A stretch of 64,000 bases of DNA. It comes from Mytilus californianus. Taxonomy: Eukaryota. A model generated the notes under the pieces. It was not told the origin of the DNA and made no database searches. It saw only the letters and a list, made by a program, of their open reading frames with translations. The translations under genes were made by a program, and so were the position numbers. How positions within the stretch are numbered: position 1 is the stretch's first letter; the number at the start of each line of letters is the position of its first letter. The DNA lies in the NCBI RefSeq assembly GCF_021869535.1, contig NW_026262723.1:88970001-89034000 (forward strand), given 5' to 3'. This document shows positions 1 to 64,000 of the stretch, in pieces.

Positions 1-1199
1 TAGCAATCTTTAACAAGCATCTACTTACTTGTTATATTAGACAACGTTTATATGAAAAATGATGCTTTAACAGTAACAATGACATTGTCATAGTTATATA
101 AAAGTTTTGTCTCTAACAAGAAAACTTATTACAATTTTTTATGACTGTGGACTGGTCCCAAATACAATTGGTGGAATCGAGGGAAGAACTCTGGATAGTT
201 TAGTGTCTAGAGACTATTTGACTTTTTTTTACATGCCCAGTTAAAGATTGGGTTGCCAAAGATAAGACTAAAACCAAATAAAAGGTCGGAGCAATAATGC
301 ACCAGAACGTCCCGAAAGGACATAAATTCGGACTCAAACAAAAACTAAAAAAATTAAAAATTAAAAACATACCACATTGTTCTGAAATAAAATTCAAATT
401 GGACTTGAACCGACTAATTTGAGTATCCGACAAACGAGATAAAAAAAAAAACTACTTGACGAAACCGTTCACTGAACTCGTCAACATTTGTAATTACATA
501 ATTTAGCAATTGAAAATGTGAATATTGAAAACAGACGTTTAATTGTTTTAAGCATAAATATTTTCATTTTTATTTTTAATATTTGGTCACCCGGGGCCTT
601 TATAGACTATACGGTATGGGTTTTGCTCATTGTTGAAGGTCGTTTGGTTAACTGTAGCTGTCAACATCCTCGTCCGTTGATCCCTGGTGGATAGTTTTCT
701 CCTTATGTTGTATAATGTTGCAATTCGCTCGCCCCGCGTTATCGTATGTGCCGTCTTATATACAAGGATAGGCCATGATAACATGTTTCCGTGGTACTGA
801 TATAACAAGGGCATTAGTTAAGTTATTACCTTGGTTATTACACATTCAAAAATATATGTGATGAAATGAATTCAGCTACATATAAAACTGAACCGAATGA
901 TGAATAGCATAATGGTTAAGTTTTTGTTAAAAACTAACATTGCATGGAAAGTTGTATGCACCTATGTAATTTTCACAGAATTATCCACCATTTGGTAGGA
1001 TTAAATAGCCGTCTGAAAGTATTACGGGGCATAGTGACAAATTACAAACTACACTAATACCATTTGCAGAACAGAAATGAAAGAAAATTTCAAACGGAAA
1101 AAATGTTTGGTTTTATAATTTGTCGCTGTCTAGAGGAGTGATATATCGGAGAAACTTTCCATTTGCCTGCTGTACAAATAGCATACGGACAAAATCGGA

Positions 1200-1272
1200 T
1201 GACGTCATTAATTCAAGAAAGCTAATTATCACATGTTTATAAAGAGTTCATACGTGCAGATATATTATAAAA
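1200..1272 (+). promoter_or_regulatory. Candidate GPCR promoter: full CRE palindrome plus TATA-like box
   Basis: TGACGTCA at 1200-1207 and TATAAAA at 1266-1272, about 400-480 bp upstream of the ATG. TATA-like motifs are common by chance in AT-rich DNA. Confidence 0.3.
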
Positions 1273-1678
1273 TACCAAAAATAAAAGTTGGTTTCGTAGA
1301 CTGCAGATCAGCTAATAAAAGATTGAATTATTGTTTAACGAGAGCAGGCTTTTTTTATCATGTGAATTTATAGATATTTCATAAACAATAATAGCATATT
1401 AGTTTGATGTTGAGTTATTTTGCGGTAGCTTTTTGCATATGGAACTGAAGCAGCTATGAAACTCGAGATGTTTGAATTGATAGAGTAATTAATATTTTGA
1501 TTAACATAATAAAACTATTTATCTTTTCTGGTACAAAGTCAGTATGGTTTCTTTAATAAAATCAAAGATCAAGTAAATAATTATCAAGTGCAATTACTTT
1601 GGCAATGATTATATATCATCATCTTAAATACCGCTATGCAGAATTTGGAACTTTAGTCGTGTGGATTTCCCGGAAACA

Positions 1679-2073
1679 ATGAGTAACAACACACCAAGTG
1701 AGGGAGAGTTATGGGAATGGCTACGGAATCACACGGATCCTGATGATATACTACCGGACGATTTGGGTCAAAATTGGAAAACTGCCTTGATAATTACATA
1801 CAGCCTTATTATTATAGGTGGAATCATAGGAAATGTACTAGTTGTTGCAGTGATCCTGTTAAATAAATCCATGAGATCAGTAACCAACGTACTTCTAGTT
1901 TCCCTGGCTGGTAGTGACACACTCATAGCCTCTTGGAACATTCCTATGCAGCTGGTTTATTATGTTAAAAATGAATGGACAATGGGAGAAACGCTGTGTA
2001 AAGGTGCTAGTTACTTACAAAATGTTAGTGTTGTCGCTAGTATCACCACTCTGATGGTAGTTTCAATAGAAAG
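1679..2073 (+). CDS. Class A (rhodopsin-like) neuropeptide-type GPCR, exon 1 of 2 (QRFP/orexin/RFamide-receptor-like)
   Basis: ATG at 1679. TM1 GN motif (GIIGNVLV), TM2 LAGSD, extracellular loop W...LC, TM3 ending SIE-R. Donor AG|GTAAGC at 2073/2074 splits the R of the ERY motif (phase 2). Confidence 0.92.
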
Positions 2074-2416
2074 GTAAGCTCATTCATAATAAGTAAATTA
2101 GTAAATTACGGTTCCTTCAGAGTGTAAAAAAATTATCAAAGATACCAGACTTATAATTTTGTACGCCAAACGCGCTATTCGTCATCAAAAGACTCATCAA
2201 TGTGCTTGCTTTTTCAAAACTCTGACGGTAGTATTAGTAGAAAGGTATAAGCTTATTCATAATTATAGATATAAAGGCTTCTCCAGTGTATAAGTGAGCC
2301 TGCTTTGTTATCTCAACAAGTTGTTAAATTCATAATTTAGTGTATTTGTGGTGTGTTAAAAAATGAAACCTCTCTGATATTTTTAAGTTATTGTGAAATT
2401 AAATGCGTTCGACCAA

Positions 2417-3286
2417 TTTTTTGTAGATGTATCTAACTCATGTATAGTTGTGATAACTTGTCCACGTTTTTTTGTAGATGTATCTAACTCATGTTAAGTT
2501 GTGATTCCTTGTCCACGTTTTTTTGTAGATGTATCTAACTCATGTATAGTTGTGATTACTTGTCCACGTTTTTTTGTAGATGTATCTAACTCATGTATAG
2601 TTGTGATTCCTTGTCCACGTTTTTTTGTAGATGTATCTAACTCATGTATAGTTGTGATTACTTGTCCAGGTTTGTTTGTAGATGTATCTAACTCATGTAT
2701 AGTTGTGATTCCTTGTCCAGGTTTTTTTTGTAGATGTATCTAACTCATGTATAGTTGTGATTCCTTGTCCACGTTTTTTTTGTAGATGTATCTAACTCAT
2801 GTATAGTTGTGATTCCTTGTCCAGGTTTTTTTGTAGATGTATCTAACTCATGTATAGTTGTGATTACTTGTCCAGGTTTGTTTGTAGATGTATCTAACTC
2901 ATGTATAGTTGTGATTACTTGTCCACGTTTTTTTGTAGATGTATCTAACTCATATATAGTTGTGATTCCTTGTCCAGATTTTTCTGTAGATGTATCTTAC
3001 TCATGTATAGTTGTGATTACTTGTCCACGTTTTTTTTGTAGATGTATCTTACTCATGTATAGTTGTGATTCCTCGTCCAGGTTTTTTTGTAGATGTATCT
3101 AACTCATGTATAGTTGTGATTCCTTGTCCACGTTTTTTTGTAGATGTATCTAACTCATGTATAGTTGTGATTACTGGTCCACGTTTTTTTGTAGATGTAT
3201 CTAACTCCTGTATAGTTGTGATTACTTGTCCACGTTTTTTTGTAGATGTATCTAACTCATGTATAGTTGTGATTACTTTTCCACGT
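2417..3286. repeat. Tandem minisatellite, ~51-bp unit, ~17 copies, in the GPCR intron
   Basis: Repeating TTTTTTGTAGATGTATCTAACTCATGTATAGTTGTGATT(A/C)CTTGTCCACG; the 17-aa periodicity of the ORF-track peptides matches 51 bp. Confidence 0.95.
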
Positions 3287-5669
3287 TTGTCTTTAATTTT
3301 TGTCCTTTTTTTGTTTTGTCAGCTTTTCAATGGTTGTCTAAGGTTTTTGACTTTCAAATATTTTCGCCTTTATCATCACTTAAGGGATATTAATTGTCGA
3401 AATGTGTATCTAGTGCAGGAATATTGGTACCGTGACTGATATTACTGCCACTGGGTCGATACCTTGAGTTGATTTTACCTTTTGTCCTTTTATGGTTTTA
3501 TCAACTCTTTTATCAACGTTTGTATCAAGTTTTTTGAATTTCAAATAGTTTGGCCTAACGCATCACCGTGCACTGAAGCTGAGAAATTAATTGTCGAAAT
3601 ACACATCTGTTGCCGGAAAATTGATACCGTCAATTTGTTACTATTTAACATAAATATATAAGAATAAGAACCACCAACAACCTTCTTATCCAATGAGTTT
3701 CATCTTCTACTCAATCTTTATGTTATCAAAATTGCAACTCACTCGGCTAAAGCTGATATAGGCATGTTAGATTATGGCTTGCTCACATCAGTTTTAAGTA
3801 TTTTCAATCGTTTGGTGACAAAATATTGAAAAAAACACCTGTAATGCACACTTTATTTAAGTATAAAATGGTTATTCTACACTCTAACACTAAGTACCGG
3901 TACATTGCAAAGGGTAATGGGAAGTGAGGATAAGGGGATACAGTTTGAGCATAGAGTGCGTATATGTAAAATGATATCTGTATAAAACGGATGTGGGGTA
4001 TACTACTTTAATTCTAAGTCATGAATACATAGGTTATCTTACCCATCCGAGTATTGATCAATTATTTAGACTCATTTTTCCTTTTTTTTTTTGTCATCAC
4101 TCTCGATACGATAATGGTAGAATCGCCACTATTCAATAATTTTAGTGTGAATTGTTTACTTGCAAATTAAAAAAAAAAAAGATTACTCTTCTATGTAATG
4201 TCAGTCACAAAGTTTGAAACAATTAAAGTTATTTTGCAGGTGGTACATGTTTGATATATACTGTATCTATAGTAAAGCTTGTCTTTCATTATCACATTAT
4301 CTGGATTTGTTTAAATAGCAGAGCTAATTTCCGTTGTATAAAGATGGTTTGTAAACAGAATTAACGTTAATATACTTCTTGTCCTTAATTCAGATCTCAA
4401 CTTTGCTGATAAACATTTCTGATTTCGAAATCTGAAACAATTGAATATACTAGTAATAAATAACTGTAGGCGATTTTAATTATCAATATGGTTTTTTAGT
4501 TGGTGAGCTTTCAAATATGTAGTACCGATCCACCATACATGTTTAACTTTCTTCGTAAATAAAAATTTGCAAAAAACAATGCACAGATTTAAAAAAAAAA
4601 AACTCTAGATTTAAAAAAACAGAGTTGTTTTTTTTATTAAAAAACAGTTTTCTTTGAAATATAAAATGTAAACTGGTTTAGGAGGCTTTGGGAAAAGGAC
4701 AAATAATCAGAACACAAAATAGCAAAATACGACCGTAAAACAAATTAAATATAAACATATAAATATTGGAACCTTACAGTCTGTCTTGTTAACAGAATGT
4801 TATTAGATAGATTCATAATACTTTTCTTTTTTTCTAATTCAATGGTCAAAAAGAAGCTTTATCATTCATTCCCCTTCGCAAGTTTACGAACTGGAAACAA
4901 TTCTGAGCAACAAATGCCGACACATTGACTTCTAGCGCCGAAAAAAATTTACTGTGTATAAATACTCGGTAACGACCGAAATGATGAAGTAGTTACATTG
5001 GCATTTACTTGTTGGAATACAAAGCTATTCACATTTTTAAAAATCAAAGTAATTATAGTATAGTATAATGCATTGAAATATCTCAGCTAATCCTGCAATT
5101 CGATTGGTTATCTTGACAGGGTGTGAGCCCATATACCCTGTGAATAAAAACGAAGAACTGTTGATATCAGGACACTCCAGTATAATATAATTGTTATTCG
5201 GGCTTGCAGCTCAAGAGATATAAAACACTGACAGAGAATATGAACCCATATCCCCTGTGAAGATCCCGAATAACTTAACGTCCGTAGATGACCAGTTGCA
5301 AGGCTATAAGTTTCTAGTACTACCCAATACACCCTCGCTTTCCAGTAGTTTTGGTGGTTCTCCGTCCCATTTCTTAGTCTGCCAAATCTTCAAATCGGCC
5401 GAATGGTTATAATGTTCTTAAATAAAAATTGAATTGATTTGTTATAATATAAAAAAAAAACGCTCCATGTATTTACAGAAATCTGTTTCTTTGTTGTTGT
5501 TTTTTTTTATTAATCTGGTTTTAACTCTTATGCTTTGTGATCGTGTTCTGAATTCATCAGTATCGAATTCAGTTTGTAAGATATTACAATTATATGACAA
5601 ATTATGTATTACTACAGTTCCACAGAACCATTTAAAGGTCAAACTAATTCTATTTTTTTTATTATTTAG

Positions 5670-6342
5670 GTACTACGCTATTTGCCACCCTTTAAAAGCA
5701 CGCTATATAAGAACACCACAGAGAGCTGGGATTCTCATTGCCATAATTTGGATATTTTCATTGACCGTGTCCATACCAATGTTAATGATACAAAGACTAG
5801 AAATACGACTTAAAGTAGAATTTGTGTATATCAAATTAGCCTATGTCTGCGCAGAATACTATTCGGAACATGTTTATGATGTTGTGCACACACTTTTTAT
5901 GTTTCTAGTTTTTTACACAGTTCCAATGGTAGTTATGTTTTGTGCTTATGGTAGAATAGCGTATCAGCTTTGGATACGAAAACCTATAGGTGACTCTCTA
6001 GGATCTCCACAGTATCTTATTAAAACACGACGACAGAAGAGAAAAATAATCCGAATGCTCATAACAGTGGTTGTTCTGTTCGGATTATGCTGGCTTCCGT
6101 TTTTTGCCATTCAACTGCATCATTTAGAACATGATATTGATAACTCTTTTAGGTCAGCTCAAACTATCGTTCATATACTGGGTTACTTAAACTGCGTTTT
6201 AAACCCTATTGTGTATGGCTTTATGAACGAAAACTTTAAACAATGTTTAAAATCGTCCATTTTGAAATGTCGAGGCATTTTCAAGACGACCAAGAGGCCG
6301 TCGCTACACACAGTCAGTATTACTGTACAGAGCGCTGTCTAA
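5670..6342 (+). CDS. Same GPCR, exon 2 of 2 (TM4-TM7 and tail); spliced product 355 aa
   Basis: Pyrimidine tract and TTTAG|G acceptor at 5669/5670 restore ERYYAICHPL. TM6 CWLPFF and TM7 NCVLNPIVYGFMNENFK present; stop at 6340-6342. Receptor subfamily cannot be fixed from motifs alone. Confidence 0.92.
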
Positions 6343-6908
6343 GAGGTACTACATGAAAAGCTATGATAGAGGAATATCGTTATTCTTATTTATAAAATTG
6401 GTTTTGAAGTTGAAGGGTAATTTATTACAAAGAGAATGTGATTGAAGGGAGTAATTCTTTGAAAAACAATATGTTATGAAAGAGGATCACGTTATTGGAC
6501 TTTAATCGTCTAAATACAAGAACTTTCATATGTATGATGAAATTTCAAGTTTCGTTTTTATCAAATCACATGATTTTTTAACACTCTCACGGCTAATCAA
6601 AGTAGGCTATTTTGATCAAAATCATTTTCAGATTTAGTCGTTTCAGATTTATCGAATTTAAATAATAAATACTGAACTTACATAATTATTATGTTTCCTA
6701 TCACTTATTTGTGGATAAGCGTGTCTTGCGCTCTTGATTAACAGTTAATTTCTTATTATTCTTGTGAGGTTGTTTTTTTTTATATCAAAAATATAATCTT
6801 ATATAACATACAAAATTCATCAATATTAGTGGAATTGCAATTTTCATTGCTCCAATTTTGATTTGAATAAAACCTGTTCTAGGTGATGTTTGAAACAATC
6901 AATTAAAA

Positions 6909-9216
6909 AATAATAAAATCATTTTGCTGAGCTAAATGTGAAACAAGGGATCCAGATAATAAAATCATTTTGCTTAGCTTAAAATAACAAAGGGATCTAA
7001 ATAATAAAATCATTTTGTTGAGCTAAATGTGAAACAAGGGATCCAAATAATAAAATCATTTTTCTGAGCTTAATGTGAAACAAGGGATCCAAATAATAAA
7101 ATCATTTTGCAGAGCTAAAAGGGATCAAATAATAAAATCATTTTACTGAGCTAATTGTGAAACAAGGGATCCAAATAATAAATTCATTTTACTGAGCTTA
7201 ATGTGAAACAAGGGATCCAAATAAAAAAATCATTTTACTGACCTTAATGTGAAACAAGGGATCCAAATAATAAAATCATTTTGCTGAGCTAAATGTGAAA
7301 CAAGAGATCCAAATAATAAAATCATTTTGCTGAGCTAAATGTGAAACAAGGGATCCAAATAATAAAATCATTTAGCTGAGTTTAATGTGAAACAAGGGTT
7401 CCAAATATTAAAAACTTTTTGCTGGGCTAAATGTGAAACAAGGGATCCTAATAATAAAATCATTTTGCTGAGCTAAATGTCAAACAAGGGATCCAAATAA
7501 TAAAATCATTTTGCTGAGCTAAATGTGAAACAAGGGATCCAAATAATAAAATCTTTTTGCTGAGCTAAATGTGAAACAAGGAATCCAAATGATAAAATCG
7601 TTTTACTGAGCTAAATGTGAAACAAGGGATCCAAATATTAAAAACATTTTGCTGGGCTAAATGTGAAACAAGTGATCCATATAATAAAATCATTTTACTA
7701 AGCTAAATGTGAAACAAGGGATCGAATTAATAAAATCATTTTGCTGAGCTTAATGTGAAACAAGGGATCCAAATAATAAAATCATTTTGCTGAGCTAAAT
7801 GTGAAATAAGGGATCCTAATAATAAAATCATTTTGCTGAGCTAAATGTGAAACAAGAGATCCAAATAATAAAATCGTTTTGCTGAGCTTAATGTGAAACA
7901 AGGGATCAAAATAATAAAATCATTTTACTGAGCTAAATGTGAAACAAGGGATCCAAATAATAAAATCGTTTTGCTGAGCTTAATGGGAAACAAGGGACCC
8001 AAATAATAAAATCATTTTGCTGAGCTTAATGTGAAACAATGGATTCAAATAATAAAATCATTTTACTGAGCTAAAAGTGAAACAAGGGATCCAAATAATA
8101 AAATCATTTTGCTGAGCTAAATGTGAAACAAGGAATCAAAATAATAAAACAACATTTTACTGAGCTAAATGTGAAACAAGGGATCCAAATAATAAAATCA
8201 TTTTGCTGAGCTTAATGTGAAACAAGGGATCCAAATAATAAAATCATTTTACTGAGCTTATTGTGAAACAAGGGATCCAAATAATAAAATCATTTTACTG
8301 AGCTTAAAATAACAAAGGGATTCAGATAATAAAATCATTGGATCCAAATAATAAAATCATTTTGCTGAGCTTAATGTGAAACAAGGGATCAAAATTATAA
8401 AATCATTTTACTGAGCTAAACGTGAAACAATGGATCCAAATAATAAAATCATTTTACTGAGCTAAATGTGAAACAAGGGATCCAAATAATAAAATCATTT
8501 TACTGAGCTTAATGTGAAACAAGAGATCAAAATAATAAAACAACATTTTACTGAGCTAAATGTGAAACAAGGGATCCAAATAATAAAATCATTTTGCTGA
8601 GCTTAATGTGAAACAAGGGATCCAAATAATAAAATCATTTTACTGAGCTAAATGTGAAACAAGGGATCCAAATAATAAAATCATTTTACTGAGCTTAATG
8701 TGAAACAAGAGATCAAAATAATAAAACAACATTTTACTGAGCTCAATGTGAAACAAGGGATCCAAATAATAAAATCATTTTGCTGAGCTTAATGTGAAAC
8801 AAGGGATCCAAATAATAAAATCATTTTACTGAGCTTATTGTGAAACAAGGGATCCAAATAATAAAATCATTCTACTGAGCTTAAAATAACAAAGGGATTC
8901 AGATAATAAAATCATTGGATCCAAATAATAAAATCATTTTGCTGAGCTAAATGTGAAACAAGGGATCAAAATAATAAAATCATTTTACTGAGCTAAACGT
9001 GAAACAAGGGATCCAAATAATAAAATCATTTTACTGAGCTAAATGTGAAACAAGGGATCCAAATAATAAAATCATTTTACTGAGCTTAATGTGAAACAAG
9101 AGATCCAAATAATAAAATAATTTTACTGAGCTAAATGTAAAACAAGGGATCCAAATAATAAAATCATTTTGCTGAGCTTAATGTGAAACAAGGAATCCAA
9201 ATAATAAAACAACATT
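6909..9216. repeat. Tandem satellite array, ~46-bp unit, ~50 copies
   Basis: Repeating AATAATAAAATCATTTTGCTGAGCTAAATGTGAAACAAGGGATCCA with variant monomers. Confidence 0.95.
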
Positions 9217-12200
9217 GTTCAGGTAAGTGAAATGTTAAAATGAGAATATTAGATAAATGCAAAAATACATGGTAAGGTTGAAGTACCAATTTCATAATAC
9301 GTATGTCCATAACTACAATTAACTTAGATAATGGAGAATAATCTTCGATCTAAAGTGTTAGAACTTTTGCATGGGAAAAGATGTTGTAGATGAGTAAGTT
9401 AAAGAACTTGGGTTTATATTCTGTACAAAATACAGTAAAATTAAGTCTGTATGCATTCAAAGGGAATCACCAAGTATACTGGACATAGAAACTGTACAAA
9501 AAAAAACCAACACACTCAAACAAGAAACACACATATGGACAAACAATATGAAAACGACCGAATTTTGTTAAAATTTTTGAAAATCATAAGATTCTGACAC
9601 AGTTAAGATGCAGCTATATTTAAAGGTTGGATCTGGTAATTAGAAGTGGTTGTGGTAAATGAATTTATATTTAACATTAAGTCAACTCTACGCAAAAGTA
9701 AAATACAACCGGTTACTGCTGGCATTTATTTAGTTACTTTTCATTTGTACGGTTGTCTTTGTTGTCTATTGTATCGGTATTAAAGAGTTAATTACTTTCT
9801 TGGATTTATTTTTAATAAAATTTCCTCTATGAACCTTTTGTTATTTTGGTTTTGTAGAGATTAGATATGAGGGATGAGTGCTCAAAAATGAGTTTTACCT
9901 TCTCAAAATGTTCATGTGCCTGTCCCTAGCAATGAACATCGTCAGTAAATGGTTGATGTTAGATCTTAGTTATTTCTCTTTCCTTTTCGAAAGTGTAGTT
10001 TCTGTCTTTCAAAAGGAGGGGGAGGCGGGAGGATTTTGAAAATGAATAACTTGTTAGTCCCCTAAGACGATTTATACGTATCGATGGCAGAAAATTTTGT
10101 TAAATAGAATCTAGCTATCTTTAAATCCGCTACAGTAATAAAGGAGTATCACTAATTTTAACTTTTTCGGAGGAGTTGGTTTATTGGTTGATGTGATATT
10201 TTGTTCTGTCCAGTACTTTTGGTGACTTTCTGTTATCTTTTTTATGTATTACAAAATTTGAATACGAGCATCGCGAATATGTCTCTGGTAGAGCACATCT
10301 GATAACCCACACAGAACACATTAGTTCGAGTTTTAGCTGGAGTTGTCGTGCTCAGTCTGCTACCTAGTAGTGTTACCTGGCCTTCTTTGAATTTTATTTT
10401 GATTACCACACACACTTCTTTGATACAGTCTTACTTTATTCTTGAGACAATCTTCTAAGCTCACTGTTTAGATTTCAATTTCACATTGAAAAACTGTAGA
10501 TTTCAAAATCAGATCCATTCTTAATTTTCTTGTTTTACTAGAATAGTTTTTCGTATTCTTACTTCATATAGTGATTTGGATTATGCTTTATTTGATGCCT
10601 GACGGTCTTTGTGTGTCCAACGGTTCACAGAAAGTAAAAAATTGAGCCCGCAGATATCAGAGCAATCTCGGACTAAAAGTGATTGGGTAAAATGAATAAC
10701 AGGATATATAGTTAAACGTCAATGTCAGTTAGCGACTCGACAACACTTGTAACCAAAAGTGATCTCGAGGTCAGCATAAGATCTTCAACAACAGTCAAGT
10801 ACTTTAGTAATGTCTCTTTAGAATTTTAAGCTGTTAATCGTTCCGTTTTGAATAAATTAAACAGAACCATCAAGGATCTGCTGTAAAATTCTAAGATAAT
10901 AATAGACTGGTTCCCTGTCCTTTATCTGTTTGGCTTGACAACAAGGGTATCTGAGATACCCGTATGTTGCAAGGGAGAGGACCAGCCTAAGATAATAACA
11001 ACTAAAATACATTTTTTTTTCGGAATTCCTTTCCAATTTTCTGATTTAAAATGAATGAAACATTAAAAAAGATTTTTGTCTGTATTTTATTCCTATTTTT
11101 CTGATGCATATGACTAGTAAAACTTCCGGATCACTGTATGGAGACAAACGTCATTTTGTACAAATAATATATATATTCATATATTCAGTCACTTGACAGC
11201 GTTTGGATAGGGAGACACCAAGAGGTAACCACTTTTGTTTTAATTTGTGTAATGTTTAATGGTTCCCCATAGCTAAACATGGATTTTTATATTATTTGGA
11301 GACGACAGGCGATTTCCTTGAAAGCGCAACCATTTTTCTCATTTTTTCTTCGACAAAGTTTCGTTCGATATTGTTTTACAGATTTAATGTTTTACTAAAC
11401 AATTTAAGATTTAAATGCTTCTTTTTCTAATTTTATTGGCGTGTAGAAGTGTTGACCGAAGGACTCTTTGTATATGAAGCGCTTCATACTGAAAATGTAC
11501 GCATGTTCAACCTTATTAAATTACAAAAAAAGAAGCATTCGATTCTTCTTATTTCAGTTTTATGCTATAACCATGAAATTACGATTAAATTCAAGGCTTT
11601 TTCTATACGAAAATACAATATAACTTTTCGAATGCCTCGGCCAATCAAAACTTATGAATCGTTTTTTTTTTTTCCTTTTTACACTGCGGAAGTAGATTGA
11701 TTTGTTTCTGTATAGTTTCCGCCCTTTAAACACATTACTTTTCGTATTGCATAATTCGATATGATATAGACAGTTTTTTAATATTGTGATTAATCGGTAT
11801 TATTAGTTGCGCTAAAATATAACAATTACGTGTTGTCTTGAGGAAAACAACCATATAATTTTTTGTATCGTAATTAGAATGAAATAACATATTCTTTTGT
11901 TGTACCTGAAATGATTTCTTCGTTAAGTTTGGATGTGATTCAATCTTTTCAGTGATTGTTTGGTCCATCCCAAAAGAACACAATCTGACTCTTCTGTATT
12001 GATTTTCAACCTAGTTTATCAATAATAAATGATATCATTTTAGAGAAAATATGAAATATAGATCGCAAAAAGAATGATCAAAATCATCTTTTATCGTCAA
12101 GACAATTGGAGATTTACAAACTGGTAAGATTTTTAGTCTTTCATGATTTTTGTTAATTTATCAGAATTTAAACGTTATCAATTAATGTGTTTAACATTAA

Positions 12201-12904
12201 TTTTTTATTATCTTCTCAAACTGATCTCAAACCGAGGATAAGGGTGAGATTCCTTTCTTTTTTTTTCTTATTTGTTAACAAGTTTTAAGATAATAAAGGG
12301 CGTTGGAAGTAAAAAAAAAAAAAAGATTTGACAACTACTTATAATTTCTATGTAATGATTTTAAATTTTATCATTTAATATCCCGAATATTTGTGTATGA
12401 TACGAGAATTCTTATTTCAAAAGTGCATATACGCATAAAGTAAATGGTTTAAACATAAAACACACACTGTGAGCATGACAAACCAACTGCAGATTCATGG
12501 AGAACACCCATTGATTTTGTTGATTATATAGATATGAATGTTGCTTGCTAAGCGTCCAGACTGTCACTGTAAAAATGAGGTTACGTCAACATTTCTTGAA
12601 CAGAGTAGAAAGACTTTTTAGTTAAAAAATCATCATAAAACTTACTAGTATGTAGTGTCGATTTCAGTTGTTCTTCCTCATAACTCTGTTGGAGCAGTTT
12701 TTATGTAGGAGCGCATGCATGTTAATGAAGTCCGTAGAGTGTAAACATGCACGAACGTAACATTTTAACTGAGATATGTAAACGCCAAACGATGTAGCAG
12801 AGGGAATGCTAACTAGAAATGGAAAGTTGGCAATTGGAAAGTTGAAATCATCACGTTTGTCATAGATTCTTGTTTGAAGTCGTCAATCTGTGTCAGTATC
12901 GAGG

Positions 12905-13190
12905 AAAAAGTAAAATAACAAAATTACCGAACTGCAAGGAAAATTCAAAACGGAAAGTTCTTTATCAAATGGCAAAATCAAAAGCTCAAACACATCAAAC
13001 GAATGAAAAACAACTGTCGTATTCCTGACTTGGTACAGGCATTGCCTTATGTAGAAAAGGTGGATTAAACCTCATTTTATATCTAGCTAAACCTCTCACT
13101 TGTATGACAGTCGCAAAAAAATTCATTATATTGACAACAATGTGTGAGCAAAACAAACAGACATAATAGGTAAAAATGTCAAAAGATCAA
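12905..13190 (-). mobile_element. 3' tail fragment of dispersed retroelement family C (Penelope-like)
   Basis: Shares ACAACTGTC(A/G)TATTCCTGACTTGGTACAGG...CTAGCTAAACCT...CTTGTATGACAG with 15690-16190, 17510-17780, 39700-39990 and 44384-44500. Confidence 0.65.
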
Positions 13191-14280
13191 CATATGAAAC
13201 AGACCTTCTACTTTCGGTATTATCCTGGATTTACCTTAATAATGAACGCTCAAACCTAATCAATCGTCATTTGAAAGTCAAATTTGTAAAACTGAATCCA
13301 CGTTAGAAGCTAAAAGATCAAAAGGGACATAAAAGAATAGTCAAATATATCTAAGGTTAACTATGTCTGAGGGAGTTGGAATCTCAGTTTCTAAAGAATT
13401 TCTTCTTTTTTTTCAACATGCTTGTTTTAAATCATGTCAGTACCTGATCCATTTTATGATTGAATGTTTAAAATAAAAACAATATAGCTGCGTAGTTTGA
13501 ATATTCAAATAATGAGCCGATACATTGGAACAACTGCAAAATAGATAAACAAACTTTATGATACTTTAAATAATTTCCGAAAATATTTATTGAATATGTC
13601 TTACTATATAGCACAAAATGTCTTACTATATAGCACAAAAAGTTTCATGTTTTCGCATTTGTGTGTCATGACTAATCTGATATTTTGAATGTATATTTCA
13701 ATATTTCAAGTATATCTGGTAAAAGGCCGATTGATTGCTAAAACAAACCAGATGGTGTGGAGAAAGTGGAAACTAGTATCTGTATTGTTGTTGTGTACAT
13801 ATCTTGTTATGGCGATTGGATATATCTTATTGTATATCATCACAACCAGCGAAGGTAAATATTGATTTTCCTGGAAACTTTACACCAAATCGTATTAACG
13901 AATGACGAAAATTCCATGTTCAGTGGTTGTAATAAAAAAATGAAGTATCGTCAAACAGGAATAAGTAACTGTCCGGCAGATCTCAAAATTGCTTACGGAG
14001 AACAATTGAACGTTATTGAAAGTTTCAGACTAACTTACTATTAAATCATTCATTAATAAAGAAGCTTTGTAATATGTAACGGTATTTACGGATGTACGAA
14101 CAGACATTCTGACGGTCGGAAACGGTCATTGCAGCATACCAACCACACCATGAGTATGAGTCATGAGAGTTTAATCGGTAGAATGGTAAATAAAACAACT
14201 GGATGATAAAAAAATTTAAAAAAAATAATACTAGCTCTAGTATTGATAACAATTATAAATTTAAAGATTGGTTTTGTTAA

Positions 14281-14975
14281 AGGAGCATTAGCTACGAGAT
14301 ATAAAAAAAATAAAATATGATTTTGTTTTGTTCAATCATTAATGAAAGTGAAATAATAATTCACTTTTAGAAGCCAGTTTGGTTCAGCCAAGTTAACCTT
14401 AAATTTGACAATATAAGATAAGAAACATCACTGATGAATTATTCGCTTGCAAGTGAATAATTCGACCTCATTGAATCCGTATTCGTGTGACCTTCAATTT
14501 AACCCCTTAGCTAGATGTATGTTATGAATTAGGCGTGTTCAGTTATTAAAAGGAAAAGAATGTCAACATTGAAAGTGAAACAAGGGTAAACCATTTGATT
14601 GACTGATTCAATCCACAAAAACTCATTCTTATACAGGTAAAAACGATGATTAACATATATTTTAACCTTAAATATGAAATCAAACAGACCTAGACAGATA
14701 CAATTGCACGAGTTCGCAATCTATTTATATCTATATTTATGTTTATATCGTGTTATATTACCGTCGGCAGTCTTCGGAGGTCACTTCGATGGTTAATTAG
14801 ATGGTGTCTAGACAACAAATACACACGAAATGTTGATACATATTACCGAGCCCATGCATTGTAAATTGATTATTTTAGACTTTTTATAATTTGGATCTAC
14901 GTTTTAGTATGTTATAAATCGAATATGAGAATTTGAGTCAAATCGGTGAACATGAATTTAACAATTAATGCCCCT
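14281..14975. mobile_element. Non-autonomous DNA transposon (MITE) flanked by TTAA, Kolobok/piggyBac-like
   Basis: TTAA at 14277-14280 and 14976-14979. Termini AGGAGCATTA...TAATGCCCCT are inverted repeats. A second copy lies at 50781-51559. Confidence 0.75.
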
Positions 14976-15689
14976 TTAAAATATTTATTTTAATTCCCCA
15001 CCTCGGACTCCCCAAGTAAATCGGGTTAACAGGCTGGATCTCTATAGTAAAATGAAGATAATAGCTTGTATAACCAACACGGTGTTAAGCAATCTTGCCA
15101 ATTCAATGTAAATCCCGTGATTCACAGCAAAATATTTGTATTGAGCAGTTTAAAACTTTACAACTCGGTAAGTAGGTGCTCTATATTATAAATATTAGAT
15201 TAAATTAGTCATTCTACATTTGACATTGGTCTTGTGTGTAAAATATGACAGCTGTGTATTCCAGGAACATGTTTCGTGCGCACTAATATCAGTAATTAAT
15301 CTTTATTTTACAATCACTGGCTTGCGTGGATCCAGGAATTTGATGTTTGGGGGAAAAGGGGTTGCTCCTGAAAATTAGCAATTTGAGGAACTTATTTTGC
15401 CACAAAATTAGCTGTAATTTTATCTTTATTACATTTTATTGTTTAGGGGTCGGGTCGGGCGACAGTTGCGCCCCGTCTGACTGGATCGGCGCCGCTGCCT
15501 GTGCACTGATAATTCTGTAGCTACTATGGTACTAACATGATTTAAATACATTTTGATTGCAAGTTTTCAGTTAAATTAATTGGGCAATTGTACTTAAACT
15601 AAGGCTTCCTCAGGAAAAGTTGAACACCAATGTTTTGTGTATAATTCTGATTATGGGGTTCCAGTTTTTTTTTTAGCAAAAAAGTATTA

Positions 15690-16190
15690 ACAAAAATACC
15701 GAACTCCAAGGTAAATTCAAAAAAGGAGAAGTCCACAAATCATGAAAAACATCAAACCTTAGACTATATCAACCAACGGAACAAATGAAAAACAACTGTC
15801 ATATTCCGACTTGGTAGAGGGATTTTTCGAAGAAAATAGTGGGTTTAAAATGCCATGGTTTTATAGCTAGCTAACTAAACCTTCCACTTGCACGACAGTT
15901 GTTTATAGTTGCGTTATATTGACAAAATTGAGTGAGAAACCAAAACAGACATAATTGGTTAATATGACAATACTAGTAATTAGGATCCATCAGCCAAAAA
16001 TGTGTAAACATACATCACAGACATAAAACACAACTGACTAGAAAATTCAAACAAACATACAAATAAATCTTACAAAGACACCAGCTAAAAAGTTATTGTA
16101 GTTGATAGTCAATCTGAAAAAGACGCTAACAAAAAAGTTTTTGTAATTGATATAAAACATAATGCCGTATTAGAATACACTTTCCCGATA
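15690..16190 (-). mobile_element. Retroelement family C tail fragment
   Basis: Colinear similarity to 17510-18000 and 44384-44750. Confidence 0.6.
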
Positions 16191-17509
16191 GTATATATTA
16201 TCCCTGGCTAGTTGAAAATATCGATAGCAAGTGAAATTCCAATGTTGAAGAGAAACTCCAATACAACTAACATTAAATCTCAAATGGAGCTGCTTAACAT
16301 ACTTAAATTCACAACCCCTCGAAATGGATGAACAATTCACATGCCTTGCAGCAACTATAATTCAGTCCTCGGGTAAAATCTGATCATCTTCAAGGGCAAA
16401 AACAATACGCATCAATAAAACAATATGGAAAGAAGACAAGAAGCCGTAATATACACATACTCAAATGCAACTGGTACTGTTTATATACAACATCCTTTGG
16501 AAGGAGATACATGCAATAAAGAGATGATTACCCTGTCAACACACCTGGTTTTCATCCTTACAAAGATCATTCTGCTACTACTTTTATGTTTGTATAACTG
16601 TACCTTGAGGTTCAATCTTTTTATTCTTTTTTTTTTGTATAAAAGGAATGGCTTTGAACCGGCATTATCTTTATCACCTCTTATTCAGAAGCAAAGCGAA
16701 ATTTAACTTTAATATGTAATAAATGTGCCTGAACTTGGAGACAGTTAAATTAAGCAGTGCCAGTGTATAGTCTATTACCCCAATCTCATCAAAGATTTAA
16801 TGTTTATAATATTTGCAGGTAAAGAGTTACAAGAATTTTCCAAATTACGCAGCTGTGTTCATGTGAATAGAAACAACAACTCCAGAATAGAGTCAGCAAA
16901 TGTAATTAATTTGTAGAATTTCAAGATTAATAGAAAATGCGTTCATTTAGACTTGGTTTGTACACTATAGAAACGCGTTTTGTCTACATAAGGCTCATCG
17001 GTGTCGCTCGAAATAAACAGTTAAAAAGACCAAAAACAATGAAGTTGAAGAGCACCAAAAATTCCGAAAGGTTTTGCTAAATACAGCTAACATAATATAC
17101 TCCTGGTGTAGTACTTCTGAAAAGAGTAAAAGAGATTGCGTACTTAGATGTGACTTTTCCTTCACGTGACCTAAACTTTCATTTTTATCCTGAACATGCA
17201 TGAAATATTTGCAACTGGACATACAGCAAACAACAGTCAATCGTTCATATCTAAAAGGCTGACAATAGAAAGCATGATTATATGTTCAAAAAGTTACAGC
17301 AGTGGGATGAATGATATACCAATCTGTTGAAATTTTTTTAAATTCTAGATTATATTATTTATTTTCGTCATTTACTGTTGGTATACATGATAAAATCCCC
17401 ATATCATTTACACATTACAATATGTGAATATGACTTCTTACAAATACTGTCATTTATTACCGGACACGATACTCGATAGTATAGTATAAAATATCTACCA
17501 AAATAATGA

Positions 17510-19100
17510 ACTAGAGGGTAAATTCAAAAAGGGGAAGTCCATAAAAACTGACAAAATTTAACATTAGACTTTATCAACCTACGGAACAAATGGAAAAAGG
17601 CTGTCATATTTCTGACTTAGTACAAATTTTCCCAAGAAAATGGGGGGGGGGGGGGGGGGGAGTTAAACCTGGTTTTATAGCTAGCCAAACCTCAAACTTG
17701 TATGACAGATGTTTATAGTTCCGTTATATTTACAAAATTTGGTGAGCAACCCATACAGACACAACAGGTTAATATGACAATCATAATTGAGATCCAGCGC
17801 CCAAAACTGTAAACATACATGACAGACACACAACACAACTGACTAAAAAAATTGAAAGAAACATACAAATAAATCTAACAAAGACGCCAACAAACATTTG
17901 TGTAGTATTTGATAGTAAATCTGACCAAAAAAAACAACAAATAGGGATTTGTAGTTGATAGTACATACAGTATCTAGCATACACTTTCTCGATAAAGTAC
18001 AAATTAAGTAAAATATTATATATATGTTGTGTACAAGATGCAAGTTTGTACAAATTATAATTTGTATAGGGTTTTTATACAAGTTATAAGTTTTTTGCAC
18101 CAGATTATAAAAGTTTGTCTTCTAAAATTTATCAGCTTAATGTCTTAAATTCAAGTTTATATACTTCAACCTAACATTTAGTGCCATTCTCCTTGTCCTA
18201 AAACTGGAAGTAAGGACACCTGAATGGTTTAAATTATCATGTAGTCATGGAAATGTGACAGAAATATGCAAAACAAAAGACTGTGTGCTTTTATCATCCA
18301 TGTGTGTTAAGCGGTTCATAAAACACTGATTACTTGTACAAAAATTCTGTACAACATTACAATTTGTACACAACATATACAAAGGTAAACAAAATGAAAA
18401 GAACACTGTAAAAACCGTCCGAATCGCACCTCTAGACCCACATGCACCAGGAACGCCCAAAGCCAAATCCTGATTGCTGGGTGCATAAATACCGAGTAAC
18501 GTCAAGAGTCATACGACCAAAAGGAGCATAAAAGCACAAAGACAAATAAAGGAAAAACTTTAAAGTAAATAAAAATCTACACAACTTCAGCACCTAGAAT
18601 CTATTACTCAAGACCATATTGTATTATTTGTGAAGTAGACATTGAATGTTTATCTACTAGGTATGGGTACTTTCCTATGAACTTTTTGAGAAATAGACGA
18701 GACGTTCTTCGACAAAAACTCTGGCTCATTAATTTTTTGCTCAGACACTGATGACGTTTTGCAAAGCCTGAGTAGCAGCTGCAAGCTCTTGAATATCGTA
18801 TGGAATCCCGACAAACTGCTGAAAAATTCTACCTCCAAATTCAACAAATATGTTGTCAATGAGAAACTCCAGCATACTGATCACTTGTCCTTCGATGAAG
18901 CATATTTTATTTTTGGGCTCATTTTTAACAAAGTATGCCGAACTATATCCTAAAACAATAAATGTGTAGCGTATGGGACCAGTTCTATGGAAGAATGCAT
19001 TGTGGATTATTTTTTTAGACGGGTTTTCATTCTTTTTATGAGGTATGGTGGTGTAAAGGGTAGAAAAATCCAAGATTTTGAAAGAATTATTTCAGAGAAG
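17510..19100 (-). mobile_element. Decayed, internally deleted Penelope-like RT retroelement (family C)
   Basis: Minus ORF 18741-19073 has RT motifs DFSTLYTTIPH and LEFLIDNIFVEFGGRIFQQFVGIP. A C-terminal ORF remnant (KFIGKYPYLVDKH...) lies near 18610-18690, followed by the dispersed 3' tail. Confidence 0.8.
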
Positions 19101-21345
19101 GACCGAGATTTGAAATTTTCAATAAGTTCTTTTTGAGTTCTCAACATATCACAACATCATTAAGGCAATCACAGAGAACTATAAGATTTGATAAAAAAAA
19201 ACTCGACAGTGAACATTTAATTTGAAATCAGCTTCAAATAACTGTGATAAACTAAGTAAATACTAGTTTGGAGATGAACTATGTCTATGAGATATTCTCC
19301 CATAAATTCATCAGCGAATTAAAACTTTTTTTTTAACAGGCACATTAAGAATGTGGCGTGGTTAAATATGGTTGTGAATGCTCATCCCTTATAAAGTTAA
19401 CACGAAATAGATCTAAGATTGAAAAGTGCAGTATGAAATTATGCAATCGGGACAAAGCAATTCTTTGAGCTACATATTTGAATTAAACATCACTGGACAT
19501 GAAAATATTAGAAAAAAACAAAACGAAAAAAGGAACTGCGAAGATGATTGATAACAACATTCACAAACAAAGAATACACAGACAGAAAAATGTTTTTCTT
19601 AAATCATGTTCACGATCATTTGTCTCAGATTTTTTTTTTTATCCCAAATATCAGATACCAAAGGGGTATTCATACTCATAAATCGCCATTGCAAATATAC
19701 CGATAAACGACCAAACAACAGTATACAAAGCACAGTATAAATCAAAGTACTGAAGTACTGAACATCGGATGACCGCTTGTTCTTGTGGATGGTCACAAGC
19801 ACTTGTCTCAGAAAAAAAAATCACATCTCTATACCTGAAAGTGAGGTTAAGGTACATAGATATATTTTTTTTCTGGGACAAGTTCGTGCGTGGATGATGA
19901 ATGAATGACAGGGAATTCAACCTCACCGTAATAACTATTATATTGTAGTGATACAAATCAGTATACTCTGGTTTGTTGTTATATATTATATTAATATTTG
20001 TATATAACAGTTACATGTATATATAATTTTCATCCATTTGTATATCATTCTATTCTACTATTCTAATAATAGTGCAGTGCAAGTGCATGGTGGACACTCT
20101 TCTGTAATAATTCGATTTTTCTAATAGATTGGATTTGAGTAGGCATTCATATTTTCTCGCAAAACGTTCTAGAGATATTCTTCCGCATGCGTTAACACAA
20201 ATTTTCGGCATTCTTGATTTGTTATTGATATATATATTTCTCACGACAAAACATTTTCATATCATTTATCTATGTTCTTAAAAATTATTTTCATGAATAT
20301 TTATTGATGAAATTGATATCTAACAAGCGATAAGGAATGTTATTTTGCGTTCGGTTATCAGTCAAAAACGAAAGTCACGTGGGTAGAAATGTCTGTGGCA
20401 ACAATACACCGGAATGCCATCACGGTCATCCGATGTAGAAATTAAAGTCTGAGCAACACGAACCCCTCCAAAAATATTTGTTAAAAAGATGACATATTTC
20501 TATAGTACAGTTGTGTTACTCATGAACACGGAGCATATTTGAATCAAATTAACGTATTTCTTTTGTTAAATTAGATATGAGCCACAGCCTTGCTGTAAAA
20601 CAGCTTAATGTAGAATATCTATTTAGTAAAGGATTGATTGATTGATTGTTGCTTGCTTAACGTCCAGTGGTAAAATTATTTCATGCATATTTAAGACGCC
20701 GAGAGAACAAATTAACAATCATACATAAGGTAGGTTCTTCATAGTATGTCGACTGGGATGAAGGACGGTGAATTTGAACTTGCAACTGGAAAATGAGAGT
20801 ATGTGTCATAGGAGCAGACATTTTGTCTTGCATCAGGACATCAACTGACTTCCAAGAGTTATTGCAAGGGGTCTTCAATGTCTATTCCGACCGGACATGG
20901 CCTTGAATTTACACATCCCGCACAGCCCTAAGTCAGCAAAGGCTTTACTGCCGGACGGGAGAAGAACATGGATGACCATATTTCTATATCAGAGTCAATC
21001 CTTGTGGTTTTAAGAAGGGATGTTGCTAAAATCAGATCTAAAAATGTGACAACTTTAGTTATTTCTATTCCACGAATTTCGAAGGCCTTAGCAAATATTT
21101 AACCCACTTTTGTTATATCATTTTGCTTTATCTGAAAGATATGTAACTTGTGAACATCTGACGTATGTCATTTGAAAGATTTACAATGAGTTGTGATTGT
21201 AGAACTCACGGTTTCAAAAAAGTGGCCTTAACTTAATTGCTTCTTCTTAACTTCCCGTAACTTGGTAGAAGTATTTAAAGACAGTTTGGCCTGTGTATTA
21301 CTGTAGTGTTTATCTTTTACCAAACTATTCTTCCATATATTGCAG

Positions 21346-22449
21346 TCTGAAAATTTTGACTACTCCATTAGTAAAGTTATAAATGATAGATATCGACATC
21401 AGCTTTCACAGTGTCAAACTTTGGAAAATATAGAGATTAAAACATCAGAGAGAATGTTTCGTCGTCAACTACAACCAAACACAGCTCATAAATTCATTTA
21501 CTGTGGGATAGAAAAGGCCGGATCAACATTCTGGAGACGTTTACTTCAATATATACAGCTAAGCAAAGTACAAACACCTTATCGAATAAGACCAGAATTA
21601 GCAAATGCTTACTATGTGGATATATCTAAATCAAACCTATTGGAAGTGCTAGGTGTACTGAAGTCATTTACAAAATTTATATTTGTGAGAAATCCCTATA
21701 CAAGGTTACTATCTGGTTTTATTGACAAAATATACTCTCCAAATCCGTATTACTGGAACAAGATAGGCATGAATGCCATCAGCTTAGCAAGGGGAATAAC
21801 AAATGCATGTGGACATGATGTATCTTTTAAAGAATTTGTAGAGTACATTATTCATTCCAATAATAATCCGAAGAGCAGACGTGACGTTCATTTTATTCCA
21901 GCACACCAATTGTGTCTTCCTTGTTACATACAATATGATTTCATTGGTAAAATAGAATCATTTGAAAAAGATGTTTTGTTCATACTGGAGAAACTAAATT
22001 TAACACAATATCTACCGGTTTTAAGAAATTTTAAAAACCAATCGGTCTTTGATGCTTTGTATGATGTAAGTCACACTTTTATAGAGTTCAGAAAAGAAGC
22101 TTCAAAATGTTTAAGCTACGAGGAGAGTCTCAAAAGAACATGGCGTAAGCTACAGTTAAGAGGAATAATCGCGGATGAAATTAATTTGCCTTTTCCCTAT
22201 AAAGAGTCAGAAAATATTACAGAAGAGAAATTATTATTAACTTTTATCAATGCAAATAAGCAGTCACAAACATTTGACCTGCGATCACAAAAACGAAAAT
22301 ATCTTATTGATGCTTTTAGTACACTTTCTTTACAGACTTTAGATAAATTAGCAGATGTCTTTATGATAGATTTTAAAATATTTGATTATAATATATACCC
22401 TTCCTTTATATTCCAGAACAAAAATATTTCGAGTCAGGACATATTTTAG
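21346..22449 (+). CDS. Carbohydrate sulfotransferase (Sulfotransfer_2 / CHST11-like), catalytic coding exon; N-terminus not resolved
   Basis: PAPS 5'-PSB motif IEKAGSTFW, 3'-PB motif FVRNPYTRLLSGF, DVHFIPAHQLCLPC, YDFIGKIESF and Y/F..DF..FDY tail. Likely acceptor TTGCAG| at 21345; an in-frame stop sits at 21304. Confidence 0.85.
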   Translation, partial: SENFDYSISKVINDRYRHQLSQCQTLENIEIKTSERMFRRQLQPNTAHKFIYCGIEKAGSTFWRRLLQYIQLSKVQTPYRIRPELANAYYVDISKSNLLEVLGVLKSFTKFIFVRNPYTRLLSGFIDKIYSPNPYYWNKIGMNAISLARGITNACGHDVSFKEFVEYIIHSNNNPKSRRDVHFIPAHQLCLPCYIQYDFIGKIESFEKDVLFILEKLNLTQYLPVLRNFKNQSVFDALYDVSHTFIEFRKEASKCLSYEESLKRTWRKLQLRGIIADEINLPFPYKESENITEEKLLLTFINANKQSQTFDLRSQKRKYLIDAFSTLSLQTLDKLADVFMIDFKIFDYNIYPSFIFQNKNISSQDIF

Positions 22450-22456
22450 TTTGATA

Positions 22457-22457
<1 letters not shown>

Positions 22458-22502
<45 letters not shown>
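22458..22502. repeat. (TA)n microsatellite just after the sulfotransferase stop
   Basis: Direct reading of the sequence. Confidence 0.95.
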
Positions 22503-22508
<6 letters not shown>

Positions 22509-25352
22509 GTTTATTGTTTTCTGTTTGGTATTAAATTAATATTAAGATCCATTTTGATACATCTGGTGATCAATTTTTTTGGCAATCGCCAATGGCAGTC
22601 AGCAATAACCATCATTTAAAATAGGATGAATATATGATTTCTTGATGTTATTTTTATCTGTTTTGGTTTGAAATATTAAAAGGGTGAATCAAATGTCAAA
22701 ACTAGAATTTTTTTAGCACTCCTGTTTCAATTGATATAGCTACAAGTTATAATTTAGATTTACATTCATCATGGCTGCAAACAGAGAGATACCCTTTGTG
22801 CAAAACATAATACGATTCGATAGGATCATGTCTTGCTGAGTAAAATTAACTTTATTATTGGACTGAAACTACAAATTTTACACACTTCACAGAACAGTTT
22901 TAATATTGTGAACAATTCGTGCGACTGGCGCACACCTCATTTTATCCTAGAGCAATAACTTTGTATTAAAATAACGGACTCGGTGTCGCAGAAGTAACGA
23001 GTTTCTCTATGGCATCCTTTAATGGAAGAGAAGTCATAGTTGTCAAGTTGTTAGAATGACACTTAGGAAACAATTCAAATACTGTTTAAAGAAATAAACA
23101 TATTGATTGTAGAAATTTCCCCTGAAATGAAAAGTAAATGTCTGAAACACAGTTAAACTTTGATTTCTTTTTCTACAATTCATAATTTTGATTTAACCAG
23201 AATCATTTGAAATGTTTAGGATAAAATGTAGATTTAAAGCATGCAAATACATACCACGATTTATCTAAATTCAAATGATAGAAAATATGTCTAAAGAAAT
23301 TTAAAAAAATGAGTCATCAGTCTTTAGAAAAAGTGATAAATAAGTACATTGCCAAATCAACAGTAATATTAGAAATCCCCTTATAAATGCAATTAAAACC
23401 CATTATCCTAATTTTTACCAGCTTGACTCAAACTCTAAACTTAAAACTATTTTAGATCCCAATAAAGATATTTTGTCTAGTGTTGTAGGCTATAGAAAGC
23501 AATCCATGGAATTGCGAAAATAAGGTCCACATTGGTCAATTATCTATATACCTATATATATATATTAATATTAACTTGACTTGTTTACCACTTTTTTCAT
23601 GTATTGTATGTTTCTTGTGTATATTATGCTTGCATTTTAACCGTCAGGGTTTTACTTTTTGCAATAAAGTATATATAAAGTAGAGAGATGGCCAGTGAGA
23701 GAGGAATGCCAATACGGCGCAATACCGATGTGGCAATCCTACATATATGACCGCATATAATTAATTTAAAACGTACAAAAACAGGTTTGTCTCTTTGATA
23801 TGTTTTGTACAAAATATGTTCATTTGATATTACGTCAGATTTAGTTATGAAAAATTATTAATACATGGAATAACTAATTAATTTTTATGTTTATTGGACG
23901 TTTTGCCCTTTTTATGTCATTCATATCTATAATCACAATTCCAGTTTAAATTCACACTTTTGGTGATAAACCGATATGCAACTTCAAAGAATTATTGTAA
24001 TTTTTTTGTTATCTAATATAATATAGATTTTTATCTTTACCTGAAGGAGTTGTAAATTTTAAACCTCCCCCAGGTAAGTGACGTTCTTATCTCATCAAAA
24101 CTATCTGTTGACCATTCTTCTGCTAAATTGGACCAATATAAAAAATAATTAGGCAATTACTATTTTTAAAAGTGCATAATATTTTAAAATACCGTTTTCA
24201 TTCATATATTCTCAATAGAATTGACTTAACACCCTTTTTTCACTGACACGTTGATATTATAATTGTTGATATATTTATTACTTAAAGTATTAAATTATTG
24301 TAAGATTCACATTAAAAAATTATTTTCGAAATATTGAAACAGCACCTGCATTGACAATCATTGCAATAATTGTACATGTCAGTTAGTGCTTCTGTATAAA
24401 CGTTTTATAAAATGTTTACGTCAGAACATCGGAAATTACCACTATATTCAAAAGTTCCTGTAGTCAGTATTCAAGAAAGATCAGTGAAAGTTGAGTTTAC
24501 TTGTATGAATGCAAGACAAAGCTGTAATCGATTGCTAAAACTCTTCTATTTTATTTTAAGTACGAACTGCAAACAAAACAAAATAAAACAAACAACGTGC
24601 GTATGATAATAATACATAGTAAATAAGAAAACAAAAATGCTACAAAACAAACAATTACATCATAAACAATTGTTACAATATCGACACCCTGATCTTGTAA
24701 CATTAAAGCGAACAGACAAACTAAAAATTATTGTAAAAAGGAAATAGATAACTTTTTTTCGATTTCATAAAACAGGCCTTGTAATTTTACACTGCTGACG
24801 AAAGCCTTACTTATGATCAATGCAAAGGTATATCGTTGTTATGAAATTCAAATATTGAACCATGAACTAATTGACACAATATTAACGGATTGTGTTAACT
24901 TTTCTTCTCTGGTCCACTTGTATTGTTTTCTGAACAGAAACTGACACCGATACACCTGCCCTGGGTCAATTATAAGGTATTGTTTTATATGCATATAATT
25001 GACATTGAAATTAAAATAAAACTGCCAGTGTTAAATTTGTACATCATTATCAATTAAAGTGACATCAATCTTAACAACTACCCCTAACGGACAGGATAAA
25101 TTTCATAGACATTTTAACTGCTCGCTCAAACGACACATTTTATGAATGAGTTGTTATACGATCTGATTTGAATAAAGCATGGATTTTAAACTGCATTAAA
25201 TCTTTAGCTTCTTCGATTGTCATAATTTAACCCTTGTGTTTCCGCAGGGCAAATCTTCATTTGTCCAAATAAAGCGCGATACGAAACTACAACTAATTAT
25301 TACGGAATTATTTCGCTTAAGATAAAACATCAACTCTGAACTGCTAGTAAAG

Positions 25353-25423
25353 ATGATTCGTTCATACTTATGGATATCTTTATTTACTGTGTGTTCTTTT
25401 AATATTTATACATCCAAATCATG
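25353..25423 (+). CDS. Wnt8: Wnt8 exon 1 (signal peptide MIRSYLWISLFTVCSFNIYTSKSW)
   Basis: ATG at 25353; hydrophobic N-terminus; strong donor TG|GTAAGT, phase 2, matching exon 2 to give W-SLNEIL. Not in the ORF track. Confidence 0.75.
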
Positions 25424-27157
25424 GTAAGTTACTTTGTTCCATTTTTCATATTTCAAAATTAAATATTTGTCACCTATTATAACCATCTATGTGATTATTT
25501 ATTTTAAAGGTTTTTATTTATTAAACTTTTTTTATTGATATATTATTTGATTTGATCTTTCATTCTTTATATTCCTAAACTGGGAATAAATCAATGTTCT
25601 AAAACTATATTGATATTGATTTTTTTCTGTCTTTAAACATTTCGTTTTTGCTTGTTTAATATCTTATTTAAATTTCGTCTTCAACTTGGGCATATCGTAA
25701 GAGGGTTTTCGAGCCTTGTGCTTATATTACAGAGAACATCTGTAACTGACAAGAGTGACTGGTCTCTGATATGGCTTTTCTCCCTAAACTAGTCGAGTTA
25801 TTTTTCTAAACTAGTCTGTCTCTGATAAGACTTATTTTCATTTGACTCTGTCCATTAGACATTCATAGTTTTGTATCATAAACATTATATTAGTATTGTG
25901 AATCTTGGTTTTAATGTATAGTTAGCTGTAATTCAGATTACTTTGCGTTAATTGAGATCATTTGTTGTATTGTTGATTTCAGCATTATTGCTTTACGTTG
26001 TTTAATATTGTGGCTGATTGCTGCCTGCTAGAAATGCGTAGGCATGTTCGTTTCAAATTTGATTTTCGGCATGCCAAACACACTCCAAGAATAATTCGTC
26101 GATAATCTACACAATAGTTGAGGTTTTGCTGGCGATACTTATAATATACTTTTACATATAATGACAGCTCAACGTGTACATATTTGTTAATATAAAATCT
26201 ATATCGATTCGTACTTTTAATGGGTACTTTGTATCAGGCGTTAGCATTGAAAATCGTTTCGCGCATTTTGTCTTTACTTTTTTTAGCTTTTTGTTTTCGT
26301 ATTAAGGATTTCAACTTGGTGAGGATTAATCTGTTGTTCCATCTATGCAGTTTGTGTCATATAAACCTTATGATTTCTAAAAATATATTTTCCATGACTA
26401 CCCATCTGTGATGCCTTGGTATATAGTACTATTATTTTAGATTTCAAAAAAAAAAATCCGGACAGGATGTTAAGATATACGTCCTGTTTCAGTCTTATGA
26501 ACCCTTTTAAAATTTTTTTCTACCATATAATTTCTTGCGACTTGTTGAAAACATATACGGTTGCTGTTATAGTCAAAATAAACGTATTAAGACAGTTACG
26601 TAAACTCGAAGAGATGTTTCATAGTATTATGTAAAGTTGAAGTGGAGCGGCTTTGTCGCAATTTTAAGATTCAACTGGTTTATATTTTATAATCGTAAAA
26701 ACAAAATATTTTTTTTTAATCTTAAGTTTTAGAATAATTAAAGATAAAAATTGCCTAGAGAAAACTTGCTATTGTGGCTAGAATGTAAATTCTATTCGTC
26801 AATTTATATATCAATTTAATATGCAATGAGATGTTCCTTTTAATGCAATAGCGCATGATTATACATAATTATTTATTTTCATTTCAATGCTCGTGATATT
26901 TATTTTGAAGCAACTTTTATATCAATTATTTACCAATTATTTATTATGTATTTTTCAAAATTCTCTTCACCTTCAACCAGATTACAAAAAGACCAGCACA
27001 TTAATATTGTAATTATGTATCCATACAAATTGTTTTAAAGTCGAGTTTAATTCATTAATACAAGAACATTTATTATGTAAATTTTGACAATAAAGTTTAT
27101 TGACAGATTATAATATGACTACAATGTTCTCATTCGTTTTAGATGCTGTTGTTTTTA

Positions 27158-27229
<72 letters not shown>
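27158..27229. repeat. (ATT)n microsatellite, ~24 units, in Wnt8 intron 1
   Basis: Direct reading; explains the poly-N ORF 27108-27368. Confidence 0.95.
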
Positions 27230-27230
<1 letters not shown>

Positions 27231-28235
27231 AGCACTCATAAAATACCTCCTCGCAGACATGTTCAACAATAACAACATATTATTGGACAACTTCTTGCTA
27301 CGTAACGAAACCTGATTTCTAAATAACCTAATAGCACTTACCGTCTCTAATAAAATTTTAATTGTCATCGCTCATGATTCTCCATTTTGAAAGCAAATTG
27401 CATGGCAAAACTTTTAACAAACAAAGCATGTACATATTTAACTTGCCCTTTAAATTGACTTTTTTACTCTGCTTTTACGTGATTTTTTTTTAATAATTTG
27501 TACTTCATGAATTTATTCATTTTGATGGTAACAATATTTTCATGGTGATTTGAAAATTATTTCCTTTTTTTTTAGCGGCCTTAAACTAGACTAGTCATTC
27601 ATAAGCTCAGTTCAAGATTGCTCAAATCCTGTTAGTTTTAGATGACGTTAATTCTATGTCACATTGTCTTATTTTGTCATTGTCCATAACATTGTACTTT
27701 AAATTTCATCTTTTTTATGTCATCTTTTTTATGATGGTGTCCAAACAAATCTTGTTATGTTAAGTATCTCTTCATGGCTGTATTCCAGACAACTGTCCTT
27801 GTCTGCACTTGTTTTGTCATAAAGCCAAATAACTGGTTGGCAGTATATAATTAAGTGCCAGTCTTTGTAAGAATCAGGTAATTTTGAAAAAAATCAAAAC
27901 CTGGCCGAACAAAACCAACCGACCTAACCGTCCTATTTTGAAGTTGCCCTCATCCTGAGTTAGAAATGGTAGGTCTTTCGTTTTTGTGTGTCTGTTAATT
28001 CGAGAAATCTCTAGATAACTTTTAGTTAGAATGATAACAAATTACGGAGTTAGTTCCCCATAATTGTTAATTTCTCGTGCGTTTCAACCAAATTATATCT
28101 TAAATTACCAGAACAGGAAAAGGAAACGAATGTTATATTCGTGCACCATTATACATTTTGAACATAAATAAATGTCAACTTGAGTGGGTTTTAGTTTGTC
28201 ATGTTTTCACCACTGCCTGATTCTAGGGAAGATTG

Positions 28236-28450
28236 GCACTTAATGTCGACTAAAAAAAGAGAGACGATAGCAAAAGAATAATAAAAACCATAGGTCGAAG
28301 AAAATTTGACAACACCGTGACAAAAGCTCACAAAAACACAACACATAAATTAAAAATTGAGCAACACGAACCCCACAAAAAGCGGGGATGCACTCATGTT
28401 CTCTGGAAGGGCAAACAGTTCCTGGTTCACTAATTGCACCCACCGTGTTG
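28236..28450 (-). mobile_element. 3' tail of Penelope-like retroelement family D
   Basis: Reverse complement resembles 42781-43021 and 59800-60030. Confidence 0.6.
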
Positions 28451-28519
28451 AATAAGCTTTAGTTTTTAGAATTTTCTTTTGTTTGCAATGTACATGACTT
28501 TGTCTTTAACAATAATAGT

Positions 28520-28860
28520 TTTTGTTTTGGGTTGTCTTGGTCATGTTTTTCCTATATATTTTTTAAGTTGCGTGGTCATAATTTGACCCAGAGATTTTGT
28601 GGTCATTTGTTAGTCGATACATTTTTGAGTTGCCTTGGTCATGTATTATCCTTTGATTTTTTAATCTTAGTCATGTATTGTTCGATGTATTTTTGAGGTA
28701 CCTTAGTCATTATTGTTCTATGCATTTTTGAGTTGCCTTGGTCATGTATTGCGCTATGAATTTTTGAGTTGCCTTAGTCATGTATTGCCTAAATTTGTTT
28801 TAGTTGTCTTAGTCATCTATTGTTCTGTGGATTTTTGGAGTGCCTGTGTCATGTCTTGGT
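28520..28860. repeat. Degenerate tandem repeat, ~36-38-bp unit, ~9 copies
   Basis: Recurring ATTTTTGAGTTGCCTT(G/A)GTCATGTATT. Confidence 0.75.
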
Positions 28861-30236
28861 GTGCTGTATTGTTGGTTGCCATGTGTACTGTGGAGTTTTG
28901 GGTTGTGTTAATTACTGTATTTCGTTTTTTGGGCTGCCTTGAATTAGTATTGTCTGATTGCTTTTCGACATTTTGATTGCCCTTAAAACAAATTGAACTT
29001 GCGAAATAATTAAATACCAGTCCCAAGTCAGGAGGCAGTTGGTACAGATTTGTTTAACAAGACCATTTACAACGTCCCATACAACAGCCAAAAAATACTC
29101 CACAAATTAACAAAAAAACCAACGATCTTTAACAATTCACTAACGCCCACACTAGATGACAAACTCTATCACAGTAACTGCTATCATTTACATTGATTCA
29201 TAGAATCTTTACAAGTAGACAATGAATTCAACTCGACGAAAGAAAATTTGACGGCAATACCAAATAAAAGAAAAGAAAGAGAAACAGTTGTTGATAAAAT
29301 GCCATACTTCTGTCGGACAATCGAACAGTAACCTATTTTGTAGAGTACTCAACTCCCATGTTTCTTGACCATTACCATGCTATATATTCAACTGTCTGGT
29401 GAATTGTCTTATTCTTATGAATTGTGATTCAGTAAAATTTATAAGACTAAAAAAAACAGTACAGCATTACATTTATTTTATATGACATCGTACCTGCTGT
29501 TATTAATTGATGTTTTGTCTGATTTGAATTACAAGAGAAACAATTTATTATATAACGTTGATATGAACATAGTAACATAATGCCAAAATTTAAATAATAG
29601 GAAGCTTCGCGTGCCTAAAACATTTTAATTATTTAGAGAATTTGTTAGTTTTGTTAGTAACACCAATCTCAGATTTTATCGCGACAAAGTTGCAACATGT
29701 TTTTTTAAATTTTAGCTTTATTTGTTACAACTGCTGCATTTTTGTGGATTGTAAATCATTAATAGTAATATTCACGCAAATGGGTCCATGGATTGAGAGA
29801 ATGACATGACTTTACAAGCAAGGGCCATCTATGTGATCTAAACAAAGTTACATGACACGTTTGTTAAATAACTTTTATGTTAAACGAAGACAATAACAAA
29901 CAGATAACATCACATACATGCGTGCCAACAAATCTACATATAGAATTAAATATAATAACCTATTTCAAATGTGCACGATATTACATCGTCCATTTTGTCA
30001 CATAGTTGCCCTTGAATAAGATAACATTTCATCCCTGATCAAATATTTTGGTTTGTGAACAATTGGACTTGTCTTTATGACAATATGCATATAACATCGT
30101 GTAACGTACCGGGTTGAACTAAAAAATTATCCACAATTGGGACAATAGAATTAAAACGTCTTTATTTAATCTCGTAAAGTTAAGAGATATAGACTTCCTA
30201 TATCCCATTGATCTTTGTCAATTTATTTCGCTGCAG

Positions 30237-30327
30237 GTCATTAAATGAGATTCTAATAACAGGTCCAAAGGTCGGACTAGCGGCAACCAACTATACCAGG
30301 AATCCTGATTTGTTCACCCGTCACCCG
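30237..30327 (+). CDS. Wnt8: Wnt8 exon 2 (SLNEILITGPK plus 19-aa extension; alternative internal donor at 30270/30271)
   Basis: Acceptor CTGCAG|G. W-SLNEILITGPK matches the Wnt8-diagnostic WSVNNFL(M/I)TGPK N-terminus. Strong donor CCG|GTAAGC at 30327; weaker AAG|GTCGGA at 30270; both phase 0. Confidence 0.85.
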
Positions 30328-31267
30328 GTAAGCATTGTTCTCCGTAAACGGCTAATCTGCTTTTTCTATATAGATCTCGTAAAATCCATTGTGACTATTT
30401 ATATCGGGACAAATAGAATTATTAGGGTTTGGACTGTTCCGCTTAAGAAAATGCACATCATGAAAACAAACCATTGTATTTATAAAACTGTTTTTTATCG
30501 TATTAATACGTTTATTAGACACAGTACCAGAAGATCGATGTGTACGTATTGCCAAGAGGCCACTGCTTTGGTACTGATATATTTTAAGAAATGATATATT
30601 TCGTCACATATTTTTAAGTTAATAAAATATGTAATATTACCAAAAACTTAAGATTTTCCAACTTATGGCCTCGGAAACGTAACTATCGAGGGTTATTCCA
30701 GAAACACGTGACATGCGTACTGAAGACACTAATTATGAGGAGTAGTAGCCATGTATGAACCATGATCGAGAATGTGGAAATAGGGGTTGATATCCTGAAA
30801 AAAATGCTTAAAAATGGTCGATAATTTTTGAAAATTATGAAAATATCTGAATTTGTGAAATATATGCTCCCTTGAAAGTTACAACTCGCTGATAATAATA
30901 ACACAATATAATCATATTGACAGAGAAAAGTATGACAGCAATAGTTCTTGTTTACCTTTCCTCTAGTTATTTTTCCCCATCATATTTTTTAATTGATTAT
31001 TACCTACGTTTGTTTTGCACATTCTATAATCTGAATGAGTTAGCTGGAAGTCAAATGGTATACTAGTAAGGTGGTCCAAATGGGAATATAAAGGAAGTTA
31101 ATTATGTACTAATATATACCAGAATTTGTATTAATTTTAACCACAAAAGAAACGTCTTCCCTGTAATTAAATCCGTCTCGTGCTGCGAATTTTGTCAAAC
31201 TGCTTTATTCTCTTTTCTGAACAAGGAATTTGTACGAAACATGTCTAAACATAGTAAGACTTTGTAG

Positions 31268-31394
31268 GTAGAGGCAAAAATTTTGGAAAGTGTCAGAAAG
31301 GGAACATTAAAAGCTCAAGAAGAATGTCAACATCAGTTTAAATGGGAAAGATGGAATTGTCCTGCAGATACGGCACCCTTTGATCAAGATTTTG
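31268..31394 (+). CDS. Wnt8: Wnt8 exon 3 (VEAKILES...EECQHQFKWERWNCP...DF)
   Basis: TTTGTAG| acceptor and G|GTGAGT donor; 127 nt, phase 0 to 1; conserved Wnt EC..QF.W.RWNC motif. Confidence 0.92.
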
Positions 31395-31886
31395 GTGAGT
31401 TTGTAATCACGCTGTGGATTTTTATATGCATTGAGAAGAGGAAGGTGACAATAGTATTATATACTAGAAAATGATATATGATTTGTTTGCTCATTTTCTT
31501 TTTTGAAATCACTTGAATGTCTTCAACAATATTCTTTGTAAGTTGCACTTTACAACAAAATTAAGTTAGTTCTTATATAGATATATGCCGATAACTGCTA
31601 TACATTTTTTTAAACCAAACTTACTAATGAACTTAAACGCTTAAGCGGGATGTAACAATTATAATATATATAAAATATCGACGAAGTAGGCATACAAATA
31701 CTTAACTTTGATGCTTGTTCATAATATTGTGAAAATTGACTGAAAAGCATGAATTGATATCCACATGTAAAAGAGAAGTGGTACTTCCATTTTAGTCGCA
31801 AGTCATCCAGAGGTATCGATTGTATTTACATACATATTTCAAATGCTTGTACTTTTCCCTATATGTAAAACAAATTATAATCATAT

Positions 31887-32077
31887 TTATCCTTTGTTGT
31901 CACTAACTTTTATTTTGTACACTCCATCAGGATGTGAACAAAACTGCCAGATACATTGCAAATTTTTGATATGTTGACAAAACACGCACAATACATCTGC
32001 CATACCGGAAGTTGCTGTCAGTCCGAACTCGGCTTGGTTTTTGCTCTTATATTGCCCCGTACATGGGTCTCTTGTTT
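31887..32077 (-). CDS. Nested antisense gene, exon 3 of 3 (cysteine cluster, ends ...DNKG-stop)
   Basis: Minus-strand acceptor TTTTTTGTTAATTGCAG|AA at 32078/32077, phase 1 as required by exon 2; open to the stop at 31887. Confidence 0.7.
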
Positions 32078-32572
32078 CTGCAATTAACAAAAAAGGGTTT
32101 ATCAAACTTAACGAGTCGTATTGTGTAATGAAGGTTTAATTAAAGACTATTTCATACTGACAACATCCATTGTTTGTCAGTTGATATAAACAAGAGGGAG
32201 AATATCCTCAAAGATTATGATTGTTCTAGAATTGGTTATAAAAACGACAACTACATCGATTAGAAAAAAAGAAAAGAAACTTAAATATCGTGACTGAGAT
32301 ATATTCAATTCCTGTATAAGCAAAGCATTAAACAGTACATGAACAGTGAATTGAACAATGCTGATACTTTCTAAATTAGCACAATTTGCGAACATTTTAA
32401 ACCGAAAACGTATAAATCCTCAAAGAAGCTGATAGAACTGAAAAAAAAGTGATTCCAGCAAGTCATATTAAGTAGTGGATTCTAATAAGTAAACACCGAT
32501 TTCGAATATTTCTGTAAATATGGATAACCTTGTCAATAGTGATATTTGATATAAGAATAACATTGAATATAC

Positions 32573-32968
32573 CTCCTCCATCATCAAAGGATAACATAGG
32601 GTTAACACTAGGATCGCATTCCACTTTCTGGTGACTATTTCGCCGCAATAGATATCCTTCTTTGGGTACCAGAAATTGTAGTTTTGAGCGGGATTGATGG
32701 CCTGTTAGATATCCAGTAACTCTATCGTAATACATAATAGGGATAGCTTGTATGTCATGCTCTACATGATTGTGCTGAAATACTGGAATGGCTCCAGATC
32801 TAGGATCCCATAAAAATTGGCGCCCATACTGGTCTCTAAACAAGCGTTGCTTGTTATTTATTCGTTCTCTGCTATCCTCTATACCCTGAATGATTGCCTC
32901 CGGATTCTGTTGAAAGGCTTTTGCTAAGCCATTCCAATACACATCGTTGCTCTTGCTGTGCGTGGCTC
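32573..32968 (-). CDS. Nested antisense gene, exon 2 of 3
   Basis: Acceptor TTTTTTAACAG|GA at 32969/32968; 131 uninterrupted non-repetitive codons; donor G|GTATAT at 32573/32572 (phase 1, moderately weak). Confidence 0.72.
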
Positions 32969-33084
32969 CTGTTAAAAAATGTTAAGTTTAATTGTTCATT
33001 CAAATTTGAGAGAGAATACATGGTACTAAAATTCATTTCCCATAAATTATTGTGACGAAAAGGTTAGAAAAACCCCTGACTCAC

Positions 33085-33238
33085 CGCTCGGTACATTTCT
33101 GTTATAAATTCCATATACAGGAAGATCGAATGTTGATGCTGTCCAATGTTGTGCAAAGGAAATGGCAACAATATAGGAATATAATATAATATAACAAAAA
33201 CATCCGATTTTTAGTCCAAAACACATTTTAAAATTCAT
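33085..33238 (-). CDS. Nested antisense gene, exon 1 of 3 (signal-peptide-like MNFKMCFGLKIGCFCYIILYSYIVAISFA)
   Basis: ATG at 33238; hydrophobic leader ending in ISFA; strong donor G|GTGAGT at 33085/33084, phase 1, joins exon 2 in frame across a 116-nt intron. Confidence 0.72.
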
Positions 33239-33641
33239 TTAGAATAAATGTGGTAAATATTGAGGGAAATACCGGGTAGAACATGTCTATAGAAATGTGT
33301 CACCTGACATCTTGTTGACAAGACATATGACAAATTACTAATTCCTTAGGGGTATTTCGGTCCAAAAGTTTATGGTTAGGATGTAACTTGTAATGCAATA
33401 ATATTAACCCACTTCAATATTCGTACATACGTTTTATTTAACAGTTTGAAACTTAATTGAGCAGTGTAATTTTCAGCGAGTAAAAAAATCTGAGAATGTT
33501 TAAACATACATCTGCTAAGATTTCAATGAATTCGGTCTGACATTTTAAAATATAGATTATATCACAAATTATATGAGAATGTTATCCATGCTATGTTCAT
33601 CCATCAGTGTTGTTGTAATGGAAAAAACTTTTCTGTTTCAG

Positions 33642-33767
33642 CTACCAGAGAAGCTGCTTTTGTTCAATCTATCAACGCTGCTGGAATAATGCACGTGGTC
33701 ACACAACAGTGTAGCTCTGGACAGGAAACATTTTGCACGTGTGATAATTCCAGAAATGGACAACCTG
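33642..33767 (+). CDS. Wnt8: Wnt8 exon 4 (ATREAAFVQSINAAG...CSSG...CTCD)
   Basis: TTTCAG| acceptor and G|GTAAGT donor; 126 nt, phase 1 to 1; canonical TRE.AF motif. Confidence 0.93.
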
Positions 33768-34351
33768 GTAAGTTCTGATTACAGCATTGATCAATATATT
33801 TATACATCACATTTATGTCATCTCTCAATGTTGTTGGAAGTGTAATTCGTCTGATGCGATCGGTGTATATAATGTTTAATGAATAAGGGTCAACAGTTGC
33901 AAATTAAAGATGTGAGTTTACATCGATGTGTTGTTTACTATGTTCAAAACTCGTAAATCCATTCAAAATTCACCAAAATATATATAAATTTAACTTTTGC
34001 GTAGGAGATATCTCATTAGAACATACGTTTGATACATTGTCAACCAGTTCATACAGTGTTGAAAATGTATTAAAGTTTGCCCTTCGTATTTCCCATACTC
34101 AAAATTTCAAATCAATTGAATGAAAATCAACATTTTTTCGTTCATCTTTTAGTATTTTTTCAATAGATCAGAAGAGTTTAGCTGATTTCCACAGCAAAAT
34201 CCATGTTATCTTTGTTCATGATTTAGACGATTGTTTGTATTACATCCTCCATCTTGAACTAGTAGGACTTGAACGATAGCCTTTACATATCCATATCTAT
34301 AAACAACCCATGTGCCTTAAAAGAGTATTAACATATGTTTATTTTCGACAG

Positions 34352-34494
34352 GTGGCTATAATTGGAAGTGGGGAGGATGTAGTGATAACATCAAGTTTGG
34401 AGACGAATTAACATACAAGTTTCTAAAAGGGTTGACATCTGGAAAGAATGAAAATGCTGCAATGCAGCTACAAAACTATGGTGCAGGACGCCAG
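34352..34494 (+). CDS. Wnt8: Wnt8 exon 5 (WKWGGCSDNIKFG...AAMQLQNYGAGRQ)
   Basis: CGACAG| acceptor and CAG|GTATGT donor; 143 nt; WGGCSD motif. Not in the ORF track. Confidence 0.93.
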
Positions 34495-35101
34495 GTATGT
34501 AAAAAATAGATCTTAGTGTTTTGGGTTTATTGTTCATTTTCATTTTTTTTTCTATCAAATTATTGGTTTGAATTATTTATGCAGTCTTTACTTCAAAACT
34601 TTATATTTTAACCATTGTTATCTGCTCCAAGTTTTCTAACATATGTCTTGCTAATTTTTTGTTTGTATATGCTATGATCAAAGTCTTTTGTTTTACTATG
34701 CATATTAGTTTGTTGTTTTATATGTAACTTTTTTTATTACGTGTGGTTATGGATATAGAGAACACTGCTTGAGTCGACGCCTATGGCAGTCTTGACTTTG
34801 GTTAAGGTTTTAGCTATTTATTTCTTCATTAATACTTCTTTAAATTAACAAAATGAAGAAAATCAATAAAAGCGTTTTTCTTCTGTTCATTTGATACATA
34901 AGTCTTTTTCCAAGTATTTTGTAAGATTTCTTTGGCTACGTATATCTTTCTTTGTACTATTTAGGGTAAAGCATATTCATGCTGTACAAAACAGGGAGTC
35001 GGAATTATTCAATACATATATTTAGTTTGCGTGCTTCCAGTATCACAAGTTAATATAAACGTTGATTTTTGTTTTGTAACAATTTATTTTGTTTTTTGCA
35101 G

Positions 35102-35599
35102 GCTGTTGCAAGGAATACTAAAATGGTGTGTAAGTGTCATGGTTTATCTGGAGATTGTTCTATCAGAACATGCTGGCAACAAGTCGCCACCTTCCGTGAA
35201 ATTGGACAGTTTTTAAAACAACGTTACAAGAAGGCAAAATTTGTCAATTATTTTGACGGCCAACTCCGACAAGGGAATGATGCAAGAACTCGCGAATTAG
35301 CCATATTTTCCAAAAAACAATTAGCATTTTTACAGAAATCTCCAAACTACTGCAGAGAAGACCATGTGTTGAACATAAAAGGAACAAAAGGTAGACAATG
35401 TATTCGAAGTAAAAATAAAAATGCTATGACAACTTCAGAACGAAAGAGTTGTCGAACTTTATGCAAATCTTGCGGATATAAAGTAAAGAAAGTGACAGTG
35501 GACGTAAGCAACACATGCAACTGTAAATTTCGATGGTGTTGTAAGGTGAAATGTGACAAATGTGTGTCAAGGGAAAATAATTATTACTGTGTAAGATAG
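35102..35599 (+). CDS. Wnt8: Wnt8 exon 6 (CKCHGLSGDC acylation motif to C-terminal cysteine-rich domain); full protein 351 aa (332 aa with short exon 2), 22 mature Cys
   Basis: TTTTTTGCAG| acceptor; CKCHGLSGDCSIRTCW, SPNYC, GTKGRQC and CNCKFRWCCKVKCDKC motifs; stop at 35597-35599. Confidence 0.95.
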   Translation, partial: AVARNTKMVCKCHGLSGDCSIRTCWQQVATFREIGQFLKQRYKKAKFVNYFDGQLRQGNDARTRELAIFSKKQLAFLQKSPNYCREDHVLNIKGTKGRQCIRSKNKNAMTTSERKSCRTLCKSCGYKVKKVTVDVSNTCNCKFRWCCKVKCDKCVSRENNYYCVR

Positions 35600-35892
35600 G
35601 ACAATTTCTTTACGATTTATTATCTGATCTCATATTCGTTAACTGAGAAATGCTACTCCAGCCAAAACGAAGACATTTTCGTGGTTTATTGTTTTATGAC
35701 TAATGCCACCTCAACCAATGAGGTATAATGTATAATTTAAAGAACAGGCAAACATGACAATGCCATTTTGTTGTTAATCATATTTTTTGTTGTTGTTTAT
35801 ATTTATATATTTTATTATTTCTATAAATAGACATAAATCACTATTATAATTTATTTTCATTTATGCCATGGTAATTATATCAAAAGAGCTAA

Positions 35893-35898
35893 AATAAA
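35893..35898 (+). terminator. Candidate Wnt8 polyadenylation signal AATAAA
   Basis: Canonical hexamer about 300 nt after the stop, just before a retroelement; could be chance in AT-rich DNA. Confidence 0.3.
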
Positions 35899-35982
35899 TA
35901 ATTTTCATATCCCTGAATAGTCCAGAAATGTACAGAAGAACTTATTGCATGTCAAATTCAAATTAGGTAGAATACAGCATGC

Positions 35983-38110
35983 AAACGGGGAATGTGTCAA
36001 AGAGACAACAACCCGACTAAAGAGCAGAAAACAGCCCAAGGCCACCAATTAGTCTTCAACGCAACGAGAAAATCTCGTACCCGGAGGCGAACTTCAGCTG
36101 GCCCCAAAACAATAATGTATACTAGTTCAGTGGAATGGACGCCACACTAAACTCCGAAACAAAACAAATGAACAACAATTTAAAAAAAACGCAAAAGACT
36201 AACAAAGGCTGGAGGTTCCTGATTTGGGACAGGCGCAAAAATGCGGCGGGGTTAACCATGTTTTGTGGCATATTACCTTATACCTCTTACCTATATGGAA
36301 TAAACAAACACACAGCTAAACGCACAGTAAATATCAGTTTAAAAGAAGTCCGAGTCCGATGTTAGAATAGGTTACAGAAGAAACTAAGCAAAATGACAAT
36401 GATCAACATAAATTAACAAAGGACTACTAAGAGTTACCGACATGCCAGATCCAGACCTCAATTAAACCTATCGAAAAATTATATCTTCATCATATGAAAT
36501 TCAACCACAATCCCTCCCGTTATGAGTTTAGTATCATGCCATCATAATTTAGACGAGAAGAACATAACACGAATCATGCCAACAACGGGTTTAAGAATCA
36601 ATGTGTCTATTTTCGTTGCAAATACCCTATGTGTGAATCAATATTTATTCCAAAAAATGCCATCTTTAATGACTTGACAACAGTATCGTAACTATATCCC
36701 TTGTGAAAAGTCTGTTTTTAAGGTTTGTGTAGCTTTTAAGGTGAATGACGACATCAGTGATACAGATATTTTTTTCGTTAAAATCGAATACGTTGTTACA
36801 TATACGAGCGAATCGAACATGTTGAAATATATAAATACCATACTATGGTGCCAAGGGAATGTCACCATCTAAAAATGGATAATTAATAATAGGAAATGAA
36901 AAATTATCTCTTTTATCGTAAACTTAAGTATTAGCTTCCCGGTAGAGATATAGATATCAAGATCCAGGAAAAGACAGTGTTCATTGTTTGTATTAGCTTT
37001 ATTTAAAGTAAATTCAACATTATAAATCTCTTAAGTGTACATGCTGAAGTCCGTCATTATTGAGAGCCAAATATCATCCCAATACCTTAAAGTGTGATTT
37101 AAACTTTTGTATCAGATGTCGTTTTGACGGGTCTTTGCCGATTTTAGACAAAATTGGGATCCGTAACAATACAGAACCAGGGCTGCAATAAGTGGTACAC
37201 TATTAGTCCCCATTGAACTCCGATAACTTGGCGATATACGGAATCCCTATAGCGAATAAAAATGTTATCTAGAAAAGATTAAACTTGCAGTTATCATGTC
37301 AAAGCAGGTCCAATTCCCATAGTTCTATTGTTTGGTGTTACTAAAAATTACCTAAGAGTTTGAACATATATATTTACATTCTGACTTTTTAAATGCCCAT
37401 TTGATCAGGTATGTGAATTTATTCTTACTGAGATTATGAGGCTGAGTGGTATATAGGGTAGAAAAATAAAAACTTTGAACAGATTCGAAAGCACCAATAT
37501 GAGTATAAAATTTATCAAATACTTCCAACGAATTGTTTACACTCCAAAAGTAATTAGTTCCACTATTTTTGTAGACCTTATTTGAAAAATTTACTACCAG
37601 GTTTTTGATTGTACCAAGTGTACTAGTTAGAAAAATAGACAGTTTAGTAGTGGAACAATGACTTGAAGAAGAAATTAATCTATATTTGTAAGGTGTTTTG
37701 TGCAGCTTCGGAAGCCAGTATATAGTTGGAACTTTCATGTTATTCGGTTCTGCCTGCTAAGAGGTAGCTCTCCTGTTTTATATGTTATATTTTCTTTTTG
37801 CAGAACCCCAATATAAAACTAATGTCAAACAATAATGATATTATTGGCAGCCTTATCAGCGGCACATAAACACATTCTACACTGAACACATTCCTTGTCG
37901 ATTTCTTTTGGCTTATGTTTGACGAGAAATAGGGCTATCATGGTTGTTGTTTAGAGTAAAATGCTCTTTAAAATGTTTAATACAAATATCAACTTATTTT
38001 CATTACTGATTTGAAAAAGAAGAATCTAAGGATTTTTTGTCAGCTTTTTCTCGTTTTATCCATTTTATACAGTAAGTAAGGAGTGAGTTGTGGATGATGT
38101 TACTACACTC
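35983..38110 (-). mobile_element. Decayed Penelope-like RT retroelement (~2.1 kb) with 3' tail
   Basis: Minus strand reads ADKAANN-like motif, ORF 37352-37738 (YWLPKLHKTPYKYRLISSSSHCSTTKLS...FSTLYTT), frameshifted LDNIFI..G..YRQVIG and YDKRDNFSF remnants, running into the dispersed repeat at 35983-36355. Confidence 0.8.
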
Positions 38111-39996
38111 ATCCACTTAATAATTGACGGGGGACGATATTTCGGTCCTTGCCTAAGATATGATTTCAACTCTCGGTCCTGGACGATGTTAAGGTCTCCT
38201 GCAAAACATGGGAACTGGGGCAATACATGTATTTGGATTTATTGTAATTTCACGACGTAATTGTATTGTCACTGACATTCCCATCTTTCAGTGGCGGATC
38301 CAGAAATTTGACTGCTTAAAAGAGGGCCCGCTCCAGTCATGCTTCAGTGATTCCCTATATAATCAAACAATTTTTTCCCACAAAAGGGGGGGGGGCACCC
38401 TGCCCAATAAAACCGCCTCTGTCTTTACACACCTCGCTATAATGAATTCACATTTCCGGGTAGATTATATTTGCCTCATTTTGAAATCGGTTATTTTCTT
38501 TTTAAAGATTTTATTCGATAACATTCCTGTGTGACGTCAGCTTATTTTCCTGCATTGATGTTTTCACCATAATCATATTCATATCATCTTATGGCATCAA
38601 TGCCATGTGCATTTTCTGGGTCTTGATTTTTTTATGGCTGTATAACTGCTCCAGTACGTTGACGCACTCATTACTTATCATGTCATTAAAACTAGGAAAC
38701 TTGTCGACTACAAAAAAAGGATTTACCTTTGTCTCTCTGGTCGCCTCATTTTAAGTCACGTCGAACATTTTTCTGATGACAAAACACCCCAAAGGTTGAC
38801 TGGTGTGTATAAATACGGTCAAGTTAACTTTCACAGTCATGTAGTAAGACATATGCTATGAGGATGCCCATTACGCTGTGCAGTTAGTAAAAAATATGCA
38901 GCCACGTACGACCGGCATGTGGACCTTTATCCGAACCTCCGCAATAACTTATTGAAGATTCTGTATGGCAAACACTAATACAATCCCAAATGGAATGAGA
39001 TACAGTAATCATATCTTTTTTCTTTTCCATATATTTTTGTTAGATAATCACGTTTACACTTTTTATGAAATACTTTTGGAGGAGAATCAACACATTGGTC
39101 GCAACGAACCGATATTTTACATGTAAAATACATCCTGTATTTACAAACGTGACTATCTCAGTTATCCATTGTCAGGTTCCCATTCAGTACTAGTATTAAC
39201 ATTTCCTTTGCCCTATCGTTTGACATTTACATTTCGCAATTGATACATTACGTGCATGGATAGTCACGTTATTAAAATTTACTGGCGGGGGTGTGCTCCT
39301 AACATCAAAACTGGCAGGGTTATGAGAAATAACAACTGAAATCGGTACTTTCTAAGTTTCACGGTCACCATTCCAAATTGATTGACTGATACGACTTGTC
39401 TCAACTCATAACAGACATGTATTTGTGGTCTTTAGAGCACAGGCTATCGGAATAGTCGTCTTAAATGTAAAGGAGAAGGTATGATCAAGCCACCTTTTAG
39501 TTCCTTGAATTCGAAAATCAAAATGTATTACAAATCTACTAAAACTAATATCCAGATGGTCATAAGACATTAGACTGTCAGACATCAGTGTTAACGTCTT
39601 TCAATTTCGTCTTAAGTATCTGTATACTGTATCGTTTGAACAAAAACGCCAAAATAGTCCCATTTCACAACTTACCATTTACATTTAGATATGAGCAAAA
39701 AAGTATAAAAAAAATATCGAACTGCAAGGTAAATTAAAAAAGGGGAAGTCCATAAAAACTGAAAAAATCAAACGTTATGAACCAACGGAACGCGTTGAAA
39801 ACAACTATCATATTCCTGGCTTGGTACAGGGATTTTCCGAAGAAAATGGTGTGTTAAACCTGGTTTTATAGCTAGCTAAACCTCCAACTTGTCTGACATT
39901 TGTTTATAGTTCCGTTATATTTACATGTATTCCGATGAACGCAGTTTTTACCCAAAATAATATTTTTCTACAAAAAGTATTTTACAAAGATGTTTA

Positions 39997-40389
39997 TAAA
40001 ATTGAGAATGGAAATGGGGAATGTGTCAAAGAGACAACAACCCAACCATAGAGCAGACAACAGCCGAAGGCCACCAATGGGTCTTCAATGCAGCGAGAAA
40101 CTCCCGCACCCGGAGGCGTCCTTCAGCTGGCCCCTAAACAAATATGTATACTAGTTCAGTGATAAAGGACGTCATACTAAACTCCAAATTATACACAAGA
40201 AACTAAAATTAAAAATGATACAAGACTAACAAAGGCCAGAGGCTCCTGACTTGGGACAGGCGCAAAAATGCGGCGGGATTAAACATGTTTTTTGAGATCT
40301 CAACTCTCCCCCTATACCTCTAGCCAATGTAGAAAAAACAAACGCACAACAGTACGCACAGTAAAACTCAGTTTAAAAGAAGTCCGAGT
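39997..40389 (-). mobile_element. Short 5'-truncated copy (3' tail) of the 35983-38110 element family
   Basis: Near-identical to 35983-36355 (GGGGAATGTGTCAAAGAGACAACAACCC...GAAGTCCGAGT); absent from the matching position of duplicate unit 2. Confidence 0.8.
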
Positions 40390-41224
40390 AAGAATATTAC
40401 CATAAAAGATTGGATGTGAAATACCCGAACGTATAAGATGTCTGCATGTTGAGTTATATTTACGAATGATGTCCTTATACCGATGATAAAATTTAGTAAA
40501 TGTTTTGACTAGTTTATGATATCGAAAACCCTGGTGTAATAATAATGTATGTAAGGCCTCTGCTCATGTCTATTTTGTACTAATACTATGCGTAAAACGA
40601 CCATTTTAGATTAAAAAAAATGTTAATTTCGACATGTTTATGACATCATAGTGACATCACAAGTGACATTTAGGCTCTAAACTGTCCAGATTATATCAAC
40701 CTGTTCATTTATCAATAAAATTAATATAATTTTGAAAGACTTTTGACTTTGACTTTGATTTTATTATTTTTGCAATCATACGGACCAAATAATGGCTTTT
40801 ATCATACATCCTTCTTTACCGATTGTAAATTTTGAATGAGCCTGGATTAGGATGAAAGGTCATGCTGCATAAAAGGCAGCGCTTACTTTGTCCAGGCATC
40901 CTGTTTCAACCGTTGTGCGTCAAAGCGATTCCCTCAATATGTTATCATGAGATGTGTTTATGGATTTACGAAATATGAAAATCGATAAATTACTGCTTTT
41001 ATTTTTCACTCCTCTTTTGATTAAATGTGGATTCGAATGGCGGGAGTGCATGTATAGCAGGAGACGCTTATCTGGATGCAAATCATCGCTTCTTTTAGAA
41101 ATCTTGCTATTCAATGAAAACCTTGATTTGTAATTTTTAATGGATTTATGAGATTTAAACATCGGTGATCTACTGTTATCTGTAACCACGTCATACAAGT
41201 AATGGTATGTTCAAGACGCTTTCA

Positions 41225-41935
41225 CAGAAGATCCGCCATAAAGATGATGTCCTCTCACTAAATAATTCAAAGTTTGATGATCCTATAGAACTTCAAATAA
41301 AGGTTACCACAGATACAGTTAAACCTTTTTTCATATCTTGACTTACAGCTGGAAATTGAATGTTGGTTGAAAACAAAGAACGAAACTATACGAAAGAAAT
41401 GGAGGATTTCAGTTTACCAGCTTTGAACTTTCCCTGTCTATGTAGCAACATTCAAGCACCACTTGTTTATGGAGTATATATTTCCCGGTTGATACGATAT
41501 TCCAGAGCTTGTGTATTCGATTTTGATTTCTTTGAAAGAGGGTTACTGCTTACAAAAAAGCTTTTGAACCAATGTTTCCAAGTAGTAAATTTAAAGTCAG
41601 CCGTTTGAAGAAAGTTTTAAGGACACAGTCACGGGTTAGTTGACCGTTATGTAATATCTGTGTCACAGAGGACCACGAATGTGTTCCAATTGTCGTAATC
41701 TTGTACTTGCATGAGCAACACGACAAGTGTCACATATAGATCAGTAACTGCTTATCATTCCGGAGCACCTGAGTTCACTTCATGTTTTTGGGATCGGTTC
41801 GTGTTGCTCAATATTTAATTTTCTATGTGGTGTTCATTGGATTTGTTCGTATTGTCGTTTTTGGTTTTTTACCATAACTTGTTTTCCATTGACTTATGAG
41901 TTCTGGTGTCTTTGTATCTTCCGCCTCTTTTTACA
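41225..41935 (+). mobile_element. Decayed Penelope-like RT 3' fragment (family D), duplicated at 46215-46920
   Basis: DDVLSLNN remnant and ORF 41360-41608 (YGVYISRLIRYSRAC...LLTKKLLNQ), homologous to the intact ORF at 61219-61539. Confidence 0.75.
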
Positions 41936-42575
41936 TCAAAACGAACTGAGAATGCATAGAAAGCGATAATATTACTTGTATTTTCTATTTCCTTTTCCAT
42001 TATATAAAAAAAAAAAGAATAACTACGCGCGTTCGTCAATTAATATGTTGTTTGGTCACTTGTAATATGTTCAGTTATTGTTAACATTAGTATTTAGTTT
42101 ATCGGATAAAAATTTCAATAGCTACCTAAGTTGGGTGAGACATTACTATTTGAGAGAACATGAGAGTACAGATAAATGATTGTACGTGTAAAAAGGGTGC
42201 GTTAATAAGTAAAATGCATTGCTGCTATTTACACTGTCCGTGGGCAACCTGAGTTTAACTGAGTGAAAAAGTCAACATTGATAATGACTTTTGTAGCACT
42301 AGATTGAATACAGATTTATTGAGAAGCTTGACGAGAAAAGAAAGGTATAAAGGTATAAATTAAAGTGGTAGTTTTAACTGTCTGTTATAAATAGTAACCA
42401 ATTGATCAACAGGCTGAAAATTCATCAGATGTTATCATTTCGCAATTCAAGTTGTGTTAAGGAAAACCTAAAACGAATAAATATGTAATAAGATCAACAA
42501 ACAAACTAAGGGATAAAATGAAGATGGGTACAGTTTCAAATACCAAGAGTGGTTGATCAGCGAGGTGTTGTGATA

Positions 42576-42631
42576 ATGAATGGAATAAATAGTTCTTGGA
42601 TTATTTTATCTATTTTCTTATTGGCGAGAAG
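42576..42631 (+). CDS. Duplicate candidate first exon (MNGINSSWIILSIFLLAR-R); possible alternative exon 1 of the diverged Wnt8 paralog
   Basis: ATG at 42576; hydrophobic core; donor AG|GTAGGA in phase 2, compatible with the acceptor at 52424/52425; homologous to 47522-47577. Confidence 0.4.
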
Positions 42632-42780
42632 GTAGGAACTATGTTCACTTTCTTTTTATATGTTACTTTTTAAATACTAATGACCTAAAAAGAAAATAGC
42701 ATATAGAAACCAATTGCGAATGAAACTGATTTATAGTACAGTAAACTCTATTTCCTAAGTAATATTATCATCCTTATTGT

Positions 42781-43021
42781 ACTCGCATGAGCAACACGAC
42801 GGGTGCCACATTTGGAGCGGGATCTGCTTAGCCTTCCGGAGCCACTGAGATCACCCTTGGTTTTTAGTGGGATTCGTGTTGCTCAGTCCTTAGTTTTCTA
42901 TGTTGTGTTTTGTGCACTGGTGTTTGTCGTTTTGTCTTTTTCTTTTTTGCCATGGCGTTGTCAGTTCATTTTCGACTTACGAGTTTGAATGTCCCTTTGG
43001 TATCTTTCGCCTCTCTTTTAG
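42781..43021 (+). mobile_element. Family D retroelement 3' tail, inserted only in unit 1
   Basis: Matches 59800-60030 and the reverse complement of 60920-61150; missing from unit 2. Confidence 0.75.
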
Positions 43022-45012
43022 CTGTCACATATATCCAAGCACATTAGATAATTTTTCATTTTGGAAGTGAAATCTTTCAACGTATCAAATTTGAAAAAAA
43101 AACGTCAGGGGATGATCAAATACAAACGTTGAAGAATTAAGGACAGACAACACTATGGACAATAGAATAGAGACCACAATTTCTTTTATTGAATCCGTAT
43201 GAATTTGTAACCCGGATTTGTTTTTATCTCTATCGATTTATGAGTTTCGAACAGCGGTATACTACTGTTGCCTTTATTTATGGACTTCCCCTTTCTGAAT
43301 TTGCCTTGGAGTTCAGTATTTTTGTTATACTTTTTTTTGTTGCATGTCTAGCCTTGAATAGTCAATCATATGGATATTAAGAAAAATATTGTGGCGGCTA
43401 CAGAAAAAAAAATATCCATTATTTTTAATTGGAGAAGTTGTTATTCATGAGACACTAATAATATAAATACTTTATGTTTTACGTCTATTTTGCTATAACC
43501 AATTCTCTGACAGCTAATGGCGGATTTCCAAGACGTCACAAGCCTTTAACTATTTTTTTCCATGCGCATACTTGGTTTTTCCAGTGTAAATTACTATAGA
43601 AACAAATAAGCATCTAACCTCGTTAATTCTTGAACGACGTTATCATAGCTTAACTCAAAATGATGTTTAGAAGTGATGTTTTTATTAATTAAACATGTGT
43701 GCTAAATAATATATCAGTTAATGGCAAAATATGAACGAATACAGACACAGCGACAACTTGGTAATCCTCATTAAACAGGTCATACTGTTATAAACTGTAT
43801 TGATTGATGCATAGAAACACCTTAGCATTTTGTTATGAAACGATTCCAACATTCTTAACCTAGATAATTGTTAAAATGTTTGTTACTATTAAACAAAAGT
43901 AATTCCGACATAATATACTGTCGTTGTCTCATTCTATCATGTCTGTCTCGCATTCAAATTCTTAATAACCTTTGAGCCTTACGGCTCATCGGTGTATTCA
44001 AATACAGTATATACATATGGCATTACTGTTCATCAAACTATCTTGTGTCGGCTCTTTGATTTCTGGTTTAAAGGGTGGTATACACTATACACTTTGAACT
44101 ATGTTATGCAATAGTTTTAACGTTTTAAATTTTTTGATTATGGATCCAAAAGACCGCGAATAGAATAATTAGAAAAGAGATTAAAAAAATTAAAGTAAGT
44201 TATGATTTTTGTTCCTTTATACATACATGTACATTATGTGCGAAAATTATGATTCAAATAAGACAATTAAAAATAATATTCGTTAAGTTTCGCGTTTGGT
44301 TTCATATAATTGTAAAAAATTAAAAATGATTGTACACTTTTTGTAGATATTATGTAACATGTTAAAGAGGCATTAGCTACGAGACAACTGTCATATTCCT
44401 TGCTTGATACAGGAATTTTCCGAAGATTTTTATAGCTAGCTAAACCTCCAACTTGTATGATATTTGTTTATAGTTCCGTTATACTGATATATTTGGTGAG
44501 CAACCAAAAAAACATAATATCAATGTGACAATAATTGGGACCTAGGAGTCAAAACTGTGTAGACATACATCACAGACATACAACACAACTGACCTAAAAA
44601 TTCAAACAAACATACATATACATCTAACAAAGACGCCAACAAAAATGTTTTGTAGTTGATAGCAAATTGACAAAGACGTCGATAAAAAATGTTTGTAATT
44701 GAAAGTACATTCTGTATATAGTATACACTCTCTCGATAGAGTATACATTAAGTGAAATATGAAAACAAGGGTAAATAAAATGGAAACAACACTGTAAAAA
44801 CCTCTTTTGTCCGAATCGCACCTCAGGACCCACCTGCACCAGGACGGCAGAGTCAAAAACCCAATAGCGGGATGCATAAATACCGAGTCACGTCAAAAGC
44901 CATACGATCAAAAGACACATAATAGCACGAAGACAAATAAAGGGAAAATTGTAAAGTAAATAAAAAGATACACAACTTCAGCACCCATAATCTATAACTG
45001 AAGACCATCTTT

Positions 45013-45410
45013 TCTCAAATTTTCATGCTATTTTCACATTTCTCGATCGGTATGAGAAAATTATTTCTCATCTCTAGACAAAACTTTGTTCTCAGCAAAT
45101 GATTGGCCCAAAGTCAATTATGACGTCAAATTTTCTTGATTTCTACTGAATTTCCTATTGTGACGTCATGAAGAAAAGGCGGCCATGTCTGATGACGTCA
45201 CGTATAAAGAACACATCTTTCTGCAAAGTTTTGAAAAAGAAGGGTAAACTTCCACCACTATATCTCGTGTATTACGATATTTCTCCACTCTCAAAAGTTA
45301 AATTTTATTTTTTTTTAAGTTCGACAGGTCTCGCGCTTTAGATATTGAAATTTAACTCTCGAGTGAAAAAATATCGTAACACAATTGATGCAGTGATGAA
45401 ATTTATATGA
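45013..45410. mobile_element. ~400-bp insertion interrupting family C, with three TGACGTCA sites and an internal inverted repeat
   Basis: Flanks AAGACCAT and TTGTGAAGTAG are nearly contiguous in the 18608-18640 copy; TGACGTCA at 45121, 45161 and 45193. Confidence 0.55.
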
Positions 45411-46214
45411 ATTAGTTGTGAAGTAGTCACTGAATATTTATCTATTAGGTCTTGGTACTTTCCGATGAACACAGTTGTTTCCCAAAATAATATGTTTCCT
45501 CCAAAAATATTTTACAAAGATGTTAATGTATGTAAAATATCGTTTGGGATAAGGCCTCTTCTGATGTCTATTTTGTCCTAATAACTATGCGTAAAATGGC
45601 CATTTTAGATCAAAGATGTTAATTTCAACATGTTTATGCCATCATAGTGACATCACAAGTGACCTTTAGGCTCTAAACTGTCCAGATTATATCAACCTGT
45701 TCATTTATCAATAAAATTAACATAATTTTGAAAGACTTTTGACTTTGATTTTACTATTTTTGCAATCATACGGACCAAATAATGGCACTTACCATACCTC
45801 CTCCTTTACTGATTGTAAATTTTTAAATGAGCCTGGATTAGGATGAAAGGTCATGCATGCATAAAAGGCAGCGCTTACTTTGTCCAAGAATCCTATTTCA
45901 TCCGTCAAAGCGATTCCCTCAAATATTTTATCATGAGATGTGTTTATGGATTTTTGAAATATGAAAATCAGTAAATTACTGCTTTTATTTTTCACTCCTC
46001 TTTTGACTAAATGTGGATTCGAATGGGGGGAGTGCATGTGTAGCAGGAGACGCTTATCTGGATGCAATTCATCGCTTCTTTTAGAAATCTTGCTATTCAA
46101 CGAAAACCTTGATTTGTATTTTTTTAATGGATTTATGAGATGATTAAACATCGGTTAACTACTGTTGTCTTTAACTAGGTCATACAAGTAATGGTATGTT
46201 AAAGACGTTTTCAC

Positions 46215-46920
46215 AGAAGATCCGCTATATAGATGATGTCCTCTCACTAAATAATTCAAAGTTTGGTGATCCTATAGAACTTGAAATTGACGATACTACA
46301 GATACAGTAAAACCTTTTCATATCTTGACTTACAGCTGGAATTTAAATTGAAAGTAGGTTGAGAACACAAAACAAAACTTGACGAAAGAAAGGGAGGATT
46401 TCAGTTTCCCATTTATGAACTTTCCATGCCTATGTAACAACATTCAAGCACCGACTGTTTATGAAGTAGATATCTCCCGGTTGATACGATATTCCAGAGC
46501 TTGTGTATCATGATTTCCTTGAAAGAGGGTTACTGCTTACAAGAAACCTATTGAATTGATGGTTCCAAGTGGTAAAGTTAAAGTCAGCCGTTCGAAAATT
46601 TTGAGGACGACGTCACGGGTTAGTTGACCGTTATGTTATATCTGTGTCACAGAAGACCACGGATGTGTTCCAATTGTCGTAATTTTGTACTTGCATGAGA
46701 AACACGACAAGTATCACATATAGATCAGTAACTGCTTATCATTCCGGAGCACCTGAGTTCACTTCATGTTTTTGGGATGGGTTCGTGTTGCTCAATATTT
46801 AATTTTCTATGTGGTGTTCATTGGATTTGTTCGTATTGTCGTTTTTGGTTTTTTACCATAACTTGTTTTCCATTGACTTATGAGTTCTGGTTGTCCCCTT
46901 TGTATCTTCCGCCTCTTTTT
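46215..46920 (+). mobile_element. Decayed Penelope-like RT 3' fragment (family D), unit-2 copy
   Basis: CGCTATATAGATGATGTCCTCTCACTAAAT (RYIDDVLSLN) and downstream tail; homologous to 41225-41935. Confidence 0.75.
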
Positions 46921-47521
46921 ACATCAAAACGAACTGAGAATGCATAGAAAGCGATAATATTACTTGTATTTTCTATTTCCTTTTCCATTATATAAAAAAA
47001 AAATAATAACTACGCGCGTTCGTCAATTAATATGTTGTTTGGTCACTTGTAATATGTTCGGTTATTGTTTATATTAAAATTTAGTTTATCGGATAAAAAT
47101 TCAAGAGCTACCTAAGTTGGGTGAGACATTACAATTTGAGTGTACATGAGAGTACAGATAAATGATTGTACGTGAAAAAGGGCTATTCACACTGTCCGAG
47201 GGCAACCTGAGTAAACTACTGGAAAAGTCAACATTGATCATGACTTTTGTAGCATTGGATAGAACGATTTATTGAGAAGCTAGACGAGAAAAGAAAGGTA
47301 TAAATTAAAGTGGTAGTTTTGATTGTCTGTTATATATAGTAACCAATTGATCAACAGGCTGAAAATTTATCAGATGTTATCATTTCGCAATTCAAGTTGT
47401 GTTAAGGAAAACCCAAAACGAACGATTATGTAATAAAGATCATCAAACAAACTAAGAGATAAAATGAAGATGGGTGCAGTTTCAATTACCAAGAGTGGTT
47501 GATCAACGAGGTGTTGTGATA

Positions 47522-47577
47522 ATGAATGGAATAAATAGTTCTTTGATTATTTTATGTATTTTCTTATTAGCCAGAGG
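47522..47577 (+). CDS. Diverged Wnt8 paralog, candidate exon 1 (signal peptide MNGINSSLIILCIFLLAR-G)
   Basis: ATG at 47522; hydrophobic core LIILCIFLL; donor GG|GTAGGC in phase 2 joins 52425 to give ARG-SLNEIL. Nearest compatible leader exon found. Confidence 0.55.
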
Positions 47578-47960
47578 GTAGGCATCATGTTCACTTTCTT
47601 TTTTATATGTTACTTTTTAAGTACTAATGACCTAAAAAAAAAGAAACCAATTGCGATTAAAACTGATTTACAGTGCAGTAAACAATATTCTTCAAAATAT
47701 TGTTAAATCTAGTTCACAAGTCATAGTATACTCTTTAGCTTTCTTATATATCCAAGCAGATTAGATCATTTTTCCGTTTGGACTTAAAGTCTTTCAACGT
47801 ATCAAATTTGAAAAAAAACGTAACATCAAGGGGATAATCAAATTTAAACGTCGAAGAATTCAGGACAGGTATCACCATGGACAAAAGAATAGAAACCACA
47901 ATTTCCTTTATTCAATCCGTATGAGATTCGTTGATTGTCAACATTTCAGCCGTTGACTGT

Positions 47961-49585
47961 TGTTTTTATACGACCGCCAAAAAATTTGTGTGGTCGTATA
48001 TTGGTATGACGTTGGCGTCGTCGTCGTCGTCGTCGTCCGAAGACACATTGGTTTTCGCACTCTATCTTTAGTTTAAGTGAATGGATCTCTATGAAATTTT
48101 ACCACAAGGTTCAATACTACAAAAGGAAGGTTGGGATTGATTTTAAGGGTAAAGGTACTAACAGTTAAGGAATTAGGGGCCAAAAATAAGCATTTTTGTA
48201 ACTTCCAGACATAACTTGTGTGTTAGTGTATGGATCTCTCTGACATTGTACCACAAGGTACCATACCACTAAAGGAAAGGCTGGGATTGATTTTGGGGGT
48301 AATTGCCTCAAAATTTTAGGAATTAGGGGCCAAAAAGGGAAAAAAAAACAAGCATTTTTCTAGTTTCAGGACAATAACTTGTGTGTAAGTGTATGGATCT
48401 TTTTGAAATTGTACTACAAGGTTCAATATCACAAAGGGAAAGCTGGAATTGAGTTTGGGGGTAATTGCCCAAAACGTTTAGGAATAAGGGGCCAAAAGGG
48501 GGCCACAAATAAGCATTTTTCTAGTTTCCAGACAATAACTTGTGTTCAAGTGTATGGATCTCTCTGAAATTGTACTGCAAGGTACCATACCACTACAGGA
48601 AAGGCTGGGATTGATTTTAGGGGTAATTGCCTCAACATTTTAGGAATTAGGGGCCAAAAAGGGGAAAAAAACCAAGCATTTTTCTAGTTTCAGGACAATA
48701 ACTTGTGTGTAAGTGTAAGGATCTTTATGAAATTGTACTACAAGGTTCCATATCACAAAGGGAAAACTGGAATTGAGTTTGGGGGTAATTGCCCAAAACG
48801 TTTAGGAATAAGGGGCCAAAAGGGGGCCAAAAATAAGCATTTTTCTAGTTTCCAGACAATAACTTGTGTTCAAGTGTATGGATCTCTCTGAAATTGTACT
48901 ACAAGGTACTATACCACAAAGGGAAGGCTGGGATTGATTTTAGGGGTAATTGCCTTAAAATTTTAGGAATTAGGGGCCAAAAAGGGGAAAAAAACAAGCA
49001 TTTTTCTAGTTTCAGGACAATAACTTGTGTGTAAGTGTATGGATCTTTATGAAATTGTACAACAAGGTTCCATATCACAAAGGGAAAGCTGGGTTAGAGT
49101 TTGGGGGTAATTGCCTTAAACGTTTAGGAATTTGGGGCCAAAAAGGGGCAAAAAAACAAGCATTTTTCTTGATTCCAGACAATAACTTGTGTTCAAGTGT
49201 ACGGATCTCTCTGAAATAGTACTGCAAGGCACCATACATTGTAACACAAAGGGAAGGCTGGGATTGAGTTTGGGGGTGATGAATCATAAGGGGGTTCAAA
49301 AAATTTGAGGAGGGATTTTCTTTTTTTTTTTCTTTAAAATTTTCCATTTTAATTTGGTTATTTCTGATTTATATATAAAAGCAAATAATAATGATATGGT
49401 TTGAATAGGTAAATTAAATTTTTTTTAAGTTCTTAGACTACATTCATTATGTGTCAAAAACCTATGCTGTGTCAAATATTTAATCACAATCCAAATTCAG
49501 TGATGTATCAAGCTTGAATGTTGTGTCCATACTTGCCCCAACAGTTCAGGGTTCGACCTCTGCGGTCGTATCAAGCTGCGCCCAT
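47961..49585 (+). mobile_element. Helentron-associated (HINE/DINE-1-like) non-autonomous element with an internal ~162-bp tandem array
   Basis: T-rich start; 5' hairpin TATACGACC...GGTCGTATA (47967-48000); (CGT)n at 48015-48037; about 8 monomers; 3' sub-terminal GCGGTCGTAT (49562-49571) is the exact reverse complement of ATACGACCGC (47968-47977). Confidence 0.75.
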
Positions 49586-50520
49586 TTTATTGTTTTTGTT
49601 TTCCTTCTTGTGTTTTTGTTTTTTTTCTTTATCTATTATATTGTTTTAGTGTAAAAATCATTTACACTGTTTCTGTTTAAAGAAATAAAAATCGGCAGAC
49701 CAATTGCACATTTGCTGCAGAAAAAAATTATCCATCAGTAATAATTGAACAAGTTGTTATTTATGATATACCAATAATATAAATATTTTATATTTTTACA
49801 TCTTTGCTTCACCCAATTCTCTGACAGCTGATGAAAGATTTCCAAGACGCCATAAGTCTTAAATTATTTTTTTCCATGCGCGTTTTTAGTTTTTCCAGTG
49901 TAACTAACTAAAGAAATAACTGATCATCTAACCTCGTTAATTCTTGAACGACGTTATCATATTTTAACTCAAAAGATGTTGAGAAATGATGGTTTTTTTT
50001 TTAATTAATTAAAGATGTGTGCTAAATAGTATAACATTTATATATATAATAATATGGTAAAGTATGAATGAATACAGACACAGCGATAACGTGGTAGTCA
50101 TACTGTTATAAAATGTATTGATAGATGCATAGATACATCTTAGCATTTTAGTTATGAAACGATTCCAACATTCTTAACCTAGATAATTGTTTAAATGTTT
50201 GTCACTATTAAACAAAAGTAATTCCGATATAATATACTGTCGTTGTCTCATTCTATCATGTCTATCTCGCTTTCAAATTCTTTATTAACTTTGGAGCCTT
50301 ACGGCTCATCAGTGTATTCAAATACAGTATATACATATGGCATATCTGTTCATCAAACTAAAAGGGGTGGTATACACTCTACACTTTTCACTATGTTATG
50401 TGATAGTAATTACGTTTTAAAATGTTTACCTATGGATCAAAAAGACTGCGAATAGAATTATTAGAAAACAGATAAAAAAAAACATAACGTATGTTATGAT
50501 TTTTGTTCCTTTATGCATGC

Positions 50521-50645
50521 ACCACCTCCGGGTGCGGGAATTTCTCGCTGCGTTGAAGACCCATTGGTGGCCTTCGTTTGTTGTCTGCTCTTTGGTCGGG
50601 GTGTTGTCTCTTTGGCATATTCCCCATTTCCATTCTGAATTTTAT
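50521..50645 (+). mobile_element. Very short 3' tail insertion of the 35983 family (another at ~51124-51229 inside the MITE)
   Basis: Reverse complement of 39997-40115; absent at the homologous site of unit 1 (~44220). Confidence 0.75.
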
Positions 50646-50780
50646 GTACATTTTGTCCGAAAATTATGATCAAATAAGACAATTAGAAATATTATTCGTT
50701 AAGTTTCGCGTTTGGTTTCGTGTAATCGTAAATAAAAAGAATGATTGTACACTATTTGTAGATATTATGTAACACGTGAA

Positions 50781-51559
50781 AGGGGCATTAGCTACGAGAT
50801 ATATTTAAAAAAGTATATTTTTATTTGTTCAATCATTAATGAAAGTGAAACAGTGAAATAATAATTCGCTTCTAGCAGCCATTTGGTTCAATTTTGTCAA
50901 ATCATCGCTGATGAATTATGCATATGCAAGTAAATAAAATTCAACCTCACTGAATCCGTATTCCTCGCCGTATTCATGTGACCTTATTTTAACACCTTAG
51001 CTGGACATGGGTTATGCATGTATTCAGCTATTAAAAGGAAAAAAATGTCACCATTGAAAGTGAAACAAGGATGAACCATTTCGTTGATTGATTCGATCCA
51101 CAAACATTCACTCTTATTCGCATTCTTCTCGCTGCGTAGAAGACCCATTGGTGGCCTTCGGCTGTTGTCTGCTCTTTGGTCGGGTTGTTGTCTCTTTGAC
51201 ATATTCCCCATTTCCATTCTCAATTTTATTATACCTTATACAGGTAAAAACGATGATAAAGATATTTTTTAAACTACAATATGAAATCAAACAGACCAAG
51301 AATATCCAATTGCACGTATTTATATTTATATTTATGTTTATATCTGGTTATATGACCATCGGAGGTCATCTTGATGGTTAATTAGATGACGTCTAGACAA
51401 AAATACATACGAAATGTTGATACATTTTATCGAGTCCATTCATTGTTAATTGTTTATTTAAGACTTTTTGTATTTTGGATATACTTTTTAGTATATTATA
51501 AATCAAAAATGAGAATTTGAGTCAAATCGATGAACATGAATTTGACAGCTAATACCCCT
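50781..51559. mobile_element. Second copy of the TTAA-type MITE, with a nested retro-tail
   Basis: Termini AGGGGCATTAGCT / AGCTAATACCCCT are inverted repeats; TTAA at 51560-51563; colinear with 14281-14975. Confidence 0.75.
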
Positions 51560-52424
51560 TTAAAGTTATATGATAATTTGTAAATGTGTGTATTATCTAT
51601 GTTTGGCACCGCTACTGCTTGCACATCTTTTTGTTTTAAAGCGTCCTTTCTTGGTAGGACTGTTTTTCATCAGTGTTAAATAACCATTCATTGGATAGTG
51701 ACACCTTGTGGGCGCTACTCCTTACAATGACTTCATATTTGGTAAGCAGCTTGACGGTATTAAGTTGAAACGCTTGAGAACTTTTATGATCTTGAACATA
51801 CATACTTCCTGTTATCCGATACTTTGATATTTTTAATATGTTGGGGGAAACCATATTTTGTAGACGTCCAGAAACCACATGTTTGGAAGTTTTTTGCAAT
51901 ATGGTCACTATACCTTGGAATCTAGTACTATGCAAATGTTTTCACAACAGTCCCTTAATAAAATAAAAAAAAAAACACATTTCCATGAAAATTGCAAAGA
52001 TAAGTGGTTTAATTACATAAGTTGGGACGGTAATTTATCAAATGTGCGTAGCAATTTTTCCGCAGTCTATTTTGACTCCATTACAATGTAACATAAAAAG
52101 CAGTGGGGACATTTCGCTACGGTCTTTATCTAATTTCATCAAGAAAGGTTTAACATGTCGGATTGCAAAAATGTAACTCCAATTCTTTAACTTGGGTTCT
52201 AAATAGTCAATGATCTCTGTTCATGTCGACGATTTTAATGCTTTTTCAGTTGTAGTCGATGTACTAACATATTTTACTTTTATAAATGCAAATCTATAAT
52301 AATTCTGTGACAAAAATTATTTTACAATACAATAAACTTTGATTGATTTCTATATGCTTAACGCCCATTTGGAACTAGCATTGATCGTTGTTATAAGTAT
52401 ATATTTTTTTTCTTTTAGCTGCAG

Positions 52425-52524
52425 GTCCCTGAATGAAATTTTAAATAGATCTACAGAAGAAGGACTGGTTTTCAATACCTTTACAGAGAATGTGGATTTC
52501 ATTGATTTTCTCGACCAACATTCG
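52425..52524 (+). CDS. Diverged Wnt8 paralog, exon 2 (SLNEILNRSTEEGLVF...QHS)
   Basis: Same CTGCAG|G acceptor and SLNEIL start as Wnt8 exon 2; donor TCG|GTATGC; 100 nt, phase 2 to 0. Confidence 0.8.
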
Positions 52525-53001
52525 GTATGCATTAACTTCCCTTTATCTGTAAACGAACATCATTTTGCATCTTTTCCGGCATAACTGAACTTTTGTACAT
52601 AAAACATGTTAAATTGTGAAAGTCGGTTGAAAAGAAGATAATTTTGTTGATCAATTATCTTAAAGAAGGGTTTACATGTTCTTGTTCGGTAGTCATCCAT
52701 AGTTATTGATTATGCTGTTCATATAAAGTTCCACATATTAACGTAAAAATGACAGACCATGTGTATGTGTGTGTATGTGTGCATTTTAGTTTCTCGTCAG
52801 TGATGCTCGATTGCAGATATGGTAAATCTGAAAGGACCAACCTGTGAGGTAGAGTAAACACAAGGAAAAGTAAATTAATGTTCATGAATTGCAGAATGCT
52901 AAAGGTAAAGTTGTAAACTTTGTTGTTCGTTTTTTGAAGATTTTATGAAAATACGTATTTTTTTTGTAGTGAGTTTTATAATATTTTTTCCATTTTAACA
53001 G

Positions 53002-53128
53002 GTAAATGAAGAAATCTTACATATTATGACCAATGGAACTTCTATAGCACAAGAGGAGTGCCAATATCAGTTCAAATGGGACACCTGGAATTGTCCAGTA
53101 GATATAGCAATGCTTGACAGAAATGATT
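53002..53128 (+). CDS. Diverged Wnt8 paralog, exon 3 (VNEEIL...AQEECQYQFKWDTWNCP)
   Basis: TTTTAACAG| acceptor and T|GTGAGT donor; 127 nt, the same length as Wnt8 exon 3. Not in the ORF track. Confidence 0.88.
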
Positions 53129-54507
53129 GTGAGTTTTAAAAAAAATGTAAAAAGGGCTTGTGCGTTACGAATCTTACACCATAAAGAGTACTATAAAATA
53201 GATATAGGCTAAAATGAAAAAGGCTAGCCCAATATTTTTGTTAACAGTTTAATGTCACTTTGATTTTGGGCTGCTGTCTCATTGAAAAATACACTTCATT
53301 TTAAACATTTGTTTTATTTGGTTATCTACCTTCCATTGATATATATCAATAGGATCACGTCTTCGAAGAACGCGTGCCATAATAAAAAAAACGGAGCAAA
53401 TTGACATATGAGTCAAATCTGGGTGATGTAATGTTGTTGTTGATGGTTAAAAAATTAGCTGGTCAGTGGTCTTTACTTATTTTTATTTTAATTTATTCAA
53501 CAGCAGATAATAAAACCAAACAAACAAAAAGTTAGAAAATGAGAAGATACCGAGGAAAATGATAACCCCATAATCAAAAGAAAACCAAACTAAAATAAGG
53601 ACAACAGTCTAAGAATTACAGTAAACATCTGAAAATTCGGAAATTTTGTGGGCGAAACACGACTCTGGATTCTTTGAAAGTGTGAATAAAAATGAATGTT
53701 AACCGACTTAAACATATAATGCAAACTGTTAGGACACCTGTCAATTGTTTATGTGCAAATTTCGTTTCTTTTGTTTGGTAACTGTCTCATTGATGTACAA
53801 AATTTATCAGTTTTGAGATGAATTTGCTCACAAAATATTGAAAAATATAATGATTGCTAGGCAAACATTTGTAATGCAAAGTGTAAAGGAATAATGACTA
53901 AGATGAAAACAACATATTATGGAGAAGTGAAATACTGAACGACAATTATCTTTTATACAAAGATAATGGAAGTCGTACATAAAAAGGCAAATTTCTGTAA
54001 AAACTGACCATCTTTTACCCTAGTTTGGCCTGTAATGGACAGCTGTTTCGAAAAGTGCGTTCACAATTAATGATGGGAGTGCGTCATACTCCAGGTATAG
54101 AAAATATTTCAACCATATTCAAATAAATGTCCATGTTTGGCATTGCTTGGGAGTTTTTTTTTTCTGATGTTAACAAATTTTGAATACAAAGAATGATATT
54201 GTCCTTCGTCTATCTATCTACCACTGTCCAGTTTCTTGTCAAGTTAACTCTGTGTATATAAAAGTATCTGTTTATTCCTTTAATAAAAGTTTTATTCTGA
54301 CGGTTCAGGTAACATCTGGAACATTCAAGGGAATGGTGATATCTTTATACCACATGCTTGTAATCATTCAAATAATTGTTACTCCCGAACAAATGTGTCA
54401 TGATCTTGGCCTTATCAATATTTTGAATGATTGATTAACGGATCGATCATTTGTGTTGTTGGCCAGGTTTTGTTAATCTTTGCCTTAAAATACTTTTTTT
54501 ATTACAG

Positions 54508-54630
54508 CCACAAGAGAGGCATCTTTTGTTCAAGCAATAACCGCAGCTGGACTTATGTATGCCGTAACGAAGTATTGTAGGTCAGAGGAACAGACCTTAT
54601 GTTCATGTGATCATACAAAACGGGAACCAA
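54508..54630 (+). CDS. Diverged Wnt8 paralog, exon 4 (TREASFVQAITAAG...YCRSEEQTLCSCD)
   Basis: ATTACAG| acceptor and A|GTAAGT donor; 123 nt, phase 1 to 1. Not in the ORF track. Confidence 0.88.
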
Positions 54631-55437
54631 GTAAGTTTGTTCTTGTGATATTACATGCTTTTTCTTCTACAGTTGTTTTTGAAGTATCATAGTTCGCATT
54701 ATATGCGATGCGAAGCTATCATAAGTTTATCATTGAATTAATAAGCTATTTATTTAAGGCAATATGAAATAGACAACAATAAGAGATACACGCAACAAAA
54801 ACACACGATAAGAAAGGTACGTATTATTTTAAAATAGACTTGAATGTTATGAAAAAAATAGAGATGTAAAGGACCTACATCACAAAGGTAAAAATCCAAA
54901 TTTAAAATGACTAATTTTCAACAAATTCAATAATTATTTACATGAAAACGATACATGTAAGTCCTTTTACAATGACCGAGACTGGTTCTTACAATCCGGT
55001 TAAGATATAACGAGCATGCTTTTACAATTATTAAAAAGCATTATCAACTCTTCAATTCTTTCTATTAATGCTTTTAACAATTGTTTGGATATACTTTTGG
55101 TCCGTTTCGGTTTTATCACCTCTTCAAAGTTTGTATGATGTTTTGGTTCTTCAAATATTTTGACATTTAGCAGCACTGAAGAGACATTAATTGTCGAAAT
55201 GCACTTTGTGTGCAGTTACATTGGTACCTTTTATGTTATATTATGTATAGTTGTATAAACCGGTTTACAAATAATCTTTTATAAAAAATTATTTTGAAGT
55301 TTTGTCAAATCTTAATTTAAACATAGTTCACAAATTGTTTTATTATAAGTTTGATTTCACACACAAAGCAACCAAACTGTATTTCATGTTCTCACAATAA
55401 AGCTTCTATTTTGAAAAAAAAACATATATGTATACAG

Positions 55438-55583
55438 GTCAAAATTCAGGAATGGTTTGGGGAGGCTGTAGTGATAATATAAAATTTGGGATAAAGTTTA
55501 CACAGCAGTTACTCAACAAGATGGACCCTGGAAACGATTCAAATGCAGCAATGCGACGTCATAATTATAAAGTCGGACTAAGA
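55438..55583 (+). CDS. Diverged Wnt8 paralog, exon 5 (VWGGCSDNIKFG...AAMRRHNYKVGLR)
   Basis: TATACAG| acceptor and AGA|GTAAGT donor; 146 nt, phase 1 to 0. Confidence 0.88.
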
Positions 55584-55958
55584 GTAAGTGAGACAATATA
55601 CATATTTAGTCAATGCCACAATTGAAAGCGGTTATATTTATTTTCGTGTAATATATTTAAATGTATCAAAGTTAAACGCTGAAAAGCAATTAAATCCCAA
55701 AAATTAAACAAACAAGCAAAATCATGTATACCTCGTTCAAAAAAAGTTAAAAACGCAAAAGTCAACAAAAAAATTCTGTGTATGAGTTTTTTAATCTTGT
55801 TGAGAAGTGATTAAACATTAACACAATGAACCTCGAACAAGATAAAGATACAGTGGTACTAGCTCATTATTTAACAAAAATTAAGTATTAGTATACCTTG
55901 TGGCAACATTTTTTCCCTCATCTCACTATAACTTTAATTTTACCATCATGTTTAACAG

Positions 55959-56252
55959 GCAGTCTTGTGGAGTGCAAAATTGGATTGTGTATGCCCTGGT
56001 ATTAATAATAACTGTGCAACCATGAGAGTATGCTGGAAACAAGTTTCCATCTTCCGTGATATTGGAACTTTCTTAAAAGAACTATATACACATGCACAAT
56101 TTGTTAAATATCTGGATAAACAGCTTTGGTTAGAATACTATGGTGGAACTCGTGAATTGATTTTAAAGAAAGAACTAGCATACTTGCAGATGTCACCAGA
56201 TAGTATCTACGTACCACCAATCTTCAAAAACAAAGGTAAGAATGGCGGATAA
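55959..56252 (+). CDS. Diverged Wnt8 paralog, exon 6, truncated and lacking the acylation Ser (281-aa product, or a pseudogene)
   Basis: TTTAACAG| acceptor; CVCPGINNNCATMRVCW replaces CKCHGLSGDCSIRTCW; FRDIGTFLK and LAYLQMSPD align to Wnt8; stop at 56250-56252. Confidence 0.82.
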   Translation, partial: AVLWSAKLDCVCPGINNNCATMRVCWKQVSIFRDIGTFLKELYTHAQFVKYLDKQLWLEYYGGTRELILKKELAYLQMSPDSIYVPPIFKNKGKNGG

Positions 56253-56899
56253 TATATTATTAGTAACTCCCAAAATCCTCTTGAAATCACGTGTCTCTTT
56301 TTTTAATCTCCTTTCCATGATTGTAAACAGTTTAAATTAATTCAGACCGAAAAGGTATAGGACGCTTTACTATTGAGGAAACAAAATATACCACTTTTTG
56401 TAAGAGTAAAGTCATTGGCTCCCTTTTAACTTTGCCACATCTCCCCTACAATACCCGCAAGCAGCCATCTCAAAATTTTCAATATATCATATAATAACCG
56501 GTCGAAATCTGGAATCCAATAAATTGTTTGTGTTTCCTATCAAGGTAGAGTTAACTGGTAATTCTGATAATGTTTAAAAATAAAAGTAAAACTACTATAC
56601 CGATTTCAGTGTGCACAACACATATTTCTGGTATGACCGTCAACTCTTAAAACAAACAAAAATGGGAACCCAAATATATTAATAGTTTCTATGAGCATTA
56701 AATCCAAATTGGGGGAATTCAAGAAAGTAGAAATTTTATTTTTGATATATTTATAAAATCTATAAGCTGTAAATGGGGAGATGTGGCAGGAACCATTATC
56801 TTGCCCATGAAATTGGAAAAAGTAAAAATCGTCCATACTTTAAATCATGTTGATTCATGAAGAGATAAAAAGAGGAATCCGGAACAATCGTAGATCTGT

Positions 56900-57420
56900 T
56901 TAATGTTCCTTTTGGAATATCAACCAACTTGAAAATAAAACTAGATCTTCATTGACTTTGCTGGATATCCAAATTACTCTATAGTTCTAACAAAAAAGTT
57001 ATAATGCTAAGCCAGATATAATATTTGTATGAGAAAGGAAAAATCTTTGTAAACCCCTCTGATTCAAAAACATTTTTTTTAAACTGACATCATCAAGATG
57101 CTTGATGTACTTATTGACACCATGTTTGTTATGTTTGAAGGGCGTGTTTTTCAACAAGCAATATGAATCCTATGTTACCCAAGTATTGCAAACTTGTTCT
57201 TTTATTCTAATGAAGCAAACTTGAGCTTCTGTAGAAAAATAAAAAGTAGCCAGCATTAACCATAACGCCATTTTCCGCTATACAGATGATGTTCTTTCAC
57301 TTAATAAATCAAATAACTTTGTAACTATATCAATTGCATTACAACGATTGATATCTTAATTTTCATCTAGAAATTTACAATGAGAGTCGGTTGATAACCA
57401 CTATTTTCTTGATAGAGGGC
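56900..57420 (+). mobile_element. Highly decayed Penelope-like RT fragment
   Basis: Frameshifted IIKMLDVLIDTMFVMFEGRVFQQ and FRYTDDVLSLN remnants. Confidence 0.6.
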
Positions 57421-59508
57421 TATTAAAAATAATGAATTAAACCACCTCGGATTTTTTGTCACGGCCATAGCTAGTTTAAGTTTTATTGATATGTCATTAA
57501 CGTACAACCTAGCAATTCCATAAAAAGAGAGCGTCTTATAACGAGTGGACAACAAAGACAACGTATAAAACGTCCACAATAGAAAACGTCTGTTTTTATA
57601 TAATTGGCCGTCTTCCTAATCATGGCATATATAGAACAGATTTGAGTTTACATTGCCATTTTGGTTTGTACTGGTTGTCTATCTAGTTTATTATTCTTCA
57701 ATTACAGTAATGTTAAAGACATATCAGAATCTTGTAAAGATGTTGAGGATTGTTAAGTTGACTGATCAGCACTGGTAAGTTCACCGTGTGTGTTATATTC
57801 ATATATAAATATAGTTCTGATACAAGGATGATAAATTCACATACGTTTGTCAAAAGAAGATACCAATGGAACTCATTCTAATAAGTCGAAGACAAACAGA
57901 CACCGTCATGGAAAAATTTACAAAAGTCTACAAAACACAAGAAAACTAAAAAATGAGCGACACGAACCCCACTAGAATCTCATCTTGTTGAATTTTTTCA
58001 TAGTTTTCATTTTCACTTATACTGACGACAAACATGTATAAAACCCTTGAAATGCATATTTATTTGATTAAGGGTTGCTGCGTTTAATAAACGTATTGAA
58101 TTAAGGATTCTAAATTGTTACGTTGAAGTCATCCCTTTGAAATTTTCACCGACTTTAACAAAATAGCCATAGGCAAGTTCCAATTGTGGTAGCACTAGTC
58201 TCTTTTTCCCGATTGTTACATAAACGAGTTTTAACTTGCAGGGAACAACACGAAAGGGACACTTTTTGACCAGGGACTGCTTACTCTTGATCATCTTAGT
58301 TTTCCCTAGTTTTGTTTTAAAGAGGTTCTGTTTCTTTTGCTTTAGTTTTGAATGTTGTATGTTATGCGATTTTATTTTTTAATGTCTGTGCTGTCCCTTC
58401 TGGTATAGGTTTAGTATTGTCTGGAAAATCATATGTTCAACCTTTCATATTAGGTCAGGTTGTTGGGTTGGATAATTTACATGACCAATGGCTAATGAAT
58501 TTGGTGATATCTTGGTTTCAGACAAGAATCATTCACAGTTCAGTTACAAGATTTCTGTTAGCTCTCTCACCAGATATGAAAAATCAATGTATTTTACAGG
58601 TGTAACATGGATGACGTATGTAACAAGAGGATCAGGAGTACCAAAGTTTACCTCTATTTTCGGTGAAGTGGAGTTTTTCAATTTAGGCTTTCCGTTAATT
58701 TTTTTCAAGGGTGTTGTTTATCTTTTCGATGTTTTTACTCTGGTCATGGTGTAGTCAGTTTTTCGTCAATTTTGGATTTTTGGTTGCCACTTGGTACCTT
58801 TTCCATTTTATTTTCTGATTTTAAAAGTAAAAAATACCACCGTAAAAAAGTCTTCTGTATAAAAATCAGGAGATGAGGTATGACTGCCAATGAGACAACA
58901 ATCCACCAAAGTGTATTCGTTTTTGGATTTCGATAAATGATGCTTCATCAAGGCTTAGTTCATTTCCCTTTTTCCTATCATACCACAACATTTAACTATT
59001 AATTGGTATAACACAAAGTTGTATGAGAAACACCTGCATCAAAATGTATCAGTCAGTGTTAAATTCAGACTTAGTTTGTATTAATGAAATGCTCAGTATC
59101 ATGAGAGACAAAATGTTTCCCGTTCTTACACCAGATTTATCTTAATACTGGGAAAAATACTTACAAATGACTACAACGCAAAAATACGGGCCACAGATGA
59201 GAAAAACAAATTCAAGCTTTTCCTGAATTACCCTGCATTATTCTATTTACATTTTATCGAAGAAAATATAACCGAACGCCTTGTATTCAATCATGTTTCC
59301 CTGGTATCTTTGGTGAGTTTTTGCATATGAATATGACATTGTGGTATATTTTTGATTTTCTATTTCATTGTTTCGATTTTTTACTTTCTATGGTATATGA
59401 TGTTTTAATTTGTATATGCAACACTCCGTTTAAAGTAAACAATGCATTATGAGAAAGTAGTTTCCTTACTTTGTCAATGTATTCCAACAATCAACTTTAT
59501 ATTTGCAG

Positions 59509-59590
59509 GATATTCGACCCGGCTTTGGTATTAGGCCCACTAATAGTATCTAATAATACCCGCAATGCATACTTTCTCACACGACTCCAG
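59509..59590 (+). other. Isolated exon resembling Wnt8 exon 2 (possible third paralog or relic)
   Basis: ATTTGCAG| acceptor and CAG|GTAAGT donor; phase 2 to 0 reading IFDPALVLGPLIVSNNTRNAYFLTRLQ, 10 of 27 identities to Wnt8 exon 2 with one 3-codon gap (manual alignment). Confidence 0.45.
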
Positions 59591-59673
59591 GTAAGTATGA
59601 ATCAAAGTAAAGCCATAAGATAAATTAATTTAGTTATGATAAAATTGGACTTTAGTAAGATGAAAGATGAAGT

Positions 59674-60030
59674 ATGAGTTGGTTGACCGTTATGGAATAA
59701 CCGTTTCACAGATGATATCGGATATATTCCTTATGTCGTTACTACAATCCCCTTCCCTTTCACGAATATGACCTACCGAATTAGACTATTTACAGGGTTT
59801 GTAATAATATGAACAACACATGTGGAGCAGGATCTGCTTACCCTTCCGGAGCACCTGAGATTACCCCCAGTTTTTGTAGGGGTTTGTGTTGCTTAGTCTT
59901 TAGTTTTCTATGTTGCGTCTTGTGTACTATAATTTGTCTGTTTGTCTTTTTTTTTGTTAGCGATGGCGTTGTCAGTTTATTTTCGATCTATGAATTTGAC
60001 TGTCCCTCTGGTATCTTTCGCCCCTCTTTT
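59674..60030 (+). mobile_element. Family D retroelement 3' fragment
   Basis: Reverse-complement match to 60920-61284. Confidence 0.8.
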
Positions 60031-60919
60031 AGTATTTGTAACATTGTTTCTACTGGCTGTAAAAAAAGAAACTGAATGAGCTCCAATAAAGTGGACCACT
60101 ACAACAGTTTAATGTGTTGTAAATAGGGACTATATACCATTTGTTAAAAACATAGGCCAACATGCACAGTTCGATCTGCTCTAAAGAGTAATTTTTTTAT
60201 TTTTTAGTTTGTAACTCCAAAACATTTCGTGAATACAACTTGATGATTCACATGTTGTAAGGATTATAAATTGATTTGGTTTCGATATTATGGTTTATAA
60301 TTAAACTAGGACCCGCACCATTCTTTTTGAGAAGCCATTTAAGGGAAACTTTACAGTTTAGTGGATAAATGTAAAGGTTTAGTAAATTAACAGCCTAATC
60401 GTTTCAAAAGTTAGTTAGTTGTTTATGACTCATGTTAAGTTTGCTATTTTGACGTATTGGGAAACATCTATATTTGGTTATTCTCTCAAACAGGGTTTTG
60501 GAAACTTTATTGTTAGCATCCTGGAAATGTTTTCTAGTTATTGGTATGTCATAAAACAATCCGATTTAATTTTGATGACTTTCATATTATAATCACTTTG
60601 AAATATTGAAATAAACATTAGGACAAAGAATTTATGCATTTCCATCTTAGTACAAAGATTCATACAAGAAGAACTCAGAAAAAGATTTGTTAAATGTCTG
60701 ATATTTTTAATGGAGTATTTTAATGTCTTTGTTGAATACAGTTTACAAGTTTTCGAACAGATGATTTGAATTCCAATGTATCTGATGTTTGGAATGCTCC
60801 TGTAAGACTTTTTTTATTTCTCATGTATGGCACAAACAGATCAAATGAATGGAGGTATTTACAAGATTTTGTCTTGTTTAATTTGAGCTTCCCCTTTATA
60901 AATAGCCCAATGTGTTACT

Positions 60920-61737
60920 AAAGAGGGACGAAAGATATCAGAGGGACAGTCAAACTCATAGATCGAAAACAAACTGACAACGCCATGGCCAAAAATAAAA
61001 AGACAAACAGACAAATAATATTACAGATGACACAACATAGAAAACCAAAGACTAAGCAACACGAACCCCACCAAAAACTGGGGGTGATCTCAGGTGCTCC
61101 AGAAGGGTAAGCAGATCCTGCTCCACATGTGGCACCCGTCGTGTTACTTATGTAATTACAAATCCGGTAAATAGTCTAATTCGGTAAGTCACATTCGTGA
61201 AAAGGGAGGGTATTGTAGTTACGACATAAGGAACATATCCGATATCATCTGTGAAACGGTTATTCCATAACGGTCAACCAACTCGTGATGGCGTCCGTAA
61301 AATTTACGAAGGGATGACTTCAACTTCACCATTTGGAACTCTTGGTTTAATAGCTTCCTTGTGAGCAGCAATCCTCTATCAAGGAAATCATGATAGGAAA
61401 CACAAGCCCGGGAATATCGTATCAATTGGGAGATATATACTCCGTATGCAGGCGCTGCTGGAATGTTGATACAGAGAAATGGAAAGTTCACAATTGGGAA
61501 GCTGAAATCATCTCTTTTGTCGTAAAGTTTTGTTTTCAACAGACCCTCATTGTCAATTTCTAGATGTAAGTCAAGATATGAGGCAGACTTAACTGTATCT
61601 GTAGTATCCTTTATCTCTAGTTCGATGGGATAGATTCGTTCAACATAGTCACCAAATTTTGTATTATTTAGTGAGAGAACATCATCTATATAGCGGAACG
61701 TAGAGTTAAAGGATATTGCTAACTTCTTATCTTTCTA
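60920..61737 (-). mobile_element. Young 5'-truncated Penelope-like RT retroelement (family D)
   Basis: Open frame FRYIDDVLSLNN...SYLDL...KTKLYDKRDDFSFPIVNFPFL...PAYGVYISQLIRYSRAC...KFYGRHHELVDRY with an intact YIDD catalytic motif, followed by the 3' tail. Confidence 0.85.
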
Positions 61738-63374
61738 AATTATGAGACTATATACGTATAGACTATATACGTATTTTTTCGTGTTAATAAAATGGACACT
61801 GTGGAACCTTAAAAGATCATGACAATCTTAATGCCACGGCCATTATTCAGCATATGTAGACAAATTATCGTGAATAAATAACAGCTAATGATGTTCAAGT
61901 ATTGATTATTAGAGATCTGGTATCGGATCGTAAATAGGAAATATTATCGGATGTTGTCACTTTTATGTGATCAGCTTCTGCTTCAGTTTCAAATATAGCA
62001 TTCAAACTATGAATAGACACGTACATCTCGAGCTATTTATACCTTTGGGACAATTTTACAGAATTTCAAAATTGTCTAACTTTGTCATTTCTGGCAACAT
62101 GAATCAAGGAGTGGTTCCGATTTTTGGTCATTGACACCTCCAACAGTTTCATAGTCAGATGCATGATTTCGTAGAACTTTTATTTACATATTAGGCATGT
62201 GCATCTCCTACATAATGTTAAATAATGTAACCCGACCATTTGACGTATAAATAACTCTTGGTAACTGATAGCAAAAAATGCAGATGCGTACACATTAAAA
62301 ATTTCGAGACCCCAATCAGCTCGCATCTTGGCAAATGCAGATATGAGGACACTTATGTTTCGGCTAGGTAAGCCACCTCAGGTTTCTCACTTGGGTGTTT
62401 GTTATCATTACGTTTGACGTATAAACCGGTCTAGGTGTCACACACCATGGCATGAATCATACGCCAACGGTCAGACAGAGCTTAAAATATAGACTACAAA
62501 TAAACAAATAAAAGTAAAATATACATGAAGCCGTTTTGGCAGCCCTAGTAGAAAAATCCTGCTGTGGTCAATTTTCATCAAAACAACATCGAATAAAAAA
62601 ATTCATTTACTTCGCTTATTCGATACTGCAGATATGAGGACCGTTATTTTTCTGCTAGAAAAACCCATCGAGGCCTATTATCTTGGGTGAACATGTTTAC
62701 GTATATATACAATAAGTATAAACTTGATATTTCACACACTATGAAAGTAATAAAACTATTACATTATAAAACGCATTTTTCCTTTATGATTAAACAGGAT
62801 TATGTGTTTTCTTAAATCGTACTGTATTTGTTCTTTATCTTAGTAGGCAGTTTTATGACTAATACCACAAAAGATTTACTGCAAATTTTAGTTTTTTTTT
62901 TTATTTGTTTCGCCATTGAATAAAACACCACATTTTTTACAGATTTTAAAGTTGAATTGTATGTAATTGTCTCAACTTGCTGATCACATTTCTTGACAAC
63001 AGTTACATTTTCATGCATGATTATTTTTGTCGTTATAACGAATACAAAACATTATGATGACCGTGATAGTTTCGTTTACAGAACAATAAACTGAGATCAC
63101 TAACGCATTCATACATCCACTTCATAATACCACAAAAAGTTTCTTTCCATCTTGTAATGACTGAACAGTGATCTTACTTATAGATATTAAAAGCATCATC
63201 AAATTAACTGCTCAGTTAAATTATATTCTGTAAAAATTGTTATAATTTTTCAAAATAACACCGAAACCAAAACACATTGGTATATTGCTTTAAGGTGAGT
63301 TAAATTCTTCAAGGTTTTTGCCAATTTACGTCCTGATTGAAATGGAGACTTTTAAAAATATAACTTTTATTTAA

Positions 63375-64000
63375 TTATATCCCCCTTAACGAAGTGGGGT
63401 ATTCGGACCAATTTCTTCTTCTAACCAAATAATGAATATCAACGAAACTTTCACATCTTCTTTATGACGTACTGTACCTGTTCATATCCTATTCTACTTT
63501 CTGATCAGAATGATTTCTGAGGTTTCCCGCACAAAGTCATAGACTTTCATAATATGCGCTTTCATATTAGTATTATTACATCTCCCATCTGCAACTCATC
63601 CTAAACAGGTGATGGAACATTTTATATAACTTTCAGTGACATAATGCCTTTGTGCTTTTAGATTCGAATCATTGTTAGGGTTTCCTTAACGAAAGCATGG
63701 ACGATTGTTTAATGGGGTGAGGGGTCCAATCAGTATCTGCAACTCTTACTAAACCGCTTATTGCTATTAATTGAAACAATCCCACAATCATAACCATTCA
63801 ATGTTATTGGGTACCTCCCATTTTGTTTTTATCTCAATTATTCTTGGGGTTTCCCGTGTAAAAGCATGTACTTTACATAGGGTGGGGTATCATTTTGTGA
63901 TCCTTGCTAACATAACCCGTAGTTTTGTATTAAATTCGTCTGTATGCAGATTCTTTATGCATTCAAATATTTGCAATCAAAACCTTATAGAAACGTCGAG
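63375..64000. mobile_element. Possible Helentron-type element start, cut by the window edge
   Basis: CCCC-TTAACGAAGT-GGGG hairpin-like start followed by degenerate repeated GGGTTTCC...AAAGCATG...GGGG blocks. Confidence 0.3.

What the first reader, a model, noticed from the sequence alone, without database searches (positions are those of the whole stretch)
31887..33238. Unrecognised secreted prepropeptide-like gene nested antisense inside Wnt8 intron 3
Three separate ORF-track fragments splice with GT-AG sites in matching phase 1 (introns 32969-33084 and 32078-32572) into a 246-aa protein. It has a signal-peptide-like leader, a Cys-free pro-region, a dibasic RR at 32640-32645, then an 85-residue segment with six cysteines (C-x19-C-x24-C-x2-C-x7-C-x4-C) ending in ...NKG-stop, a possible amidation Gly. 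This resembles the layout of a neurohormone, toxin or defence-peptide precursor, but the spacing does not match the CHH/ITP or eclosion-hormone patterns I know. No counterpart was seen in intron 3 of the paralog (53129-54507).
Basis: partly seen in the sequence, partly recalled or inferred. Interest (0 to 1): 0.82.

Follow-up and report, generated by a model that had tools for sequence, protein, structure and literature searches.

The report
Conserved secreted orphan gene inside Wnt8
A real, spliced gene for a small secreted cysteine-rich protein of unknown function sits backwards inside an intron of the embryo-signal gene Wnt8, and it has kept that exact position in mussels, scallops and oysters, but it does not look like a hormone precursor.

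Summary
Minus-strand exons 33238-33085, 32968-32573 and 32077-31887 join through two phase-1 GT-AG introns into a 246-aa ORF. An RNA-seq contig from a close relative (about 98% identical) carries both junctions exactly. No RNA was found for the window's own species label.

- **Copy number:** the gene is single copy in this 1.65-Gb genome.
- **Selection:** dN/dS is 0.14 against the Mytilus galloprovincialis orthologue.
- **Orthologues:** they exist in mussels, scallops and oysters. All are RefSeq "uncharacterized protein" models.
- **Position:** in all three orders the gene has three coding exons and two phase-1 introns. It lies antisense in the same Wnt8 intron.
- **Family:** Pfam, PDB sequences and a profile search of 1.84 billion representatives link it to no named family. 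AlphaFold2 failed, with pLDDT 37.

The prohormone reading is weak. The leader and six cysteines are conserved. The RR site and terminal Gly are confined to mussels, and the "pro-region" holds a strongly conserved motif.

Best reading: a pteriomorph-restricted secreted disulfide-bonded protein that probably stays intact after leader removal. Its ligand and role are unknown.

The parts
33085..33238 (-). Coding exon 1 (residues 1-51 plus the first base of codon 52). It holds the ATG at 33238-33236 and the hydrophobic leader, with a probable cleavage after SFA (residue 29, 33152).
   Evidence: best 12-mer Kyte-Doolittle score is 2.2 at residues 17-28, and all full-length orthologues have an equivalent leader. 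RNA contig X4 record 18 covers 33084-33232.
32969..33084 (-). Intron 1, 116 nt, GT..AG, phase 1.
   Evidence: The junction is seen in RNA-seq contig X4. It is 78% identical to M. galloprovincialis, against 89-90% for the flanking exons.
32573..32968 (-). Coding exon 2 (residues 52-183). It holds the conserved N-terminal module, the RR at 32640-32645 and the first conserved Cys (C169, 32616-32618).
   Evidence: It is 87% identical at the amino-acid level to M. galloprovincialis LOC143045765.
32781..32834 (-). Most conserved N-terminal motif, residues 97-114 (DQYGRQFLWDPRSGAIPV).
   Evidence: Alignments A1 and A2. D, G, W-D, G and P-V are kept in mussels, scallops and oysters.
32078..32572 (-). 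Intron 2, 495 nt, GT..AG, phase 1.
   Evidence: The junction is seen in X1 (depth 58) and X4. It is 74% identical to M. galloprovincialis, with gaps.
31887..32077 (-). Coding exon 3 (residues 184-246 plus the stop at 31887-31889). It holds five of the six conserved cysteines, with an invariant C-x2-C-x7-C-x4-C core, and is the most conserved part of the protein.
   Evidence: Against a mussel that is about 60% identical overall, dN is 0.059 while dS is saturated.
33239..33641 (-). 5' flank between the ATG and the Wnt8 exon, probably the promoter and 5' UTR of the nested gene.
   Evidence: It is 88% identical to M. galloprovincialis, close to the level of the coding exons. RNA contigs cover 33264-33423 (X4) and 33084-33670 (X1). 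The 5' UTR of the L007 transcript aligns to 33303-33239. The function is inferred.
31395..31886 (-). Probable 3' UTR. It seems to run on into the Wnt8 exon at 31267-31394.
   Evidence: X1 record 3 and X4 record 17 run unbroken from exon 3 to 31365. In X1 the depth is like that of exon 3 (52.7), against 13 for intron 2. The first minus-strand AATAAA is at 31209. Contigs do not show the strand, so this is inferred.
31395..33641 (+). Host intron of Wnt8 (2247 nt), between the exon ending ...KWERWNCP and the exon starting ATREAAF.
   Evidence: The GT..AG junction 31394>33642 appears in RNA contigs of X1 and X4. The Wnt8 assignment rests.

Best explanation
This is a genuine, single-copy, three-exon protein-coding gene on the minus strand, wholly contained (coding part) in an intron of Wnt8. 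It belongs to an unnamed protein family found so far only in pteriomorph bivalves (mussels, scallops, oysters).

The product most likely works as follows:
1. It enters the secretory pathway through a cleaved N-terminal leader.
2. It folds into an N-terminal module (two predicted helices, then short strands carrying the D-Q-Y-G-R-x-F-x-W-D...G-x-I-P-V motif).
3. A variable linker follows, which is Pro/Tyr-rich in oysters.
4. The C-terminus is a compact domain locked by three disulfides from six invariant cysteines.
5. It is released as an intact extracellular protein of roughly 25 kDa, acting as a soluble ligand, modulator or matrix component. It is probably not a precursor cut into a small peptide.

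Shown here: the gene structure, splicing in a close relative, purifying selection, single copy, family range, and conserved nesting. Inferred: secretion, disulfide bonding, lack of processing, and an extracellular role.

The gene entered the Wnt8 intron before the three orders split. It has stayed because a nested gene cannot easily be moved without damaging its host or losing shared regulatory DNA.
For: **Gene model and transcription**
- Both junctions lie in one RNA-seq contig (X4), and one junction also in X1.
- An uninterrupted transcript contig from another mussel (L007) encodes the full protein.

**Selection**
- Exons are 89-90% identical to M. galloprovincialis with no gaps, while the nested introns are 74-78% identical with gaps.
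- dN/dS is 0.136 overall and 0.09 for exon 3.

**Copy number and orthologues**
- The gene is single copy in 1.65 Gb.
- Orthologues occur in Mytilus, Ylistrum, Mizuhopecten, Saccostrea (two species), Crassostrea virginica and Ostrea edulis.
- Mussel, scallop and oyster all have three coding exons and two phase-1 introns.
- All three have the gene in the same Wnt8 intron on the opposite strand. A metagenome contig, L010, shows the same arrangement.

**Protein features**
- The leader is present in every full-length member, and there is no second hydrophobic segment.
- Six cysteines are conserved, with an invariant C-x2-C-x7-C-x4-C.
- The RR site and terminal Gly are not conserved.
Against: - No RNA evidence was obtained from the window's own species label. 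X21 was sampled at about 6% and showed nothing, and X22-24 hold none of the words.
- Secretion rests on hydropathy and the -3/-1 rule only. No signal-peptide predictor was available.
- Both AlphaFold2 runs failed (pLDDT 37), so the domain picture rests on secondary-structure hints and conservation.
- In run X1 the dominant junction into exon 2 comes from another upstream exon without an in-frame ATG. Some of the locus's transcripts may therefore not encode the secreted protein.
- No functional data of any kind exist for any family member. Literature searches found nothing.
Confidence: 0.75

Rival explanations
1. It is a prohormone, neuropeptide or defence-peptide precursor. After leader removal a convertase cuts at RR160-161, releasing an 85-residue six-Cys peptide whose terminal Gly is turned into an amide.
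For: The leader, the RR eight residues before the first Cys, and the ...NKG end are all present in the window and in M. galloprovincialis. The C-terminal part is the most conserved. One other mussel-like sequence has RR and another has RK at about the same place.
Against: - Scallops and oysters have no basic pair at that position. The scallop RR lies after the first Cys.
- P0006 has no basic residue there at all.
- The terminal Gly is missing in scallops and oysters.
- The N-terminal region is well conserved, with its own motif, which is unlike a spacer.
- There is no hit to any neurohormone Pfam family.
- The gene is single copy and under purifying selection, unlike the multi-copy, fast-evolving mussel antimicrobial peptide genes (my own knowledge).
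Confidence: 0.12
2. The transcript is mainly a natural antisense regulator of Wnt8, and the ORF is secondary. Its ends overlap the two flanking Wnt8 exons, so it acts through RNA pairing or transcriptional interference.
For: - X1 shows an alternative upstream exon ending at 33646, antisense over the start of Wnt8 exon 33642-33768, with no in-frame ATG.
- Contigs run from exon 3 into the Wnt8 exon ending at 31394, and the first poly(A) signal lies beyond it at 31209.
- The host and nested transcripts occur in the same RNA runs.
Against: dN/dS of 0.14 with saturated synonymous change, six invariant cysteines, and conserved intron phases over three bivalve orders all show selection on the protein. 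Contigs give no strand, so the overlaps are not proven. The two roles are not exclusive.
Confidence: 0.05
3. It is a chance run of ORFs, or a relic of a transposon or virus, inside an AT-rich intron.
For: The genome is 32% G+C and full of short ORFs. The protein has no Pfam domain.
Against: The gene is single copy. It is spliced in RNA, has orthologues in three orders at the same place, is under purifying selection, and matches no transposon or viral family.
Confidence: 0.01

Closest known systems
RefSeq 'uncharacterized protein' models: LOC143045765 (Mytilus galloprovincialis), LOC110443212 (Mizuhopecten yessoensis), LOC132544538 (Ylistrum balloti), LOC134260343 and LOC133184232 (Saccostrea), LOC111121328 (Crassostrea virginica), LOC125670183 (Ostrea edulis)
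   Same: They are true orthologues. They share the length (226-257 aa), the leader, the N-terminal motif, the six cysteines, three coding exons and two phase-1 introns. Where checked, they lie in the same antisense position in the Wnt8 intron.
   Different: Nothing essential differs. Oysters carry a Pro/Tyr-rich insertion in the middle. The RR and terminal Gly are mussel-specific. None has a name, a domain or a published function.
Six-cysteine arthropod neurohormones (CHH/ITP/MIH family, eclosion hormone) and their precursors
   Same: They share a leader, six cysteines in a stretch of roughly 70-85 residues, and (in mussels only) a basic pair upstream and a terminal Gly.
   Different: There is no Pfam hit even at E of 10. 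The processing signals are not conserved in the family. The N-terminal part is conserved, not a spacer.
Opposite-strand genes nested in introns, such as OMG, EVI2A and EVI2B in an intron of human NF1, or Pcp in the Drosophila Gart/ade3 intron (my own knowledge)
   Same: A complete small gene with its own promoter lies antisense inside an intron of a larger host, and the pairing is kept over long evolutionary times.
   Different: Here the host is a Wnt ligand gene and the guest is itself a spliced, secreted-protein gene. Its UTRs or alternative exon may reach the host's exons. No report of a nested gene in Wnt8 was found.
Mussel cysteine-rich antimicrobial peptides (defensins, mytilins, myticins, mytimycin)
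   Same: They are secreted, cysteine-rich and mollusc-restricted.
   Different: By my own knowledge, those are short precursors in multi-copy, highly polymorphic gene families. This gene is single copy and under strong purifying selection. It encodes a much longer protein with a conserved non-Cys domain, and is shared with oysters and scallops.

Membership tests
Unnamed pteriomorph family (LOC143045765-like) | Significant full-length sequence similarity to the other members | tested here: met
   Exon 2 matches P0001 at E 7e-73. tblastn identity against the M. galloprovincialis locus is 86%, 87% and 90% for exons 1, 2 and 3.
Unnamed pteriomorph family (LOC143045765-like) | N-terminal leader, D-Q-Y-G-R..W-D..G-x-I-P-V motif, and six cysteines ending C-x2-C-x7-C-x4-C | tested here: met
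Unnamed pteriomorph family (LOC143045765-like) | Three coding exons, two phase-1 introns, antisense in the Wnt8 intron between the WNCP and ATREAAF exons | tested here: met
   Window. Mussel, scallop and oyster.
Prohormone / neuropeptide precursor | Signal peptide | tested here: met
   Hydropathy and an S-F-A cleavage motif. No dedicated predictor was run.
Prohormone / neuropeptide precursor | Conserved basic cleavage site flanking the conserved peptide | tested here: not met
   The RR is present only in some mussels. It is absent at that position in scallops, oysters and P0006.
Prohormone / neuropeptide precursor | Conserved C-terminal Gly as amide donor | tested here: not met
   Gly is found only in mytilid sequences. 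Scallops end in M or T and oysters in Y.
Prohormone / neuropeptide precursor | Processed peptide detected in tissue | not testable with these tools
   This needs peptidomics.
CHH/ITP/MIH and eclosion hormone families | Match to the family profile (Pfam) | tested here: not met
   No such hit at E up to 10 for the exon products, or up to 1 for the full-length orthologues.
Transposon or viral protein | Multiple copies in the genome, or a match to a mobile-element domain | tested here: not met
   Only one locus in 1.65 Gb, and no domain hit.
COLFI / GON / fibrinogen-C-like domains (lead from the language-model atlas) | Profile match and a domain length of about 200 aa | tested here: not met
   Atlas scores were 0.82-0.87 with few shared features, below the tool's own reliability bar. 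There is no Pfam hit, and the conserved domain is only about 80 aa.

The most novel reading that the evidence does not exclude
The guest and its host may be functionally coupled. The secreted protein would be a pteriomorph-specific extracellular partner or modulator of Wnt8 signalling, or the antisense overlaps of its transcripts with the two flanking Wnt8 exons would tune Wnt8 output. On this reading the pairing has been kept since the Palaeozoic split of mussels, scallops and oysters because the two genes are regulated as one unit. The evidence does not exclude this. Both transcripts occur in the same RNA runs, the intergenic 5' flank is as conserved as coding sequence, and an alternative exon overlaps a Wnt8 exon.
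Probability: 0.1. Interest if true: 0.8.

Novelty: new member of a known kind. Interest (0 to 1): 0.45.

Why it matters
The gene gives a clean example of an opposite-strand nested gene pair that has been stable across three bivalve orders, with a key developmental ligand (Wnt8) as host. It defines a taxon-restricted secreted protein family with no domain annotation and no literature.

The family is easy to test in oyster or mussel embryos, which are tractable and economically important. If expression turns out to be coupled to Wnt8, the locus would be a compact model for how nested genes and their hosts share or fight over regulation.

If not, it remains an ordinary lineage-specific secreted protein. 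The main practical value would then be correct annotation, and a warning that the mussel-only RR and terminal Gly features should not be read as a hormone signature.

Tried and rejected
- **Pfam** on the three exon products and on full-length orthologues found nothing meaningful. The best hit was PNPOx-like at E 0.022, well below its cut-off.
- **A profile of the family against PDB sequences** gave one chance hit at E 0.49.
- **A profile search of 1.84 billion representatives** gave 14 hits. These were family members plus two repeat proteins (P0019, P0020) that share only the short Y-D-P-x-Y-G-Y-[IV]-P-like motif, which I treat as low-complexity resemblance.
- **AlphaFold2** was run twice, with 6 and 16 aligned sequences. 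Mean pLDDT was 37 both times, so no fold search was run, because a low-confidence model gives meaningless matches.
- **The protein atlas** gave a best score of 0.77 for the whole protein. The C-terminal part scored 0.87 to COLFI/GON/fibrinogen clusters with few shared features. The N-terminal part gave no usable hit. I rejected these as leads.
- **Literature searches** by all LOC and XP identifiers, and by Wnt8 plus nested gene, found nothing relevant.
- **RNA from the window's own species label** showed nothing: raw-read run X21 laid only 4 partial reads at 31304-31437, outside the nested coding exons.
- **Complex prediction with Wnt8** was not run, because I do not claim binding and the monomer does not fold confidently.
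- **Earlier scan notes** by words gave nothing.

Full report
**1. The observation**

On the minus strand, three segments join into one ORF of 741 nt, giving 246 aa plus a stop. They are 33238-33085, 32968-32573 and 32077-31887.

- Both introns start with GT and end with AG after a T-rich tract. Intron 1 is 33084-32969 (116 nt) and intron 2 is 32572-32078 (495 nt).
- Both introns are phase 1.
- The RR pair is residues 160-161 (32645-32640).
- Six cysteines sit at 169, 189, 214, 217, 225 and 230.
- The protein ends NKG-stop.
- Outside the leader there is no cysteine before residue 169.

**2. Transcription and splicing**

I laid four public runs on 30500-34500.

- In X4, a library recorded as RNA-seq, one 605-nt contig reads 32017-32077 | 32573-32967 | 33084-33232. 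That is both predicted junctions, with CT..AC on the plus strand, so GT..AG on the minus strand.
- X1 shows the 32077>32573 junction at depth 58.
- The same runs show the host's plus-strand junction 31394>33642 (GT..AG). This fixes the host intron at 31395-33641 (2247 nt).

There is an important caveat. These runs are from a close relative (organism A, or a "mollusc metagenome"), about 98% identical in exon 2. RNA runs carrying the window's own species label gave nothing.

A 1610-nt contig from another mussel (L007) encodes the whole protein without interruption. It is therefore a spliced transcript.

**3. A real gene under selection**

- The genome (1.65 Gb) has a single locus, so this is not a repeat.
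- Against the M. galloprovincialis locus, the three coding exons are 89-90% identical with no gaps. The two nested introns are 74-78% identical with gaps. The 403 nt between the ATG and the Wnt8 exon are 88% identical.
- Nei-Gojobori dN/dS is 0.136 overall (dS 0.40) and 0.09 for exon 3.
- Against the more distant L007 mussel, synonymous sites are saturated, while exon 3 has dN of only 0.059.

**4. Relatives**

I ran word-based searches and one exhaustive profile search of 1.84 billion representatives. They find the family only in the following places:

- mussels (M. galloprovincialis LOC143045765, 247 aa, and unnamed transcript or genomic contigs);
- scallops (Ylistrum balloti and Mizuhopecten yessoensis);
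- oysters (Saccostrea cucullata, S. echinata, Crassostrea virginica and Ostrea edulis);
- a few unnamed contigs.

Every named member is an "uncharacterized protein". Pfam gives nothing, and PDB sequences give nothing. No paper in the held library mentions any of the identifiers.

**5. The nesting is ancient**

In M. galloprovincialis (L005), Ylistrum (L006) and Saccostrea (L008) the called gene lies inside a gene whose product hits PF00110 (wnt), on the other strand.

tblastn with the window's two flanking Wnt8 exons and the nested exons places the guest between the same two host exons in all three species. These are the exon ending ...KWERWNCP and the exon starting ATREAAF. A metagenome contig (L010) shows the same neighbourhood.

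Exact reconstruction of the three gene models gives three coding exons and two phase-1 GT-AG introns each time. The window's host is Wnt8-like: its best PDB match is Wnt-8a at 2.5e-42, against 6e-27 for Wnt-7a.

The pair therefore predates the split of Mytilida, Pectinida and Ostreida, which is early Palaeozoic by my own knowledge. The tandem Wnt8 paralogue in the window has no copy.

**6. What the protein looks like**

- All full-length members start with a hydrophobic leader. None has a second hydrophobic segment.
- The N-terminal half keeps V-Y-W..L..A-F-x-Q-N-P and D-Q-[YH]-G-[RN]-x-[FY]-x-W-D-x-x-x-G-x-[IV]-P-V.
- The middle is variable. Oysters have a Pro/Tyr-rich insertion there.
- The C-terminal part of about 80 residues has six conserved cysteines. 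The first two spacings vary (19-26 and 20-24). The last three, C-x2-C-x7-C-x4-C, are invariant.
- AlphaFold2 gave only weak secondary-structure hints and pLDDT 37, so no fold comparison is justified. The hints were two helices then strands in the N-terminal half, and a helix over the C-x2-C followed by a hairpin at the end.

**7. Mechanism**

I commit to a secreted, disulfide-bonded, intact two-module extracellular protein.

The prohormone layout is not a property of the family. The RR is missing at that place in scallops, oysters and one mussel-like sequence. The terminal Gly is mytilid-only. The putative pro-region is conserved. Mussel-specific cleavage at RR cannot be excluded.

**8. Things not explained**

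- In X1 the main junction into exon 2 comes from 33646. That is an upstream exon antisense over the first bases of Wnt8 exon 33642-33768. Its frame is open but has no ATG.
- Contigs run from exon 3 into the Wnt8 exon that ends at 31394, and the first minus-strand AATAAA is at 31209.

The transcripts may therefore overlap both flanking host exons, which leaves room for a regulatory tie to Wnt8.

**9. Verdict**

This is a real and correctly delimited gene and a member of an unstudied pteriomorph-restricted family. It is already modelled but unnamed in RefSeq for relatives. The hormone-precursor reading is weak. The conserved nesting in Wnt8 is the noteworthy part.

Noticed in passing
window 33642-33700 (minus strand), joined to 32968: Run X1 has a contig joining the acceptor of nested exon 2 to an upstream exon ending at 33646 (GT..AG on the minus strand). 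That exon is antisense to the start of the Wnt8 exon. The frame into exon 2 is open for 47 codons but has no ATG. In X1, exon 2 depth is 88.5 against about 12 over exon 1.
   Followed up: partly
window 31209-31886: RNA contigs run unbroken from nested exon 3 into the Wnt8 exon at 31267-31394. The first minus-strand AATAAA is at 31209, so the nested gene's 3' UTR probably overlaps a host exon antisense.
   Followed up: partly
window 29451-30509: A block of about 1 kb is 91% identical to M. galloprovincialis. That is more conserved than the nested coding exons and far above the intron background (72-80%). It includes a short Wnt8 exon near 30250-30316 (...ILITGPKVGLAATNYTRNPDLFTRHP). An unspliced 1918-nt RNA contig of X4 runs from 31394 down past 30500, far enough to span most of the block if collinear. 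It may be a conserved enhancer, an alternative exon or an antisense RNA.
   Followed up: no
window 21340-22449 (+): An intact 369-aa ORF lies upstream of Wnt8. The gene called next to Wnt8 at the M. galloprovincialis locus hits PF03567 (Sulfotransfer_2), which suggests the window ORF is a carbohydrate sulfotransferase-like gene in conserved synteny. The ORF itself was not scanned. Scallop and oyster have a 7TM receptor (Srw-like) on the other side of Wnt8, downstream of its last exon.
   Followed up: no
P0019 (838 aa, unnamed ENA contig): An unrelated long protein carries many tandem copies of a Y-x-Y-D-P-[YL]-[YF]-G-[YF]-[IV]-P motif. This resembles the family's W-D-P-x-x-G-x-I-P-V core. It may be a shared short structural motif or a chance resemblance.
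   Followed up: no

Follow-up and report, generated by a model that had tools for sequence, protein, structure and literature searches.

The thumb of a Wnt protein normally reads CKCHGxSGxC, and the serine in the pattern CxCHGxSxxC is the residue palmitoleoylated by Porcupine. Mono-palmitoleoylation on this serine was reported for every analysed Wnt but WntD, which is the one analysed Wnt reported without a lipid (PMC10112924). Drosophila WntD (Wnt inhibitor of Dorsal) is, on the account of Ching et al. 2008 as cited in PMC10112924, a lipid-free Wnt of the Wnt8 group. WntD anchors the question of what the Wnt fold is capable of without the palmitoleate, Wntless and Frizzled site 1.

Here we analyse a Wnt8-derived locus of the mussel Mytilus californianus, which a preliminary description took for a tandem Wnt8 paralog, possibly of WntD-like, non-acylated type, ending at position 56252. 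Our analysis indicates, with a probability of roughly three in four, that 47522-56235 is instead the 5' half of a 12-exon gene, in which two tandem Wnt8 copies are carried by one mRNA and one reading frame encoding a protein of 600 aa. Literature searches on Wnt8 paralogs in Mytilus, on tandem duplication of Wnt8 in bivalves and on proteins with two Wnt domains turned up no description of this double gene.

Results

Gene structure and transcription

The 12-exon gene is represented in RefSeq by XP_052068651.1 (isoform X1) and XP_052068652.1 (isoform X2), "protein Wnt-2-like", and both RefSeq proteins (P0074, P0056) map exactly onto the 12 exons. The encoded order is signal peptide, module A, a linker of 50 residues and module B. 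The features are listed below in coordinates of the window, that is, the whole stretch of 64,000 nucleotides that was analysed, which agrees with GCA_021869535.1 at 100%.

25353-35599, + strand: canonical Wnt8, the parent copy, with thumb CKCHGLSGDC and complete C-terminal domain (exons at about 25353-25426, 30237-30327, 31268-31394, 33642-33767, 34352-34494 and 35102-35599)
42576-42631, + strand: alternative first exon e1a of isoform X1, signal peptide MNGINSSWIILSIFLLARS, placed by exact splice mapping within a duplicated segment of 2.2 kb
47522-47577, + strand: first exon e1b of isoform X2, signal peptide MNGINSSLIILCIFLLARG, donor GG/gt, phase 2
52419-52524, + strand: exon 2, CRSLNEILNRSTEEGLVFNTFTENVDFIDFLDQHS, homologue of Wnt8 exon 2 (RefSeq splice map; a few stranded reads)
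53002-53128, + strand: exon 3 of module A, containing EECQYQFKWDTWNCP (Pfam wnt; RNA junction 53128 to 54508)
54508-54630, + strand: exon 4 of module A (Pfam wnt; RNA junctions on both sides)
55438-55583, + strand: exon 5 of module A, containing WGGCSDNIKFG (Pfam wnt; junctions 54630 to 55438 and 55583 to 55959)
55959-56235, + strand: exon 6 of module A, covering thumb, helix and linker in a Wnt N-terminal domain (junction 56235 to 57708)
55986-56036, + strand: thumb hairpin CVCPGINNNCATMRVCW of module A (translation, HMMER, alignment)
56236-56252, + strand: start of intron 6, with an in-frame TAA at 56250-56252 and no exon coverage
57708-57774, + strand: exon 7, VMLKTYQNLVKMLRIVKLTDQHW, which was once exon 1 of the second Wnt8 copy, with the same phase-2 end
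59509-59590, + strand: exon 8, IFDPALVLGPLIVSNNTRNAYFLTRLQ, which was once exon 2 of that second copy (splice map; matching loose-end consensus at 57775)
64439-64571, 70225-70347, 70686-70840 and 71084-71491 in window-equivalent positions, + strand: exons 9-12, module B, beyond the window (splice map; L003 31864-38916)

Module A agrees exon by exon with the upstream Wnt8 gene at 25353-35599 in splice sites and phases (2, 0, 1, 1, 0), which bears out the earlier observation that these were retained. All ten splice junctions of the double gene are conserved. The in-frame indels then noticed in exons 2, 4, 5 and 6 were found as well: relative to Wnt8, exon 2 is longer by 9 or 15 nt according to the acceptor, exon 3 is of equal length, exon 4 is shorter by 3 nt, and exon 5 and the thumb of exon 6 are each longer by 3 nt. 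All indels of the double gene are in frame. The exon 6 donor, AAAG/gtaag between 56235 and 56236, has arisen within former coding sequence (KG-T/K).

RNA data show the gene to be transcribed and spliced, with the junctions of exons 3-4, 4-5, 5-6 and 6-7 all seen. The junction from 56235 to 57708 is represented by nine stranded raw reads (7 starts) and by contigs in two other runs, and depth over 56300-56499 is zero in four of four RNA runs. The preliminary placement of the gene end at 56252 is thus not upheld, since the donor at 56235 is used and the transcript runs on to 57708-57774 and 59509-59590 and then into a third Wnt8-like copy beyond the window. One contig of 1408 nt goes from exon 3 through exon 7, then through 213 nt (the combined length of exons 8 and 9) to a paralogous exon 4, where it should be kept in mind that joining in a Logan contig alone does not prove a single molecule. 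RNA depth at the double gene is low; a 30-nt loose end at 52932, seen in one RNA run, has no occurrence in the window. The whole 600-aa frame is presumably translated.

Thumb motif and protein architecture

The thumb of module A, in exon 6, reads CVCPGINNNC. HMMER alignments against human WNT7A and WNT8A pair Asn with the acylated Ser and Pro with the His, an arrangement also found in a 24-sequence alignment; all four thumb cysteines are kept and there is a one-residue insertion. In module B the thumb is CTCQGKGC (CTCQG--KGC), with two residues deleted, the Ser among them, so that the conserved Porcupine-target Ser is absent from both modules. In M. trossulus the module A thumb is CVCPGINKSC; the Ser loss in module A is old and is shared with M. 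trossulus and M. coruscus. The serine-less thumb with its four cysteines, the central claim of the preliminary description, is therefore confirmed by the codons at 55986-56036, HMMER and the 24-sequence alignment alike. An assembly error behind the motif was also considered and is ruled out by independent RNA data: 55959-56233 is covered by contigs of two other studies and by raw RNA reads of a third, in which the Asn codons show no variant; just three variants were recorded, 56016 G>A, 56079 G>A and 56224 T>A.

Module A consists of the Wnt N-terminal domain plus linker, keeps 10 of 10 N-terminal-domain cysteines and has no C-terminal domain. Module B is Wnt8-like and keeps 16 cysteines; a stretch of 27 residues with six cysteines, including CNCKFRWCCKVKCDKC, has been lost in frame, and with it the index finger. 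Cysteines have thus been lost from the two modules only in even numbers, and neither module holds the full Wnt set of 22-24 Cys, a C-terminal cystine-rich domain and a CxCxFxWCC index finger. The linker corresponds to the former exons 1-2 of the second copy with a decayed signal peptide: the exon 7 product has lost its hydrophobicity, with a top hydropathy of 1.17 against a top 9-residue hydropathy of 3.78 for the e1b peptide.

The whole protein scores 377 bits against the Pfam wnt profile (PF00110), in two wnt stretches. When five stop-free pieces of module A were run against this profile with the gathering cut-off of 20.3 bits, four of them, covering exons 3-6, passed at 26-40 bits each over profile positions 16-232 of 305, and the piece with exon 2 gave no match. 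The AF2 model of module A (pLDDT 75, pTM 0.75) finds by Foldseek Wnt3, XWnt8, WNT8A and the N-terminal domain of WntD at E values from 1e-15 to 1e-9, and it matches 4KRR, the crystal structure of the WntD N-terminal domain plus linker, with a TM of 0.75 by target. On these models, module A is predicted to have the fold of the Wnt N-terminal domain. The full-length model has a pTM of 0.44 with linker pLDDT below 50, and the arrangement of the modules is not predicted confidently. The idea that a further exon close by might supply module A with a C-terminal domain was considered too and rejected: on both strands of 56200-64000, which takes in the 7.7 kb downstream, no remnant of one was found by tblastn (word size 2), by looking for segments rich in Cys or by blastn with the 3' coding sequence of Wnt8.

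Origin and selection

In the phylogenetic tree, whose sampling is partial and covers six named subfamilies (Wnt5, 6, 7, 8, 10, 16), modules A and B are sisters (96/92) within mytilid Wnt8 (100/99), which lies within the Wnt8 clade (95/93). The best solved-structure matches of module B are WNT8A (1e-56) and XWnt8 (1e-53), followed by other Wnts at 1e-38. The subfamily was decided by the tree and module B; exon 6 alone, against which Wnt7a, Wnt8a and Wnt5a score alike among solved structures, is ambiguous and was set aside for this purpose. The tree, together with the Wnt8 gene at 25353-35599, agrees with the earlier view of a Wnt8-derived tandem paralog adjoining its intact parent, and the RefSeq name "Wnt-2-like" misleads, since Wnt8 is the source of the gene.

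The same two-module architecture occurs in M. trossulus (XP_063447148.1, 598 aa), and the M. coruscus models have the same junction from exon 6 to exon 7. The donor AAAG/GTAAG is conserved in the three species, whereas the position of the stop is not conserved in M. trossulus. Across two species with dS about 0.35-0.4, a frame of 598-600 codons is open. For exons 3-6 of module A dN/dS is 0.26 (CI 0.15-0.42), and for module B it is 0.23, within a range of estimates of 0.19-0.25, with no bootstrap of either reaching 1; these values point to purifying selection on both modules in Mytilus. The canonical Wnt8 and the M. trossulus 'Wnt-8a-like' (P0080) are 96% identical with dN/dS 0.057, and the double gene evolves at four to five times this ratio. 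On the M. californianus branch dN/dS of module A is 0.12. The M. coruscus assembly shows module A with indels of +1, +11 (with stops) and +1 as well as a Cys-to-Tyr change, and its dN/dS on that branch is about 1.4, so module A is dispensable at least in that genome; module B is intact there, with a branch dN/dS of 0.15. The M. coruscus figures leave out exon 1. The preliminary description had named dN/dS near 1 with disabling mutations in relatives as evidence against its proposal; such evidence exists in part, as M. coruscus carries three frame-breaking indels in this half of the gene. Searches with length and word limits found no A- or B-type copies outside Mytilus.

Discussion

The double gene clearly illustrates how exonisation can fuse genes: the upstream copy gained a donor within its coding sequence, and the downstream copy lost its signal peptide. 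From established Wnt biochemistry, neither module should be palmitoleoylated by Porcupine, and hence neither would take the lipid-dependent Wntless route or engage the Frizzled CRD at site 1; site 2, the index finger, is likewise missing from both. Exit would most likely follow the ordinary secretory pathway on the signal peptide of module A, and action would most likely go through the conserved helical surfaces of the N-terminal domains, so that the protein would bind or modulate partners in the Wnt pathway apart from the Frizzled CRD and would not serve as a canonical ligand. We tentatively propose, at somewhat less than even odds, that the product is a 'tandem Wnt' secreted free of lipid, with two Wnt8-derived N-terminal-domain cores and no Frizzled-CRD contact fingers, independent of Porcupine and Wntless, and that it modulates the Wnt pathway in a new way; it might, for example, use the surfaces of its N-terminal domains to engage co-receptors or extracellular Wnt binders, or trap partners bivalently.

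The two-copy gene has to be weighed against other explanations. A stand-alone gene of six exons, ending at the TAA of 56250-56252 and encoding a short secreted, non-acylated Wnt with the N-terminal domain only, would have an open frame through 47522-56249 before the stop, and the 4KRR structure, matched by our model, indicates that folding requires no more than the N-terminal domain and linker. At the RNA depth seen, a minor intron-retaining isoform of this kind is possible. However, the empty coverage beyond the donor in four runs, the use of that donor in nine raw reads and two contigs, its conservation in three species where the stop is not kept in M. trossulus, and the continuation of the RefSeq models of two species past the stop together make this explanation very improbable. 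Somewhat less remote, yet still unlikely, is a transcribed relic, in which decaying Wnt8 pseudogenes are joined by read-through transcription and yield no functional protein; the loss of all receptor-binding hallmarks, a dN/dS several times that of Wnt8, the frameshifted module A of M. coruscus and the seemingly low expression all fit it. Decay of this sort is difficult to reconcile with dN/dS of 0.26 and 0.23 whose bootstraps stay below 1, with the long frame open in two diverged species, with indels that are all in frame and even-numbered Cys losses, and with ten conserved splice junctions.

Also unlikely, if slightly less so, is the alternative that function resides in module B, with module A serving mainly as a carrier of promoter and signal peptide. 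Since exons 1 and 7 share a phase-2 end, a join of exon 1 to exon 8 would keep the frame, and such an isoform would give a secreted stand-alone module B, whose own exon 1 has no hydrophobic core. Function of module B only would account for the decay of module A in M. coruscus, where selection constrains B and not A. Against it, module A shows constraint both on the M. californianus branch and when compared with M. trossulus, and the reads and contigs seen connect exon 6 to exon 7.

If the two-module protein is secreted and active, it would reveal Wnt functions residing in the N-terminal domain alone, and would offer a natural soluble lipid-free Wnt scaffold for study. Compared with the bivalve Wnt8 genes (the neighbour at 25353-35599, M. 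trossulus P0080 and Saccostrea 'Wnt-8b-like' P0058), the two modules have the same exon-intron structure and phases, an N-terminal extension (SLNEIL...) and 10 N-terminal-domain Cys in common, at 45-58% identity; Wnt8, unlike the double gene, keeps CKCHGLSGDC, the CNCKFRWCC finger and, exon 1 aside, all 22 Cys.

The mussel protein and WntD are alike in being Wnt8-derived and in having no acylated thumb Ser, and therefore Porcupine and Wntless independence is expected of both; the module A model also superposes on 4KRR. WntD, however, is a single full-length Wnt with a C-terminal domain, while the mussel protein has two modules on one chain, with that domain absent from module A and truncated, with no index finger, in module B. 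Of the WntD-like proposal, then, the missing acyl acceptor stands and the stand-alone, full-length form does not, the role of a freely diffusible antagonist is speculative, and on its sequence the predicted protein is a non-acylated Wnt derivative and not a stand-alone WntD analogue. Its origin is independent of WntD, because both modules nest within mytilid Wnt8, and it would represent a second independent natural experiment of a more radical sort, with two cores on one chain and the acyl sites and index finger gone, whose cysteine framework, frame and splice sites nonetheless appear to be under selection across Mytilus species. Predicted Wnts with no acyl Ser/Thr also occur in lineages and subfamilies unrelated to the Mytilus gene, and are known as predictions: the two-unit Glandiceps talaboti XP_077998206.1 (P0040; 692 aa, thumbs CRCHGFKGC), which may be an annotation merge since its units are near-identical with C-terminal domains kept, and a Wnt5-like protein of Styela clava (P0067; thumb CECHGLKDSC). 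In the Mytilus gene, RNA reads cross splice junctions and the internal signal peptide has decayed.

Gene structure and transcription

On the forward strand of the window two Wnt-like genes lie head-to-tail. The upstream one is a canonical Wnt8, with the thumb CKCHGLSGDC, 22 Cys (exon 1 not counted) and the finger CNCKFRWCC present. The second, here called the double-Wnt gene, is one spliced mRNA whose 600-codon frame is open in two species, and its predicted protein consists of two Wnt folds, without the acyl-acceptor Ser and without an intact index finger. With exon 6 of this gene as query, a profile-free search gave one close relative, the 598-aa M. trossulus RefSeq protein XP_063447148.1, in two matched stretches; this protein as query led to the M. 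californianus pair XP_052068651.1 and XP_052068652.1 (each 600 aa), which are isoforms X1 and X2 of 'protein Wnt-2-like' in RefSeq. The gene model itself is thus already in RefSeq, and no published description of the gene was found in the literature. The isoform X2 locus is 100% identical to window 32576-64000 (assembly GCA_021869535.1), and exact splice mapping placed the boundaries of 12 exons, which make up module A (exons 1-6), a linker (exons 7-8) and module B (exons 9-12).

Features at the Wnt8 and double-Wnt loci (window positions; double-Wnt exons by splice mapping)
~25353, 30237-30327, 31268-31394, 33642-33767, 34352-34494, 35102-35599, forward: canonical Wnt8 exons
42576-42631, forward: exon 1a (isoform X1), carries signal peptide
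47522-47577, forward: exon 1b (isoform X2), carries signal peptide
52419-52524, forward: exon 2
53002-53128, forward: exon 3
54508-54630, forward: exon 4
55438-55583, forward: exon 5
55959-56235, forward: exon 6
57708-57774, forward: exon 7
59509-59590, forward: exon 8
64439-71491 (window-equivalent, past the window end), forward: exons 9-12
41748-41966, 42868-43044, 46732-46944, 59785-60072, forward: Cys-/Phe-rich repeat frames
60921-61175, reverse: Cys-/Phe-rich repeat frame

RNA was mapped over 52300-58299 with Logan contigs from three sets and one stranded raw-read run, exon 6 words being present in RNA-type runs of the same species. Four GT..AG junctions were seen (53128 to 54508, 54630 to 55438, 55583 to 55959 and 56235 to 57708), the last of which, after a +2 shift, is covered by 9 raw reads with 7 starts and by contigs of two runs. 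The preliminary description had ended the gene at an in-frame stop at 56250; since the donor at 56235 is used and RNA depth is 0 over 56300-56499 in every run, this stop is intronic and the proposed gene end has to be abandoned. Reads running out of exon 7 carry on into exon 8 sequence, and a single 1408-nt contig joins exons 3 to 7, then 213 nt (the length of exons 8 and 9 together), and then another exon 4, which differs from that of module A at 4/45 positions and is that of module B. As regards a possible assembly error in the motif, no RNA variants were reported at the thumb Asn codons. The variants seen in RNA run X21 are all non-synonymous (56016 G>A, Ala to Thr; 56079 G>A, Glu to Lys; 56224 T>A, Phe to Tyr), and the variant residues at 56079 and 56224 are those of M. 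trossulus.

Several other observations were made at the locus. A 2.2-kb segment is duplicated with 89% identity (40552-42746 and 45550-47683) and each copy holds one signal-peptide first exon, those used by isoforms X1 and X2, which gives the gene a choice between two promoters or first exons. Its intron 1 contains a tandem array at 48175-49277 (unit 161/324 bp, about 3-7 copies, 83-92% identity). The Cys-/Phe-rich open frames (…SAYPSGAPEITPSF…CCLVFSFLCCVLC…) are repeated and dispersed in introns, recur at the loci of M. trossulus and M. coruscus, and probably represent an interspersed repeat family of mussels. A 35-nt patch in intron 4 (55169-55204) has RNA depth up to 75 with loose ends on both sides in all runs, and looks like a repeat piece expressed from elsewhere, outside the double-Wnt gene. 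In RNA run X2, one contig enters at 52932, 70 nt 5' of exon 3, with more than 255 nt absent from the window; it could represent either a chimera or an alternative exon further upstream. Within Wnt8 intron 3 there is a minus-strand gene call (window ~32576-33238; 1-663 of the M. californianus locus L003 and 3729-5109 of the M. trossulus locus L001, all reverse), of 246 aa in M. californianus and 247 aa in M. trossulus, without a Pfam match.

Architecture of the two modules

Pfam marks two wnt stretches on the whole protein; exons 3-6 alone give four pieces above the wnt threshold, spanning profile positions 16-232 of 305. It had been claimed that the second gene keeps the splice sites and phases of its parent with in-frame indels, and indeed acceptors, donors and phases equal those of Wnt8 exon for exon, while every difference in exon length is a multiple of three. 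The claimed loss of the thumb Ser and His is likewise borne out: the thumb at 55986-56036 reads CVCPGINNNCATMRVCW, Asn standing in the place of the acylated Ser and Pro in that of the His (HMMER against human WNT7A/WNT8A; 24-sequence alignment).

Module A (residues 1-278) has a good signal peptide, an N-terminal extension of bivalve type, and a Wnt N-terminal domain followed by its linker; the Cys present are exactly the 10 of that domain, and the thumb is Ser-less. It stops where the parent Wnt8 reads NIKGTKGRQC, at the donor AAAG|GTAAG, conserved in three species, in which the former codons AAA GGT ACA have turned into a splice site; no remnant of a C-terminal domain for it was found in intron 6 or as far as 64000. 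Its AF2 model (pLDDT 75, pTM 0.75) retains the helical core and thumb hairpin, and matches Wnt3, XWnt8, WNT8A and the N-terminal-domain-plus-linker crystal structure of WntD; 4F0A and 7KC4 are among the structure matches of the modules.

The linker of 50 residues is encoded by exons 7 and 8. Exon 7 ends in phase 2, as do all first exons of this family, and exon 8 is similar to exon 2 (…NNTRNAYFLTR vs …NYTRNPDLFTR); the linker thus consists of exons 1 and 2 of the second copy itself, whose former signal peptide is now polar (highest hydropathy 1.17 vs 3.2-3.8 in module A's). Module B, of 272 residues, is Wnt8-like. Its thumb CTCQG--KGC has lost two residues, Ser among them, and by alignment 27 residues with 6 Cys, the CNCKFRWCCKVKCDKC finger, are lost in frame; it is this finger that, reportedly from Janda et al. 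2012, bears the Frizzled site-2 contacts of XWnt8. Both modules are folded in the full-length AF2 model, in which their mutual arrangement is not reliable.

Origin and selection

In a 29-sequence tree modules A and B are sisters (96/92) and together are sister to canonical mytilid Wnt8 (100/99) within the Wnt8 clade (95/93). With the canonical gene upstream in the window, this upholds the proposal of a Wnt8-derived paralog beside its intact parent, and makes 'Wnt-2-like' a misleading name in RefSeq. Among solved structures module B fits WNT8A and XWnt8 best, by a wide margin. Because the thumbs of both modules lack His and Ser, this loss probably predates the A/B duplication. M. galloprovincialis has a module B fragment (protein P0079); outside Mytilus no relatives were found, within the limits of the searches.

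Selection was estimated as dN/dS (Nei-Gojobori, codon bootstraps). Between M. californianus and M. trossulus it is 0.057 for Wnt8 (aa identity 96%) and 0.26 for module A exons 3-6 (CI 0.15-0.42, below 1; aa identity 80%); over three pairs it is 0.19-0.25 for module B and 0.44-0.63 for the linker, where the CI includes 1. Thus both modules are constrained, 4-5 times less than the parent Wnt8; that the gene is a mere relic, transcribed but without function as a protein, is an unlikely alternative. As to disabling mutations in relatives, the module A frame is open in M. californianus and M. trossulus and broken in M. coruscus (locus L002, GCA_011752425.2), by a +1 insertion in exon 4 (~8483), +11 with stops in exon 5 (9968-9986) and +1 in exon 6 (10472), besides a thumb Cys-to-Tyr change in exon 6. 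For two of these indels, located in short homopolymer runs, an assembly error is possible; real decay is favoured by the 11-nt insertion and by a rate shift, dN/dS in a three-taxon split being about 1.4 on the M. coruscus branch vs 0.12 on the M. californianus branch, with dN higher on the former in 99.6% of bootstraps. At least one lineage or haplotype can thus do without module A.

M. coruscus module B is intact and constrained (dN/dS 0.15); annotation of this locus had to be divided into a 155-aa product and 'WNT8' products of 433 and 453 aa. The functional part of the gene might be module B, with module A as its carrier; the phase-2 ends shared by exons 1 and 7 would even allow a predicted exon 1 to exon 8 isoform, that is, secreted module B by itself. 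Module A alone might be made as a minor stand-alone isoform, though the RNA of M. californianus leads from exon 6 into exon 7.

Comparison with known Wnts

Of the Wnts analysed, all except WntD bear a single palmitoleate at the thumb Ser, and the lipid is required for Wntless binding and occupies the groove of the Frizzled CRD (PMC10112924). The double-Wnt protein would accordingly be no Porcupine substrate, and would most probably be exported via the general secretory route, using the module A signal peptide. Canonical two-finger binding of the Frizzled CRD would be impossible for it, and activity, if any, would come from N-terminal-domain surfaces, possibly in a bivalent manner.

Predicted proteins with comparable thumbs were also noted: XP_077998206.1 (P0040) of the hemichordate Glandiceps talaboti, 692 aa, has two units with the thumb CRCHGFKGC twice and no acyl Ser/Thr, and Ser/Thr is absent at the acylation position in the Styela clava Wnt5-like protein P0067 (CECHGLKDSC) and in the predicted Wnt P0052 (CKCHGMCGSC). 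Therefore, as far as gene predictions go, Ser loss in the databases is not confined to mussels.

The key observation of the preliminary description stands, while its gene model and its WntD analogy are in need of correction. The double-Wnt gene is like WntD in the absent lipid site; unlike WntD, it is not one full-length Wnt but two modules, and it arose independently.

What the first reader, a model, noticed from the sequence alone, without database searches (positions are those of the whole stretch)
56196..56270. Paralog ends at a CAA-to-TAA-equivalent stop and keeps exactly the 10 N-terminal cysteines
Gap-free manual alignment: Wnt8 SPNYCREDHVLNIKG-TKGRQC versus paralog SPDSIYVPPIFKNKG-KNGG*Y. 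The stop falls on the Wnt8 Gln codon and the next TGT is TAT, with faint similarity for about 5 more codons. All 12 C-terminal (linker/index-finger) cysteines are missing, including the SPxYC cysteine that lies before the stop, whose partner is in the lost domain in solved Wnt structures. The predicted product has an even 10 Cys. Inference: removal of the would-be unpaired Cys suggests selection on a stable N-terminal-domain-only protein rather than random decay. A strong donor AAG|GTAAGA at 56235/56236 could instead add another terminal exon.
Basis: partly seen in the sequence, partly recalled or inferred. Interest (0 to 1): 0.7.

Follow-up and report, generated by a model that had tools for sequence, protein, structure and literature searches.

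The report
Mussel double-Wnt fusion gene, not truncation
The stop codon that seemed to cut this mussel Wnt8 copy short lies in an intron: the RNA splices out 15 bases earlier and runs on into a second Wnt8-like unit, giving a conserved 600-residue "double Wnt" protein in which both units lack the fatty-acid attachment site and the intact receptor-binding finger.

Summary
The sequence observation holds. The in-frame TAA at 56250-56252 aligns with a Wnt8 CAA, the next codon is TAT where Wnt8 has TGT, similarity fades by about 56276, and the SPxYC cysteine is replaced.

The paralog does not end there. RNA reads and transcript contigs from two studies splice from the donor at 56235|56236 to 57708. 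They continue through exons 57708-57774 and 59509-59590 into a second Wnt8-like unit beyond the window.

The window is Mytilus californianus. RefSeq already models this gene as "Wnt-2-like" isoforms X1 and X2, each 600 aa and 12 exons. M. trossulus has a 598-aa ortholog and M. coruscus has matching partial models. In M. trossulus the donor is conserved, but 2-nt and 1-nt indels just after it put the TAA out of frame, as expected for an intron.

Both units are under purifying selection (dN/dS 0.32 and 0.25, against 0.056 for Wnt8). Unit 1 is a Wnt N-terminal domain only. Unit 2 lacks the finger tip and its six cysteines. Neither unit has the acylated serine.

The fusion is annotated but appears undescribed in the literature searched. 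Its function is unknown.

The parts
42576..42631 (+). Alternative first exon, used by RefSeq isoform X1 (MNGINSSWIILSIFLLAR..).
   Evidence: It lies in the 89%-identical 1.2-kb duplicate of the exon-1 region. P0054 begins with this sequence. The X3 contig matches from 52417, which fits an exon 1 ending ..AG as this copy does.
47522..47577 (+). Alternative first exon, used by RefSeq isoform X2 (MNGINSSLIILCIFLLARG..). It encodes a hydrophobic, signal-peptide-like N-terminus.
   Evidence: Exact exon map of P0076 on L002, which equals the window. Hydropathy.
52419..52524 (+). Exon 2.
   Evidence: joint 52523/4 to 53001/2.
53002..53128 (+). Exon 3 of unit 1, carrying the EECQYQF..WNCP motif.
   Evidence: Pfam wnt match. 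Joints seen in RNA contigs. Exon map.
54508..54630 (+). Exon 4 of unit 1.
55438..55583 (+). Exon 5 of unit 1, carrying the WGGC motif.
55959..56235 (+). Exon 6. This is the shortened descendant of the last Wnt8 exon. It holds the thumb hairpin CVCPGINNNC (no acylatable Ser) and ends ..SPDSIYVPPIFKNK at the donor G|GTAAGA.
   Evidence: The joint 56235 to 57708 appears in 9 raw RNA reads (7 start positions) and in contigs of two samples. The exon is 277 nt in M. trossulus as well.
56236..56276 (+). Start of intron 6, a relic of former Wnt8 coding sequence. It contains the TAA at 56250-56252 (Wnt8 CAA) and TAT at 56253-56255 (Wnt8 TGT).
   Evidence: Spliced out in RNA. In M. trossulus 2-nt and 1-nt indels follow the donor and the TAA is out of frame.
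57708..57774 (+). Exon 7, a linker with no Cys (VMLKTYQNLVKMLRIVKLTDQHW) that is predicted helical.
   Evidence: It is conserved in M. trossulus and M. coruscus, with indels that are multiples of 3 only. Predicted as a low-confidence helix.
59509..59590 (+). Exon 8, the homolog of Wnt8 exon 2 (..GP..NNTRNAYFLTRLQ against ..GPKVGLAATNYTRNPDLFTRHP). It begins unit 2. The remaining exons lie beyond the window, at window-equivalent 64439-64571, 70225-70347, 70686-70840 and 71084-71491.
   Evidence: The loose end of contig X1 matches 59510. Exon map. Contig X3 continues for the 82+133 nt expected and then into exon 10.
25353..35599 (+). Parent gene Wnt8, complete, with exons 25353-25423, 30237-30327, 31268-31394, 33642-33767, 34352-34494 and 35102-35599.
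   Evidence: It is 95.8% identical to M. trossulus Wnt-8a-like, with dN/dS 0.056.

Best explanation
The interval 56196-56270 spans the last 40 bases of exon 6 and the first 35 bases of intron 6 of a 12-exon Mytilus californianus gene. RefSeq models it as 'protein Wnt-2-like', XP_052068651.1 and XP_052068652.1, 600 aa.

Shown:
- Wnt8 was duplicated in tandem in the mussel lineage into two further copies.
- In the first copy a GT donor now sits inside the old last exon, at the codon aligned with the Gly of Wnt8 ..IKG|TKG... The former linker and Cys-rich-domain coding sequence behind it is now intron. The TAA is one of its decay marks.
- Splicing joins this shortened unit 1, in frame, through a 22-residue linker exon to the second exon of the next copy. 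That skips any signal-peptide exon of that copy.

The product is one secreted-type polypeptide:
- a hydrophobic N-terminus;
- unit 1, a Wnt N-terminal domain with 10 canonical Cys, Asn in place of the acylated Ser, and no C-terminal domain;
- a linker of about 50 residues without Cys;
- unit 2, a Wnt8-like unit with a thumb shortened by 2 residues (Ser gone) and a 26-residue deletion that removes the finger tip and 6 Cys.

Inferred: the protein is secreted without lipid and cannot grasp the Frizzled CRD in the canonical two-site way. It would then act as a modulator or decoy for other Wnt-binding partners, or have a new function.
For: - RNA. The joint 56235|GT..AG|57708 is seen in 9 raw stranded RNA reads (7 start positions) out of about 10 crossing, and in spliced contigs of two further samples from another study. 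All upstream introns are confirmed. Contig X3 (1761 nt) runs from exon 1 through exons 7, 8 and 9 (133 nt) into exon 10. Nine X16 reads cross the exon 9-10 junction.
- Identity. The window is identical over 27,425 nt to GCA_021869535.1, and the exon map reproduces P0076 exactly.
- Orthologs. M. trossulus XP_063447148.1 (598 aa) has the same 12 exons and the same 277-nt exon 6 with donor G|GTAAG. M. coruscus models cross the same junction. M. galloprovincialis has unit 2 with the same deletions.
- Constraint. dN/dS is 0.32 for unit 1, 0.25 for unit 2 and 0.49 for the linker, against 0.056 for Wnt8, at equal dS of 0.32-0.38. Linker-exon length differences are 3 and 6 nt. Intron indels right after the donor are 2 and 1 nt.
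- Origin. The tree places unit 1 and unit 2 as sisters (96/91), next to mussel Wnt8 (100/99), inside the Wnt8 clade. The best solved-structure matches for both units are Wnt8.
- Fold. The AF2 model of unit 1 has pTM 0.73 with core pLDDT 89-97. It matches Wnt3, XWnt8 and the WntD N-terminal domain 4KRR. The tail is low confidence.
Against: - Read numbers are small. About 6% of X16 was read, and the upstream junctions have only 0-2 reads.
- Coverage is higher on exons 6-7 than on exons 2-5, so an internal start or 3' bias cannot be told apart.
- Logan contigs can be chimeric, although the exon arithmetic fits exactly.
- Exons 9-12 lie outside the window and were read from the same assembly through L002.
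- There is no protein-level evidence that the 600-aa chain is made, secreted, or left uncleaved.
- A minor intron-retaining isoform ending at the TAA (about 1 read in 10) is not excluded.
- The functional part is inference only.
Confidence: 0.88

Rival explanations
1. One reading: a stand-alone N-terminal-domain-only Wnt of about 281 aa is produced. This would happen by retention of intron 6 or polyadenylation within it, with translation ending at TAA 56250. It would be either the main product or a regulated short isoform.
For: - The TAA is in frame with exon 6.
- About 1 of 10 X16 reads at the site may be unspliced. The depth in bin 56180-56379 is slightly above what spliced reads alone would give.
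- A Wnt N-terminal domain can be a stable fragment, as in 4KRR.
Against: - 9 of about 10 reads and all contigs are spliced at 56235. Depth is 0 in X16 from 56380 on.
- No protein of 155-492 aa with this end turned up in the homology search; that search found no standalone form of about 281 aa.
- Both RefSeq isoforms are 600 aa.
- In M. trossulus the read-through frame ends elsewhere (GKQWIMYYK*) because of 2-nt and 1-nt indels.
Confidence: 0.05
2. Two separate genes with a conjoined read-through transcript. Unit 1 and unit 2 would normally be expressed as separate proteins, and the fused ORF would be a by-product that annotation pipelines pick up.
For: - Tandem paralogs often give conjoined transcripts.
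- Coverage on exons 6-7 exceeds that on exons 2-5 in X16.
- Other predicted proteins with two wnt domains exist and may be merged models.
Against: - Unit 1 has no terminal exon of its own in the RNA data.
- No signal-peptide exon for unit 2 was found. Exon 8 is reached only from exon 7 in the data and in three species' models.
- The junction exons keep the frame across species, with 3-nt and 6-nt indels only, and dN/dS 0.49.
Confidence: 0.06
3. A decaying duplicate. The locus would be a transcribed pseudogene whose open frame is a leftover.
For: - Loss of the acylated Ser in both units, loss of the C-terminal domain in unit 1 and loss of the finger tip in unit 2.
- Protein evolution is about six times faster than in Wnt8.
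Against: - An 1800-nt frame is open across 12 exons in two species separated by dS of about 0.36.
- dN/dS is significantly below 1 for both units (p 1e-7 and 4e-10).
- All 26 canonical Cys are conserved, and the deletions remove Cys in even numbers.
Confidence: 0.02

Closest known systems
Wnt8 (the parent gene at 25353-35599; XWnt8 4F0A, human WNT8A 7KC4)
   Same: Both units match Pfam wnt and sit inside the Wnt8 clade next to mussel Wnt8. Exon phases and boundaries are the same. The 10 N-terminal-domain Cys are kept in both units.
   Different: Two units sit in one chain. Neither thumb has the acylated Ser (XWnt8 Ser187). Unit 1 has no linker or C-terminal domain. Unit 2 lacks 26 residues of the finger, including 6 Cys. 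Evolution is faster, with dN/dS 0.25-0.32 against 0.056.
Drosophila WntD (non-acylated Wnt; PMC2427328) and its crystallised N-terminal domain-linker fragment, PDB 4KRR
   Same: It lacks the conserved acylation Ser. WntD is the known case of lipid-independent Wnt secretion (title and abstract of PMC2427328). The N-terminal domain can exist as a stable fragment, and the unit 1 model matches 4KRR with target TM 0.76.
   Different: It is not an ortholog: the mussel gene arose from Wnt8 within mussels. WntD is a single full-length Wnt with a C-terminal domain. Here there are two units and the C-terminal domain is lost or trimmed.
Engineered C-terminally truncated dominant-negative Xwnt8 (Hoppler, Brown and Moon 1996; recalled from memory, not checked here)
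   Same: It is a Wnt8 lacking its C-terminal Cys-rich part, as unit 1 is.
   Different: The engineered protein keeps the acylated Ser and is a single unit. Any dominant-negative action of the mussel protein is untested.
Other database proteins predicted with two wnt domains (Darwinula stevensoni CAG0883851.1, Glandiceps talaboti XP_077998206.1, Trichinella spiralis KRY34475.1)
   Same: They have two or more Pfam wnt stretches in one predicted chain.
   Different: In Darwinula and Glandiceps the best-matched domain spans nearly the whole Pfam model (positions 4-299 and 5-300 of 305), so a C-terminal domain is present. I saw no RNA or cross-species support for any of the three, and they may be merged tandem genes. 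Here the junction is seen in RNA and kept in frame in three Mytilus species.

Membership tests
Wnt family (Pfam PF00110) | Significant match to the wnt profile | tested here: met
   Exons of unit 1 score E 4e-10 to 6e-6 individually. The whole protein scores E 1e-112 with two stretches.
Wnt family (Pfam PF00110) | Conserved Ser in the thumb hairpin that carries palmitoleate (XWnt8 Ser187) | tested here: not met
   Unit 1 has CVCPGINNNC with Asn at the Ser position. Unit 2 has CTCQG--KGC, where the 2-residue gap removes it. The same holds in M. trossulus, M. coruscus and M. galloprovincialis.
Wnt family (Pfam PF00110) | Full set of 22 conserved Cys (10 in the N-terminal domain, 12 in the linker and C-terminal domain) | tested here: not met
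   Unit 1 has 10 of 22, plus one extra N-terminal Cys. Unit 2 has 16 of 22.
Wnt family (Pfam PF00110) | C-terminal Cys-rich 'index finger' that contacts Frizzled CRD site 2 | tested here: not met
   Absent from unit 1. In unit 2 the 26 residues holding CNCKFRWCCKVKCDKC are deleted.
Wnt family (Pfam PF00110) | N-terminal signal peptide (secreted protein) | tested here: inconclusive
   There is a hydrophobic stretch at residues 8-17, with hydropathy up to 3.2. No signal-peptide predictor was on hand.
Wnt8 subfamily | Groups with Wnt8 orthologs in a phylogeny | tested here: met
   The Wnt8 clade has support 95/95. The units plus mussel Wnt8 have 100/99. The best solved-structure matches are Wnt8.
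WntD-type non-acylated Wnt | Orthology to Drosophila WntD, and secretion independent of Porcupine and Wntless | tested here: not met
   Orthology is not met, because the gene arose from Wnt8 within mussels. Secretion independence cannot be tested with these tools.
   The TAA is spliced out with intron 6 in 9 of about 10 reads and in all contigs. It is out of frame in M. trossulus.

The most novel reading that the evidence does not exclude
Mytilus mussels make a secreted, lipid-free protein with two Wnt-derived units. It was built by exonisation that fused two tandem Wnt8 duplicates. It has lost both canonical Frizzled-CRD contacts (the thumb lipid and the finger tip) but keeps two Wnt palm domains. 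It may therefore act as a natural modulator or decoy for other Wnt partners (LRP5/6-type co-receptors, Ror/Ryk, secreted Wnt binders), or as a ligand of a new kind. The conserved extra Cys might allow disulfide-linked dimers. I know of no described natural protein with tandem Wnt domains, and two phrase searches of the paper library found none.
Probability: 0.3. Interest if true: 0.75.

Novelty: new variant of a known kind. Interest (0 to 1): 0.5.

Why it matters
Wnt ligands are almost uniformly single-domain and acylated, and they need both thumb and finger to bind Frizzled. WntD is the one well-known lipid-free exception. A conserved, expressed gene that strings two Wnt8-derived units together and has removed the lipid site and the finger in a disulfide-neutral way would be a natural experiment on what a Wnt palm domain can do by itself. 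It is also a clear case of gene fusion by a new splice donor inside a decayed exon.

For the scan, the case shows that an in-frame stop just after a strong donor should be read as intronic until RNA says otherwise.

Tried and rejected
- An alternative start at ATG 52354 (MLNAHLELALIVV..) was suggested by contig X3 matching from 52417. I rejected it because the true acceptor is 52419, and the two extra matched bases are the ..AG end of exon 1.
- A third Wnt copy or a Cys-rich-domain exon inside the window was not found by tblastx, tblastn or motif scans. Local alignment of the Wnt8 C-terminal-domain coding sequence to intron 6 is not significant (p 0.07 in M. californianus, 0.16 in M. trossulus).
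- Exon 7 as a relic of a signal-peptide exon: the split Trp codon and phase (TG|GTAAGT) match those of Wnt8 exon 1, but there is no significant sequence similarity. This remains speculation.
- Fetching the contig for P0054 failed because it is not on record. P0076 worked.
- The Janda 2012 paper is not held. Domain and lipid facts come from the review PMC8251975. The exact disulfide pairs are from memory.
- No furin-type site lies between the units.
- No Rfam family matches 47000-64000.
- Logan contigs for P0002 and P0056 gave no species names.
- A search of earlier scan notes for a Wnt fusion found nothing.

Full report
**What is in the window**

The window is AT-rich animal DNA. It is identical over 27,425 nt to Mytilus californianus assembly GCA_021869535.1, scaffold JAKFGE010000007.1. 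Motif scans, six-frame reading and tblastn show two Wnt-like genes on the + strand.

- A complete Wnt8 has exons 25353-25423, 30237-30327, 31268-31394, 33642-33767, 34352-34494 and 35102-35599. Its last exon matches solved Wnt8 structures best. It is 95.8% identical to M. trossulus Wnt-8a-like.
- A divergent paralog has exons at 52.4-56.2 kb. All its splice sites are intact, and each exon matches Pfam wnt.

**Check of the observation**

- Codon by codon, TAA 56250-56252 lies on the Wnt8 CAA, TAT on TGT, and ATT on ATT. The SPNYC Cys codon is ATC.
- In-register identity stays high (26/42) over 56235-56276 and then falls to the 30% background.
- No Cys-rich-domain relic is detectable further on.
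- So the sequence-level observation is right.

**RNA evidence**

One run search and one read-laying run were allowed. On 52380-58379:

- Stranded raw RNA reads (X16) and spliced contigs from another study (X1 and X3, which are different samples) confirm every intron of the paralog.
- They show a further joint from 56235 to 57708 (GT..AG). It has 9 reads at 7 start positions in X16, where about 10 reads cross the site, plus one contig each in X1 and X3.
- No contig covers 56236 onward, and X16 depth is 0 from 56380.
- The TAA therefore sits 15 nt inside an intron.
- The next exon (57708-57774) ends at CACTG|GTAAGT. The contigs' loose end matches 59510, giving an exon 59509-59590.
- The frame stays open throughout..IFKNK-VMLKTYQNLVKMLRIVKLTDQHW-IFDPALVLGPLIVSNNTRNAYFLTRLQ. 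The last segment is recognisably the homolog of Wnt8 exon 2 (..GPKVGLAATNYTRNPDLFTRHP).

**The whole gene**

An exhaustive profile search with exon 6 found one strong hit: a 598-aa M. trossulus protein with two Wnt stretches (XP_063447148.1). A word search with it found M. californianus 'protein Wnt-2-like' isoforms X1 and X2, both 600 aa, and M. coruscus models.

- The M. californianus proteins match my spliced translation exactly. Mapping P0076 on the assembly gives 12 exons, eight of them in the window and four beyond it.
- The two isoforms differ only in which copy of a duplicated first exon they use, 42576 or 47522.
- The real acceptor of exon 2 is 52419, not 52425. This adds a Cys that is conserved in three species.
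- Contig X3 (1761 nt) fits this model to the base. After exon 7 come 82+133 nt and then the start of exon 10.
- Nine X16 reads cross the exon 9-10 junction. They carry the four letters that distinguish exon 10 from exon 4.

**Orthologs and selection**

- M. trossulus has the same 12-exon plan, the same 277-nt exon 6 and the donor G|GTAAG.
- Immediately after the donor its sequence aligns with the window but has a 2-nt deletion and a 1-nt insertion. Read-through there would give GKQWIMYYK*, and the conserved GGATAAT is out of frame. This is how an intron behaves.
- By contrast the linker exons differ by 3 and 6 nt only.
- Between the two species dS is the same for Wnt8 (0.32) and for the fusion gene (0.35-0.38).
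- dN/dS is 0.056 for Wnt8, 0.32 for unit 1 (p 1e-7), 0.25 for unit 2 (p 4e-10) and 0.49 for the short linker, which is not significant.
- All canonical Cys are conserved.
- M. galloprovincialis has a partial model of unit 2 with the same features.

**Origin**

In a maximum-likelihood tree, units 1 and 2 are sisters (96/91). Together they are sister to mussel Wnt8 (100/99), with oyster Wnt8b outside, inside a Wnt8 clade (95/95). The RefSeq name 'Wnt-2-like' is therefore misleading. The gene is a mussel-lineage tandem triplication of Wnt8 in which the two younger copies became one gene.

**Anatomy of the product**

- Unit 1 (about residues 20-278) keeps the 10 N-terminal-domain Cys and a thumb of normal length, with Asn where XWnt8 has the acylated Ser. 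It has no linker or C-terminal domain.
- An AF2 model of unit 1 plus linker has pTM 0.73 and core pLDDT 89-97. It matches Wnt3, XWnt8 and the crystallised WntD N-terminal domain. The tail and linker are low confidence with one helix.
- Unit 2 (329-600) has a thumb shortened by two residues, which removes the Ser. A 26-residue deletion excises the finger tip with six Cys and leaves six Cys in the C-terminal domain.
- As I recall the XWnt8 disulfide map, the six lost Cys form three pairs among themselves and the six kept form three pairs. I could not test this here.
- A review confirms the basic facts: the thumb lipid on Ser187 binds CRD site 1, the finger binds site 2, and all 22 Cys are paired (PMC8251975).
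- There is no furin-type site between the units.

**Interpretation**

Shown: the stop is intronic, the fused ORF is transcribed, and it is conserved and constrained.

Inferred: a secreted, non-acylated protein that cannot engage Frizzled CRD in the canonical way. It may be a modulator or decoy, or it may have a new role.

Rivals, and why each ranks low:
- A short intron-retaining isoform: at most about 1 read in 10 fits it, and its frame is not conserved.
- Separate genes with a conjoined transcript: no terminal exon for unit 1 and no signal exon for unit 2 were seen.
- A pseudogene: excluded by the open frames and dN/dS.

**Novelty**

The gene model is already in RefSeq, so the structure is not a discovery of this scan. 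I found no paper on tandem Wnt domains or on this gene. The M. galloprovincialis 'Wnt8a' studied by in situ hybridisation is a different matter. Other proteins predicted with two wnt domains exist in databases but are unverified.

**Limits**

- Only about 6% of X16 was read and counts are low.
- One laying call was allowed.
- Exons 9-12 lie outside the window.
- There are no protein data.

Noticed in passing
window 41524-42752 and 46511-47689: An 89%-identical 1.2-kb duplication carries the first exon and its upstream region. It gives two alternative first exons, 42576-42631 and 47522-47577, which RefSeq isoforms X1 and X2 use.
   Followed up: partly
window 48063-49280: A tandem repeat with a unit of about 160 nt and copies 80-89% alike lies in intron 1 of the fusion gene.
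   Followed up: no
window 55169-55204: A core of about 35 nt in intron 5 has 25-120x depth in all four runs, on both strands, with loose ends on both sides. It is a fragment of an abundant expressed repeat. It has no Rfam match.
   Followed up: partly
window 57780-57974: RNA reads here carry G>A at 57957 and 57959 and break off at 57974. They probably come from other copies of a transposon-like repeat that is also seen near 28.3, 46.7, 59.8 and 61.0 kb, not from this gene.
   Followed up: no
window 54521, 54522, 54539, 54542 (exon 4) against exon 10 of the same gene: Contig X3 shows the exon-4 letters at the four sites that distinguish exon 10 from exon 4. The reference and runs X16, X1 and X5 show the exon-10 letters. 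This is either gene conversion between the two units in that animal or a table artefact.
   Followed up: no
window 52419-52424 (codons for Cys20-Arg): An extra Cys directly after the hydrophobic N-terminus is conserved in M. californianus, M. trossulus and M. coruscus. If it stays in the mature protein the Cys count is odd (27), which would allow a disulfide-linked dimer.
   Followed up: partly
window 57770-57780 and 25419-25429: Exon 7 and Wnt8 exon 1 both end with a Trp codon split TG|GTAAGT in the same phase. This hints that exon 7 descends from the signal-peptide exon of the second copy, but the sequence similarity is not significant.
   Followed up: yes
window introns 56236-57707, 57775-59508 and 59591-64438 against L001: Introns after exon 6 are 3 to 6 times longer in M. 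californianus than in M. trossulus (1472 against 232, 1734 against 512, and 4848 against 1644 nt). Repeat insertions are the likely cause.
   Followed up: no
L001:25238-30054 (M. trossulus): A 7TM receptor gene lies on the opposite strand about 3 kb downstream of the fusion gene. The Wnt8 gene with its nested antisense gene lies upstream, as in the window.
   Followed up: no
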